47,380 nt of DNA from Candidatus Woesearchaeota archaeon. Lineage in GTDB: Archaea; Nanobdellota; Nanobdellia; Pacearchaeales; GW2011-AR1. Below are positions 1 through 47,380 of the stretch, piece after piece. Numbering within the stretch: position 1 is the stretch's first letter; each line of letters begins with the position of its first letter. The position numbers and the translations under genes are program-made. The notes beneath the pieces were generated by a model that was given only the letters and a program-made list of their open reading frames with translations, was not told where the DNA came from and ran no database searches. The stretch is from NCBI GenBank assembly GCA_964581415.1, contig CAZOOJ010000024.1, positions 1 to 47,380 on the forward strand, written 5' to 3'.

Positions 1-248
1 ATTTTATTGAAGGAACAGACCCTTCTTATAAAATAAAACTTTCAGATAATGAATCTGGCTCTTGTTATGGAACTAATAGTTTGAGTACATATACTGAAAC
101 AACAGGCTCAGCTCAAGAAGCTTGTGATAATTTTGGCTATGATGATTCTAAAGACTTATTAGATATTGATATAAATATAACTGTTCCTGATGATTCTCCT
201 ACAGGACATAAAACTACATGGGTTACAGTATTTGCAGCAACTATTTAA
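1..248 (+). CDS. Window-truncated 3' end of a secreted protein, paralog of the 196-aa ORF at 13690..14280
   Basis: Frame 3 reads (D)FIEGTDPSYKIKLSDNESGSCYGTNSLSTYTETTGSAQEACDNFGY...HKTTWVTVFAATI with stop TAA at 246..248. By hand alignment 73 of 81 residues match the C-terminus of the minus-strand ORF 13690..14280. Confidence 0.8.
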   Translation, partial: FIEGTDPSYKIKLSDNESGSCYGTNSLSTYTETTGSAQEACDNFGYDDSKDLLDIDINITVPDDSPTGHKTTWVTVFAATI

Positions 249-289
249 AATAAATTTTACAAATAATTTAACTTTTCTATTAATAAACT

Positions 290-480
290 GGCTTTGATAA
301 AACTTTATTTTTTCATAATAAAATTCTATCTATTATATTTTTACAGAATTTAATTTCTTAAAAAGAAATTATCAGAAGCAATCTATTAAAGAGATATCTT
401 AATTCTACTTATAAGTTCAATATTAATTAATAACTTAAAAATAAAATAATTTGTTTTCTTTTAGAAGAATTTCCCAAAGC
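290..480. repeat. MITE-like intergenic repeat, copy A (degenerate left terminus)
   Basis: Bounded by ggctttgataaaac ... gaatttcccaaagc. Both about 35-nt ends resemble those of the copies at 13447..13649, 20233..20414 and 46419..46610. Confidence 0.65.
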
Positions 481-656
481 TAATAATATCAAATCATTTT
501 TAAGTTTTAAAACTTTATTTATGAATAGTCAATATATTCAGAAATATAAAACCTCTAAAGAATCTATTAATGAAGAAATCTCTTATATATTCTCTGAAAT
601 GATTAAATCTGTCAAAAATTCATTATAGTAAACTATAAAAATCTTTTTTTGTTTTT

Positions 657-1853
657 ATGAAAATGAAAAGAGGATTGGTTTTTTTATTTATCTTTTTAAT
701 AGTTATGTTTGTTAGTTTTAGCTCTGCTCTTCTCATAACTCCTGGAAAAAAAGAATATAATTTTGTTCCAAATTTAGAAGATAAAATAACTTATTATGTA
801 ACCTCTGTTAAAAGTCAGAATCAAGAATATAAAATCTATACTGACGAAAATGCTTATCTTTCAGAATATATTGAAATCAGCAAAGATAAGATTATTGGTT
901 CAGATAAATTTGAAGTGTATTTAAAATTACCTTCTGAAATAGAAAAACCTGGAGAACATAGAATTCCAGTAATTGTTGAAGAAAAAATAGATGAAGAAAC
1001 TGCTGAAACAGGTATAAAGACTTCTATAACTCTTAAAGCTATAATAGAAATATCTGTTCCTTATCCTGGAGAATATCTTGAAATTTCATTAACTTCTGTT
1101 GATGCAAATATTGGAGAACCTGTTAATTTTGAAATTTATATGATAAATAAGGGAAAAGAACCATTAAATTTAATTCCTTATATAGAAATCTATCCTAGAG
1201 AATCTAATGAAAAAATAAAAACTCTGAATTTTGAAGATAGATTTCTAAAAAGCCAGCAGGATATGAGATTAAAAAAAGTCTTAAATACAGAAGACTTTAA
1301 TGCAGGAAAATACAGAGCTCTCGCAATTGTTGAATATGGAAAAGGAAAAACTGCTAAATCTCAATCTGATTTTAAGTTAGGAGAACTTTTTATTAATATT
1401 GTTAGTTATACAAGACAGATAATTATAGGAGGTTTAAGAAAATTTGACATAGAAATTGAAAGTGGATGGAACGACAGAATTGATGGAGCTTATGCGGAAG
1501 TTTCTATTTTAGACAAATCAAATAAAAATAATCTTGCTTTTTTCAAAACTTCATCAACATCTTTATTTCCATGGGAAAATAAAACAATTTCAGGATATTT
1601 TGAAACAGATAATTTTTTAGAAGGATTTTATGACGCAAATATAACTCTGATATATTATGGAGGAGAAAGAGGAAAAAGTTCAAGCGAGTTAGTTGAAGTA
1701 GAGTTTATAAAAAACTTTCCAAAGATAATTCTTATAATTTCTATAATTCTTGTATGCTTAATTTTAATAATTTCAGCTGTAATATTAATAATTAAAAAAA
1801 ATTTAATTTCAAAATTTAGGAGGAATATTAAAAATGAAAAAAAGAATAAATAA
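657..1853 (+). CDS. Cell-surface protein: N-terminal signal peptide, beta-sandwich (CARDB/NEW3-like) repeats, C-terminal TM anchor with basic tail; paralog of 14586..15893
   Basis: 398-aa ORF. Hydrophobic N-terminus MKMKRGLVFLFIFLIVMFVSFSSA. ITPGKKEYNF and VPYPGEYLEISL align with ISPGRTTLNF and VPYPGKYIDCSL of the 435-aa ORF. C-terminal TM IILIISIILVCLILIISAVILII is followed by a K/R-rich tail. Confidence 0.8.
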   Translation: MKMKRGLVFLFIFLIVMFVSFSSALLITPGKKEYNFVPNLEDKITYYVTSVKSQNQEYKIYTDENAYLSEYIEISKDKIIGSDKFEVYLKLPSEIEKPGEHRIPVIVEEKIDEETAETGIKTSITLKAIIEISVPYPGEYLEISLTSVDANIGEPVNFEIYMINKGKEPLNLIPYIEIYPRESNEKIKTLNFEDRFLKSQQDMRLKKVLNTEDFNAGKYRALAIVEYGKGKTAKSQSDFKLGELFINIVSYTRQIIIGGLRKFDIEIESGWNDRIDGAYAEVSILDKSNKNNLAFFKTSSTSLFPWENKTISGYFETDNFLEGFYDANITLIYYGGERGKSSSELVEVEFIKNFPKIILIISIILVCLILIISAVILIIKKNLISKFRRNIKNEKKNK

Positions 1854-2259
1854 ATTTTATTTTGTAATTCTTTTATTTCTTTTAAGTTTTTTAATATTAT
1901 TTCTTTCTTTTATCTTTTCACAAAAAACTGTCTATGAAAAAGAAATTCCCCTTAAATTAGAAATTGGAGAAAATGGAGGATTAGATTTAAATTTAACTAC
2001 ATTATCTTTCGGAACAATTACTCCTTCTATTAATTATAAAAGGGAATTAATCATAGAAAATGATTATCTTTTTCCTTTGCTTTTTGAATTTGATGTTACT
2101 GGAGATATAAAAAATTTTCTTATTTATGATGATAAAATTTATTTAGAAAGCGGAGAAATTAAAAAAGTTACTATCACTGCTTTCTCATTCTCTGATGAAG
2201 AAAAAGGAAATTATTCTGGAAAGATGATTATAACTGCTAAGAAAATCAGAGATAACTAA
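1834..2259 (+). CDS. Small secreted/anchored beta-rich protein, unknown family
   Basis: 141-aa ORF overlapping the upstream gene by 20 nt. N-terminal hydrophobic segment FYFVILLFLLSFLILFLSFIF, then alternating hydrophobic/polar pattern typical of beta strands. Confidence 0.6.
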   Translation: MKKRINKFYFVILLFLLSFLILFLSFIFSQKTVYEKEIPLKLEIGENGGLDLNLTTLSFGTITPSINYKRELIIENDYLFPLLFEFDVTGDIKNFLIYDDKIYLESGEIKKVTITAFSFSDEEKGNYSGKMIITAKKIRDN

Positions 2260-2317
2260 AATTTTGTTTAATTTAAAAGTCCAGAAGAAATTTAAATAAA
2301 TAAATCCAATTAATATT

Positions 2318-3364
2318 ATGAAAAAAGAGAATAAAAAAAAGATTTTTTTGATTGTTCTTTTATTAATGTTAATCTTTTTTATTTTAATGAATATTTCTCT
2401 GAAAACTATTTTTTTAACTACTTCAAATGCTGTTAATGCAACTGTTCAGCTTGAGATTATGGAAACAGAATACTGCGGAGATGGTATTTGTAATGAAGAT
2501 GAAACGTGTTCTTCTTGTCCTGAAGACTGCGGAGTCTGTGAAGAGGAAGAGGAAGATGAAGATGATGGAGGAGGCGGAGGAGGAGGTGTTGTTATTGCTC
2601 CCTCTGATTCATATTTTGTAGATAAAGAGCTTATTAAAGTTGTTATGAGATTAGGAGAAACTTTAGATGTTTCTTTTAGAATAACAAATAACTGCACAAA
2701 AGATTTAAACTTTGAACTAGAAAATAAAATGGAAAATTATTTAATTATTTCACAACCAAACTTTACTCTTAATGCTGGAAATCAAAAAGAGATTTTTTTG
2801 AAATTTTTTACCACTTCTAAAACAGAGCCAGGAGTTTATACTGGAAAATTTAATATAAACTGTAATGGAAAAACAAAAGAGATACCAATCATACTTGAAA
2901 TTGAATCTAAAGAAGTTCTTTTTGATGTTGATTTAGATGTACCAATATCTTACAAAGAAGTTTATCCTGGAGAACTTATTGTTCTGCAATTCACAATTTT
3001 CAATTTGGGAAAAATAGGAAAAGTTGAAGTAAATGTAGAATATTTTATAAAAAATTTTGATGGAGAAACTATTCTTTCTGATTCTGACATAATTTCTGTA
3101 GGTGAGCAAATCTCCTTTTCCAGAACTTTAAGAATTCCTTATAATTTAGAATTGGGAAGTTATGTGGCTACAGCACAGGTTAGATATGATTACTTTGTTG
3201 GAACCTCTTCTGATACTTTTGAAGTAATAAGAAAAAAAGGATATCTTCCTTATTATTTCTTATTAGCTTTTTTAATATTCTTACTTATACTTTTAATTAG
3301 AAAATTAATTAAGACTTTTGGAAAATATAGAAAAGAAAGAGAAGAGGCAAATACTTCTCAATAA
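2318..3364 (+). CDS. Surface protein with Cys-rich CGDGIC module, poly-acidic/poly-Gly linker, two CARDB-like beta-sandwich domains and a C-terminal TM anchor
   Basis: 348-aa ORF. N-terminal TM/signal. EYCGDGICNEDETCSSCPEDCGVCEEEEEDEDDGGGGGGG. Pattern YPGELIVLQFTIFNLGK...GSYVATAQVRY. C-terminal TM YYFLLAFLIFLLILLI plus basic tail. Confidence 0.75.
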   Translation: MKKENKKKIFLIVLLLMLIFFILMNISLKTIFLTTSNAVNATVQLEIMETEYCGDGICNEDETCSSCPEDCGVCEEEEEDEDDGGGGGGGVVIAPSDSYFVDKELIKVVMRLGETLDVSFRITNNCTKDLNFELENKMENYLIISQPNFTLNAGNQKEIFLKFFTTSKTEPGVYTGKFNINCNGKTKEIPIILEIESKEVLFDVDLDVPISYKEVYPGELIVLQFTIFNLGKIGKVEVNVEYFIKNFDGETILSDSDIISVGEQISFSRTLRIPYNLELGSYVATAQVRYDYFVGTSSDTFEVIRKKGYLPYYFLLAFLIFLLILLIRKLIKTFGKYRKEREEANTSQ

Positions 3365-3399
3365 AAATTATCTGAGAAAAATTTTGAAATTATTCTTAT

Positions 3400-3687
3400 C
3401 TATTCGCATAGATTTTCATTTTTTTCTCTTGGATCTTTCCAGTTTTTGTCCTGCTGAATTGAGGCACCAGTGGGAGTCATTTCTATTAATCTACTTTCTT
3501 TACAGATAAAATAATAATCTTCACAGAAATTAGTTCCATTACAAATGGCTTTTGTATATGAATGTGTATAAAGGAATTCATCATCTGTTTTAAAAATTTT
3601 AGAATCTTTATAATTTAAATAAAAAAAGAACGCAAATAGAATAAATAATAAGAAGAGAATTAATGCTCTGATTGTTCTTTTTCCCAT
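3400..3687 (-). CDS. Small membrane-anchored Cys-containing protein, unknown function
   Basis: 95-aa ORF. N-terminal TM ALILFLLFILFAFFFYL. Five Cys in the predicted external part (CNGTNFCEDYYFIC...C). Confidence 0.5.
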   Translation of the reverse strand: MGKRTIRALILFLLFILFAFFFYLNYKDSKIFKTDDEFLYTHSYTKAICNGTNFCEDYYFICKESRLIEMTPTGASIQQDKNWKDPREKNENLCE

Positions 3688-3839
3688 ATTTTTTTATTTT
3701 ATAGGCTTTTTTAAATATTTGGGATAAAAATCTTTATTGATTTTAGGAGTTTATTCCTGCTAAAAATGTTAAAAATTTCAAAATATGCAAAATATGCTGA
3801 AAACAACTAAAAATTAATTTTATCGACGATAAAAAGGCA

Positions 3840-3855
3840 GAAAGCTTTATAAACC
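3840..3855 (+). promoter_or_regulatory. Candidate BRE/TATA box (GAAAGCTTTATAAACC) upstream of gyrB
   Basis: Purine-rich BRE-like GAAAG followed by TTTATAAA. A nearly identical box, CGAAAGCTTTAAATAA, precedes psmB at 33828..33843. It lies about 90 nt upstream of the gyrB ATG. Confidence 0.35.
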
Positions 3856-3942
3856 AATCTAACTTTTTTAGAATATAGGAGAAAATTCTAGAAGATTCTT
3901 TCTATTTTCTCTTTAATTAAATAACCAAAAAATTAGTGAAAA

Positions 3943-6900
3943 ATGTCCAAAATGACAAAAAAAAACGAATATGGTGCTGAAGCAATTAAGGTACTTGAAG
4001 GATTAGAGGCAGTCAGAAAAAGGCCATCTATGTATATTGGTTCTACAGGTAAAGAAGGGCTGCATCATTTAGTTTATGAGATAGTTGATAATTCTGTTGA
4101 TGAAGCACTCGTAGGAAAATGTAAAAAAATAAAAGTTGTTTTAAACAAAGACGGTTCTGCTTCAGTTGAGGATGATGGAAGAGGAATTCCTACTGAGATT
4201 CATAAACAATTTAGAATTCCTGCTCTTCAGGTTGCTTTAACAAAACTTCATGCAGGAGGAAAATTCGATAAAAAATCTTATTTAATCTCTGGAGGATTAC
4301 ATGGTGTAGGAATTAGTGTTGTTAATGCTCTATCAAAAAAATTGATTGTTGAAGTAAAGAGAAACGGAAAAATTTATAGTCAGGAATACTCAAGAGGATT
4401 TCCAAAAAATAAATTAAAAGTCATTGGAGGATGTAGTGATAAAGATTCTGGAACAAAAATTCTTTTTTGGCCTGATGATTCAATTTTTTCAATTTTAAAT
4501 TTTGATTATAAACTTTTAGAAACCCGATTTAGAGAAATAGCTTTTTTAAATCCAGGATTAAAAATTCTTCTTATTGATGAAAATAAAGGAAAGACAAAAG
4601 AATTTATTGCTACTGGAGGTTTAATAGAATTTGTAAAATGGCTTAATGATTCTAAAGAAACTTTACACAAACCAATTTATTTTAAAAGAAAAATTAATGA
4701 AACAGATATTGAGGTAGCAATACAATACAATGTAGGATATAGAGAGAATATTTTTGGCTTCGTGAATACAATAAATACTGTAGAAGGCGGAACTCATGTT
4801 TCTGGATTTAAAACTGCTTTGACAAGAGTTATTAATGAATATATGAAGAAGAATAACAACAAGACATCAAATATTTCAGTTTCAGGAGATGATACTAGAG
4901 AAGGTTTAACAGCTATCATTAGTATTAAAATTCCAAATCCTCAATTTGAGGGACAGACAAAAACAAAACTCGGAAATAGTGAGATTAAAGGTTTTGTTGA
5001 TTCAATAGTCAGTTCTGCTCTATCAGAATTTTTTGAAGAAAATCCTTCAATAAGTAAAAAAATATTGTTGAAAGCAGTAGATTCTGCAAAAGCAAGATTA
5101 GCTGCTAAAAAAGCAAAAGATTTGATTAGAAGAAAAACAAGTTTTTCATTAACTGGTTTACCAGGAAAGTTAGCAGATTGCTCTTCTAAAAAATCAGAAA
5201 ATACAGAACTTTATCTCGTAGAAGGAGAATCTGCTGGAGGCTGTTTTTCAGGCGAGACTAAAGTCGCTTTAGCAGATGGAAGAAATATTTCTTTTAAGAA
5301 TTTAGTTGAAGAAAATGAACAAGGAAAAGAGAATTTTTGTTATACAATTAAAAAAGACAAAACTATTGGCATCGCAAAAATTGAAAATCCTAGGATGACT
5401 AAAAAAAATGTTACTGTGATTAAAGTTGTTTTGGATAATAATGAAAAAATTATTTGTACACCAGAACATAATTTTATGCTTAGAAATGGAGATTATAAAC
5501 AAGCTAAAAATTTAACTAAAGGAGATTTCTTAATGCCTTTGTATAGAAAATTTTCAAGGATTGGAGGGAAAATTACAATAGATGGTTATGAAATGGTTTT
5601 TGATACTAATGGGAAATGGATTTTTACTCATATTTTGGCTGATAAGTATAATCTAAAAAATAATATTTATTCCAAAGAACAAGGAGATCATAAGCACCAT
5701 ATTGATTTTAATAAATTAAATAACAATCCAGATAATATTATAAGGCTGAAAAAAGAAGAACATTTAATTCTTCATACAGAGAACTTAAAGAGAACCCTTC
5801 ATAGAGAAGATGTTAAGGAAAAATGCAGAATGATTCATCAAAGTCCAAAGTTTAGAAAAAAAATGAGTGAATGGGCAAAACAGCCTGAAGTGAATAAAAT
5901 GCTCTCTGAAAGAGCAAAGGAACAATGGAAAGATAATGATTATAAATTATTTATGATAAATAAGTTTAAAGAATTCTATAATTCTAATGAAGAATACAGA
6001 AGGTTTAATAATGAGCTTCTTAATAAAAATCAGAAGAGGTATTGGGCAGATCAAGAAAACAGAAAAAAGGCTTCTAAGAAAGTTAAGATATTTTTTAAGG
6101 AAAATCCAGATGCAAGAGAACATTTATCTAAACTTGCAAAAGAGCAGTGGAATGATGAAATCTTGCTTTTATGGAGAAGGCAAAAAACAAAAGAACAATG
6201 GACTTCTGAATTTAGAAAAAAACGAAAAGTTTCTTATAATAAGACTTATTATGATGAAACAATTAAATTAATGAAGAATGTTCTTGAAAATAAAGGTTCT
6301 TTGAAGAATTTTGATGAAATTAGAATCAAAAACAAGAATAAAAGTATTTTGAGTATGGATACTTTTTGTTCTAGATTTTTTGAAGGGAATTTTAATCAGA
6401 TGTTAGAATCTATTAAGAATTATAATCACAAGATAAAAAATTTAGAATGGCTTAATAAAAAAATCGATGTTTATGACTTGGAAATTAAAGAAACATCCAA
6501 TTTTGCATTAGCTTCAGGAATTTTTGTTCATAACAGTGCAAAAATGGCAAGAAGTAGAGAAATTCAGGCAATTTTAAGCTTGAAAGGTAAAATACTTAAT
6601 GTTGAAAAAGCAACTCCTGCGAGAGTGCTTTCAAGCGAGGAAATAACAAATATGATAACTGCTATTGGAACAGGAGTGGGAGATGAATTTGATATAAAAA
6701 AATTAAGATATAGCAAGATAATAATTATGACTGATGCAGATGTTGATGGAGAGCATATAAAAACTCTTTTGTTAACTTTTTTTTATAGATTTATGCCTGG
6801 ATTAATAGAAGAAGGAAAAGTTTATGCTGCTGTTCCTCCATTATATAGAATTAGAAGAAAAAAAGATTATTATGTTTATTCAGACAATGAACTTAAAGAA

Positions 6901-7140
6901 ACTATTGAGGAGTTAGGTGTTAAAGAAGGAAACATTACGAGATTTAAAGGACTTGGAGAGATGTCTTCGAATCAACTTTGGGAGACAACTATGAATCCAA
7001 AAACAAGAAAAATAAACAAGATTTTTGTAGAAGATGCTGTTGAAGCAGACAAAACTTTTACAATGCTAATGGGAAGCGATATTTCAGCAAGAAAAACTTT
7101 CATTTCAGAAAATGCAAAAGAGGCACAGTTGGATGTTTAA
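3943..7140 (+). CDS. gyrB: DNA gyrase subunit B, interrupted by an intein (residues 434-864)
   Basis: GHKL ATPase motifs EIVDNSVDEA, DDGRGIP, GGLHGVG. Transducer QFEGQTKTKLGN. TOPRIM ELYLVEGESAGG ... IIMTDADVDGEHI. C-terminal PPLYR...FKGLGEM. The protein is colinear with bacterial GyrB once the insert is removed. Confidence 0.95.
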   Translation: MSKMTKKNEYGAEAIKVLEGLEAVRKRPSMYIGSTGKEGLHHLVYEIVDNSVDEALVGKCKKIKVVLNKDGSASVEDDGRGIPTEIHKQFRIPALQVALTKLHAGGKFDKKSYLISGGLHGVGISVVNALSKKLIVEVKRNGKIYSQEYSRGFPKNKLKVIGGCSDKDSGTKILFWPDDSIFSILNFDYKLLETRFREIAFLNPGLKILLIDENKGKTKEFIATGGLIEFVKWLNDSKETLHKPIYFKRKINETDIEVAIQYNVGYRENIFGFVNTINTVEGGTHVSGFKTALTRVINEYMKKNNNKTSNISVSGDDTREGLTAIISIKIPNPQFEGQTKTKLGNSEIKGFVDSIVSSALSEFFEENPSISKKILLKAVDSAKARLAAKKAKDLIRRKTSFSLTGLPGKLADCSSKKSENTELYLVEGESAGGCFSGETKVALADGRNISFKNLVEENEQGKENFCYTIKKDKTIGIAKIENPRMTKKNVTVIKVVLDNNEKIICTPEHNFMLRNGDYKQAKNLTKGDFLMPLYRKFSRIGGKITIDGYEMVFDTNGKWIFTHILADKYNLKNNIYSKEQGDHKHHIDFNKLNNNPDNIIRLKKEEHLILHTENLKRTLHREDVKEKCRMIHQSPKFRKKMSEWAKQPEVNKMLSERAKEQWKDNDYKLFMINKFKEFYNSNEEYRRFNNELLNKNQKRYWADQENRKKASKKVKIFFKENPDAREHLSKLAKEQWNDEILLLWRRQKTKEQWTSEFRKKRKVSYNKTYYDETIKLMKNVLENKGSLKNFDEIRIKNKNKSILSMDTFCSRFFEGNFNQMLESIKNYNHKIKNLEWLNKKIDVYDLEIKETSNFALASGIFVHNSAKMARSREIQAILSLKGKILNVEKATPARVLSSEEITNMITAIGTGVGDEFDIKKLRYSKIIIMTDADVDGEHIKTLLLTFFYRFMPGLIEEGKVYAAVPPLYRIRRKKDYYVYSDNELKETIEELGVKEGNITRFKGLGEMSSNQLWETTMNPKTRKINKIFVEDAVEADKTFTMLMGSDISARKTFISENAKEAQLDV
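5242..6534 (+). mobile_element. GyrB intein (431 aa) with an HNH-type endonuclease domain and K/W-rich repeats
   Basis: The insert splits the TOPRIM motif EGESAGG|SAKMARSRE. It starts CFSGETKVALADG (block A). TPEH is block B. It ends FVHN followed by Ser (+1). Internal HKHHIDFNKLNNNPDNIIRLKKEEHLILH fits an HNH motif. This is followed by repeats such as AKEQWKDNDY / AKEQWNDEIL / TKEQWTSEF. Confidence 0.85.
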
Positions 7141-7141
7141 A

Positions 7142-7564
7142 ATGATAAATTGTAGATTTTGTAAGAGAGAAGGAGAGCATATACTTCATGAAACAGAGAA
7201 TACAATCAGTATTTTAAGCAATCCTTATTTAGTTAAAGGACATACTCTTGTTATGCCAAAAGAACATTATGAGAAACTTTTAGAGTTGCCAAAGAGCATC
7301 TTGAATGAACTGATTGATGAAGTAGTTTATATTGAAGAATTATTAGGAGAAAGATTAAATTCTCCAGGATGTGATATAAGACAAAATTATCGCCCTTTTT
7401 TAGAAGACAGCAAACTTAAAGTTAGTCGTCTTCATTTCCATGTTTTGCCAAGATTCCTTGAAGACGAATTATATTTAAAATCAATGATTTCTGAAAAAGA
7501 AATTTTTAGAAATTTAAATTCTGAATTGGTTAAATCTCTAATGAATAAATTAAATAATAATTAA
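7142..7564 (+). CDS. HIT-family (histidine triad) nucleotide hydrolase/transferase
   Basis: N-terminal CRFC and histidine triad LHFHVLPR. I prefer the ATG at 7142, one nt after the gyrB stop (TAAAATG), over the track start at 7112, which overlaps gyrB. Confidence 0.8.
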   Translation: MINCRFCKREGEHILHETENTISILSNPYLVKGHTLVMPKEHYEKLLELPKSILNELIDEVVYIEELLGERLNSPGCDIRQNYRPFLEDSKLKVSRLHFHVLPRFLEDELYLKSMISEKEIFRNLNSELVKSLMNKLNNN

Positions 7565-7565
7565 A

Positions 7566-7871
7566 ATGGTGAAAAGAAATAAATTGAAGACACCTGAATG
7601 GATTTTAGAAGGTTATGATTCTCCTGAAGAATATGAAAAAGCTAAAGGTAAGAAAACAGAAAAGAAAAAAGGAAAAGTCTTTAGAATTAGAAAATGTCCA
7701 AAATGCGGAAGTGATGATGTGAAGATTGTTTTGGGAAATGAAGAGGGAAAAAAAGCAGATGAATGGGAATGTGATAAATGCAGATGGAAAGGAAGGAATA
7801 TTAAAGAAGAAGAATTTAGTGAAGAGGAATTTTTAAAATATTTAGATGAAAAAGGCGAGGAAATTGCATAA
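7566..7871 (+). CDS. Small charged Zn-ribbon protein (CPKC...CDKC), unknown function
   Basis: 101-aa ORF with one CxxC-x19-CxxC pair and K/E-rich flanks. TAAAATG junctions on both sides. Confidence 0.6.
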
Positions 7872-7872
7872 A

Positions 7873-10800
7873 ATGACACCAAAAAGAACAAAAGAAGAAA
7901 TTTTAGAGAATAAAAAAGAAAACATTCAGGATACTGAAGTTTCTGATGTTATGAGGAAATCGTATCTGGATTATGCTATGAGTGTTATTGTAAGCAGAGC
8001 AATTCCTTCAATTGAAGATGGATTAAAACCAGTTCAGAGGAGAATTCTTTTTTCAATGCATCAAATGGGATTAAAGCCTGGAACAGCCACAAAAAAATCT
8101 GCAAGAATTGTGGGGGATGTTATTGGTAAATATCATCCTCATGGAGATGTTGCTGTTTATGATACGATGGTTAGAATGGCTCAAGACTTTTCTTTGAGAT
8201 ATCCTTTAGTTTTTGGACAAGGAAATTTTGGAAGCATTGATTCAGATCCTCCTGCAGCTTATAGATATTGTGTTTCAGGGGATACACTGGTTGTTACAGA
8301 AAAAGGTCTTAAAAGAATTGATAGAATTTCAGATAGAGAAGAAATTAATATAAAGATTTTATCAAAAGATAAAAAGATTCACTCTGTAAGTAAGTGGTTT
8401 GATTCAGGGATACATGAGACTAAAACACTAACGACAGATAAGGGGTATAAATTGACTGGAAGTTACAATCATCCTGTTTTGACTATAACCTCTGATGAAT
8501 TTGGAAAACCGGTTTTTATGTGGAAGTTATTAGAGCAAATCAAAGAAGGAGATTATGTTGTTTTAGATAGATTAAAAGATAATTTTTGGCCTAAAGAGGA
8601 AGTTGATTTGAAAAATTATTTTCCTGAAATAAAAAGCAAAAAAACAAATAAAAGAATTCTTCCTGAAAAACTGAATAAGGATTTGGCGTTTTTGATTGGT
8701 TCTTTGTTAGCTGAAGGTACTTTAACTAATAAGAATAAAATTGAATTTTGCAATTCAGATGAAGGTTGGATAAACTTATTTGAAGAGAAATGGAAAAAGG
8801 TTTTTTCCGACAGCAAATTGCACAAATTTAAGAGAAAGCCTTCTTCTTACGGGAAGAAAGAATACTGGAGATTGGAATGCCATTGTAGATACACTCTGGG
8901 ATTTTTAAGAAAACTCGGCTTGAGTCCTGTTAAATCAAAAGAAAGAGAAATTCCTTTGTTATTGCTGGAATCTCCTAAGGAAGTTTTAACGGAATTTATT
9001 AAAGCATTTTACGAAGGAGAAGGCGGTTTGGGATATGCTAAAAAGTTCAAGGAAATCCGTCTTTGCTCAAGCAGTGAAAAGATAATTCAGAAAATGCAAA
9101 TTCTTCTACTTAGATATGGCATTAGCTCATTTAAAAGATGGGACAAACATAAAGAATTGCATCTATTGCAAATTAGAGAAAAAAGCAACTTTTTAAGATT
9201 TTATAAGGAGATAGGTTTTATTTCTGAAAGAAAGAATTTCTTATTGGAGTTCATATTATCCACTTATAAAAAAGATTTTTCTCAAAAAGATTATGTGCCT
9301 TTTTTGACAGATTATGCCAGAGGGTTGGCAAAATATGCTGGTAGTGAATTTGTCATGAAAAATAATTTTGACAGATATCAGAATATGAAAAAAAACTACC
9401 AGAAAATCAGTTCTATCATTTATCAAAAAACCAGGGAAGATCTTTCTCTGATTTTTGAATATTTTTTAAATTATAAATATCTATTTGACAGAGTTGCTTC
9501 TATTAAAAATAGCGGAAAACAAAAAGTTTATTCAATTAAGGTTGAAAGTAATTGTCATTCTTTTGTTTCAAATGGGTTTATCAGCCATAATACAGAAGCT
9601 AAATTGTTGCCTATATCTCTAGAACTTCTTCAAGATATTGATAAAGAAACTGTTAAGTTTGTTTCTAATTTCGATAATTCTCTGAAAGAGCCAGAACTTC
9701 TTCCTGGAAAACTTCCTACTTTAATACTGAATGGAGCAACAGGTATTGCTGTTGGAATGGCTACGAATATTCCTTCTCATAATTTAGAGGAAGTTTGCGA
9801 CGCAATAGAAGAATATATTAAAAATCCGAATATAAATATCGAGCAGTTATGCGGAATAATCAAAGGGCCTGATTTTCCTACAGGAGGAAGTATTCAGGGG
9901 GATATGGAGGAAATTTATAAAAAAGGAAAAGGAAAAGTGATTATAAGAGGAAAAACTATTATTGAAAAATCAAAGAATAAAGAACTTCTAATCATTACAG
10001 AAATTCCATATATGCTAAACAAATCCACTTTAGTCAATCATATAGCAAATCTTATTCAATCAAAAAAAATAAAAAATATTTCTGATTTAAGAGATGAAAG
10101 TTCAAAAGGAAAAATAAGAATAGTTCTCGAGCTTAAAAAAGATTCAAATCCTAAATTTATAATAAATTCTTTATATAAATATACGAGATTACAAGATTCA
10201 TTTAATATAAATTTTCTTGCTTTAGTAAAAGGACAGCCTCGACTTCTGAATTTAAAACAAGTTCTTGAGGAATATGTCAATTATAGAAAAGAAATAATCA
10301 CTAAAAGAACAAAATATGAATTAAGAAAAGCAAAAGAGAGAAAAGAAATTGTTGAAGGGCTTTTAATAGCATTAAAAAACATAGACGATATAATAAAATT
10401 AATCAAGTCTTCAAAAAATGCTACAGAAGCTTTAGGCTTCTTAATTGAAAAATTTAAACTAAGCAATAGACAGGCACAAGCTGTTCTTGAAACAAAACTT
10501 CAGCAGTTGACTTCTCTTGAACAGGATAAGCTGAGAAAAGAATCAACAGAATTAGAAAAGAAGATTAATGAATTTGAAAAAATTCTAGCAAATATCTCTG
10601 AAGTTTTAAGCATAATTCTAAAAGAAATTAGAGAGATTAAAAATAAATATGGAAACGGAAGAAGAACAAGTATATTAAAGAGTATAAAAGAGATTAAAGA
10701 GAAAGATTTAATTCAGGAAAAAGAAGTTATTGTTACAATTACTGATAAGGGATATTGCAAAAGAATGGATTTAAAAACATATAGAGAGCAAAAAAGAGGA

Positions 10801-11667
10801 GGAAGAGGAATTATTGGAAGCGGACTGACAACAGGAGATTTCGTAAAAAAAATAATAACATGTTCAACTTATGATTATCTGTTGTTCTTTACAACAAGAG
10901 GAAGAGTTTTGTGGTTAAAAACTTATGAACTTCCTGCAGTAGAAAGACAAAGCAAGGGAAAAGCATTAATCAATCTTTTAGGATTAAAGGACGAATCTAT
11001 TACGAATGTAATTCCTGTTAAAAAATTTGAAGGAGATTTATTTATGGCAACAAAAAAAGGAATTGTTAAAAAAATTTCATTAAATTACTTTTCAAAACCA
11101 AGGGCTTCTGGAATTCGGGCAATTAATCTTCCTGCAGACGATTCTGATTTTCTTATTGGTGTTAAGATTTTAAATAAGAAAGACGAAGTTTTTTTAGCAA
11201 CTAAAAAAGGAAAAGCAATTCGTTTTAACAGTGAAGATATAAGGAATATGGGAAGAACCAGTTATGGAGTTACAGGAATCAAATTAGATAAGGATGATAA
11301 AGTAGTCAGTTTAGAGCTTTTAAATACAGGCTCAATAATGACTGTCACAAGAGGTGGTTATGGAAAAAGAACAGCAATAAAAGATTATAGAAAAACAGCA
11401 AGAGCAGGAAAAGGAATCATAAATCTAAAAGTTACTGAAAGAACAGGAGAAGTTGTTACAACATCTACTGTAAATGATAAAGACAGTATTATAATCACAA
11501 CTGCAAAAGGAATTGTGATAAGAACTTCTCTAAAGAATATAAGAGTTATAGGAAGAGCAACTCAGGGAGTTCGAGTGGTTAAATTACAGCAGGGAGATTA
11601 TGTTACTGATTTACTAAGAGTCCCTGAGAAAGAAATTAGTGAAATTGAAAGTGTTGAGAGTGAATGA
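7873..11667 (+). CDS. gyrA: DNA gyrase subunit A, interrupted by an intein (residues 133-573 from the 7873 start)
   Basis: [30 protein letters not shown], active-site context PPAAYRY|...|TEAKLLP, and a C-terminal beta-pinwheel repeat region. The alternative upstream start at 7846 overlaps the preceding ORF. The 7873 ATG gives the TAAAATG junction. Confidence 0.95.
8269..9591 (+). mobile_element. GyrA intein (441 aa) with a LAGLIDADG homing endonuclease domain
   Basis: Inserted directly after the catalytic-Tyr motif (AYRY|C ... SHN|TEAKL). Block A is [13 protein letters not shown]. Two LAGLIDADG-type helices are [14 protein letters not shown] and [12 protein letters not shown]. The terminal part reads [22 protein letters not shown]. 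Confidence 0.9.
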
Positions 11668-11896
11668 TATATCTCGGAGAATAGGATTTTGAGAAATTTT
11701 CTTAAAATAAAACAACTTATGTTAGAATTTGATTAATATATCTCTGATAATAGAAATGATTTTAAATTTTTTATGAGATTGAGCTATATGAAATTAGAGG
11801 AGTTAAGAGAAATAATTAAAAGACAGGCAGATATTTAATGCTACTAAAAAATCTGTTGATAATTTAGGAAGGAATTAAAGAAAATTATGTAAAAAT

Positions 11897-12718
11897 CTAA
11901 TTCTGATTTAGTTTCTGATTTTCTCCATTATTATTCTCTTTATTTTCAGAATTCCATACAGGACAAATTTTTTTATATTCACACCAATCGCATAATTTTG
12001 AAGGGCATGGTGGAAAATTCTCAGCAGATTCAATTTTCTCAATTATTTCTAAAATTTCTTTTTTTAAATTTTCCAACTGTTCTTCTGTTCTTTTTGAAAT
12101 TATTTTTTTATTATGTGCTAAATAATGCCAGACAAGAGTAATGTCTTTATTCTTTCCAAATTCTTCTTTAATTGCCAAAGAATAAAGTGCTAACTGCCTG
12201 TCATTGTCAATATCTTTTTGCATTGGAAGATTATTTGCTGTTTTATAATCATGAATTTCAATTTTTTTATTTTCAGAATTCTGAACTAATCTATCAATAT
12301 ATCCTATTAATTTTTTATTTTCTCCTAACATAATCTCTACTTTCTTTTCTGTTTCAATCGTATTGTCTTCAAAAGGATAATTCTGAGTGTAATAATTCAT
12401 TAAAAATTTTATTCCTTTATTAAAATAATCTTTTGAATTAAGATCCTTCTTTACTATTTTTATATTTTCATTGTAATTTTCTTTCCAACAATCTGAATAA
12501 ATTGTTATTATTTCATCAATAGAAGGATTTTTTCCTAATTTTTTTTCATTATAAAGATATTCTAAAACAGAATGAACACAAAAACCAAGAAGAGCTTCAA
12601 TACTTCTTTCTAAAATTTTAATTTTATCAATATATTTGAATTTAAATTTTAAAGGACATTGTTCAAAACAACTTATCTTTGAATGAGAATAAATATTGTT
12701 ATTTTTTTTATTTTGCAT
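11897..12718 (-). CDS. PD-(D/E)XK nuclease, Cas4/RecB-like, with a 4-Cys cluster
   Basis: N-terminal Cys in SCFEQCPLKF plus C-terminal CPSKLCDWCEYKKICP (Cas4/AddB-type Cys arrangement). Nuclease core GYIDRL ... IHDYKT ... QLALY. Confidence 0.7.
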   Translation of the reverse strand: MQNKKNNNIYSHSKISCFEQCPLKFKFKYIDKIKILERSIEALLGFCVHSVLEYLYNEKKLGKNPSIDEIITIYSDCWKENYNENIKIVKKDLNSKDYFNKGIKFLMNYYTQNYPFEDNTIETEKKVEIMLGENKKLIGYIDRLVQNSENKKIEIHDYKTANNLPMQKDIDNDRQLALYSLAIKEEFGKNKDITLVWHYLAHNKKIISKRTEEQLENLKKEILEIIEKIESAENFPPCPSKLCDWCEYKKICPVWNSENKENNNGENQKLNQN

Positions 12719-12749
12719 AAATAATTTCAGAAAGAGATAGTTATAAACT

Positions 12750-13403
12750 TTATTGGAGTTTATTTATTTTAAATGAAAACTTTTCTATTATCTTCATAAG
12801 ATATCCTTTTTTATTTTCCTTAATATAAAAATATCCTATTATAGAACCTATCAAAGCACCTATACTATTCACTATTAAGTCAGTCATTGTATCAATTAAT
12901 CCGCTATTATCTCCCAACATTGACTTTTGCATATTAAAATTAAATATCTGGTCTATTGCAAATTCAAATATTTCCCATATAACTCCTATTGAAACTGCGA
13001 AAGAGAAAGCAAGCAAACATATCCAAAAGGGTTTTGCTTTTATTTTCTTTTTTTCATATATAATGAATATTATTGTTAATCCAATCATTCCAAGAGCCAT
13101 TGCTGACCAGAAATGAAGGAAAATATCCCACCACCAAATTTTCAAATAAAACTTCTGAACTTCTCCAAGATAAAGTGCTGCATAAATAAATAATACAATC
13201 AATATTTCGAAGATTTCAGGAATATCTATTTTATATCTTTTTTCAACTAAAAAAGGAAGGAAAGTTAATATTATTGTTAGAGAAGTGATAAATAATGTAA
13301 ACCATCTTTTTTCATAAACCTCTATGAATAATGCAATAATCAAAGAAATTCTTATTGCTATCAGCAGATATTTATTTATTTTTTTAATTGAATCTTCTTT
13401 CAT
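12750..13403 (-). CDS. Polytopic membrane protein (possibly YjdF/DUF2238-like)
   Basis: 217-aa ORF with about 6 hydrophobic helices. Motifs DIFLHFWSAMALG and WEIFEFAIDQ...DTMTDLIVNSIGALIGS resemble my recollection of YjdF-type proteins. The family call is tentative. Confidence 0.6.
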   Translation of the reverse strand: MKEDSIKKINKYLLIAIRISLIIALFIEVYEKRWFTLFITSLTIILTFLPFLVEKRYKIDIPEIFEILIVLFIYAALYLGEVQKFYLKIWWWDIFLHFWSAMALGMIGLTIIFIIYEKKKIKAKPFWICLLAFSFAVSIGVIWEIFEFAIDQIFNFNMQKSMLGDNSGLIDTMTDLIVNSIGALIGSIIGYFYIKENKKGYLMKIIEKFSFKINKLQ

Positions 13404-13440
13404 AAAGGAGAAGAGTTTAACTAATTTAAAATATTTTTGT

Positions 13441-13937
13441 TTATTAGCTTTGGGAAGTTCTTCTAAAAGAAAACAAATTATTTTATTTTTGAGTTATTAA
13501 TTAACACTGAATTTATAAATAGAAATTAAGCTATTTCTTTGATAGATTGCTTCTGATAATTTATTTTTAAGAAATTAAATTCTATAGAAATTATTATTAT
13601 TATTATTAGATAAAATTTTATGAGTAAAAATAGAGTTTTATCAAAGACAGTTTATTAATAGAAAAATTAAATTATTTGTAAAATTTATTTTAAATAGTTG
13701 CTGCAAATACTGTAATCCATGTAGTTTTATGTCCTGTAGGAGAATCATCAGGAATAGTTATATTTATATCAATATCTAAAGAATCACTAGTGTCTATATA
13801 ACCAAAATTATCACAAGCTTCTTGAGCTGAGCCTGTTGTTTCAGTATATGTTTCTAAACTATTAGTTCCAGAACAAGAACCAGATTCATTATCTGAAAGT
13901 TTTATTTTATAAGAAGGGTCTGTTCCTTCAATAAAAT
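13441..13937. repeat. Arm B of the inverted segmental duplication (partner 1..487)
   Basis: See arm A. It covers the 3' 248 nt of ORF 13690..14280 plus the adjacent non-coding 13441..13689. Confidence 0.85.
13447..13649. repeat. MITE-like intergenic repeat, copy B
   Basis: gctttgggaagttcttctaaaagaaaac ... gttttatcaaagac. It contains an (att)n expansion relative to copy A. Confidence 0.65.
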
Positions 13938-14280
13938 CAGCTGCAGTATCTGTAGTAATATTAAATGTTAAATTATAGTTTCCTTTATTTTCAAGAACAA
14001 GAGGATGATTTACAGGAGTCCAATTTCCATGAATCACATTTCCTTTTGTATCTAAATAAGCAAAATCCTCTCCACCATCTACTCTTCCTGAACCCCAATT
14101 AATATCATCTATTATAAATTCCAAACCTGCTGTTGCTAAAACAGTAATATTAACAGAACCTTTCTCAGTCTGAGATGTGAATCCTGTAAAATCTGTTCTA
14201 TCTATTACAAAAAATAAACTTAATCCAGAAATTGCAACTGCAATTATTGCTGCAATTAGTAACATATCTATTTTTTCCAT
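13690..14280 (-). CDS. Secreted/anchored beta-rich protein, unknown family (last gene of the surface operon)
   Basis: 196-aa ORF. N-terminal hydrophobic segment LLIAAIIAVAISGLSLFFVI, then a strand-like pattern (SVNITVLATAGLEFIIDDINWGSG...LVLENKGNYNLTFNITT). It has a paralog at 1..248. Confidence 0.7.
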   Translation of the reverse strand: MEKIDMLLIAAIIAVAISGLSLFFVIDRTDFTGFTSQTEKGSVNITVLATAGLEFIIDDINWGSGRVDGGEDFAYLDTKGNVIHGNWTPVNHPLVLENKGNYNLTFNITTDTAADFIEGTDPSYKIKLSDNESGSCSGTNSLETYTETTGSAQEACDNFGYIDTSDSLDIDINITIPDDSPTGHKTTWITVFAATI

Positions 14281-14282
14281 TT

Positions 14283-14468
14283 TTAAGTAGAAGAATCTCC
14301 ATCAGAAGGCAAAATATCCAAAGTCAATTTTCCTTTATTAGGAATCTCTTCGTTTTCTGTTTCTGATAAATCAATTTTAGTTTCAAGAGCTGAATTTAAC
14401 AAAATACTTGATAGAGAAAAGACAAGAACCAAGATTAATAAAACAGTCACCAATTTTTTTTTATTCAT
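14283..14468 (-). CDS. Very small secreted protein (61 aa)
   Basis: Signal-like MNKKKLVTVLLILVLVFSLSSILLNSA. Its stop lies 2 nt before the next start. Short, so less certain. Confidence 0.45.
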   Translation of the reverse strand: MNKKKLVTVLLILVLVFSLSSILLNSALETKIDLSETENEEIPNKGKLTLDILPSDGDSST

Positions 14469-14585
14469 TTTATTATCACTCTTATTAAAAAGTAATCTTT
14501 TATATTTATAAATTTATTTGTTATGTAATATACTTTAATCTTTTATGCTTATAAGTTTATTTGGAAAATACAAAAAAGTATAGAA

Positions 14586-15893
14586 TTATTTTTTCTTTTT
14601 CTTCAATTTTTTCACTATAACAAACCAAACAATATTTGCAATAATTAATAAACCTACAATAATTAATAATAGATTAACTAGATTAAATTCCTCTCCTCCT
14701 TCTTCAATTACATATCCTGTCAATCCTAAAACCTCTATGCTGTTTTCATTAACCTTAATCTTAACATTTCTTTCATATTCTTCTCCTTCATATATCAGAA
14801 TTACTTTTGAATCATATAAGCCTTTCTCAATCTTTTTTGTATCCCAGTAAGCAATTATATTTGTCCTGCTTTTTGCTGGAATATCATAATCTACTGATTT
14901 AAAATCTGCTAAGATATTTCCTTCTTCTGCGTAAACTATCATTTGAACAGAAACATCTTTTATTTCTTCAGGCCAATTATTTTTAACTAAAAAGTTAAAT
15001 TTAGCTATTTCTCCTAATGTAAAATCATCAACAGTTATCACTTCAATTTCAAGTTTTAAAGTTCCAACTTTAAAGTTCTTCTCGATAATTTTCTCATTTC
15101 CGTCATAATTCAGAGTTAATTTTGCATTATAATCTCCGAATTCAGCATCCTGCCATTTTGCTATAAGTTCTTCTCTTCTTCCAGATTCTAAAGAAATTGG
15201 ATCTATTTCAATTTTTTTTACAACTTCTGTTCCTGAATAAATTTCTATAGAAGATTCAATTGAATTAATATTCTGTTTTCCTCTGTTTGTTATAGGTATA
15301 TAAAATGAGACAGTCTCCTCTTCTTCTAAAATATCAAGAGAACAATCAATATATTTTCCTGGATAAGGAACATGAACATAAAGCTGACTTATAACTGCAA
15401 CTGTTGCTCCAATAACTGCTCCTTCTTCTCCTGCTCCCTCAGGAACTTCTAAAGCAACTATTTCAGCAGTATGCAAACCAGGAGTAAGTTCAAAATCTTT
15501 TGGAAATTTTAGATTATAAGAAAAAGTTTTTTCCTTTTCATTTTCTGAAAAAAATAATTTATCTTCTTTTAATTCTACTTTATCTTTTAATTCTCCTTTA
15601 GCATATAAAGTAACTTCCATATTTTTATTTTCTGTATTTATCACTGAAACTGAAACCTCTCTTTCTAAACTATCCTCAAAATTCAGAGTTGTTCTTCCAG
15701 GACTTATACCTAATGAAGAAATCAGAGGCATAATCAATAAAAATAATATAGGAATTATCATTATAAAAAATAATTTAAAATTAGTATTAGAAAATTTCTT
15801 AACTATATTACTCTCTAAACCTCTTTCCTCCTTGATATAACTAAATTCATTAGCCTCTTTTCTATTAAATTTATTAAATATTTTACACTTCAT
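14586..15893 (-). CDS. Cell-surface protein with beta-sandwich (CARDB/NEW3-like) repeats and a C-terminal TM anchor; paralog of 657..1853
   Basis: 435-aa ORF. Hydrophobic segment FFIMIIPILFLLIMPLISSLG, then ISPGRTTLNF. VPYPGKYIDCSL. C-terminal TM LLLIIVGLLIIANIVWFVIV followed by KKLKKKKK. The true start may be an internal Met. Confidence 0.8.
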   Translation of the reverse strand: MKCKIFNKFNRKEANEFSYIKEERGLESNIVKKFSNTNFKLFFIMIIPILFLLIMPLISSLGISPGRTTLNFEDSLEREVSVSVINTENKNMEVTLYAKGELKDKVELKEDKLFFSENEKEKTFSYNLKFPKDFELTPGLHTAEIVALEVPEGAGEEGAVIGATVAVISQLYVHVPYPGKYIDCSLDILEEEETVSFYIPITNRGKQNINSIESSIEIYSGTEVVKKIEIDPISLESGRREELIAKWQDAEFGDYNAKLTLNYDGNEKIIEKNFKVGTLKLEIEVITVDDFTLGEIAKFNFLVKNNWPEEIKDVSVQMIVYAEEGNILADFKSVDYDIPAKSRTNIIAYWDTKKIEKGLYDSKVILIYEGEEYERNVKIKVNENSIEVLGLTGYVIEEGGEEFNLVNLLLIIVGLLIIANIVWFVIVKKLKKKKK

Positions 15894-16387
15894 TTCATTT
15901 CTCCTTCATAAATGGAATTATCTTTTTCAAAAAAATCTGATTGCCCCATATCTATAATTATATTTGCTATTTTTTTCTCTCCAATTTTTGTAATGTTCAA
16001 ATTTACATTTCCTGCATTTTCAAGCTCATAAGAATTGTGATATTCTTTAAGATTCAAAGCGACTAATTCTCTGATAGTAAAATTTCTGATTTCACTTTCT
16101 CTAAATTCGTTCCTTGCTTTCCAAAAATAAGTTCCAGGCTCTAAAAGAATTTCCTCATCTTTTTTTAGAATTATCTGCTCTGTAAAATTCTTGTCCTTTG
16201 AAATTAATATTTCTTCAGCATTTTTTATTTCAAAATCAAGATTAGGTTCTTTTATTACCATTCCTGCTAAAGGATAAATTTGATTTGGAGATGCAAATAG
16301 AAAAATATAAACTAAAATTCCAATTACAAAAACTCCTTCTATAATCAGTATTTTTTTTGTTTTAGTCATTCTTCTAAATTTTTTCAT
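15890..16387 (-). CDS. N-terminally anchored small protein, unknown family
   Basis: 165-aa ORF. TM ILIIEGVFVIGILVYIFLFA. ATGA overlap with the downstream gene and a TAAAATG junction with the upstream gene. Confidence 0.6.
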   Translation of the reverse strand: MKKFRRMTKTKKILIIEGVFVIGILVYIFLFASPNQIYPLAGMVIKEPNLDFEIKNAEEILISKDKNFTEQIILKKDEEILLEPGTYFWKARNEFRESEIRNFTIRELVALNLKEYHNSYELENAGNVNLNITKIGEKKIANIIIDMGQSDFFEKDNSIYEGEMK

Positions 16388-16388
16388 T

Positions 16389-17789
16389 TTATTCTCCTAA
16401 ACTCGAAACAAACCAAACTGTTGAAGTTTTATTTCCTGCAACTTCCTGACTTGGAATTTCTATTTTTAAATCAATTTCAGCTACGTCTCTTGAATCGCTC
16501 CAATTTAATTTTGCTATAGCAAATGAAGTTATTGAAAGCAGATCGCTCCAGGAAGTATTGCTCCATTTCCAAACAAAAGCTCCTTCTTCTCCAGTTTTAT
16601 TATCTATCTTGTATTGATAATATTGTGAAGGATTAGGTTCGCTTATCCATAAATCGCTTGCATTTATAGTTGTGTTTACCAGACAATTTCCGTCATTTTG
16701 TAATTCAAAAGGTCCTGGATTATCATTATCTGTTGAATTAGTTCCATTTATCATTTCTCCAAAATCTATAAAGTCGACAAGAAGAGAAGTTGAAATGCAG
16801 GAAATGATTTTTAATCTTCTAACAGGAAGTGCCCAATTCCCATATTCTTCACTATCATTTGCTCTTACAGTCCAGTTATAATAATACTGGTTATCCCACA
16901 GATATTTCAGAGATTCTGTAAGAGTTTTATTATCTTTTGTCAGAGCCTTAAAATTCCTATCGTCACTAGAGCAGGTGCCTCCAGCATTATGATAACAGGA
17001 GATATTCAGTTCATAAGTAATAGTATCTCCGTCTGCATCTGTTCCTGTCCAGTTAAATTTAGGAGTTCTGTTTGTTGTTGAAGTATCATCTAATGGAAAA
17101 TTCAAAGAAACTTCTGGAGGCTTGTTTAATATTTTCAAAGAAGAAGAATTAGTCCAATCTTCTTCATAATCTGTTCCATCATAAGCTTTTACTGAACAAG
17201 TCCAATTTTGATATTTTGTGGTGTTTGCTGAATTCAAAGTTGAAATCAATGTCAAAGTATTTCTGCTAAAAGGGCCATATTGTCCTGAAAATACAGAAGA
17301 AGTATCATTATACCAAGTAAAATTAGCATAAACATTAGTATCATCCAAATCAGTAATGTTCACATAGCACTGCAAATTCTCATCTGTATAATTATTTCCT
17401 AAAGTAGAATTAATTTTAACAAGGAGAGTGCTTGGAAGAAGATTAGAACCTATTGACTCTACACTATAATTTAAAACTCTTGGAGAAACTTGCGTATCAT
17501 TCGTTTCTAATAAAAATTTATATTGAATAAAATTGATTATTGAGGAAGTTCTTATTGAAATCATATCTTTAATTAAACCTCCTTTCTGCCATTCTCCCCA
17601 ATTAACATAACCAAGTTCATAATTGCTTTTTACTTCATCAGAAGAAAGACTTTGGTTATAAATTCTCACTTCATCTATTGCTCCATTATGAAAAGCATCA
17701 TCTTTTCCTCCTATAGACAATGCATTTATGCTTATTAGAAATATAAAGAAAAAAATTAAAATTACAAAGATAATGCTTCCTCTTTTCAT
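16389..17789 (-). CDS. Secreted, N-glycosylation-sequon-rich surface protein carrying only the terminal strand motif of a LamG (Laminin_G_3) domain
   Basis: 466-aa ORF. Signal MKRGSIIFVILIFFFIFLISINA. It is followed immediately by AFHNGAIDEVRIYNQSLSSDEVKSNY, the C-terminal LamG consensus. I count 25 N-x-S/T sequons. It also has an FNWTGTDADGDTITYEL type repeat. Confidence 0.75.
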   Translation of the reverse strand: MKRGSIIFVILIFFFIFLISINALSIGGKDDAFHNGAIDEVRIYNQSLSSDEVKSNYELGYVNWGEWQKGGLIKDMISIRTSSIINFIQYKFLLETNDTQVSPRVLNYSVESIGSNLLPSTLLVKINSTLGNNYTDENLQCYVNITDLDDTNVYANFTWYNDTSSVFSGQYGPFSRNTLTLISTLNSANTTKYQNWTCSVKAYDGTDYEEDWTNSSSLKILNKPPEVSLNFPLDDTSTTNRTPKFNWTGTDADGDTITYELNISCYHNAGGTCSSDDRNFKALTKDNKTLTESLKYLWDNQYYYNWTVRANDSEEYGNWALPVRRLKIISCISTSLLVDFIDFGEMINGTNSTDNDNPGPFELQNDGNCLVNTTINASDLWISEPNPSQYYQYKIDNKTGEEGAFVWKWSNTSWSDLLSITSFAIAKLNWSDSRDVAEIDLKIEIPSQEVAGNKTSTVWFVSSLGE

Positions 17790-17956
17790 TAAAAGAATAG
17801 ATTATTAAGATTTATTAAATTTTAGGATTTAAAACTTTAGTAAATTTCCATAAAAATTTTTTAAATTTTCAATTATTAATGAGTTTTTTAAAAATTTTAT
17901 CAAACTTTTAATACAGAAATTTATATATAATATTCTTCCATCTTTTAGAAGTTGAA

Positions 17957-18439
17957 ATGAAAAGCTTATCAAAATTAATAGCGATACCTGCAATAACAAT
18001 ATTATTTGGTATAAGTTGCTCAGAAGTTACAAAAAATAACAAAATAACTTTAGAAGTTAGAAACAAAGAAATAGAATATATTAATCTAAAAAATAAAATT
18101 ACAGAAAATAAAAAAGAAGATTATACTCTTTTAAAAGGAAAGATATTAGAATGTAAAAATAAGAATTATGTAACTAGAATAGCAGACAGAAATTTAGATG
18201 GAAGAACAGATAATTATGAGATAAGAAATACAAATGGAGAAATAATTTTAAGTTATTTTAGAGATTTTAGAAAAAATAAAATTTATTCTAAATGTATCTT
18301 TTTTGGAAAAATTTTAGATGGAAGAGATATAGAATTAGAAGACAATAAATTAGAGCAGTTTAATTATATACTTAAAAATCCTAAAAAATATGGATTTGAA
18401 AAAATTTCAGAAATTAAAAATAATTTAAAAAATTTCTAA
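17957..18439 (+). CDS. Putative lipoprotein/secreted protein, unknown function
   Basis: 160-aa ORF. N-terminal LIAIPAITILFGISC resembles a signal peptide with a lipobox-like Cys. Confidence 0.5.
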   Translation: MKSLSKLIAIPAITILFGISCSEVTKNNKITLEVRNKEIEYINLKNKITENKKEDYTLLKGKILECKNKNYVTRIADRNLDGRTDNYEIRNTNGEIILSYFRDFRKNKIYSKCIFFGKILDGRDIELEDNKLEQFNYILKNPKKYGFEKISEIKNNLKNF

Positions 18440-18478
18440 TATAGATTCTATTCCCATTTTTAGAATTTTATAAAATTA

Positions 18479-18754
18479 TTATGCTGTTTGAGTTTGTTCA
18501 GTTTGTGGAGATTGTTGCTGTAGACACTCAACTGCAATCAACTCAATTGTTTGATTTCCAAAAGTCAATGGAACAACATTGCAGCTTGCAGCTTCCTGCA
18601 TTATCTGTGCTATTGCAGCAGCATATCCTTGATTTCCAGCACTAACTGCATAATTAGTAACGCTCGGCTTGATAACTAAAAAGTAAAGAATCACCACTAA
18701 TAATATAGCAATAACAGCCAATAAAATTCCTATCAATAAGTTGTTTTTTTTCAT
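18479..18754 (-). CDS. Small N-terminally anchored protein, unknown function
   Basis: 91-aa ORF. TM LLIGILLAVIAILLVVILYFLVI. Two Cys and a Q/T-rich tail. The sequence is visibly less AT-rich than its surroundings. Confidence 0.5.
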   Translation of the reverse strand: MKKNNLLIGILLAVIAILLVVILYFLVIKPSVTNYAVSAGNQGYAAAIAQIMQEAASCNVVPLTFGNQTIELIAVECLQQQSPQTEQTQTA

Positions 18755-19009
18755 TTTATTTATTTATATCAGATTAAACAAGTTTTTAAATATTTCTTTT
18801 AAAAATTACTCAATATTTAAATTATCAATAAAAAAATAAGATTTAAAGAATATTAAAGAACTCATTAATATAGATTCACTAATAAACTTTCTCTATCATT
18901 AAAATATATCAACTCTTTATTAGATTAGAGTATCTTTTTCAAAAAGATTCACAAAAATAAAAAAGTATATATAACGAAAATTACAAATTATAATAAAGAA
19001 AATAAGAAG

Positions 19010-19462
19010 ATGAAACTTGAAAAATACAGAAAAAAAAGAAATCTTAAGAAATCAGGAGAACCAAAAGCAGAAAAAAAAATTTCTAGAGGCAAAAAAATTT
19101 TTGTAATACAAAAGCATTATGCTTCTCATTTGCATTATGATTTAAGATTGGAGATTAATGGAGTTTTAAAATCATGGGCGATTCCAAAAATTCCTCCTAA
19201 AACAAAAGAAACAAAAAGACTCGCAATTTCAGTTGAAGACCATCCTATAAACTATGCAAAATTTGAAGGAGAGATTCCAAAAGGAAATTATGGAGCAGGA
19301 AAAGTTGAAATTTGGGATAAGGGAACTTATGAATTAATTGAAAAAAGTCCAGAAAAAATTGAATTTGAGCTTAATGGAAAAATTCTAAAAGGAAAATATG
19401 TCTTGATAAAAACAAAATACGGAAAAAAACCTGAGAAGAGCTGGTTGTTTTTTAAAATTTAA
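19010..19462 (+). CDS. Stand-alone LigD-type 3'-phosphoesterase (PE) domain protein
   Basis: HYASHLHYDLRLE, GVLKSWAIPK, ISVEDHPINYAKFEGEIPKGNYGAGKVEIWDKGTYE and GKYVLIKT match the conserved LigD PE domain motifs. Confidence 0.85.
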   Translation: MKLEKYRKKRNLKKSGEPKAEKKISRGKKIFVIQKHYASHLHYDLRLEINGVLKSWAIPKIPPKTKETKRLAISVEDHPINYAKFEGEIPKGNYGAGKVEIWDKGTYELIEKSPEKIEFELNGKILKGKYVLIKTKYGKKPEKSWLFFKI

Positions 19463-19502
19463 AATAATTAAAAAATTAAATACAAAATAATTCCTAATAA
19501 AA

Positions 19503-20228
19503 ATGAGAAAAGTAAAGATTACAATTGCACAAATTCCTAAACAAAAGAATCTATCAGAAATTAAGAGAATTATAGAAAAAAAGAAAAATTCTAATCTTAT
19601 AATTTTTCCAGAATCTACTCTATCTGTGAATTCATCCAAGTTTATTAAAAAACTTCAGGAAATATTAACTTTTTATTCAACTAATATAATAATAGGAATC
19701 ATATATAAAAAAGGAAAAAAATTATATGATTATGCATACTATATCTCTCCAAAAAAAATTGAGAAATATCAAAAAATACATATTCACTGGACTGAAAAAT
19801 TTATTCCTGGAAAAAAATTCAAAGTGATTAAAACTCCATTTGGAAAAGTTGGTTTGTTGATTTGTTACGATTCTTCATTTCAAGAATCTGGAAGAGTTTT
19901 AGCTTTAAAAGGAGCTGAAATAATTGTAATTATTAATAAAATTTCTGCTTCTTTTCCTTATAAAATAAGTTTAGAGAGATCTCAGTCTATAGCACTAAAT
20001 AATCAGGTTTATGTAATTAACAGTTGCAAACCCGGAAGAAAATTCACAGGACATGGAACAATATTTAATCCCTATGGTAAAAAAATAATAGAGTTAGGAA
20101 AGTATAAATCAATAATAACTAAAACAATTAATTTGGATGTTCTTAATAAATGGAGAAAAAAAGAAAAAATATTTCCTTACAGAAAACCAAAATTCTACAA
20201 AATTATCTCTTCTGATAAATTTTCCTAA
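19503..20228 (+). CDS. Carbon-nitrogen hydrolase (nitrilase superfamily)
   Basis: Candidate Glu-Lys-Cys triad contexts: IFPEST, YQKIHI, GLLICYDSSFQE. Confidence 0.75.
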   Translation: MRKVKITIAQIPKQKNLSEIKRIIEKKKNSNLIIFPESTLSVNSSKFIKKLQEILTFYSTNIIIGIIYKKGKKLYDYAYYISPKKIEKYQKIHIHWTEKFIPGKKFKVIKTPFGKVGLLICYDSSFQESGRVLALKGAEIIVIINKISASFPYKISLERSQSIALNNQVYVINSCKPGRKFTGHGTIFNPYGKKIIELGKYKSIITKTINLDVLNKWRKKEKIFPYRKPKFYKIISSDKFS

Positions 20229-20232
20229 ATTC

Positions 20233-20414
20233 GGCTTTGGGAAATTCCTTAAAAGAAGACAGATAATTCCAATTATTAATGATTAACTATAAATCATTTC
20301 ATAGATTATAGAAGTAATTTCTCTATTAATTAATTTCTTAGGAATTATATCCCTCAAATATAGTAATTATTATTAAATAAAATTTTAGAAAAAATATATA
20401 ATTTTCTCAAAGCC
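20233..20414. repeat. MITE-like intergenic repeat, copy C (best preserved termini)
   Basis: GGCTTTGGGAAATTCC ... AATTTTCTCAAAGCC. The termini can pair over about 12 bp. CTAAATT is found on both flanks (20225..20231 and 20415..20421). It fills the gap between two convergent genes. Confidence 0.7.
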
Positions 20415-20436
20415 CTAAATTATATCTAAATTATCA

Positions 20437-21321
20437 TCAATCTTTTTCACTTTTCCATTCCTCTAAATCAGGAATTTTAGAAAGGTCCATTCCCCTCGCT
20501 TTCATATATCCTTTTGCAAGAAGATAAAAAATCAATTCTAAACTTTTCTCACTTTTATTATTTCCAATTATAATCTTATCTGCTCCTTTTGAAAAATTAT
20601 TTGTGTCGCAAATCATTAAAACTTTTTTATTTACTTTTAAAGTATCTTGAAGGGCATTTTTATCAATCCATTGGTCTGTTATTATTGTTAATTCATTTTC
20701 AAAAAAGTCAGGCAGAAGAGTATTTGTTAGAATTCCTGCAGGATATTTTTTTGTAAAAATTCTTATTCCTGTAAGTTCTCCAAATTTTTCTACAGCTTTC
20801 CATCCTGCATCTCTTTTACATACTAGAATAACTTCTTCTGGACTAAATTTTGATAAATATTCAATTCCTTCTTTTAATTTTTCATCAATTATATCTGTAT
20901 TAAAAATTGCCAAGCCGTCTGCTCTTCTTCTATAAACAAAAGGTTTCATATTTGGTGTTACAGCTCTTGTTCCCAAATATATTCCTGATTTAACATATTC
21001 ATCTAAAGGAACGAGCATTTCTGTTTTCTTTTTTCCTTTAACTTTTTCTTTAAGTTCTTTTGTTTTAGGCTCTTTTTCTTTAAGTTTTTCTTTAAGTTTT
21101 TCAGCTTTTTCAAGAAGTTCTTTCTTTTTCTTTTCAATTTCGTCTTTTGTTTTTCCTTCTATAGACTCTTTTTCAGCTTTTTCAGAAATTTTCTTTGAAC
21201 TTTCCTTTTCTTCTTTTTCTTTAGTATCTTCTCCAAACTCTTCCACAATTTCTTCTCCAAATTCTTTTATTTCTTCTTCTCCTTTCTTCACATTTTCTTT
21301 AATATCTTTTATAATATCCAT
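20437..21321 (-). CDS. rps2: Ribosomal protein uS2 with a 101-aa K/E-rich N-terminal extension
   Basis: The conserved core starts at Met102: MLVPLDEYVKSGIYLGTRAVTPNMKPFVYRRRADGLAIFN. The upstream 101 codons are open and in frame. Confidence 0.85.
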   Translation of the reverse strand: MDIIKDIKENVKKGEEEIKEFGEEIVEEFGEDTKEKEEKESSKKISEKAEKESIEGKTKDEIEKKKKELLEKAEKLKEKLKEKEPKTKELKEKVKGKKKTEMLVPLDEYVKSGIYLGTRAVTPNMKPFVYRRRADGLAIFNTDIIDEKLKEGIEYLSKFSPEEVILVCKRDAGWKAVEKFGELTGIRIFTKKYPAGILTNTLLPDFFENELTIITDQWIDKNALQDTLKVNKKVLMICDTNNFSKGADKIIIGNNKSEKSLELIFYLLAKGYMKARGMDLSKIPDLEEWKSEKD

Positions 21322-21565
21322 AGAAATTTAGAGAGAAATTGGTTTAAAAAAGTTTGCTCTAATTTATATTGTTACCTAGGAGGCTGGTAATTGACTAAAA
21401 AATTTATTATGAAAATAAACTCTGATTGAGTTTTATCAAGAGAATCTGATATAAGTTTAAGACATATCAAAATTATAAACAGCAAACTATAAAATTAAAA
21501 AAACACAATTTTACATAAAATTTTTCCTTTAGAGAAAATTATCAATAAACTTCCAGATTTTCATT

Positions 21566-22732
21566 TTAAATTTTTTTTAAACTTCTTTCAATCTCAATCA
21601 ATCTCTTTAATTTTGCTTCTCGCTCTTTTCCATCAATTCCACATTTAAAGAAATCTGCCTGAAAACCAAAAGCTAAATCTGCTAAAATGTTCTCTTCTGT
21701 TTCACCACTTCTATGAGAAAAAATTGTTTTTATATTATTTTTTTTAGCAATTTCACAGACATTTTTAACTTCTAATAAACTTCCGCACTGATTAGGCTTT
21801 ATTATTATCGCATTTAGACTCTTCATTTTAATTGCTTTTTCAAGTCTTTTAGAATCTGTGACTGTCAAATCATCTCCAATTATTAATCTATTCTGAAAAT
21901 TTTTTAAAAGCTCTGCAAAACTCTCAAAATCTTCCTCAGAAAAGGGGTCTTCAATATAAAAAAGATTATAATTTTTAATCAGATTGGAAAGATAACTTAA
22001 CTGATCTTCTTTATTTCTTTTTAATGAAGGATTTTTATAATTATAATTTTTTCTTTTATAAAAACTAGAAGCAGCAACATCTGTTCCTAGAGGAATTTTT
22101 ATTTTTTTTAGAATATCTAAAACCTCTTTCTCATTTAAACTCGTCTGCCAGGCATTTTCATCATTCTTTTTATCTTCAAAATTCTTATCTATTTCTCTTA
22201 AATCGCTTTTGATTATTTGTTTTATCTTTTTATTTTTTTCAAAATTTTCTTTTAATGTTTTTTTATTTGGAATTAGCAAAAATTCTTGAAAATCAGGTTT
22301 TTTAATAATTTCAGAATGTTTTCCACCTCCTATACAATTTCCAACAAGTCTTGGAAATTTTGTCGCTTTATTTTTTTCATTTATTATCTCCCAGATTTCT
22401 TTTTTTTGTTCTTTAGCTATTGCTTTTAAACTTGCACTTTCCAATGCAAAAAGAGAATTCGCTCCAATATGTCCTTCTACAGTATCCTCTATTCTCCTTA
22501 AATCTTCAAAGTTTTCAATAGACTCCTTTGAAAAGTAACCTGAAAATTTTTTTAAAGTCTTTATATCTCCTTCAAGATTTTTTTTGTAAATTTTTTTTGC
22601 AAACTTTCCGACAGATTTTCCATTAGGAGAAGAAGCAGAAAAATTTCCAACATTAGTCTTTATAGAAATCGAAATTGTTTTCTCATTTCTTGAATCAAAA
22701 ATCTCCTTTGCAAACACTTCTTTTATAATCAT
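21566..22732 (-). CDS. eno: Enolase (divergent, short)
   Basis: EIFDSRNEKTISI, GGGKHS, QEFLLIP, DVAASSFY, IEDPFSEED, IGDDLTVT, IIKPNQCGSL, SHRSGETEE. ATG at 22732 is preferred over the upstream TTG at 22750. Confidence 0.8.
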   Translation of the reverse strand: MIIKEVFAKEIFDSRNEKTISISIKTNVGNFSASSPNGKSVGKFAKKIYKKNLEGDIKTLKKFSGYFSKESIENFEDLRRIEDTVEGHIGANSLFALESASLKAIAKEQKKEIWEIINEKNKATKFPRLVGNCIGGGKHSEIIKKPDFQEFLLIPNKKTLKENFEKNKKIKQIIKSDLREIDKNFEDKKNDENAWQTSLNEKEVLDILKKIKIPLGTDVAASSFYKRKNYNYKNPSLKRNKEDQLSYLSNLIKNYNLFYIEDPFSEEDFESFAELLKNFQNRLIIGDDLTVTDSKRLEKAIKMKSLNAIIIKPNQCGSLLEVKNVCEIAKKNNIKTIFSHRSGETEENILADLAFGFQADFFKCGIDGKEREAKLKRLIEIERSLKKI

Positions 22733-22862
22733 AAACTCTAAAAGCAGCAAAGGTTTTTAAATTTAAACTTTATCAACTTCATCGTGATGTTTATATCTCT
22801 CAATTATTACAACTTTTCTTTTTTCATTTATTGAATAAACAAGAATCTAATTTCCAATATTT

Positions 22863-23252
22863 TTATTCTTCTCCTTCTTCTTCACTCTCTTCCTCTGATT
22901 CATCTTCTGGATTTGCTAAAGCCATAATTTCTCCTTCTTTTGAGATTTCGCTCTCTTCTTCACTCTCCATAACTCCTTTTTTTGCTTCACTAACTTTTGC
23001 TTCTTTTTCTTCTTTTACTTCTTTTGCTTTTTTTAACTCTTCTTCTTTTTTTATTGGAAAAGGTTTTTTTACTGAAATAGGAAGAATTCCTGATTCTAAT
23101 TCAATTTCTGCAATTTTTAAAGCATCGTAATTTATTCTTTCTAAATCTTCCTCAGAAATTTTAATTAATAGAGGAGCATTCATTGAAATTTGTAAAGCCC
23201 TCGCTCCTAAAATTCTTGCTTTTTCATATCTTGTAAAGTCTTCTTTCATCAT
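22863..23252 (-). CDS. rpoK: RNA polymerase subunit Rpo6/RpoK with a long charged C-terminal tail
   Basis: Core FTRYEKARILGARALQISMNAPLLI ... ELESGILPISV. The tail is KKEEELKKAKEVKEEKEAK...EDESEEESEEEGEE. I place the start at Met34 of the track ORF to avoid a 77-nt overlap with the upstream ORF. Confidence 0.8.
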   Translation of the reverse strand: MMKEDFTRYEKARILGARALQISMNAPLLIKISEEDLERINYDALKIAEIELESGILPISVKKPFPIKKEEELKKAKEVKEEKEAKVSEAKKGVMESEEESEISKEGEIMALANPEDESEEESEEEGEE

Positions 23253-23274
23253 TTTTAAAAATTGTCTGATTTCC

Positions 23275-23508
23275 TCATTTAAATATGTATTCTCCAACCA
23301 TTTTTTCCAACTTCTTAGAAATGTTCTCAAGGCAAAGTTTTCCTTCTTCACTCACTTTCTCAAAATGATTACTAATTGATTTTTCCATTGTACTGTATTT
23401 CCTCCAAAATTCTGAAGATTTGTAAGTTTTCCCTAGATTCTCAAATTTTTCTTCTAAAAATCTTAAATATATTCCTTCTTCTGATTCTGAATATCTTTGC
23501 TCCAACAT
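23275..23508 (-). CDS. Hypothetical 77-aa helical protein between rrp42 and rpoK
   Basis: The ORF exactly fills the rrp42-rpoK gap. TAAAATG junction with rrp42. It has a single Cys (no CxxC pair), so it is not L37Ae or RpoP. Confidence 0.45.
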   Translation of the reverse strand: MLEQRYSESEEGIYLRFLEEKFENLGKTYKSSEFWRKYSTMEKSISNHFEKVSEEGKLCLENISKKLEKMVGEYIFK

Positions 23509-23509
23509 T

Positions 23510-24319
23510 TTATTTTAGATATTTTTCAATTTTTTTAGAGATATCTTTCCATATTTTCTGAGATAAATCTAAAGCTCTTTCAAACTCTTCAGATTTTAAA
23601 ACTCCTTCTTTTCCTTTTTGAATAGAAGAAATAACTCCATTGTAACTTCCTGTTGTTAATCTGACTTCACTAACATCTTCTTCTTCCACTGTAGGGTCTA
23701 CAAATAGGCTGTTTCCTATTTTATGAATAGTCAAAGAAATTGGTAGTTCTTTAGACAAAGGAATTTTCTTATCAGATAACTCACCATATAACACTTTTTC
23801 TTCTTTTTTGTCATATTCTGGAATTCGGGAATTTTTTAAAGCTACTAATGCGCCTATTCCTGCAGCATCAAAAAGATTTCCAGCATCGTTTATAGGATAT
23901 ATGTCTATAAAAATATTCCAAACCTTTTTTCCTTTTTCTATACACAATTTTTCAAGTTCAATAAATTTGCTTTCTCTTATAACTCTATCAGTGACTCTCG
24001 CTAACTCAATAGCAGGAAATTTTGGAGGGCCGTTTTCAAATCTTGGTGAGCTTAATGGAAGTAATTCTGCAGTCACCATAAGATTTCCCTTATCAGAAGA
24101 ATCAGAATAAGGTTCTACAATATCCATCTTAACTCCTACTAAAACTTCTGTTTTTCCTATTTTAACTCTTGCACTTCCTTCTGCATTTTTTGAAATTCCT
24201 GTTTCGATTTCTATTTCTCTAAATTCATCTGGCTTTCTTCCGTCAAATCTTTTTCCTTCTTCTAAATATCTTCTAATTCTTTCTTTTGTCACATCTGAAG
24301 TTATTTGAATATTACTCAT
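23510..24319 (-). CDS. rrp42: Exosome complex component Rrp42 (RNase PH-like, inactive subunit)
   Basis: RFDGRKPDEFREIEIETGISKNAEGSARVKIGKTEVLVGVK. Position immediately downstream of rrp41. Confidence 0.85.
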   Translation of the reverse strand: MSNIQITSDVTKERIRRYLEEGKRFDGRKPDEFREIEIETGISKNAEGSARVKIGKTEVLVGVKMDIVEPYSDSSDKGNLMVTAELLPLSSPRFENGPPKFPAIELARVTDRVIRESKFIELEKLCIEKGKKVWNIFIDIYPINDAGNLFDAAGIGALVALKNSRIPEYDKKEEKVLYGELSDKKIPLSKELPISLTIHKIGNSLFVDPTVEEEDVSEVRLTTGSYNGVISSIQKGKEGVLKSEEFERALDLSQKIWKDISKKIEKYLK

Positions 24320-24376
24320 TTTAATTAATTCCCAGAATTATCCTCCATTTCAGAATAAAAAGTCTTTTTAATTATT

Positions 24377-25090
24377 TCATAAAACATTTTCTTCTCCAAC
24401 CTCCTTCAAAGCTTTTTTTTGAACTTCATATATTTTTTTTCTTGCTTTTTTTGCTAATTTAATAACTTCTTTTAATTCTTCTTTTGTAATTTTTCCATCC
24501 AGCTGAAGATGAGTTATTTCATCCTTACTGTTCATTGTTATAGGAATATCTGTTGCTCCTTCTCCCTCTTCCCAATCTTCTTCATATTTATTAACATCAA
24601 CAACCAACTGCTTATCAAGCTTACCTATAGATATACTCGATACAATATCTTTCATAGGAATTCCTGCATGAGCCAAAGCCAAAGCAGCTGCATTTATTCC
24701 TGCACATCTTGTAGAAGCATTTGCCTGTATTATATTTATATGAACATCAACAACCATATTTGGATATTTCTCAACATTTACAATTGGCTCTAAAGCCCAT
24801 TCTGTTATTTTGCTTATTTCAGAACTTCTTCTACTTGGACCAGGTCGTATTCTATCTGTAACAGAAAAGCTCAGCATTTCATAAGTACATCTTAAAGTTC
24901 CTCCTGCAGGATCCTGCTGATGCTGAGGATGCATTTTTTTAGGCCCATAAACAGCAGCAATAGCAATTGTATCTCCAAAAGAAAACATAGCACTTCCATC
25001 TGCGTTTGGTATTACTCCAACTTTCGCTTTCATTGGACGAATTTCATCATTTCTCCTTCCATCTGGACGTTTAAATTCTTTTGTAGGCAT
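24377..25090 (-). CDS. rrp41: Exosome complex exonuclease Rrp41 (RNase PH-like)
   Basis: RPDGRRNDEIRPMKAKVGVIPNADGSAMFSFGDTIAIAAVYGP ... RPGPSRRSSEISK. Confidence 0.9.
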   Translation of the reverse strand: MPTKEFKRPDGRRNDEIRPMKAKVGVIPNADGSAMFSFGDTIAIAAVYGPKKMHPQHQQDPAGGTLRCTYEMLSFSVTDRIRPGPSRRSSEISKITEWALEPIVNVEKYPNMVVDVHINIIQANASTRCAGINAAALALAHAGIPMKDIVSSISIGKLDKQLVVDVNKYEEDWEEGEGATDIPITMNSKDEITHLQLDGKITKEELKEVIKLAKKARKKIYEVQKKALKEVGEENVL

Positions 25091-25094
25091 TTTA

Positions 25095-25277
25095 TTATCT
25101 CCTCATTTTTGCTTTAAATATTTTAGATCTTTCATTAATTCTTTCTTTATATACCTCTTTTGGAGAATATGGATTATCTTTTGAAGGAATCTTTTTTACT
25201 AGCTCTCTAATATTTGACAATGAAAGTGAACTGATTATTGAATAAATTATTTTACCTGATAAATAATTTTCACTCAT
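25095..25277 (-). CDS. Hypothetical small basic protein (about 60 aa) between rrp4 and rrp41
   Basis: The ORF fills the 180-nt rrp4-rrp41 spacer. The ATG at 25277 overlaps the rrp4 stop by 8 nt. The track start at 25310 would overlap more. Confidence 0.4.
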   Translation of the reverse strand: MSENYLSGKIIYSIISSLSLSNIRELVKKIPSKDNPYSPKEVYKERINERSKIFKAKMRR

Positions 25278-25950
25278 TTTCTCCTCCATTCTTTTTAAAC
25301 CAATCTTCAACTTCCTCTGTTAATCCGGAAATAAAAGATTTTTCAGTAACAAAAATAATTGCTTTTTTTGCTTTTAATTCATCTTCTATTTTTTCTCCTT
25401 TAATCCATATTAGTCCATTTTGTCCCACTGTAATTTTGCATTCTGTTTTATCCTTTATTAAATTTATCATGCTTCCTTCTTTTCCAATAACTCTTGGAAC
25501 TTTGTTAGGATTTATTTTAAATATTATTCCTTCATCTATTTTTCCAAGCCCTTTTCCTTTTATTCCCAAATCAATTCCTCTGCGATTTATAATCTGAATT
25601 TTCGCAACAACCATATCACCTATATCCATAAAATCAGCTAATCCTTCTCTATTGAGATATTTTGGAACTTCAGTTAAAGATAAAAAAGCATTGTTTGCTG
25701 TATTAATATCAATTATCCATCCATGCATAGTTATATTTTCAACTTGCCCTATAATTATGTTTCCTCTTCTTGGCTGATAAGTTCCAGAAAGAGGTATCAC
25801 TTTAATAAGATTGTTTGTTTCTTCAGCTAATCCATATTTTCTTGCAAAAATCTTATCATTTTCTTTTTCAGTTCCTTCTCCTGGAAGATAATCTTCTCCC
25901 TCTGCGATAATTTCTCCTGGTATTACTATTTTTCTTTTATTTTCTGCCAT
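25270..25950 (-). CDS. rrp4: Exosome RNA-binding subunit Rrp4 (S1 + KH)
   Basis: IVIPGEIIAEGEDYLPGEGT, S1 region GNIIIGQVENITMHGWIIDI, KH region VPRVIGKEGSMINLIKDKTECKITVGQNGLIWIKG. Confidence 0.9.
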   Translation of the reverse strand: MAENKRKIVIPGEIIAEGEDYLPGEGTEKENDKIFARKYGLAEETNNLIKVIPLSGTYQPRRGNIIIGQVENITMHGWIIDINTANNAFLSLTEVPKYLNREGLADFMDIGDMVVAKIQIINRRGIDLGIKGKGLGKIDEGIIFKINPNKVPRVIGKEGSMINLIKDKTECKITVGQNGLIWIKGEKIEDELKAKKAIIFVTEKSFISGLTEEVEDWFKKNGGENE

Positions 25951-25951
25951 T

Positions 25952-26623
25952 TTATTCTTTTATCTCCTCTGTAATTGCGCTTCCATGAGTTATTGAATTT
26001 AATTTATCATAAAAATCCATAATTATTCCTGAAGGAATATTTCCAACTATATCTAAACTTCCATCATCAAGCCATTTTTCTTCTTCTTTATATTGACTGA
26101 CAATTCCATAAGCTTTTCCTGTATGAATTGCAGGAATATTAATTTTAATTTTTTTAGTTTCTATTTTTATTGGAAGAATTTTGCTTATTGCCTCTGTCAT
26201 TTCATTAATTTGATTTTCTATTGCTGTGTTTTTTAAAATAAATCCAGATTGTTCTAATGCTGATTTTATTCTTTCAAAAGAATGAGGTGTTCCACTCTTA
26301 GGATCCACAGCATTTTTTGATAAAAATTCAACTGCTTGTTTTTGTTTTCTTTCTTTTTCCTCATCTCTGTAATCCTGAGTCAGTAAAACTTCTCCTTCTT
26401 TTATTATTTTTTTTGCTATCTCATTAGTATTTAAAGTTCCAAAAGCTTCTTCTAAATCAGAAGGTGATGCTCTAAATCCTTTTTTAGAATCAGTAAAAAT
26501 TGAATCTCCCTCTGGAGAAATTTCATTAATCTCATCTTTTTTTAATTTCATTGCTTCATCTAAATTTACAATAATTTCAAAGTTCTTTCCTGATTTTTTA
26601 ATTCGTGCTGTTGTTTGATTCAT
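25952..26623 (-). CDS. SBDS/Sdo1 family ribosome maturation protein
   Basis: ARIKKSGKNFEIIVNLDEAMKLKK ... KKGFRASPSDLEEAFGTLNTNEIAKKIIKEGEVLLT. Canonical position between psmA and rrp4. Confidence 0.85.
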   Translation of the reverse strand: MNQTTARIKKSGKNFEIIVNLDEAMKLKKDEINEISPEGDSIFTDSKKGFRASPSDLEEAFGTLNTNEIAKKIIKEGEVLLTQDYRDEEKERKQKQAVEFLSKNAVDPKSGTPHSFERIKSALEQSGFILKNTAIENQINEMTEAISKILPIKIETKKIKINIPAIHTGKAYGIVSQYKEEEKWLDDGSLDIVGNIPSGIIMDFYDKLNSITHGSAITEEIKE

Positions 26624-26625
26624 TT

Positions 26626-26946
26626 TTAAATTTTTATTTTTTTAGGAAGTTTTAATTGTAGTTTTATTTCATTCTTTTTTAATTGATTTTCTAATCCTTG
26701 AATACACTTATCTAATTCTTCTAATGAGTTTCTATTAATTTCAGATAATTTATAGTTAAGCTCAATTAAACTTTCATTATCTTGTTTTAATTTTAAAGAA
26801 TTATAAGAATTTGTAATACCAAGTATTCCTAATGATACTGATGCTATGGCAATCACTCCAAAACCATAAATCACTCTACGAGGAGCAATAAAATTAACTG
26901 ATTCTGAAAGATAATCTTTAATTCTTCTAATGTTTTCTGATTTCAT
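26626..26946 (-). CDS. Hypothetical single-pass membrane protein with a coiled-coil tail, inserted between psmA and SBDS
   Basis: TM VIYGFGVIAIASVSLGILGI followed by a heptad-like LKLKQDNESLIELNYKLSEINRNSLEELDKCIQGLENQLKK. The start is placed at the Met one nt after the psmA stop. Confidence 0.5.
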   Translation of the reverse strand: MKSENIRRIKDYLSESVNFIAPRRVIYGFGVIAIASVSLGILGITNSYNSLKLKQDNESLIELNYKLSEINRNSLEELDKCIQGLENQLKKNEIKLQLKLPKKIKI

Positions 26947-26947
26947 C

Positions 26948-27667
26948 TTACAACTCCTTAATATCTTTTCCCTCAATTCTTTTTAATTTTTCTTCATCTT
27001 TTTTAATATAAACTAATTCAAAATTATCAATATTAAAGTCCTTTCCTTTAATTTCTTTAAAAATATCCAATGCAAGTTTAATTCCCTGTTTTATTGTTAA
27101 ATCTCTTTTATATTTCTCTCTTAATTTTTCTTTTATTTTCTCGTCATTTTCTCCTATTGCATTAGCATAATATGAAAAATAATTTCCTGTTATATCGCTT
27201 GTAAATAATTGCGGCTTTTTTTCATAAACTCCTGCCAACATTAATGAAACACCAAAAGGTCTTGCTCCTCCATACTGTGTAAATTGCTGTTTTATGTCTG
27301 AAATTGTTTTGATTATTGATTCTGGCTCTATTTCTGAATCGTAAGTTATTCTATGCTGCTGCGCTAACAACTGCGCTTTATCAATCAGAACTCTTCCATC
27401 AGAAGTAATTCCAGCAATACTTGAAATAATATGCGAATCAATCTCATAGATTCGATTTGAAGAATTTTCAGTTATAAGTGTATCTTTTATTCTTTTGTCA
27501 GCAATTATAAAAACTCCATCAGAACAAACCATTCCTATACTTGATACTCCTAATCTTACTGTTTTTTCAGCATATTCTACTTGAAGCAAGTGCCCTTCAG
27601 GAGAGAACATTGTCGCAGTTCTGTCATAGCCCATTGCTTGATGCTGCATATCCATTGATATATCCAT
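26948..27667 (-). CDS. psmA: Proteasome subunit alpha
   Basis: GYDRTATMFSPEGHLLQVEYAEKTV and overall 20S alpha architecture. Confidence 0.92.
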   Translation of the reverse strand: MDISMDMQHQAMGYDRTATMFSPEGHLLQVEYAEKTVRLGVSSIGMVCSDGVFIIADKRIKDTLITENSSNRIYEIDSHIISSIAGITSDGRVLIDKAQLLAQQHRITYDSEIEPESIIKTISDIKQQFTQYGGARPFGVSLMLAGVYEKKPQLFTSDITGNYFSYYANAIGENDEKIKEKLREKYKRDLTIKQGIKLALDIFKEIKGKDFNIDNFELVYIKKDEEKLKRIEGKDIKEL

Positions 27668-27959
27668 TTTAATTTAATCTCCTATTAAAGGAAATACTCA
27701 AAATCTTGAGAATTTTTAATTCTCGAGGCACCAAAAACCATAGGTTTTTTAGTGTTTTCAATCTTATTGTATCCATTTTACTAATATTAGAGAAGTTTAT
27801 AATAAATGTAAACTTTTTTTTTCTTCTCTTCCAAAATTTCAAAGTTGTAACTCTTTAAAAGGTTTTTGGTAACCGAAAATCTTGATTTGGAGTTATTTTT
27901 TCTCAGATTTCTCAATAGAATTATCTATTACTTTTTAAAATAATTTAAATTGAATCTAT

Positions 27960-28232
27960 CTAATTCCTTTCCAATCCCTTCAAAGTTCCACTCACTCTTT
28001 CAACTTCTATTTTTTCAGAAAAAACACAAAAAGAAGCGCGAATAGAATCAACCATATTCCTATTTACAGAAATAATTGCACTATTCTTACCTTTTTTAAT
28101 CCAGTTCAATCCTGTTTTTGACATTCCAAGCACACCAATAAACTCTAAAATAGCCTTCTCAATATTTTCTATTTTTCCTTTAACTAATAAATATCTTTTT
28201 TTCTCACGCATAGATGGCTTTAATGGTTTCAT
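27960..28232 (-). CDS. rnp2: RNase P protein component 2 (Pop5/Rpp14 family), short form
   Basis: LKPSMREKKRYLLV at the N-terminus and VSGTLKG near the C-terminus. Canonical position upstream of psmA. Confidence 0.75.
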   Translation of the reverse strand: MKPLKPSMREKKRYLLVKGKIENIEKAILEFIGVLGMSKTGLNWIKKGKNSAIISVNRNMVDSIRASFCVFSEKIEVERVSGTLKGLERN

Positions 28233-28607
28233 TTTATTATTAAAGATACGAATATTTTTATAAATATAAATTTAACTAAAATATGAATAAAGATTTTTTA
28301 ATAAAACAGTTTATAATTAATCATTATTATAGTTTATATAAGAGATTTAATAGATATGCTAGAATTTATGTTTGTGGAGATTGTTTTAATCAGAAAATAT
28401 AAAAGGTGCTCAGAGAAATTTTCACATTGTAATAATTATGATGAAAACATGCGTCTAGATGTTATTAAGAAAAGCGAATTAGATGATGGAACAGAAAGAT
28501 TAAATGAGAAATGTAAAATACTTCTAAAAAGTAGATTTTATTCTGATTATTAGATATATTCAATAACAAAAATATTTTCTAAAACATTTTTAAACTATTC
28601 TTCACTT

Positions 28608-28620
28608 AAGTTTATAAAGA
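28608..28620 (+). promoter_or_regulatory. Candidate TATA box for the RNase J gene (near-leaderless spacing)
   Basis: AAGTTTATAAAGA centred about 26 nt upstream of the ATG at 28640. Confidence 0.35.
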
Positions 28621-28639
28621 GAGTTTAAATTTTATAGAA

Positions 28640-29983
28640 ATGGAAATTTGCACAATTGGAGGATATGAAGAAGTAGGAAAAAATATGACTGCTGTAAAAA
28701 TTGGAGATGATGTTTTTATTTTTGATATTGGAACACATATTCCCTCTTTGATTGAATTACAAGAGCAAGAAAACCAAAAAACCTATTCAGTTAAAAAACT
28801 TCGAAGTGTAGGAGCTCTTCCAGATGATTTTATTCTAGACAAATTAGGATGGAAAAACAAAGTAAGGGCAATAATGGTAAGTCATGCACATCTAGACCAT
28901 GTGGGAGGAATTCCTTATTTAGCGCAGAGATATCCTCAAGCAGAAATTTTAGCAACACCATTTACAATAGCTGTTTTAGAAAAGATTTTAGAAGATGAAA
29001 AAATTAAATTAAAAAATAAAAGAAGGACAATTCCAGAAGATTCTATTATCAAAATAAAAGGGAAAAATGAGGATTATAAATTAGAATTCATTTCTGCAAC
29101 GCACTCTACACTACAATGTGCTTTTTTAGCATTACATACTAAAGAAGGAATTTTCTTTTATGCTCTTGATTTCAAATTAGATAATCATCCTGTAATAGGA
29201 AAACCAACAAATTACAAAAGACTTAGAGAATTAGGAAAAAAAGGAGTAAAAGCTTTGGTTGTTGATGCTCTTTATTCTGGAACTGAAAGAAGAACTCCAA
29301 GTGAGAGAATTGCGAGAAATCTTTTAGAAGATGCTTTTTCAAATGCAAGAGGAAAAAAGAATGCTCTTTTTGTATCAACTTTTTCTTCTCATATTGCAAG
29401 ATTAAAAAGCATAGTTGATTTTGGAATTAGAACAAACAGAAATATACTCTTTATTGGAAGAAGTTTGAATAAGTATGTAAATGCTGCTATAAAAGTTAAT
29501 AAATGTCCTTTTAAAAATAAAATAAAATTAATCAGTTATAGAAATCAGGTTAATTCCATATTAAAAGAAGTTGAAAAAGATAGAGGAAAATATCTTGTAG
29601 TTTGCACAGGACATCAGGCAGAGCCAGACTCTATGTTGGACAGAATTGTCCAAGGAGATACACCTTTTAAATTTAGAAAAGGAGATAATCTAATTTTTTC
29701 TTCAAAAGTAATTCCAACTCCAATAAACATAAGTGCTCGTGAAAGAATGGATAAAAGATTGAAAAAGATAGGTGTAAGAATTCAAACAGACGTTCATGTT
29801 TCTGGACATGGAGGAAGAGAAGATTTAAGAGATTTATTAGATATTTTAAATCCAGAAAATATAATTCCTGCTCATGGTTCAACTCATCAACTTATTCCTA
29901 TAGTGGAGTTAGCAAGAGAAATGGGATATAGTGTAGGAAAAGCATGTCATGTAATGCAGAATGGACAGAAATTAAAATTATAA
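28640..29983 (+). CDS. Archaeal RNase J-like beta-CASP metallo-beta-lactamase ribonuclease
   Basis: 447 aa. MBL motif MVSHAHLDHVGGIPYL. beta-CASP style motifs (VDALYSG, HVSGHGGREDL, IPAHG). No KH domains, unlike aCPSF1. Confidence 0.75.
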   Translation: MEICTIGGYEEVGKNMTAVKIGDDVFIFDIGTHIPSLIELQEQENQKTYSVKKLRSVGALPDDFILDKLGWKNKVRAIMVSHAHLDHVGGIPYLAQRYPQAEILATPFTIAVLEKILEDEKIKLKNKRRTIPEDSIIKIKGKNEDYKLEFISATHSTLQCAFLALHTKEGIFFYALDFKLDNHPVIGKPTNYKRLRELGKKGVKALVVDALYSGTERRTPSERIARNLLEDAFSNARGKKNALFVSTFSSHIARLKSIVDFGIRTNRNILFIGRSLNKYVNAAIKVNKCPFKNKIKLISYRNQVNSILKEVEKDRGKYLVVCTGHQAEPDSMLDRIVQGDTPFKFRKGDNLIFSSKVIPTPINISARERMDKRLKKIGVRIQTDVHVSGHGGREDLRDLLDILNPENIIPAHGSTHQLIPIVELAREMGYSVGKACHVMQNGQKLKL

Positions 29984-30071
29984 ATTTTAATTGATAATTT
30001 TTTATTATCTTAAAAAACTCCACACAAAACATTTTTTAAGTATAAACTTCTTATTTTAATAAAAGAGGAAA

Positions 30072-30434
30072 ATGACAAATGAAGATATTGTTGGAGGATT
30101 AAGGTCAGCTTTAGCAAGAGGAGAATCTCTAAGACAAGCAATGATGACTTTTTATAATGCTGGTTATGCAAAAGCAGATATTGAGTGGGCTGCAAGATCT
30201 CTTCAAATGAGAGAAGACTCTTATCTAAGAAAGATTGATTCTATTTCTAAGAAAATTCTTCCAAAAAAAATTTATAATCAAAAAGTTTCAAAATATGAAA
30301 AAAAACCTGCAATTCCAGGAGGAAGAATAGGAATAATGATGCTGATTATTTTGTTATCTATTTTATTATTAAGTATCATATCAATTATATTTTTTAAAGA
30401 CAGCTTAATAAAATTCTTTGATAGTTTTTTTTAA
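30072..30434 (+). CDS. Tail-anchored small protein with an N-terminal helical motif
   Basis: 120-aa ORF. N-terminal LRQAMMTFYNAGYAKADIEWAARSL. C-terminal TM GIMMLIILLSILLLSIISIIFF. Confidence 0.5.
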   Translation: MTNEDIVGGLRSALARGESLRQAMMTFYNAGYAKADIEWAARSLQMREDSYLRKIDSISKKILPKKIYNQKVSKYEKKPAIPGGRIGIMMLIILLSILLLSIISIIFFKDSLIKFFDSFF

Positions 30435-30482
30435 AAATTAAAAAGATATTCCACTAAAAAGATTATAAAAAAGAACAATCAA

Positions 30483-30492
30483 TTTTATATAC
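30483..30492 (+). promoter_or_regulatory. Candidate TATA box for mre11 (leaderless spacing)
   Basis: TTTTATATAC centred about 26 nt upstream of the ATG at 30513. Confidence 0.3.
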
Positions 30493-30512
30493 TCTTCTAC
30501 TTTTCCAAAAAT

Positions 30513-31673
30513 ATGGTAAGATTTGCTCATATTTCTGATGTTCATCTCGGAGGATGGAAGCAGAAGCCATTGCAGGATTTAAATTTTGAATCTTTTAAGA
30601 AAGCTGTGGATATTTGTATAAAATCCAAACTTGATTTTATTTTAATAGTAGGTGATTTATTTGATTCTGCTTATCCTCAGATAGAAATTCTCAAAAAAAC
30701 TTTCTCAGAATTTAAAAGAATAAAAGAAGCAAATATTCCTTGTTTCATCATAGCAGGAAGTCATGATTATTCTGTTTCAGGAAAGACTTTTCTTGATGTT
30801 TTAGAAAAGGCAGGTTTTTGCAAAAATGTAACAGACTTAGAAGAAAATGGAGAGATTATATTTTTAAATCCAACAATTTACAAAGGAGTTGCTATTTATG
30901 GTTATCCTGGAAGAAGATCTGGACTTGAAATTGCTGATTTAAGAAGAATAAAATTAAACGATTCTCCAGGAATGTTTAAAATTTTAATGTTGCATACTAC
31001 AATTGACAAAGCAAAAGGAAGTCTTCCTATAGATTCTATTGAAACAGAAGTTCTTCCAAAAGCAGATTATTATGCATTAGGACATTTACATATAGATTTT
31101 CAATATCAAAACTTTATTTATCCAGGACCGATATTTCCAAATAATTTTCAAGAATTAGAAGACTTAGAAAAAGGAGGTTTTTATATAGTAGACACAGAAT
31201 TAAACAATCCTCTACAGAAAATTGAATTAAAATTAAAGGAAATAGAATCTTTAAAATTTGAAATAAATAGCGCTTTGACTGCAACAGAAAAAATAATCTC
31301 AGAATTAAATAAAAGAGAATTAAAAGATAAAATAATTCTTCTAAGAATAAAAGGAGAATTAAAAGACAGTAAAAATTCAGATATAAAATTTTCTGAAATA
31401 GAAGAATTTGCTAAAAAAAAGGGAGCTTATTTTGTTCTAAGAAATACTCATGAATTAAAAACTAAAGAGCCTGAATTTGAAGTTGAGATTGAAAATGAGG
31501 AGAATATTGAAGGAGATACAATAAGAGTTTATTCAGAGCAGAATCCATCAAAATTTAATAATTTTATTCCGCAATTGATAAGTTCTCTTTCAATTGAAAA
31601 ACAAGAAGGAGAAACAACAGAAACCTTTTCAAACAGAGTTTTAGAAGAATCTAAAAAAATTCTGGAATTTTAG
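30513..31673 (+). CDS. mre11: DNA double-strand break repair nuclease Mre11
   Basis: Calcineurin-like phosphoesterase motifs FAHISDVHLG, VGDLFD, GSHD, GHLH. Confidence 0.88.
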   Translation: MVRFAHISDVHLGGWKQKPLQDLNFESFKKAVDICIKSKLDFILIVGDLFDSAYPQIEILKKTFSEFKRIKEANIPCFIIAGSHDYSVSGKTFLDVLEKAGFCKNVTDLEENGEIIFLNPTIYKGVAIYGYPGRRSGLEIADLRRIKLNDSPGMFKILMLHTTIDKAKGSLPIDSIETEVLPKADYYALGHLHIDFQYQNFIYPGPIFPNNFQELEDLEKGGFYIVDTELNNPLQKIELKLKEIESLKFEINSALTATEKIISELNKRELKDKIILLRIKGELKDSKNSDIKFSEIEEFAKKKGAYFVLRNTHELKTKEPEFEVEIENEENIEGDTIRVYSEQNPSKFNNFIPQLISSLSIEKQEGETTETFSNRVLEESKKILEF

Positions 31674-31767
31674 GAATATTGAAGACATATCTGTTAAGAA
31701 AAGAAAAAATTCAGAAAGAAGAAATTTTGCACAAAGCTCTTTAAGAATCATAAAAAATTAATTTAGA

Positions 31768-33816
31768 ATGTTCATAAAAAAAATAAAATTAAAGAATATA
31801 AGAAGTTATAAAAGTCAGGAAATTGAATTTTCAAAAGGTTCTACATTATTGTCAGGAGACATAGGCTCAGGAAAAACTTCTATTCTTTTAGGAATTGAAT
31901 TTGCGTTGTTTGGATTACAACCAGGACAGAGAGGCTCTTCTTTGTTGAGAAATGGAGAAAATGAAGGAAAAGTAAGCATAGAATTTGAAATAGATGAAAA
32001 AAATATTTCAATTGAGAGAAGTTTAAAAAGAGGAAAAACAATCTCTCAAAGCAATTGTATAATTGAAGTAGATAATGAAAAAAAAGAGCTTTCTGTTACA
32101 GAATTAAAAGATAGAGTTTTAGAATTATTAAATTATCCAAAAGAATTCTCAAAAAAACAAAATATTCTTTACAAATTCACAGTTTACACTCCACAAGAAG
32201 AAATGAAACAAATAATTCTTGAAGATCCTGATACAAGGACTAATACTTTAAGGCATGTTTTTGGAATAGATAAATACAAGAAAATTCTTGAAAATGTCTC
32301 TCTGCTTTTATCAAGAATAAGAGAAGAAAAAAGAAATAAAGAAGGAAAAATTTCCAATTTGGAAAGGAATAAATTAGAATTAATTGAAAAAGAAAATGAA
32401 ATTGAAACAAAAAATTATAATTTAATTTCAATAGAGAAAGAACTTTTTTTAAAAAAAGAAAATAGAAGAAAAATTCAAGAAGAACAAAAAGAAATTCTAA
32501 AGAAGATAGAAGAGAAAAATAGAATACAGCAGGAAATTGAAAAAACAAGATTTATAATTTCAAATAAAACAGAATCTATAAATGAGAATGAAAGATTAAT
32601 AAAAAATATAGAAGAACAAATAGAAGAACTTAACAAACTGTCTTTTGAGGAATCTAAAATTCAAAGAATTGAAGAAGAAATTTCTGATAATAAAAAAGAA
32701 AAAGAAAATTTATATAAAAAAAATTTAGATATAAATTCTCAAATTAATTCTATTAATTATAAGAATGAAGAGAATGTAAAATTAGAGCAGAAAATTTCTA
32801 ATTTGGAAATCTGTCCAACATGTCTGCAGGAAGTAGATGCTGTCTATAGGGCTAATGTTCTTAACAGCCTCCATTCAAAAACAGCAGAAAATAAAAGAAA
32901 TCTTGAAGTGCTTGAAGAAGAAAGAGAAAAAATCTCTGAAAAATTGAGAAGAATAGAAGAGAGTATTTCGTTAAATGAAAAAAAATTTCAGGAATTAAAT
33001 ATCTTGAAGATTAAACTTCAAACTATTCAGGAAAAACAGAATAGATTAGAAGAACTTAAAAAATTAAATGTCTCTATTGAAAGAGATATTAACCTTTTAG
33101 AAGAACATAATCAAATTTTAAAAAGCTCTATGGAAAAATTAATTGAATTTGATGAAATTTCAAGAAAAAAACAAAAGGAACTTGATTATGCTCTGAAAGA
33201 AGAAAAAAATTATGAGATAAAAGTTGCAGAATTAAAAAAAGAAATAGAAGTTTTTTCTATTCATATTGAAGAGTTAAAGAAAAAAATAAAAGAAACAGAA
33301 GAAATAAAAAAACATCTTAATTATATCTCAGAACTTGAAAATTGGCTATCTAAAAATTTTATGCTGGTTATTTCATATGTTGAAAGAAATGTGATGATAA
33401 AACTTAAAACAGATTTTTCTAAACTTTTTGAAGAATGGTTTGATATGCTGGTTTCAGACAACTTTAATATTCATCTTAATGATAATTTTACACCCATAAT
33501 TGAGCAACAAGATTATGAGATTGATTATGCTTATCTTTCAGGAGGAGAAAGAACTGCGATTGCTTTAGCATATCGTTTAGCATTAAATCAGGTTATTAAT
33601 TCGCTATTAAGCAAAATAAAAACAAGGGATTTAGTTATTTTAGACGAACCTACAGATGGATTTTCTGAGCAACAGTTAGATAAAATGAGAGATGTTTTAC
33701 AAGAATTAAATATAAAGCAACTTATCATTGTAAGCCATGAACAAAAAATAGAAGGTTTTGTGGAAAATGTTTTTAAATTAAAAAAAGAGGGAGGTATTAG
33801 CAAAGCTGAGATTTAA
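31768..33816 (+). CDS. rad50: Rad50 ATPase (short coiled-coil form, 682 aa)
   Basis: Walker A GDIGSGKTS, zinc hook CPTC mid-protein, signature LSGGERTAIALAYRLAL, Walker B LVILDEPTDGF, and a long K/E-rich coiled coil. Confidence 0.9.
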   Translation: MFIKKIKLKNIRSYKSQEIEFSKGSTLLSGDIGSGKTSILLGIEFALFGLQPGQRGSSLLRNGENEGKVSIEFEIDEKNISIERSLKRGKTISQSNCIIEVDNEKKELSVTELKDRVLELLNYPKEFSKKQNILYKFTVYTPQEEMKQIILEDPDTRTNTLRHVFGIDKYKKILENVSLLLSRIREEKRNKEGKISNLERNKLELIEKENEIETKNYNLISIEKELFLKKENRRKIQEEQKEILKKIEEKNRIQQEIEKTRFIISNKTESINENERLIKNIEEQIEELNKLSFEESKIQRIEEEISDNKKEKENLYKKNLDINSQINSINYKNEENVKLEQKISNLEICPTCLQEVDAVYRANVLNSLHSKTAENKRNLEVLEEEREKISEKLRRIEESISLNEKKFQELNILKIKLQTIQEKQNRLEELKKLNVSIERDINLLEEHNQILKSSMEKLIEFDEISRKKQKELDYALKEEKNYEIKVAELKKEIEVFSIHIEELKKKIKETEEIKKHLNYISELENWLSKNFMLVISYVERNVMIKLKTDFSKLFEEWFDMLVSDNFNIHLNDNFTPIIEQQDYEIDYAYLSGGERTAIALAYRLALNQVINSLLSKIKTRDLVILDEPTDGFSEQQLDKMRDVLQELNIKQLIIVSHEQKIEGFVENVFKLKKEGGISKAEI

Positions 33817-33827
33817 TTTTCCTAATC

Positions 33828-33843
33828 CGAAAGCTTTAAATAA
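33828..33843 (+). promoter_or_regulatory. Candidate BRE/TATA box (CGAAAGCTTTAAATAA) upstream of psmB
   Basis: Same box as at 3840..3855. It lies about 60 nt upstream of the psmB ATG. Confidence 0.35.
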
Positions 33844-33900
33844 TACTTTTTAATAAAAATATTATAACTTCTAAAAAAATATGAAGTATTCTTACTAAAA

Positions 33901-34575
33901 ATGGATGAAGAATTAAAGAATTCAATATTAAAGACAGGAACAACTATTCTTGGAATAGTTTGCAGAGATGGAATTGTTATGGCTGCTGACAGGCAGGTTA
34001 CAGCAGGAACAGTAATTCATGGTAAAGATAAAGAGAAAGTAATTCAATTAAATGATTATATTGTTTTCTCTGGTTGTGGTTTAGCTGCAGCTTCAGACAG
34101 AATTAAAAAGATTCTTCCAGCAGAATTAAGATTAAAAGAACTTCGTTCAAAATCACGTCCTACAGTAAAACAAGCAGCAAGTCTTTTAGCTACGATAGTT
34201 TACTATACTATAAGGCAACCTTCAATGATTCCTGACCAGATGGGTGCTTTAATTGCAGGTATTAATGAAGACAGTTCTTTTGAATTATACACTATAGATC
34301 CTGCAGGAAGTATTCAAAAAATAGAAGAATATGATGCAAACTTTGGCTCTGGAATGCCTTATGTTCTTGGACTTCTTGAAAGACAATATAAAAAAGATAT
34401 TACTGTTAAAGAAGGAGTTGAATTAGCAAAAGAAGCATTAAAATCTTCAACTCAAAGAGATATTGGAAGTGGTTATGGAATTGATATTTTTACAATAACA
34501 AAAAATGGAATAGCTAAAGCAGTAACACAAGAAATTTTACCAGAATATAAAGATGAAAAAGAAAAAGACAAATAA
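33901..34575 (+). CDS. psmB: Proteasome subunit beta (with short propeptide)
   Basis: KTGTTILGIVCRDGIVMAADRQVTAG. The N-terminal Thr nucleophile context follows a propeptide of about 12 aa. Confidence 0.92.
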   Translation: MDEELKNSILKTGTTILGIVCRDGIVMAADRQVTAGTVIHGKDKEKVIQLNDYIVFSGCGLAAASDRIKKILPAELRLKELRSKSRPTVKQAASLLATIVYYTIRQPSMIPDQMGALIAGINEDSSFELYTIDPAGSIQKIEEYDANFGSGMPYVLGLLERQYKKDITVKEGVELAKEALKSSTQRDIGSGYGIDIFTITKNGIAKAVTQEILPEYKDEKEKDK

Positions 34576-34667
34576 TTAATCTTAATTAAATAAAAGATTT
34601 CAAATAAAAAATATTTTTAATTATTTAATAAATCAAGCACAAAGTGCGATACAAAATCTAAACAAAA

Positions 34668-36551
34668 ATGGAAATTCTAAAAACAATAATTGATAAACTC
34701 GGAGAAAAAATAACTGAAGCAGGTTTTGAAGGAGCTAATATAGTTTTATACACAAATAACGAAGAATTCTTTAAAGATGGAGAAAGCAGGATAAAAGAGA
34801 TTGTAAATGAAATAAAAAAAAGAATTGAATTAAGAGCAGATCCAAAAATTCTTCTTGAAGAGGATAAAACAAAAGAAGAAATAAAAAAAATAGTTCCAGA
34901 AGAAGCAGAAGTTACAGATATTCATTTTGATTTTCATAGAAGTATAGTTGTTATAGAAGCGAAAAAACCAGGACTAGTTATAGGAAAACAAGGAAGTATA
35001 CTAGAAGAAATAAAAAGAAAAACTTTATGGACTCCGCAAATTCAGAGAAGTCCTGCGATAAAAAGCAAAATAACAGAGAACATAAGAGAAGTTTTGTATG
35101 CTAACAGCAATTATAGAAGAAAATTTTTAAATGATGTTGGAAAAAAAATTTATGAAGAGTGGAATCCTGAAAAAACAAATGAATGGATAAGAGTTACTTT
35201 TCTTGGAGGAGCAAGACAGGTAGGAAGAAGTGGAATTTTATTACAAACTCCGAACTCAAAAGTTTTATTGGACTGCGGAATTGATGTAGCATCATCAGGA
35301 GAAGAAAAGTTTCCAATTTTTAATATTCCTGAATTTAATATAACTCAGTTAGACGCTGTTGTTATAAGTCACGCACATTTGGATCATGTAGGCTTACTGC
35401 CTTATTTATATAAAATGGGATATAAAGGACCTGTATATATGACTATGCCTACTCGTGATATTGCATCGTTAATATCCTTGGACTTCATAGGTGTAGCTTA
35501 CAAACAAGCAACACAACCATTATTTGAATCTAAAGATATCAAAGAGATGGTAAAGCATACTATTTGTGTTGGATACAACGAAGTTACAGATATAACTCCT
35601 GATGTAAGATTAACATTTTATAATTCTGGACATGCTTTAGGAAGTGCTATATCTCATCTAAACATAGGCAATGGTTCTCATAATTTAGTTTATACAGGAG
35701 ATTACAAATACGGACATTCAAGATTATTAGACCCTGCAATAGCAAATTTTCCAAGAGTAGAAACAGTTATAACAGAAGCAACCTATGGTTCAAAAAAAGA
35801 TATACTGCCTCCAAGAAGAGAAGCAGAAGAGAAGCTTATAGAAGTTGTAAATAAAACTATAAAAAGAAATGGAAAAGTTTTAATTCCTGAACTAGGTTTA
35901 GGAAGAGCGCAGGAATCTATGTTAATACTGGAAAATGCTATTAAAGAAGGAAAATTAAAAGAAATTCCAATTTATATTGATGGAATGATTTGGGATATAA
36001 ATGCTATTCATACAGCTTATCCTGATTTTCTAAGTGGAAAAATTAGAAACCAGATTTTTCAGGATCAAAATCCTTTTGTATCAAAATATTTTTCAAGAGT
36101 CGGTTCTCCTCAGGAAAGAAAAGAAGTTATAGAAGGAGGACCTTGTGTTGTTCTGGCAACTTCAGGTATGCTCGTAGGAGGTGCTTCAGTTGAATATTTA
36201 AGAGAATTCGCAGGCAATAAAAACAATGCTATCATATTTGTCTGTTATCAAGGTATAGGAAGTTTAGGAAGACAGGTTCAGGAAGGATTAAAACAAACAA
36301 AGATGAATGTGAATGGAGGAGATGAAATTGTAGATATAAATTTAGAAGTTCAAACCATAGAGGGCTTAACAGCACATGCAGGAAGAAATGAAATACTCTC
36401 TTTCTTCAACAATATGAAACCAAAAGCAAAAAGAATAATAATCAATCATGGAGAAGTTTCAAAATGTCTTGACTTAGCATCAGCACTTTACAAACTCAAT
36501 CGAGTTGAGACAAATGTTCCTAGAAATCTGGAAACATTAAGATTGAAGTAA
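34668..36551 (+). CDS. fttA: aCPSF1/FttA: KH-KH-metallo-beta-lactamase-beta-CASP ribonuclease / transcription termination factor
   Basis: 627 aa. N-terminal KH-like region (GLVIGKQGSILEEIK). MBL VISHAHLDHVGLLPYL. C-terminal beta-CASP motifs. Lies next to psmB, as in many archaea. Confidence 0.9.
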   Translation: MEILKTIIDKLGEKITEAGFEGANIVLYTNNEEFFKDGESRIKEIVNEIKKRIELRADPKILLEEDKTKEEIKKIVPEEAEVTDIHFDFHRSIVVIEAKKPGLVIGKQGSILEEIKRKTLWTPQIQRSPAIKSKITENIREVLYANSNYRRKFLNDVGKKIYEEWNPEKTNEWIRVTFLGGARQVGRSGILLQTPNSKVLLDCGIDVASSGEEKFPIFNIPEFNITQLDAVVISHAHLDHVGLLPYLYKMGYKGPVYMTMPTRDIASLISLDFIGVAYKQATQPLFESKDIKEMVKHTICVGYNEVTDITPDVRLTFYNSGHALGSAISHLNIGNGSHNLVYTGDYKYGHSRLLDPAIANFPRVETVITEATYGSKKDILPPRREAEEKLIEVVNKTIKRNGKVLIPELGLGRAQESMLILENAIKEGKLKEIPIYIDGMIWDINAIHTAYPDFLSGKIRNQIFQDQNPFVSKYFSRVGSPQERKEVIEGGPCVVLATSGMLVGGASVEYLREFAGNKNNAIIFVCYQGIGSLGRQVQEGLKQTKMNVNGGDEIVDINLEVQTIEGLTAHAGRNEILSFFNNMKPKAKRIIINHGEVSKCLDLASALYKLNRVETNVPRNLETLRLK

Positions 36552-36707
36552 TTTCTTATTCTAATAAAAAATTGCCTAAAGAAATTATAATTTGCAGTAT
36601 ATTAAGAGTTTATTGATATATAATTTTTCTACTTCTGATTACTAAATTACTAAACTAATGAATATTAAATTCATCAACTTTAAAAACATATTTCTCTTTT
36701 GTGTTTA

Positions 36708-36974
36708 ATGGAAAAGAAAAAAAGATGGGTTCAGAATATAAAAACAGTATCTACTTTTCCTCCTGAAAAAATATTTACTAAAGATGCTGAGACTATTGCG
36801 AGAGTCATGGCAAGAAAAAATGTCAGTCCAAAAGGAATTGGTTCAGCTATAAAAATGGTGCAATATTTTATTAATCGTTCTGGAAAAGGATTATCTAAAA
36901 AAAGAAAACAAGAGTTAGAAAAAGCAAAAAAAATACTTCAGGAAAAAAATAAAAAATTAAAAAAGGAAAAATGA
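36708..36974 (+). CDS. Small basic protein, DUF3175-like (tentative)
   Basis: TKDAETIARVMARKNVSPKGIGSAIKMVQYFINRSGKGLSKKRKQELEKAKKIL resembles my recollection of DUF3175. ATG at 36708 is preferred to the TTG at 36699. ATGA overlap with the next gene. Confidence 0.5.
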   Translation: MEKKKRWVQNIKTVSTFPPEKIFTKDAETIARVMARKNVSPKGIGSAIKMVQYFINRSGKGLSKKRKQELEKAKKILQEKNKKLKKEK

Positions 36975-37948
36975 AACATAGTTTGAAAATAACGATTTTG
37001 CTTTTAGTAATGTTTATTCTAACACAATTTATTGGAATTTATGTAGTGGATTATTATTCAGAAACAAAGATTATTGACGGAGAAATTCAGGATATTTCTG
37101 CTCCCAATCTTCCTTATGGAATGCAAACACCTGAAGAAGCTGATATTAAATGTGAAATAAATTCCTTTCCAGATTTTTTTAAATGCACACAGTATCTTTA
37201 TTTTCTTATAATAGCTTTTATTATGGCTATGATTCTTTTATTTTTATTTACTAAATTTGAAATTAAATTTATTTTAAAACTATGGTTTTTCGCAGTTGTG
37301 ATTATTGCATTAGGAATTTCTCTTACATCGATTCTTCCATTAGAATACAAAGCGTCTCTTATTGCCCTAATTTTAGCTATTCCCTTAGCCTATATTAAAA
37401 TTTATAAAAAAGAATTTTTAGTTCATAATCTGACAGAGCTTTTAATTTATCCTGGAATTGCAGCAGTCTTTGTTCCAATTCTAAATCTTCTCACAATAAT
37501 TATTCTTCTTATTCTAATATCTATTTATGATATCTGGGCTGTTTGGCATTCTGGAGTTATGCAAAAAATGGCTAAGTATCAGATAGACAAACTAAATATA
37601 TTTTCAGGTTTCTTTATTCCTTATGCTAACAGAAAAACAAAAGAGGAAATTAAAAAGTGGAAAGAAAGATATGAAAAAAAGAAAATTTCAAAAACGAAAT
37701 TTAAATCTCAAAAATTCAAAATTAATGTTGCTATTTTAGGAGGAGGAGATATAGTCTTTCCAATAATTGCTGCAGGAGTTATGTTAAAGACTATTGGAGT
37801 TTATTCTGCTTTTCTTATAAGTATAGGAGCGACATTAGGATTAGCTTATTTATTCTTCTTTGCAAAAAAGAAAAAGTTTTATCCTGCAATGCCTTTTATA
37901 ACAGCAGGAATTTTTGCTGGAATGATTGCTAGTTGGATTATTTTTTAG
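36971..37948 (+). CDS. Presenilin/signal-peptide-peptidase family intramembrane aspartyl protease (A22, archaeal PSH-like)
   Basis: Polytopic. First catalytic YD in LISIYDIWAV. GxGD in ILGGGDIVFP. PAL-like YPAMPF near the C-terminus. Confidence 0.8.
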   Translation: MKHSLKITILLLVMFILTQFIGIYVVDYYSETKIIDGEIQDISAPNLPYGMQTPEEADIKCEINSFPDFFKCTQYLYFLIIAFIMAMILLFLFTKFEIKFILKLWFFAVVIIALGISLTSILPLEYKASLIALILAIPLAYIKIYKKEFLVHNLTELLIYPGIAAVFVPILNLLTIIILLILISIYDIWAVWHSGVMQKMAKYQIDKLNIFSGFFIPYANRKTKEEIKKWKERYEKKKISKTKFKSQKFKINVAILGGGDIVFPIIAAGVMLKTIGVYSAFLISIGATLGLAYLFFFAKKKKFYPAMPFITAGIFAGMIASWIIF

Positions 37949-37951
37949 GAA

Positions 37952-38203
37952 TTATTTTTTTGCAGTAACTATTAAAGATTCTGAATAAACTCTAGAAATT
38001 TGAGTAGTTTTAATCATTATCTCTGCTCCTAGAATTAACTGAGTTTTTAGAGGTCTTATTTTAAGTATATCTTCTTCAGTATAATAAGGAACTCCAGAAT
38101 ATTCTTTTCCAGAATTCAGAGTGAATCTGCAAACTTTTCCAATATATTCTGAAAATTCATTTTTTTTATTGTTATTTAATTTCTCTTCAAATCCCATAAT
38201 CAA
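37952..38203 (-). CDS. Hypothetical 83-aa protein (weak Sm-like pattern)
   Basis: The ORF is convergent with the protease gene. IGKVCRFTLNSGKEYSGVPYY...ILKIRPL is only loosely Sm1-like. Confidence 0.4.
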   Translation of the reverse strand: MIMGFEEKLNNNKKNEFSEYIGKVCRFTLNSGKEYSGVPYYTEEDILKIRPLKTQLILGAEIMIKTTQISRVYSESLIVTAKK

Positions 38204-38322
38204 AAAAGTTTTTTTCTATTTATAAATCTTACTTCTTGTTCTTACTCCTTAAAAGTAACAGATAGTAAAATTTATAAAGGATTTAAAATTAGAAGATAAA
38301 TCTAAAATCAGAGATTTTTAGA

Positions 38323-39105
38323 ATGATAGTACAACAAGAACTAATAAACAGAATTAAAGATTATTTTGGTTTGAATATCTATGAAACTAAAGTTTGGTTA
38401 GCTTTGCTTGGAAAAGGTGTCGCTTCAGCAGGAGAAATTGCAAATATTTCTGGTGTTCCGAGAAGCAGAACTTATGATGTTTTGGAAAGTTTAGAAAAAA
38501 AAGGTTTTGCGATTATAAGACTTGAAAAACCCATCAAATATCTCGGAGTTAAACCCAAATTAATGATTGAAAAATTAAAAAAAGACATAAGAAAAGAAGC
38601 AGAGGAAAGAATGATTAATATTTCTAACATAAAAGAGACTGAAGAATTTGAAAAATTAGAAGAGCTTTATAAAAAAGGAGAATTTCCAATTAAAAGAGAA
38701 AGTGTTTCTACAGCATTAAGAGGTAGGTCAAATATTACAAATTATTTAAAAGAAATAATCAATAATGCAAAAAAAGAAGTTATAATCTGCACAAATGCTC
38801 TGGAAATCAGAGAAAAAAAGAAATTATTTTCTCAAACTTTTGATATGCTTAAAAAAAAGAGTATTAAAATAAAATTGGTATTATCAGGAAATCCAGATTC
38901 AATTAAGCAGATAAGCGAAGATTTTAAAATGAATATTAAAAAAGTAGATATAGAATCAAAATTTTTTATAATTGATAAAAAAGAGATTTTATTTTATTTG
39001 TCAAAATCATTAGATGAAGAAACTGTTGCAATTTGGCTTAATTCTGATTTTTTTGTTCAGTCTTTCATAGAACTTTTTGAAAAAGCATCCAAAAATGGAA
39101 GATGA
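38323..39105 (+). CDS. TrmB-family transcriptional regulator
   Basis: N-terminal winged HTH: LNIYETKVWLALLGKGVASAGEIANISGVPRSRTYDVLESLEKKGFA. Confidence 0.8.
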   Translation: MIVQQELINRIKDYFGLNIYETKVWLALLGKGVASAGEIANISGVPRSRTYDVLESLEKKGFAIIRLEKPIKYLGVKPKLMIEKLKKDIRKEAEERMINISNIKETEEFEKLEELYKKGEFPIKRESVSTALRGRSNITNYLKEIINNAKKEVIICTNALEIREKKKLFSQTFDMLKKKSIKIKLVLSGNPDSIKQISEDFKMNIKKVDIESKFFIIDKKEILFYLSKSLDEETVAIWLNSDFFVQSFIELFEKASKNGR

Positions 39106-39151
39106 AAAAAAACTTTCTAATTCACCTCCTGAATAAATAGAATAAAATTTT

Positions 39152-40432
39152 TTAATTGAAATAATCAACAATTCTTATATGAATTATGCTCATATCTTTA
39201 ATTTTTTTTCTATTATCTTCTTTCCACTTTTTAATAAATTTTCTAATATTCAAATCAATTTTTTCTTCAGAATAAACTTTATTTTTTCTGATAAATATCT
39301 TTTTGTGCTTTTTTTTAAATAACATCAGATTCTCTTTATCCGATAAGTAAGGGCCTTCAGAAATGATTTTATCTCTTTTTTTAACAACAAAGATATATTC
39401 TGCATCTTTTTTTTCATTGTAAATAAATTTTTTATTTTTTATTTCAAAATATTTTAGAATTTCTTTATTCAAAGATTTATAAAATTTTAATAATTTGCTT
39501 CCAGCAATATCTCCTTCTTGTTTATCAGTAAGAACCTCTAAAAGAATAAATTCAGAATTATTTTTTTTTGCAGATTTTTTTAAATTATCTAAATCTATTT
39601 TTTCTTTTTCAAATTCCTGAATTGAGGATTTTTTCAAAAATTTTCTGCAATCTTTTTTAAATTTTTCAAATGTTTCTGCAGACAGAGCTGCCAGAGTGTT
39701 TCTTTGTTTGTAAGTTGGATCAATAAGTATTATAGGAGAATTAAGTTTAGAGCTATTCAAATTTCTTAGAACTTCCTGCTTATTCTTATAAAATTTTTCT
39801 ATATCTATAATTTCCTTATCCTCTATATTTGTCATAGCTTTTAAAAAGTTTAGGAAACCTCCATAATGACAGATTAATAATTCCAGACTATATCCTGAAA
39901 ATCCTTTTATATATGATTCAGCTCCATAACAATCTTTAGCATAGCAAAAAGCTTTTGCAAGCAATATTTCATTAAGAATTTTTTCGAATTTTATTTTTTT
40001 GTTTAGATATTTCACATGAGAATATGATAAATCAGTTATATTCTCAGCTTCCTTTGAATTTCTTATTTTTTTTACTGGAATCAATTCAAAAAATAAAAAT
40101 TTATTAAGATATATTCTAAAATAATCCCTAGAACCATGCACTTTTATAAAATTAGTGTCCTGAATTATCTTTTCTGTTAATTCAGAAATATTTTTTTCTT
40201 TTTTATTGAATCTTAAAAAAATATCAATATCATACTTTCTTTTTTTAATTAATGTTTTTTTAGCATAACTTCCTCCAATAAAAATTTCTGCTTTTATGTT
40301 CAGTTCTCTAATTCTCTTTTTAATTTCTTTGATAAAGTGTTTAAGATTTTTATCAATTTCCTCTAATTCATCTTTTTTTGGTTTTATTCTTTCTAAAGCT
40401 TCTTTTAAAATTAAATCTATTTTAGCAGTCAT
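39152..40432 (-). CDS. cca: CCA-adding enzyme (class I tRNA nucleotidyltransferase)
   Basis: IGGSYAKKTLIKKRKYDIDIFLRF (GS...DxD Pol-beta nucleotidyltransferase motif). Size 426 aa. Conserved Tyr/His-rich head/neck region. Confidence 0.78.
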   Translation of the reverse strand: MTAKIDLILKEALERIKPKKDELEEIDKNLKHFIKEIKKRIRELNIKAEIFIGGSYAKKTLIKKRKYDIDIFLRFNKKEKNISELTEKIIQDTNFIKVHGSRDYFRIYLNKFLFFELIPVKKIRNSKEAENITDLSYSHVKYLNKKIKFEKILNEILLAKAFCYAKDCYGAESYIKGFSGYSLELLICHYGGFLNFLKAMTNIEDKEIIDIEKFYKNKQEVLRNLNSSKLNSPIILIDPTYKQRNTLAALSAETFEKFKKDCRKFLKKSSIQEFEKEKIDLDNLKKSAKKNNSEFILLEVLTDKQEGDIAGSKLLKFYKSLNKEILKYFEIKNKKFIYNEKKDAEYIFVVKKRDKIISEGPYLSDKENLMLFKKKHKKIFIRKNKVYSEEKIDLNIRKFIKKWKEDNRKKIKDMSIIHIRIVDYFN

Positions 40433-40654
40433 GATTAATGAAAAACAAGAATACTTATAAATCTAATTAATTAAAAATTATAAATTCTTCTAAAAATAAA
40501 TAAACTATAGAATTCTCTCTCATTAATTCATTATATATTTTATAAATTATTCGTTTATTTTACAGATTAATTAAGAGATTTTGTCATCAATTTGATTTCT
40601 TATTATGTTTTATTTTATCAACATTCCTATTAAGATTTAAAATCTTCTTCAATT

Positions 40655-41062
40655 TTATTCGAATTTTTTAATTTCTTTTAAATCCTTTATATCTCTTTTT
40701 AATGTAGAAGCCAAGTCAATTATGTATTTTCCTTCTTCGAGTTTGTAAATTAAAGGCCTTTTTTTATTAAAAAGATTTATTATGTCTATTTCAAATTTTC
40801 CTGGACTCGTTACTCTTATTGATTCTAAATCAAGTATTACTGGAATCTCTTCATCAATAATTCCAGCCATTTCCCTTATATCTCTCTCAACATTTTTTCT
40901 TTCTTCTTTTGGAATTTCTATTGGATTCTCTTTTATTCTTTCTAATTGCTCATCTTTAATATAAAAGAAAAAATGGCTTCCGCAATTTTTACATCCTTCT
41001 AACAACTCTTTGCTTCCAGCAGGAATAATTCTCTTACAATGAACACATTGATGACTTCCCAT
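40655..41062 (-). CDS. Zn-ribbon protein (DUF2072-like), third member of the conserved archaeal GTPase operon
   Basis: HQCVHCKR...GCKNCGSHFFFYIK at the N-terminus. Its ATG overlaps the upstream stop (TAATG). Confidence 0.55.
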   Translation of the reverse strand: MGSHQCVHCKRIIPAGSKELLEGCKNCGSHFFFYIKDEQLERIKENPIEIPKEERKNVERDIREMAGIIDEEIPVILDLESIRVTSPGKFEIDIINLFNKKRPLIYKLEEGKYIIDLASTLKRDIKDLKEIKKFE

Positions 41063-41697
41063 TATACTCTCTCTCCATTTTTTAAAAGATTTATTTCTTT
41101 TAATACTTTTGCACTTTTTCTTCTATTTTCTTCTTTTGTTAACCACTGCAAATTTGAAGAATCAAATGCTTTTGCAACTTCCTCTTTTCTTGTAAGATTA
41201 AAGTTCTTTAAAGGAATTATATGATCTATTTCAAAATTTTCTATTTTCTCTGGAAATGGCTTTAAATTTTCAATTATCTCAATCCAATTAATTCCATATT
41301 TTTTTGAGCTCATTATCTTTCCTGTTTCAGAATATTTTTTCATTGCATGATTTAATGAACGTCGCAATCTATCTGCTATGGCATATCTTTTATCTATTTT
41401 TCTTCTTTCTCTATCTCTCTTATTTATCCTTCTTCTAACTTCAGGTCTTTTTCCATAATCTTCCCAATATTTTTTTCTTTGTTTTCTATATTTTGTAATA
41501 GCAAGAACTCTGTGTTTTTCTTTCCATTCAGGATTATTTTTTCTATATTCTTTCATTCTTAATCTGTATTTTTCTCTTATATTTGGCCTTCTGTTATAAT
41601 GTTTTCTTTGACATATTGCAGAACAAAATCTCCTAGTCCTTAATTTTGCTTTAAACTCTTTATTACAATATTCACATCTTTTCAGAATCATATCCAA
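41062..41697 (-). CDS. Free-standing HNH endonuclease with an N-terminal FCS/TRASH-like zinc finger and basic repeats
   Basis: CEYCNKEF...RFCSAICQRKHY. Repeats of the type EKYRLRMKEYRKNNPEWKEKH / RKKYWEDYGKRPEVRRR. C-terminal HNH EIDHIIPLKNFN...NLQWLTKEENRRK. Confidence 0.8.
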   Translation of the reverse strand: MDMILKRCEYCNKEFKAKLRTRRFCSAICQRKHYNRRPNIREKYRLRMKEYRKNNPEWKEKHRVLAITKYRKQRKKYWEDYGKRPEVRRRINKRDRERRKIDKRYAIADRLRRSLNHAMKKYSETGKIMSSKKYGINWIEIIENLKPFPEKIENFEIDHIIPLKNFNLTRKEEVAKAFDSSNLQWLTKEENRRKSAKVLKEINLLKNGERV

Positions 41698-41771
41698 ATA
41701 AAGATTTAAAAGTTAATAAATTTATTGATTAAAAGTTAGATTATTTAAGTTTTATAACTAAGAACTAATAT

Positions 41772-42182
41772 TTATCTGTTTAGCATTAATTCAATCTTTT
41801 TAGGATTTCTTTTAATCTCTTTTACAACTGTCGCAGGTCCTATTATTGTAATTGCTCCCAAATCTCCTCCAGAAAGAGCATTTGCAAGATTCTTTTTGAT
41901 TTTTCCAAAAAGTCCTTCTTTTCCATTTCCAGAAATTACAGCCAGTTCTATTCCTCTAAAATTTTTTACATAACCAGCCATCACCATTGTATCTCCAATC
42001 AATCTTGTTTCCTCTTCTGGAAGTAGTTTTCCCTGAAGTATCAAAATATTATTTCCTAAAACTAGATTTAATATTTTCCTTATTCTTTCACTACTATCTA
42101 AATTCCTAATTTCAGAATAAGGAAGAAATTGAATAGAAAGTCCTTTTATTTTTCCTAAACTCTTTTTTTTCTTTTTTCCCAT
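41772..42182 (-). CDS. DUF2073-like protein, second member of the conserved archaeal GTPase operon
   Basis: 136-aa ORF downstream of the GTPase. LQGKLLPEEETRLIGDTMVMAG...FRGIELAV fits my recollection of the family. Tentative. Confidence 0.5.
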   Translation of the reverse strand: MGKKKKKSLGKIKGLSIQFLPYSEIRNLDSSERIRKILNLVLGNNILILQGKLLPEEETRLIGDTMVMAGYVKNFRGIELAVISGNGKEGLFGKIKKNLANALSGGDLGAITIIGPATVVKEIKRNPKKIELMLNR

Positions 42183-42265
42183 TTTAGATTTTGATTTTAT
42201 CTAATCTTTTTAAAAAAGATTATTTCCCTCTTTTTATGTAAAGTTTTTTCTGTTTTTAATTCTTA

Positions 42266-42907
42266 CTAAGTCTTTTTTGAAAGTTTAAATATTGATTCAT
42301 AAAACTCTTCTAAGTTTTTTCCATATTTTGCGCTTATTCCAACAACTTCATATTCTGGAAATGCTGCTTCAATTTTTTTCACATCTGCTTTTTTTAAATC
42401 AATTTTATTTGCGACAATTAAAACAGGAATTTTTCTTGCAACTAAATTTCCTATGATAGTAATGTTCACCTGATTGTAAGGATTTTCCATTGCATCTAAA
42501 ACAACAACAACAACATCCATATCGTCGAGCCACTTTATACTTTCAACAACTCCCTGTGTTGCTTCTTTTGCTCTTTTTTTAGCATCTTTCTTTTTTAATT
42601 TATATTTTAAAAAGTCTTCATAATCTATTTTCGTAGCAATTCCAGGAGTATCTATCATTTTAAAAGTCATGTTTTTTCCTTTGTATTCTATCTGAACCTT
42701 TTCTTTAAATTGTATGTTCCGAGTTTCATGAGGAACCTTGCTTACATTTCCTATTCCTTCTCCAGTAAAATCTTTGCATATTCTATTTGCTAAAGAAGTT
42801 TTTCCAGCATTCGGAGGGCCATAAAATCCTAATTTTATCTCTTTTTTATTTTTGAATATACTGGAAAAGATTCTTTTAAAGAAATTTTTCAAAATTTTTA
42901 TTGCCAT
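42266..42907 (-). CDS. Small GTP-binding protein (TRAFAC-class, MMR_HSR1-like)
   Basis: G1 GPPNAGKTS, G3 DTPG, G4 NKID, G5 SAK. Confidence 0.85.
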   Translation of the reverse strand: MAIKILKNFFKRIFSSIFKNKKEIKLGFYGPPNAGKTSLANRICKDFTGEGIGNVSKVPHETRNIQFKEKVQIEYKGKNMTFKMIDTPGIATKIDYEDFLKYKLKKKDAKKRAKEATQGVVESIKWLDDMDVVVVVLDAMENPYNQVNITIIGNLVARKIPVLIVANKIDLKKADVKKIEAAFPEYEVVGISAKYGKNLEEFYESIFKLSKKT

Positions 42908-43186
42908 ATATTAAAACTACAATTGAGGGTTATTAAATTTTTCTAAATTTTTATTTATATATTAAGAAAATAGGAGTTTTAATAGATTTCTTTTAAAAAA
43001 CAATTGCTCTATAATTTTAACTGTTAATTATTTAATTATTTTATATTAGTTAAAAAATTTCGTTGATGAAGGGTTTTTGGTAATTATATATTACATATTA
43101 ATCATAAATAAATAAGATTTTTGTAAAAAGATATGTGTTTTACCAAAAATAAAATAAGATAAATTAAATAATTAATCAAAAAGTTT

Positions 43187-43589
43187 TAAAGAAATTTTCC
43201 AGAAAGAAAAGTTAATATCTCAACATCAGCTTTTATATCTGAAGCGTCATTTGCTTCTTCAAAAAACTTTATTGGAAAGATTCTTGAAGTATCCTCTATT
43301 TTCGCATTTTCTTCAGAGGAATTCCTCCAGAATGTGGAGCAATTGCAGCAAAAATATATGAATGCTTTATTCTTAATAAATTCGTAAAATAAGCACCATT
43401 TGAAAATCCTGTAGCATAAACTTTCGATTTATCAATATTATATTCTTTTTTTAATTCTTCAAGAATATCTAAAACAAGCTGCTCATCAACATTATCATTA
43501 GTCTTTTGTTGTGCTCCAACCCATTGAATATATTCTCCTGTATTGTATTTAGTATCTGGAGCAACTAAAATAAAATTATTTTTGATTAG
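43187..43589 (-). pseudogene. Remnant of an alpha/beta-hydrolase esterase (PHB-depolymerase/LpqC-like): 5'-truncated and frameshifted
   Basis: Absent from the ORF track because it has no start codon. The minus strand reads NNFILVAPDTKYNTGEYIQWVGAQQKTNDNVDEQLVLDILEELKKEYNIDKSKVYATGFSNGAYFTNLL...AAIAPHSGG, with nucleophile elbow GFSNG. A stop follows at 43297..43299. The reading continues in another frame (SSEENAKIEDTSRIFPIKFFEEANDASD...) to the stop at 43187..43189. Confidence 0.55.
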
Positions 43590-46375
43590 AATTTTCTTTT
43601 AAATTTTTTGAATTTATCTGGAGATTCTTTAAATTTCTTTTGCATATTATTTTGAATAAATCTTTTTTCAGGCTTTTTTGCAATAAATCTTTTATTAATT
43701 GATTTTGGAGGAATTTGATTAATTGATTTTGGAGGAATAAATCTTTTGTTAGATATTTCTATTTTTTTCTTCTTTTTGAATCTATTTAGAATCTTGTCTA
43801 TAGGTATTTCAAAGAACATTCCCACTCTCTTTCCAGCATATTTTTTCATTGCATAATTAATCTGTTCTGAGCTCCATCCTGCTTTCTTTAAATTAGCTTT
43901 AATTTCGCTATCTTCCATTCCTCTATTTTTAGAAGTCTTGATATAAGAAAGAATGTTATAAAGATTGTTTCTGTCTTTGAATAAATAAGTTTCATATCTC
44001 CTTTTATACCATTCCTGTAGAATTATATAGATTATAGATACTAAAATAAGAAGAAATATTAAAATTACAATAAATAAAAGCCATCTATCCTTTTTTTCAA
44101 ATCTACCTGGTCTCTCAATTAATCTTAATCTTTCTATGCCTGGAGAAATAAAAGCAGGCAATTCATTAAATTCTATATCTGCTGTTGTTGAAAAGATTAT
44201 GACATCTCCAATTCCTTCTAAATTTATATAAACATATCCTAGACTTCTTTCTTCTAAATAATTTTTATCAAATTCAAGATTTTCCATATCTTGAATAATT
44301 AGATAAGGAACACTATCTATATCATCAGACTTTTCTAAATTTAATTTAAATATTTTTAATAGAGCATCTTCATAATTGTCATAACTCGCAGAAATTTCAT
44401 TAAAATCAAAAGTTGTCTGAATATTTTCCTGATTCCACAGAAGAATCGCATCTACATATTGTTTTTCATTAGAAATATCATAATCTCCTCCTTCAATTTC
44501 AGCTAAAATATCTAAATTTATTTTTTCAGAAGAAGGATAAAAAGGAAAAGAAATTGTTTTTTTACTTATATGAACTGAATTCGGAATTTGAAGTTCTAAT
44601 AAATCATTGAATATTTTTTCAAATTCCTTTTCTGTATTTGAAGAAGAATATTCTCTTTGAATTTCTGTTAATTTTAACTCTAAATCTGAAATGTCTAAAA
44701 CAGAGTTTATTTTTGTTTGTTGAAAAGTAGTGAATTCATTAATCTGAGATTTTATTTTTTCAAGATTTTTTTGAGATTTGTCTATTTTTTCTTCGATTAT
44801 TCCTTTAAGAGAACCTACTTTTATTTCAAAAGATTCAGAAAAATTAATTCCTTGAAAATCTGTTATAGTTACTCTTAAATCATAAATTCCTGAAGAATTA
44901 TAAACATGAGTTACTTCATTTGTTAAAGTAGTTTCGCTTTTATTATCTCCAAATTCCCATCTATACTGAGTTATATTAGAATAAGAACTAAGCAATATCT
45001 TAAATTTTGTTGAAATTGAATGTGCTGTAGAAGTTGGAATTATTCCTCTAATTGTAGGAATTTTTTCAACACTTAAATTCTCTGATAAAATCATTTTATT
45101 ATTCAGCCACAAAGTAAAATTAAAAAATCCATAATTAGAAGGAACAGAAAAATTTCCTGAATCTAAATATAATTTTTGAAATTCTGAATTAATTCTCGGA
45201 AGCTTTTCTTCTAAATCATAAAAGAAGCTCTCCACTAAACTTCCTCCTGAAATATCATAAGAAGCTGATAAATCTTTTAAGATTATATTCTGTCCTTTTT
45301 TAGAATTTATTCCAATAGGTACAACACAATCTGAAGTGCAATTCTTGCCTCCATATGTCAGATTAATATAATCATTAATTTCTTCTGCAATTGTGATATC
45401 TTTCAAAGAATTTGTTATATGCAAAGTTCCAACATCTCCAAATTTTATTGGTTCAGCAAAGATTTTATAAGAAAATTCTTCTTCATTATTCCCATAAAAA
45501 CCACATCCATTTCCTTTTGAATATCCTTTTATTTTAGCTTTTCCATCTCCATTATCAGAATAAATACAAACATAAACTTCTTTTGGTTCTTCCAAAAAAT
45601 AATCTATTTCACAGTAAATCTCTTCTTCTTCATCCGAAGGAAGAATGCAATTAGCACCTGTTATCATCTCTCTATCTAAAGTATAAAGAGACATTTTCAA
45701 ATTTCCAGTTTCTCCGTTTCTCTCAATCCAAGCACCTATCTTAAATCCAGGTGCTTTTTGCAAACTAATTCTCTGACAATATTTATTAGAAGGATAGTCT
45801 TGAATTATAAATTTATTTCCTGTCCATTCAGACTCATTATAGCAACCATAACTTCTAAGACTAGAACAATCCCCTGTTGTAGATTTATTATTCATAAAAT
45901 CACTATAACCATCATTTAGAATATCTATTTCTATTTGATTTTCACAAGAACTTTTGACATCACTTTCTAAAACAAAATCTACTGATTTAATTTCAACTTC
46001 TTCTCCATTAAATACTAATCCAACAACTTTTGATTTTTCAGAAGATAAATAAAATTTTTTTGTTTCATTTCCAGAATCAAGTTTTTTTGAATAAAAAAAA
46101 GTGCATTCTGCAGTATCACAGTAATAATTAAAATTTCTATTTTCTTCTAATAAATCCCACAAAACTACAAAATCTCCTAGATTATATTTAAAAAGAGAAT
46201 TAATAGGTTCATCAGAAAAACTTACATTAATCCATCCTTTAATATTTCCATTTGGCCTGTATTGTTTGTCTAATAGATACGACGCGTTTCCTATTTCAAA
46301 ATCTGCTGAAATAAAATTAATCATTAAAAATATAAAAATTAAATTAGATATTATAAAAACAACCTCTTTTTTCAT
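43586..46375 (-). CDS. Large (929 aa) single-pass surface protein with a PKD domain and a cytoplasmic basic tail
   Basis: N-terminal signal VVFIISNLIFIFLMINFISA. PKD signature YRWEFGDNKSETTLTNEVTHVYNSSGIYDLRVTITD. TM WLLFIVILIFLLILVSIIYIIL. Tail motif EIKANLKKAGWSSEQINYAMKKY. Tandem IPPKSINQ/IPPKSINK. Confidence 0.85.
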   Translation of the reverse strand: MKKEVVFIISNLIFIFLMINFISADFEIGNASYLLDKQYRPNGNIKGWINVSFSDEPINSLFKYNLGDFVVLWDLLEENRNFNYYCDTAECTFFYSKKLDSGNETKKFYLSSEKSKVVGLVFNGEEVEIKSVDFVLESDVKSSCENQIEIDILNDGYSDFMNNKSTTGDCSSLRSYGCYNESEWTGNKFIIQDYPSNKYCQRISLQKAPGFKIGAWIERNGETGNLKMSLYTLDREMITGANCILPSDEEEEIYCEIDYFLEEPKEVYVCIYSDNGDGKAKIKGYSKGNGCGFYGNNEEEFSYKIFAEPIKFGDVGTLHITNSLKDITIAEEINDYINLTYGGKNCTSDCVVPIGINSKKGQNIILKDLSASYDISGGSLVESFFYDLEEKLPRINSEFQKLYLDSGNFSVPSNYGFFNFTLWLNNKMILSENLSVEKIPTIRGIIPTSTAHSISTKFKILLSSYSNITQYRWEFGDNKSETTLTNEVTHVYNSSGIYDLRVTITDFQGINFSESFEIKVGSLKGIIEEKIDKSQKNLEKIKSQINEFTTFQQTKINSVLDISDLELKLTEIQREYSSSNTEKEFEKIFNDLLELQIPNSVHISKKTISFPFYPSSEKINLDILAEIEGGDYDISNEKQYVDAILLWNQENIQTTFDFNEISASYDNYEDALLKIFKLNLEKSDDIDSVPYLIIQDMENLEFDKNYLEERSLGYVYINLEGIGDVIIFSTTADIEFNELPAFISPGIERLRLIERPGRFEKKDRWLLFIVILIFLLILVSIIYIILQEWYKRRYETYLFKDRNNLYNILSYIKTSKNRGMEDSEIKANLKKAGWSSEQINYAMKKYAGKRVGMFFEIPIDKILNRFKKKKKIEISNKRFIPPKSINQIPPKSINKRFIAKKPEKRFIQNNMQKKFKESPDKFKKFKRKF

Positions 46376-46418
46376 AATTTTAAATAAGAAAACTTATTTT
46401 ATAAATTTTCTCTATTTA

Positions 46419-46610
46419 GGCTTTGGTAAATTCCTATAAAAAGCAATTTCTTGCAATTATCAATTACTCAATTATTTTCTAATTTATTTAGATAATTTTG
46501 TTGTTTTAATGAGTTATTCAAAAAGTTATATCTATAAGATATTAATTATTATCAGAAAAGAAATTATTATCAGAAAAGATTTATGAAAAATACAGAATTT
46601 TTCCAAAGCC
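46419..46610. repeat. MITE-like intergenic repeat, copy D
   Basis: GGCTTTGGTAAATTCC ... GAATTTTTCCAAAGCC. The first about 25 nt nearly match copy C. It contains an internal tandem attattatcagaaaag x2. Confidence 0.7.
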
Positions 46611-46819
46611 TTTATTTACCAAATAAATATATAAATTAATATTTAAAATAAATGACTTGTTATATTTTATAACAATTAAATAGATTCAAACTTTAAGAAA
46701 TTAATTAATCTAATACTCGATTTTTAAAATTATTAAATAGATAAAATTTTTAATTAATAATATCAAAGAACTTTACTAATAAACTTTACTAAGAATATTC
46801 TAGTTATACAAAATAAAAA

Positions 46820-47380
46820 TTATTTTTTATTTCTAAAATTATAGAAAAAATAAATTAAAGAGATAATTAAAAGAGTTATAATAAAACTATAAAAAGTAAA
46901 AAAAGGAAGTTCTATTTGTGCAGGACAAGGAATTGTTTCTTCTCCATCTTTACAAAGTTCATTTTTTCTTTCAGGATCATAATGCCATCCTTCTTCATCT
47001 TCTAAATAATCAGCTCCATCAGGATTATAATTCAAAATATTATCTTTATCCCATTTCCAATTTCCTGTCCAACTATATGTTAAAAATCCATCTTCACAAT
47101 CATCATTCGTGCTTTCATGATAAGTACAGACTCCTATTTCTGGTATATCTTCTATTCCTTCTCCACAATCAGGATCAACAAAAGAGCAATAAGGATTACA
47201 ATAACCATCAGAATCAGAACTGCAACATGCTCTATCAACTAAACTGCATAATAAGTCTCCACTACAATAATCTCTTTCTCCATTACAGTCCTCACATGCA
47301 CAGCCTTCATTATCATCACAAACACCATCATAATTACAAACAGTTCCATCATCAGTATAATCACAATTCAAACTGCAAGT
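46820..47380 (-). CDS. Cys-rich extracellular protein with a C-terminal TM anchor (5' end outside the window)
   Basis: The frame stays open to the window edge; the track start is a TTG. 24 Cys in clusters (GVCDDNEGCACEDCNGERDYCSGDLLC...). C-terminal TM FYSFIITLLIISLIYFFY. Confidence 0.7.
   Translation of the reverse strand, partial: TCSLNCDYTDDGTVCNYDGVCDDNEGCACEDCNGERDYCSGDLLCSLVDRACCSSDSDGYCNPYCSFVDPDCGEGIEDIPEIGVCTYHESTNDDCEDGFLTYSWTGNWKWDKDNILNYNPDGADYLEDEEGWHYDPERKNELCKDGEETIPCPAQIELPFFTFYSFIITLLIISLIYFFYNFRNKK

Follow-up and report, generated by a model that had tools for sequence, protein, structure and literature searches.

A widely conserved, previously undescribed candidate surface-structure cassette in Woese- and Pace-type DPANN archaea

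Usher-independent fibres built from donor-strand beta-sandwich subunits and anchored to membrane or wall through an accessory protein are known from Bacillus (TasA/TapA/SipW), Pyrobaculum (AbpA) and Sulfolobus ('threads'). The WxL clusters of Lactobacillales and Bacillales, taken here by the definition of Hassan, Chaudhuri & Williamson 2023 (PMC10599100), comprise a small and a large WxL protein, a WxL-interacting protein (WxLIP; domain order DUF916-DUF3324-TM) and a small LPxTG protein, and by prediction the WxLIP supplies a strand of its own that completes the WxL sandwich. Large WxL proteins carry this domain at the C-terminus after a variable part (PMC9772566), an arrangement also seen in pilus tip adhesins. 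TLP-1a and TLP-1b, obtained by CryoSeek from the <0.22 um fraction of freshwater, are donor-strand-exchange fibrils of unknown producer (PMC11494351). The locus described here, in a 47,380-nt stretch of contig CAZOOJ010000024.1 from a Candidatus Woesearchaeota archaeon (the window), resembles each of these systems in some features and differs from it in others.

Organisation and conservation of the gene array

The five minus-strand ORFs A, B, C, d and E (Table 1) were found with the lengths and coordinates given in a preliminary description of this DNA, and all five translations start with a hydrophobic N-terminus, in line with the signal or anchor segments proposed there; for E and C the helices also appear in the AF2 models. 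The junctions were read directly in the sequence as TAAAATG between A and B, an ATGA overlap between B and C, a 2-nt spacer between d and E, and the gap between C and d, as previously described. This spacing is conserved across 83 related loci, with medians of +1 nt for A>B and -4 nt for both B>C and d>E; the C>d gap has a median of 82 nt and is never <=5 nt (41 loci).

The gene order in the 83 loci is A (variable)-B-C, followed by d-E (one to four times) and C2-F-G/x, and the same array order occurs in five other assemblies of the same organism. The five genes, previously taken for a complete operon, are the upstream part of an eight-to-ten-gene array, which is probably divided into three transcription units. 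The synteny of the cassette is far above chance expectation, and a C homolog is encoded in 299 species-level genomes. Gene-order conservation, on which the preliminary description had made its reading depend, is strong in DPANN relatives, and its view that co-transcribed genes here encode beta-rich proteins, secreted or anchored, is supported for what is a conserved set. The cassette is widely conserved in DPANN archaea of the Woese-/Pace-type and previously undescribed.

In the gap between C and d, a T-run follows the stop codon of C, and a TTTATAAATA box lies ~40 nt ahead of the start of d. A TATA-like box stands at a median of 37 nt from the d start in 38 of 41 loci. The gap probably provides the d-E pair with an internal promoter, although such boxes carry little weight in AT-rich DNA.

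The plus-strand region at 657-3364 had been regarded as a second paralogous cluster, and the surface operons as duplicated. It is instead the array's own downstream part: related loci and further assemblies of the genome have the C2-F-G region directly downstream of the five genes, and in this window a 13-kb inversion separates the two halves. The 13-kb segment is flanked by a ~540-bp inverted repeat, the arms of which are 89% identical over 545 bp, and its orientation is inverted relative to the other assemblies. Within the 657-3364 cluster only C2 is a paralog of C (28% identity, E 4e-27). The truncated gene E' at the window edge, with its partial coding sequence at 3-245, matches positions 120-202 of the E-family HMM (E 2.6e-24) and shares ~89% nucleotide identity with the 3' part of E.

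Table 1. Features of the split array in the window
Feature	Coordinates	Strand	Description
A	16389..17789	-	466 aa ORF
B	15890..16387	-	165 aa ORF
C	14586..15893	-	435 aa ORF
C-d gap	14469..14585	-	conserved intergenic, 117 nt
d	14283..14468	-	61 aa ORF
E	13690..14280	-	196 aa ORF
E'	1..245	+	second E-family gene, 3' end, cut by window edge (E-family HMM)
C2	657..1853	+	398 aa, paralog of C
F	1834..2259	+	141 aa, single Ig-like domain
G	2318..3364	+	348 aa
Inverted-repeat arms, ~540 bp	13399..13937 and 1-525		blastn of window vs itself

Proteins encoded by the cassette

Protein E consists of a leader helix (residues 3-28), the conserved motif T-G-[FY]-A, the strand G-S-V-N-I-T-V-L (41-48), which contains a conserved sequon, and a beta-sandwich body (53-195) in which C156 is invariant and C136 is present in at least 90% of members. 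It carries six N-x-S/T sequons in all, and its AF2 model (pLDDT 92) leaves strand 41-48 unpaired in the monomer. The T-G-[FY]-A motif may be the leader cleavage site, although this is only a rule-of-thumb prediction; if the leader is retained, E would be a tethered monomer. No Pfam and no PDB sequence match was obtained for E, the family of which comprises 2,495 clusters at 50% identity and has no Pfam model. In Foldseek searches the 14 best PDB matches were without exception subunits of donor-strand-exchange fibres, as were ~27 among the first 50; they include TLP-1a/b, CS20, FimG, PapE, PapA, Csu, FimA, Caf1 and CupB6. None reached E<=0.001 (best E 0.011) and TM-scores were <=0.48, so the pilin likeness is an enrichment and not proof; the predicted body is a beta-sandwich weakly resembling donor-strand-exchange pilins.

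Protein d comprises an N-in TM helix, a variable linker and the 8-residue beta-strand G-K-L-T-L-D-I-L (residues 46-53). Its residues 1-55 align with residues 1-50 of E (hhalign probability 94%, E 1e-7), 12 d proteins match the E HMM directly, and the strand motif [G/A]-x-[V/I]-x-[L/I/V]-x-[I/V]-[E/L/Q] has nearly identical frequencies in d and E. Judged by these alignments, d is a 'headless E' made of the leader helix and strand only; it lacks the T-G-[FY]-A cleavage motif and keeps its TM helix. An LPxTG motif is present in neither d nor B. The strand of d co-varies with that of the neighbouring E, cognate d-E pairs giving 3.00 vs 2.27 identities (p about 1e-4), in a test that ignores phylogeny and in which gene conversion could give the same signal. 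Every d gene stands immediately upstream of E, and the two are duplicated as a unit, one to four times per locus; this repetition, with the promoter-like gap ahead of it, would be reminiscent of major subunits. The earlier suggestion that the small proteins are polymerising or accessory subunits is plausible in view of the proximity of E to donor-strand pilins and of d as a strand-only copy.

The sequon richness previously noted for A amounts to 25 N-x-S/T sites, a density of 5.4 per 100 aa (z=+6 vs composition shuffles). A Laminin_G_3 (LamG_3) Pfam fragment at residues 23-54 represents a domain remnant, and residues ~351-458 form an E-type beta-sandwich (E-family HMM, E 3.6e-10). Among 63 A-family ORFs scanned, 20 of >=280 aa were detected by the E HMM at the threshold used, and in every one of them the E-type domain stands 3-14 residues from the C-terminus. 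Ortholog lengths run from 299 to over 2,400 aa, and one protein reaches 6,250 aa; the domains found on them are of the LamG, pentraxin, sialidase-like, S8 peptidase or FG-GAP type. Several A, G and x proteins begin with M-K-[KR]-G followed by hydrophobic residues. Protein A is a secreted, extremely variable protein and a candidate cargo or adhesin, whose only definable constant feature is the C-terminal beta-sandwich, and by homology E is this sandwich standing alone, with the leader helix and conserved amphipathic strand ahead of it. A strand equivalent to that of E is present in cis ahead of the E-type domain of A proteins, and therefore the strand may just be part of the fold, pairing in cis.

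Protein C contains a signal/TM segment, Ig-like domains at ~61-175, 182-276 and 281-389, a TM helix at 405-434 and a poly-Lys tail, the last two as first described (KKLKKKKK). The AF2 model (pLDDT 88) places helices at 38-57 and 405-434 and has a low-confidence loop at ~151-165 in domain 1; there are no sequons. Because homologs are ~400 aa long and do not share the first ~35 residues, these are either an unshared extension or the true start is internal. Of the two signatures attributed to C beforehand, CARDB was found in Pfam above the gathering score (E 1e-6) and NEW3 had no match in the 435-aa protein. The protein had also been placed in no nameable family, but a relation to WxLIP was detected. 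The WxLIP_HBD domain (PF11797, DUF3324) matches C with E 7e-4 and 20 bits, below the 28.9-bit Pfam cut-off, and 20 of 32 C-family members at E<0.01 (best E 2e-7); the precomputed PF11797 annotation is found on 13 of 120 C-family proteins. Foldseek matched C to 9I25_C, 'WxLIP bound to long WxL' (E 5e-9), and to 9I1Y (E 4e-8), over ~260 columns. Generic Ig arrays score as well as WxLIP among these fold matches. The PGBD domain (DUF916, PF06030) was detected in one of 32 C-family members (E 0.0036), the NQIDKxxxYFDLK motif of PGBD is replaced by G-I-[TS]-P-G-R-T-T at the N-terminus of the C family, and the C-family profile does not reach 9I1Y by sequence. Protein C appears to be a remote relative of the WxL-interacting protein (DUF916/DUF3324) of Lactobacillales, and may be a WxLIP-like anchor or platform protein.

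Protein B is a small beta protein with an N-terminal membrane anchor, translationally coupled to A and C; positional orthologs occur in 72 loci with the -4 overlap with C conserved, and no recurrent Pfam or PDB sequence match was found. Downstream, C2 has an Ig-domain array as in C and a C-terminal TM helix, and its positional ortholog lies directly downstream of E in 45 loci. The start of F overlaps the end of C2, an overlap that is conserved (median -17 nt). The F HMM matches residues 78-150 of C (E 3e-10) and G (E 2e-11), suggesting that its Ig-like domain is related to domain 1 of C. Protein G combines an E-type leader and strand ('AVNATVQ') with a Cys-rich segment, two Ig-like domains (Pfam Ig-like and CARDB matches) and a TM anchor at the C-terminus. 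In the G family the N-terminus aligns with residues 1-59 of E (probability 87%, E 4e-6), and the B and F controls gave no alignment to the leader and strand module of E. This module also heads x~670, and its occurrence there and in G may be likened to the N-terminal extensions common to the subunits of one pilus.

Comparison with WxL clusters and pilus systems

As in WxL clusters, a lone-domain small protein (E) is accompanied by a large variable protein (A) ending in the same domain, by an Ig-tandem protein that is conserved and ends in a TM helix (C) and by small anchored accessory proteins, all components being secreted, and coupling by strand insertion into an open sandwich is proposed in both. 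However, E lacks the defining WxL features: PF13731 (WxL domain) matched none of 63 E-family members at a threshold as loose as E<=10; a dual W-x-L motif is missing, the conserved Trp standing within I-N-W-G and G-N-W; and the 9I25 WxL chain does not appear among the top 50 fold matches of E, though the entry is in the searched library. Protein C has three Ig domains rather than two, with the DUF916-type domain barely detectable; anchoring is by TM helices and not by sortase/LPxTG or peptidoglycan; strand-only d, B, C2, F and G/x have no WxL counterpart; and the host is an archaeon. Archaea have no murein (peptidoglycan), so the non-covalent peptidoglycan binding of the WxL definition cannot apply.

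Chaperone-usher pili (type 1, P, Csu, CS, Caf1) provide the nearest solved folds to E. Their subunits likewise have an N-terminal amphipathic strand followed by an Ig-like body with a conserved last strand at the C-terminus and a conserved Cys pair, several subunit types share the N-terminal module, and the tip adhesin joins a variable N-terminal part to a C-terminal pilin-type domain. In contrast to these pili, the fold match being weak, the cassette has no usher, PapD-family chaperone or outer membrane, its subunits carry N-glycosylation sequons, and a TM-anchored strand-only protein of the d type has no known equivalent. The chaperone (PF00345/PF02753) and usher (PF00577) families were absent from the cassette proteins of the window, the related-locus gene tables and 41 B proteins, the last of which gave no PapD-family chaperone/usher Pfam match.

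TasA, AbpA and the 'threads' are likewise secreted beta-sandwich subunits joined by an N-terminal donor strand, but none is among the top 50 fold matches of E, Peptidase_M73/TasA Pfam matched 0 of 63 E members, and no SipW-type or other signal peptidase was seen in the gene tables of the cassettes examined. The best fold match of E is TLP-1a/b (probability 0.97, E 0.011), in which AF2 also leaves the N-terminal strand disordered in the monomer; the identity is only 9-10%, the closest predicted relatives of TLP-1a/b are Flavobacteriales proteins, and the family differs. Components of type IV pili or archaella (A24 peptidase, PilB/FlaI, PilC/FlaJ) were found neither in the window nor in the conserved neighbourhood, and the same holds for PGF-CTERM and S-layer genes, as the preliminary description had concluded for the locus. 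The only intramembrane protease in the window is a presenilin-type SPP at 36971-37948.

Proposed assembly and its alternatives

The reading that we favour, with a probability of about 0.45, is that the cassette encodes a sugar-coated stalk or fibre on the cell surface, A-(E)n, built by strand complementation and fixed to the membrane through d and C, for host or substrate contact. All cassette proteins would be exported by Sec, and cleavage at the conserved T-G-[FY]-A motif would free E of its leader. Beta-strand complementation would then link the E-type sandwiches: each subunit would insert its N-terminal strand into the sandwich of the subunit ahead, giving a short stalk or fibre whose tip is A and whose shaft consists of one to several E types. 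Protein d, its TM helix kept, would plug the last subunit with its mimic strand and tie the structure to the membrane, and C, together with B and the downstream C2/F/G, would serve as platform or chaperone in the membrane, the part that WxLIP plays for WxL domains. Contact with the host cell or substrate would be made by the variable N-terminal portion of A, and the role of the cassette may be cell-cell attachment, as already suggested. The contrast between sequon-rich A and E and sequon-free C fits a distal versus membrane-proximal placement.

It is possible that no fibre is formed and that A with one or two E proteins sits on membrane-anchored C as a WxL-type platform, a C hairpin completing the sandwiches and d and B acting as extra anchors or regulators competing for the same site. 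Among the components only C has detectable homology to a system already characterised, which forms a complex rather than a polymer; the commonest WxL cluster, two WxL proteins with one WxLIP (PMC10599100), matches A + E + C; A proteins retain their strand in cis; and the low-confidence loop of C domain 1 is comparable to the disordered WxLIP hairpin. Against such a platform, E fails the WxL tests described above, archaea offer no peptidoglycan to bind, and the leader and strand module common to d, x and G is left unexplained, as is the multiplication of d-E. A role in general envelope structure or nutrient capture, with the Ig-domain TM proteins C, C2, G and F as envelope scaffold and A as a displayed enzyme or binding protein, as first proposed for Csc/WxL of Lactobacillus plantarum, appears improbable. 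The S8 peptidase or sialidase-like domains of some A orthologs, the proposed part of Csc clusters in carbohydrate use (PMC1534035) and the near-universal presence of the cassette in the lineage accord with it, but it concerns cargo function and not assembly, leaves the strand mimicry and pilin-like fold unaccounted for, and fits less well with the variation in A length and content, including LamG/pentraxin repeats, that is more typical of adhesins.

Very improbable, in our estimation, is an uncleaved N-terminal helix that serves as a type-IV-pilin-like filament core, or as a dedicated sorting signal for a specialised peptidase whose gene lies elsewhere; E, d, G and x would then be 'pilin-like' by their signal. 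The four proteins do share a homologous hydrophobic N-terminus with an adjacent motif, and the M-K-[KR]-G starts of several A, G and x proteins superficially resemble class III signals. However, the consensus of E, the main subunit, has no [KR]-G motif ahead of the helix, the conserved motifs stand after the helix, PilB/FlaI, PilC/FlaJ and a prepilin peptidase are absent from the window and from the conserved neighbourhood of the 83 loci, and the fold neighbours of E are chaperone-usher pilins and not type IV pilins.

An extension of the stalk or fibre reading, doubtful in its full form, is that the cassette defines a new class of archaeal donor-strand-exchange pilus, assembled without usher, sortase or ATPase, with the strand-only, ~60-residue d as both terminator and membrane tether, a WxLIP-like membrane chaperone and hypervariable giant tip adhesins. 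Such a pilus would be the main organelle of host attachment in Woese-/Pacearchaeota and would tie the WxL clusters of Gram-positive bacteria by evolution to pilin-type strand complementation.

In groundwater and sediments, Woese- and Pacearchaeota rank with the most abundant of the DPANN archaea, and they are thought to be attached to other cells; to our knowledge, no attachment machinery has been defined for them. Since it is present in at least 299 species genomes and its small subunit forms ~2,500 clusters without a Pfam model, the cassette is a concrete, testable attachment candidate. If the proposed assembly is correct, WxLIP-type complexes would extend from two orders of Firmicutes into Archaea, WxLIP complexes and donor-strand pili may share the principle of strand complementation of an open sandwich, and d, as a strand-only protein anchored in the membrane, may represent a new device. 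The hypervariable A proteins would be natural candidates for determinants of host range in DPANN-host pairings.

Gene order and extent of the cassette

The window derives from an AT-rich archaeal genome (about 27% GC) and its genes include those for subunits of the exosome and proteasome, for Mre11/Rad50 and for an intein-bearing gyrase; the closest protein matches are in MAGs of Pacearchaeota, 'Nanoarchaeota' and Woesearchaeota. Scanning it for Rfam families and tRNA genes gave no match. The five minus-strand ORFs of the preliminary description, designated here A (466 aa), B (165 aa), C (435 aa), d (61 aa) and E (196 aa), were recovered with the same coordinates and lengths, and the TAAAATG junction, the ATGA overlap, the 2-nt spacer and the 117-nt gap were seen in the sequence itself. 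Each protein begins, as proposed, with a hydrophobic segment, and the 435-aa protein C, with modelled helices at residues 38-57 and 405-434 (AF2), ends in the reported KKLKKKKK tail. The sequon richness noted for A (466 aa) amounts to 25 N-x-S/T sites, or 5.4 per 100 aa, which is 6 SD over the composition-shuffled expectation; E has six such sites and C none. The first ~35 codons of C (MKCKIFNKFNRKEANEFSYIKEERGLESNIVKKF...) form an extension that is absent from the ~400-aa homologs and contains an AAGGAGG-like stretch. Since the ATGA-overlap start is kept in relatives, the extension may be a long n-region or may precede an internal start.

ORFs of 80 loci from species-representative genomes and three from metagenomes were sorted with iterated HMMs. 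In these 83 loci the order A-B-C-d-E(-d-E...)-C2-F-(G or x~670), where x~670 is a family of ~670 aa found in relatives, is syntenic in nearly all cases with enough flank, and a C homolog is encoded in 299 species-level genomes. Spacing is conserved, with medians of +1 nt for A to B, -4 for B to C, -4 for d to E and -17 for C2 to F, while the gap between C and d has a median of 82 nt, is never 5 nt or less and usually contains a TTTATAAA-like box about 37 nt upstream of d. By its spacing and this gap the array appears to fall into three coupled units: A-B-C, d-E and C2-F(-G/x). The cassette is larger than the five-gene unit originally described, and the supposed second paralogous cluster is C2-F-G, the downstream part of the same array rather than a duplicate. 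C2 is a paralog of C (28% identical), and C2-F-G follows E directly in L007, from the closest species, and in five further assemblies (L087/L091, L088, L089, L090 and L092) that are essentially the window's own genome (>99% identical).

In those five assemblies A-B-C-d-E-C2-F-G are contiguous, and the 13-kb segment from C2 to a gene for a 217-aa membrane protein has the opposite orientation to that in the window. The segment is bounded by a ~540-bp inverted repeat, with copies 88-89% identical, that consists of the 3' end of an E gene and the spacer downstream of it; the spacer copies are mosaic across assemblies. The orientation difference reflects either a genuine inversion (an invertible segment) or a join made at the repeat during assembly. 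The left edge of the window cuts a second, diverged E-family gene, of which the C-terminal 80 residues remain; it has about 89% nucleotide identity to E and no match in the other assemblies, where E itself occupies that position. Strain-level variation seems to be concentrated in the E gene region. A 273-aa gene beside the 217-aa gene in the other assemblies was considered as a second E gene and rejected, as it gave no match to the E HMM. An apparent 23-residue length polymorphism in A of L088 proved to be a run of Ns.

In most relatives F is followed by a conserved x~670 protein with an E-type leader and strand at its N-terminus (e.g. L001 10806-12821 and L005 10370-12442) and, downstream, by a ~1,350-aa protein with faint Ribophorin_II or cadherin matches; the window has G (348 aa) in place of x~670 and no x homolog. 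The records of five loci (L063, L081, L016, L059 and L054) read Patescibacteria, 'bacterium', Methanosarcinales or Parvarchaeum. The cassette is otherwise found only in Woese-, Pace- and 'Nano'-archaeota, which makes mis-binning or mislabelling of these MAG contigs probable.

Coordinates of the cassette and of other features in the window
Feature	Position	Strand	Remarks
Inverted repeat, two copies	1-525 and 13937-13399
Partial second E-family gene	3-245	+
13-kb segment	526-13398
C2	657-1853	+
F	1834-2259	+
G	2318-3364	+
gyrB and gyrA, both intein-bearing	3943-7140 and 7846-11667	+	Intein_splicing; LAGLIDADG in gyrA
Cas4-like PD-(D/E)XK nuclease, stand-alone	11897-12718	-	PF12705, E 1e-34
E	13690-14280	-
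Strand 41-48 of E	14137-14160
d	14283-14468	-
C	14586-15893	-
B	15890-16387	-
A	16389-17789	-
Presenilin-type signal-peptide peptidase	36971-37948	+	PF06550, E 1.5e-16; YD...GGGD...PAMP motifs
OapC, OapB and small GTPase (origin-associated protein set)	40655-42907	-
929-aa PKD-domain surface protein	43586-46375	-	TM segment, long basic cytoplasmic tail
183-aa Cys-rich surface protein	46820-47371	-	17 Cys; C-terminal TM helix

gyrB and gyrA are separated by a HIT-family gene and a small zinc-ribbon-like ORF, and the grouping of OapC, OapB and the GTPase suggests a nearby replication origin. The signal-peptide peptidase is the sole intramembrane protease of the window and is not a prepilin peptidase. 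The PKD-domain and Cys-rich surface proteins have no HMM relation to the cassette families, and no CRISPR array or other cas gene accompanies the Cas4-like nuclease in the window.

Domain relationships of the encoded proteins

E has no Pfam or NCBIfam match and its family profile no usable PDB sequence match; an NCBIfam search of all five proteins returned noise-level matches only. Used alone as the query of a word-indexed homolog search, E retrieved 3 proteins, and an alignment from the related loci served as seed instead; the family comprises 2,495 clusters at 50% identity. The AF2 model (pLDDT 92) consists of a helix (3-28), an unpaired segment (29-52) and a beta-sandwich (53-195). All of its fold matches in the PDB are weak (best E 0.011), and donor-strand-exchange fibre subunits account for the top 14 and for about 27 of the top 50, including TLP-1a/b, CS20, FimG, PapE, PapA, Csu, FimA, Caf1 and the CupB6 and CsuE adhesins. 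TLP-1, a fibril of environmental origin, has a donor strand that AF2 leaves disordered (PMC11494351), just as it leaves the N-terminal strand of E unpaired.

The last ~110 residues of A are homologous to E (E 3.6e-10), and in 20 of 20 A proteins of at least 280 aa detected by the E HMM the E-type domain ends 3-14 residues before the C-terminus. The orthologs of A range from 299 to 6,250 aa and vary upstream, where LamG, pentraxin, sialidase-like, DUF2341, S8 peptidase or FG-GAP domains are found; only the tail of a LamG_3 domain is left in the window's A.

Conservation in d is limited to a TM helix and, at the C-terminus, a strand of the pattern [G/A]-x-[V/I]-x-[L/I/V]-x-[I/V]-[E/L/Q]. The same motif occurs at residues 41-48 of E with near-identical residue frequencies, the whole of d aligns to E residues 1-50 (hhalign probability 94%, E 1e-7), and the E HMM directly detects 12 d proteins. 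The strands of adjacent d-E pairs co-vary, being identical at 3.00 of 8 positions versus 2.27 in shuffled pairs (p about 1e-4, n=48). E also has a conserved T-G-[FY]-A motif, the predicted site of leader cleavage, with Gly at -3 in 99% and Ala at -1 in 68%. The entire leader-TG-strand module recurs at the N-terminus of two further families, x~670 and G (probability 86-87%, E about 5e-6); no alignment to it is obtained with the TM-bearing N-termini of B or F. The E strand carries a conserved N-x-T sequon on outward-facing positions (N 79%, T/S 88%), which the mimic strand of d does not have.

Window C matches Pfam CARDB (E 1e-6) and, below threshold, WxLIP_HBD (DUF3324; E 7e-4), a domain of Gram-positive WxL surface clusters. 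Across the family WxLIP_HBD is found in 20 of 32 members (best E 2e-7) and WxLIP_PGBD (DUF916) in one of 32. In the AF2 model (pLDDT 88) three Ig-like domains are followed by a C-terminal TM helix; besides generic Ig/ASH arrays, the model matches 9I25_C, the E. faecium WxLIP in complex with long WxL (E 5e-9), and 9I1Y (E 4e-8). C is thus not a protein without a nameable family, as first described. PDB sequence searches with C and its family profile returned nothing usable, and the profile did not match the solved E. faecium WxLIP (9I25, 9I1Y) by sequence. F consists of one Ig-like domain, which is related to the first of the three in C. B belongs to no recognisable family and its profile has no usable PDB sequence match; it was rejected as a diverged E (hhalign probability 5%), and its 'GNVxLNVT' was rejected as a donor strand, aligning to the internal L-E-N-x-G-N strand-turn motif of E that is typical of these Ig-like folds.

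A proposed strand-complemented fibre and its rival

In WxL clusters, reported almost only in Lactobacillales and Bacillales (PMC10599100), a small protein is the WxL domain alone and a large one 'always' ends in the same domain, with binding domains before it; the clusters also encode a small anchored protein and a conserved Ig-tandem-TM protein, WxLIP, and the WxL sandwich is predicted to be completed by a WxLIP strand (PMC10599100, PMC9772566). The gene-cluster logic of the DPANN cassette is the same, and it agrees with WxL clusters in architecture, in the WxLIP fold with a TM helix and, weakly, in HBD. It departs from them in DUF916 and in the defining WxL domain: comparison of E through Pfam and Foldseek found PF13731 in 0 of 63 family members and no W-x-L motif, and the common domain is pilin-like, not WxL-like. 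The defining machinery of chaperone-usher, TasA/ABP and type IV systems is absent from the cassette. A literature search found neither donor-strand fibres nor WxLIP-like clusters described for DPANN archaea. Plasmids searched by tblastn with a member of the C family yielded a single, spurious match.

On the basis of the pilin-like shared domain, the common strand module and the presence of d beside each E, we propose that the cassette builds a strand-complemented stalk or fibre. E would be exported and lose its leader by cleavage at T-G-[FY]-A, and the subunits would polymerise by insertion of their N-terminal strands. The polarity we infer would place A, as an acceptor only, at the tip, where host binding may occur, whereas d, which has no T-G-[FY]-A, would plug the last subunit and tether it to the membrane. 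C, together with B, C2, F and G, may act at the membrane as a platform or chaperone. The chief rival reading is a WxL-like platform that does not polymerise. The main caveats to the fibre are the weakness of the fold matches of E and the strand equivalent to its N-terminal strand, which A proteins retain in cis. The initial view of a surface module with polymerising-type subunits is partly supported, the exceptions being its extent, its duplication and its lack of family. What is new in the cassette would be the subunit family of a strand-complemented surface adhesin system and possibly an anchoring device.
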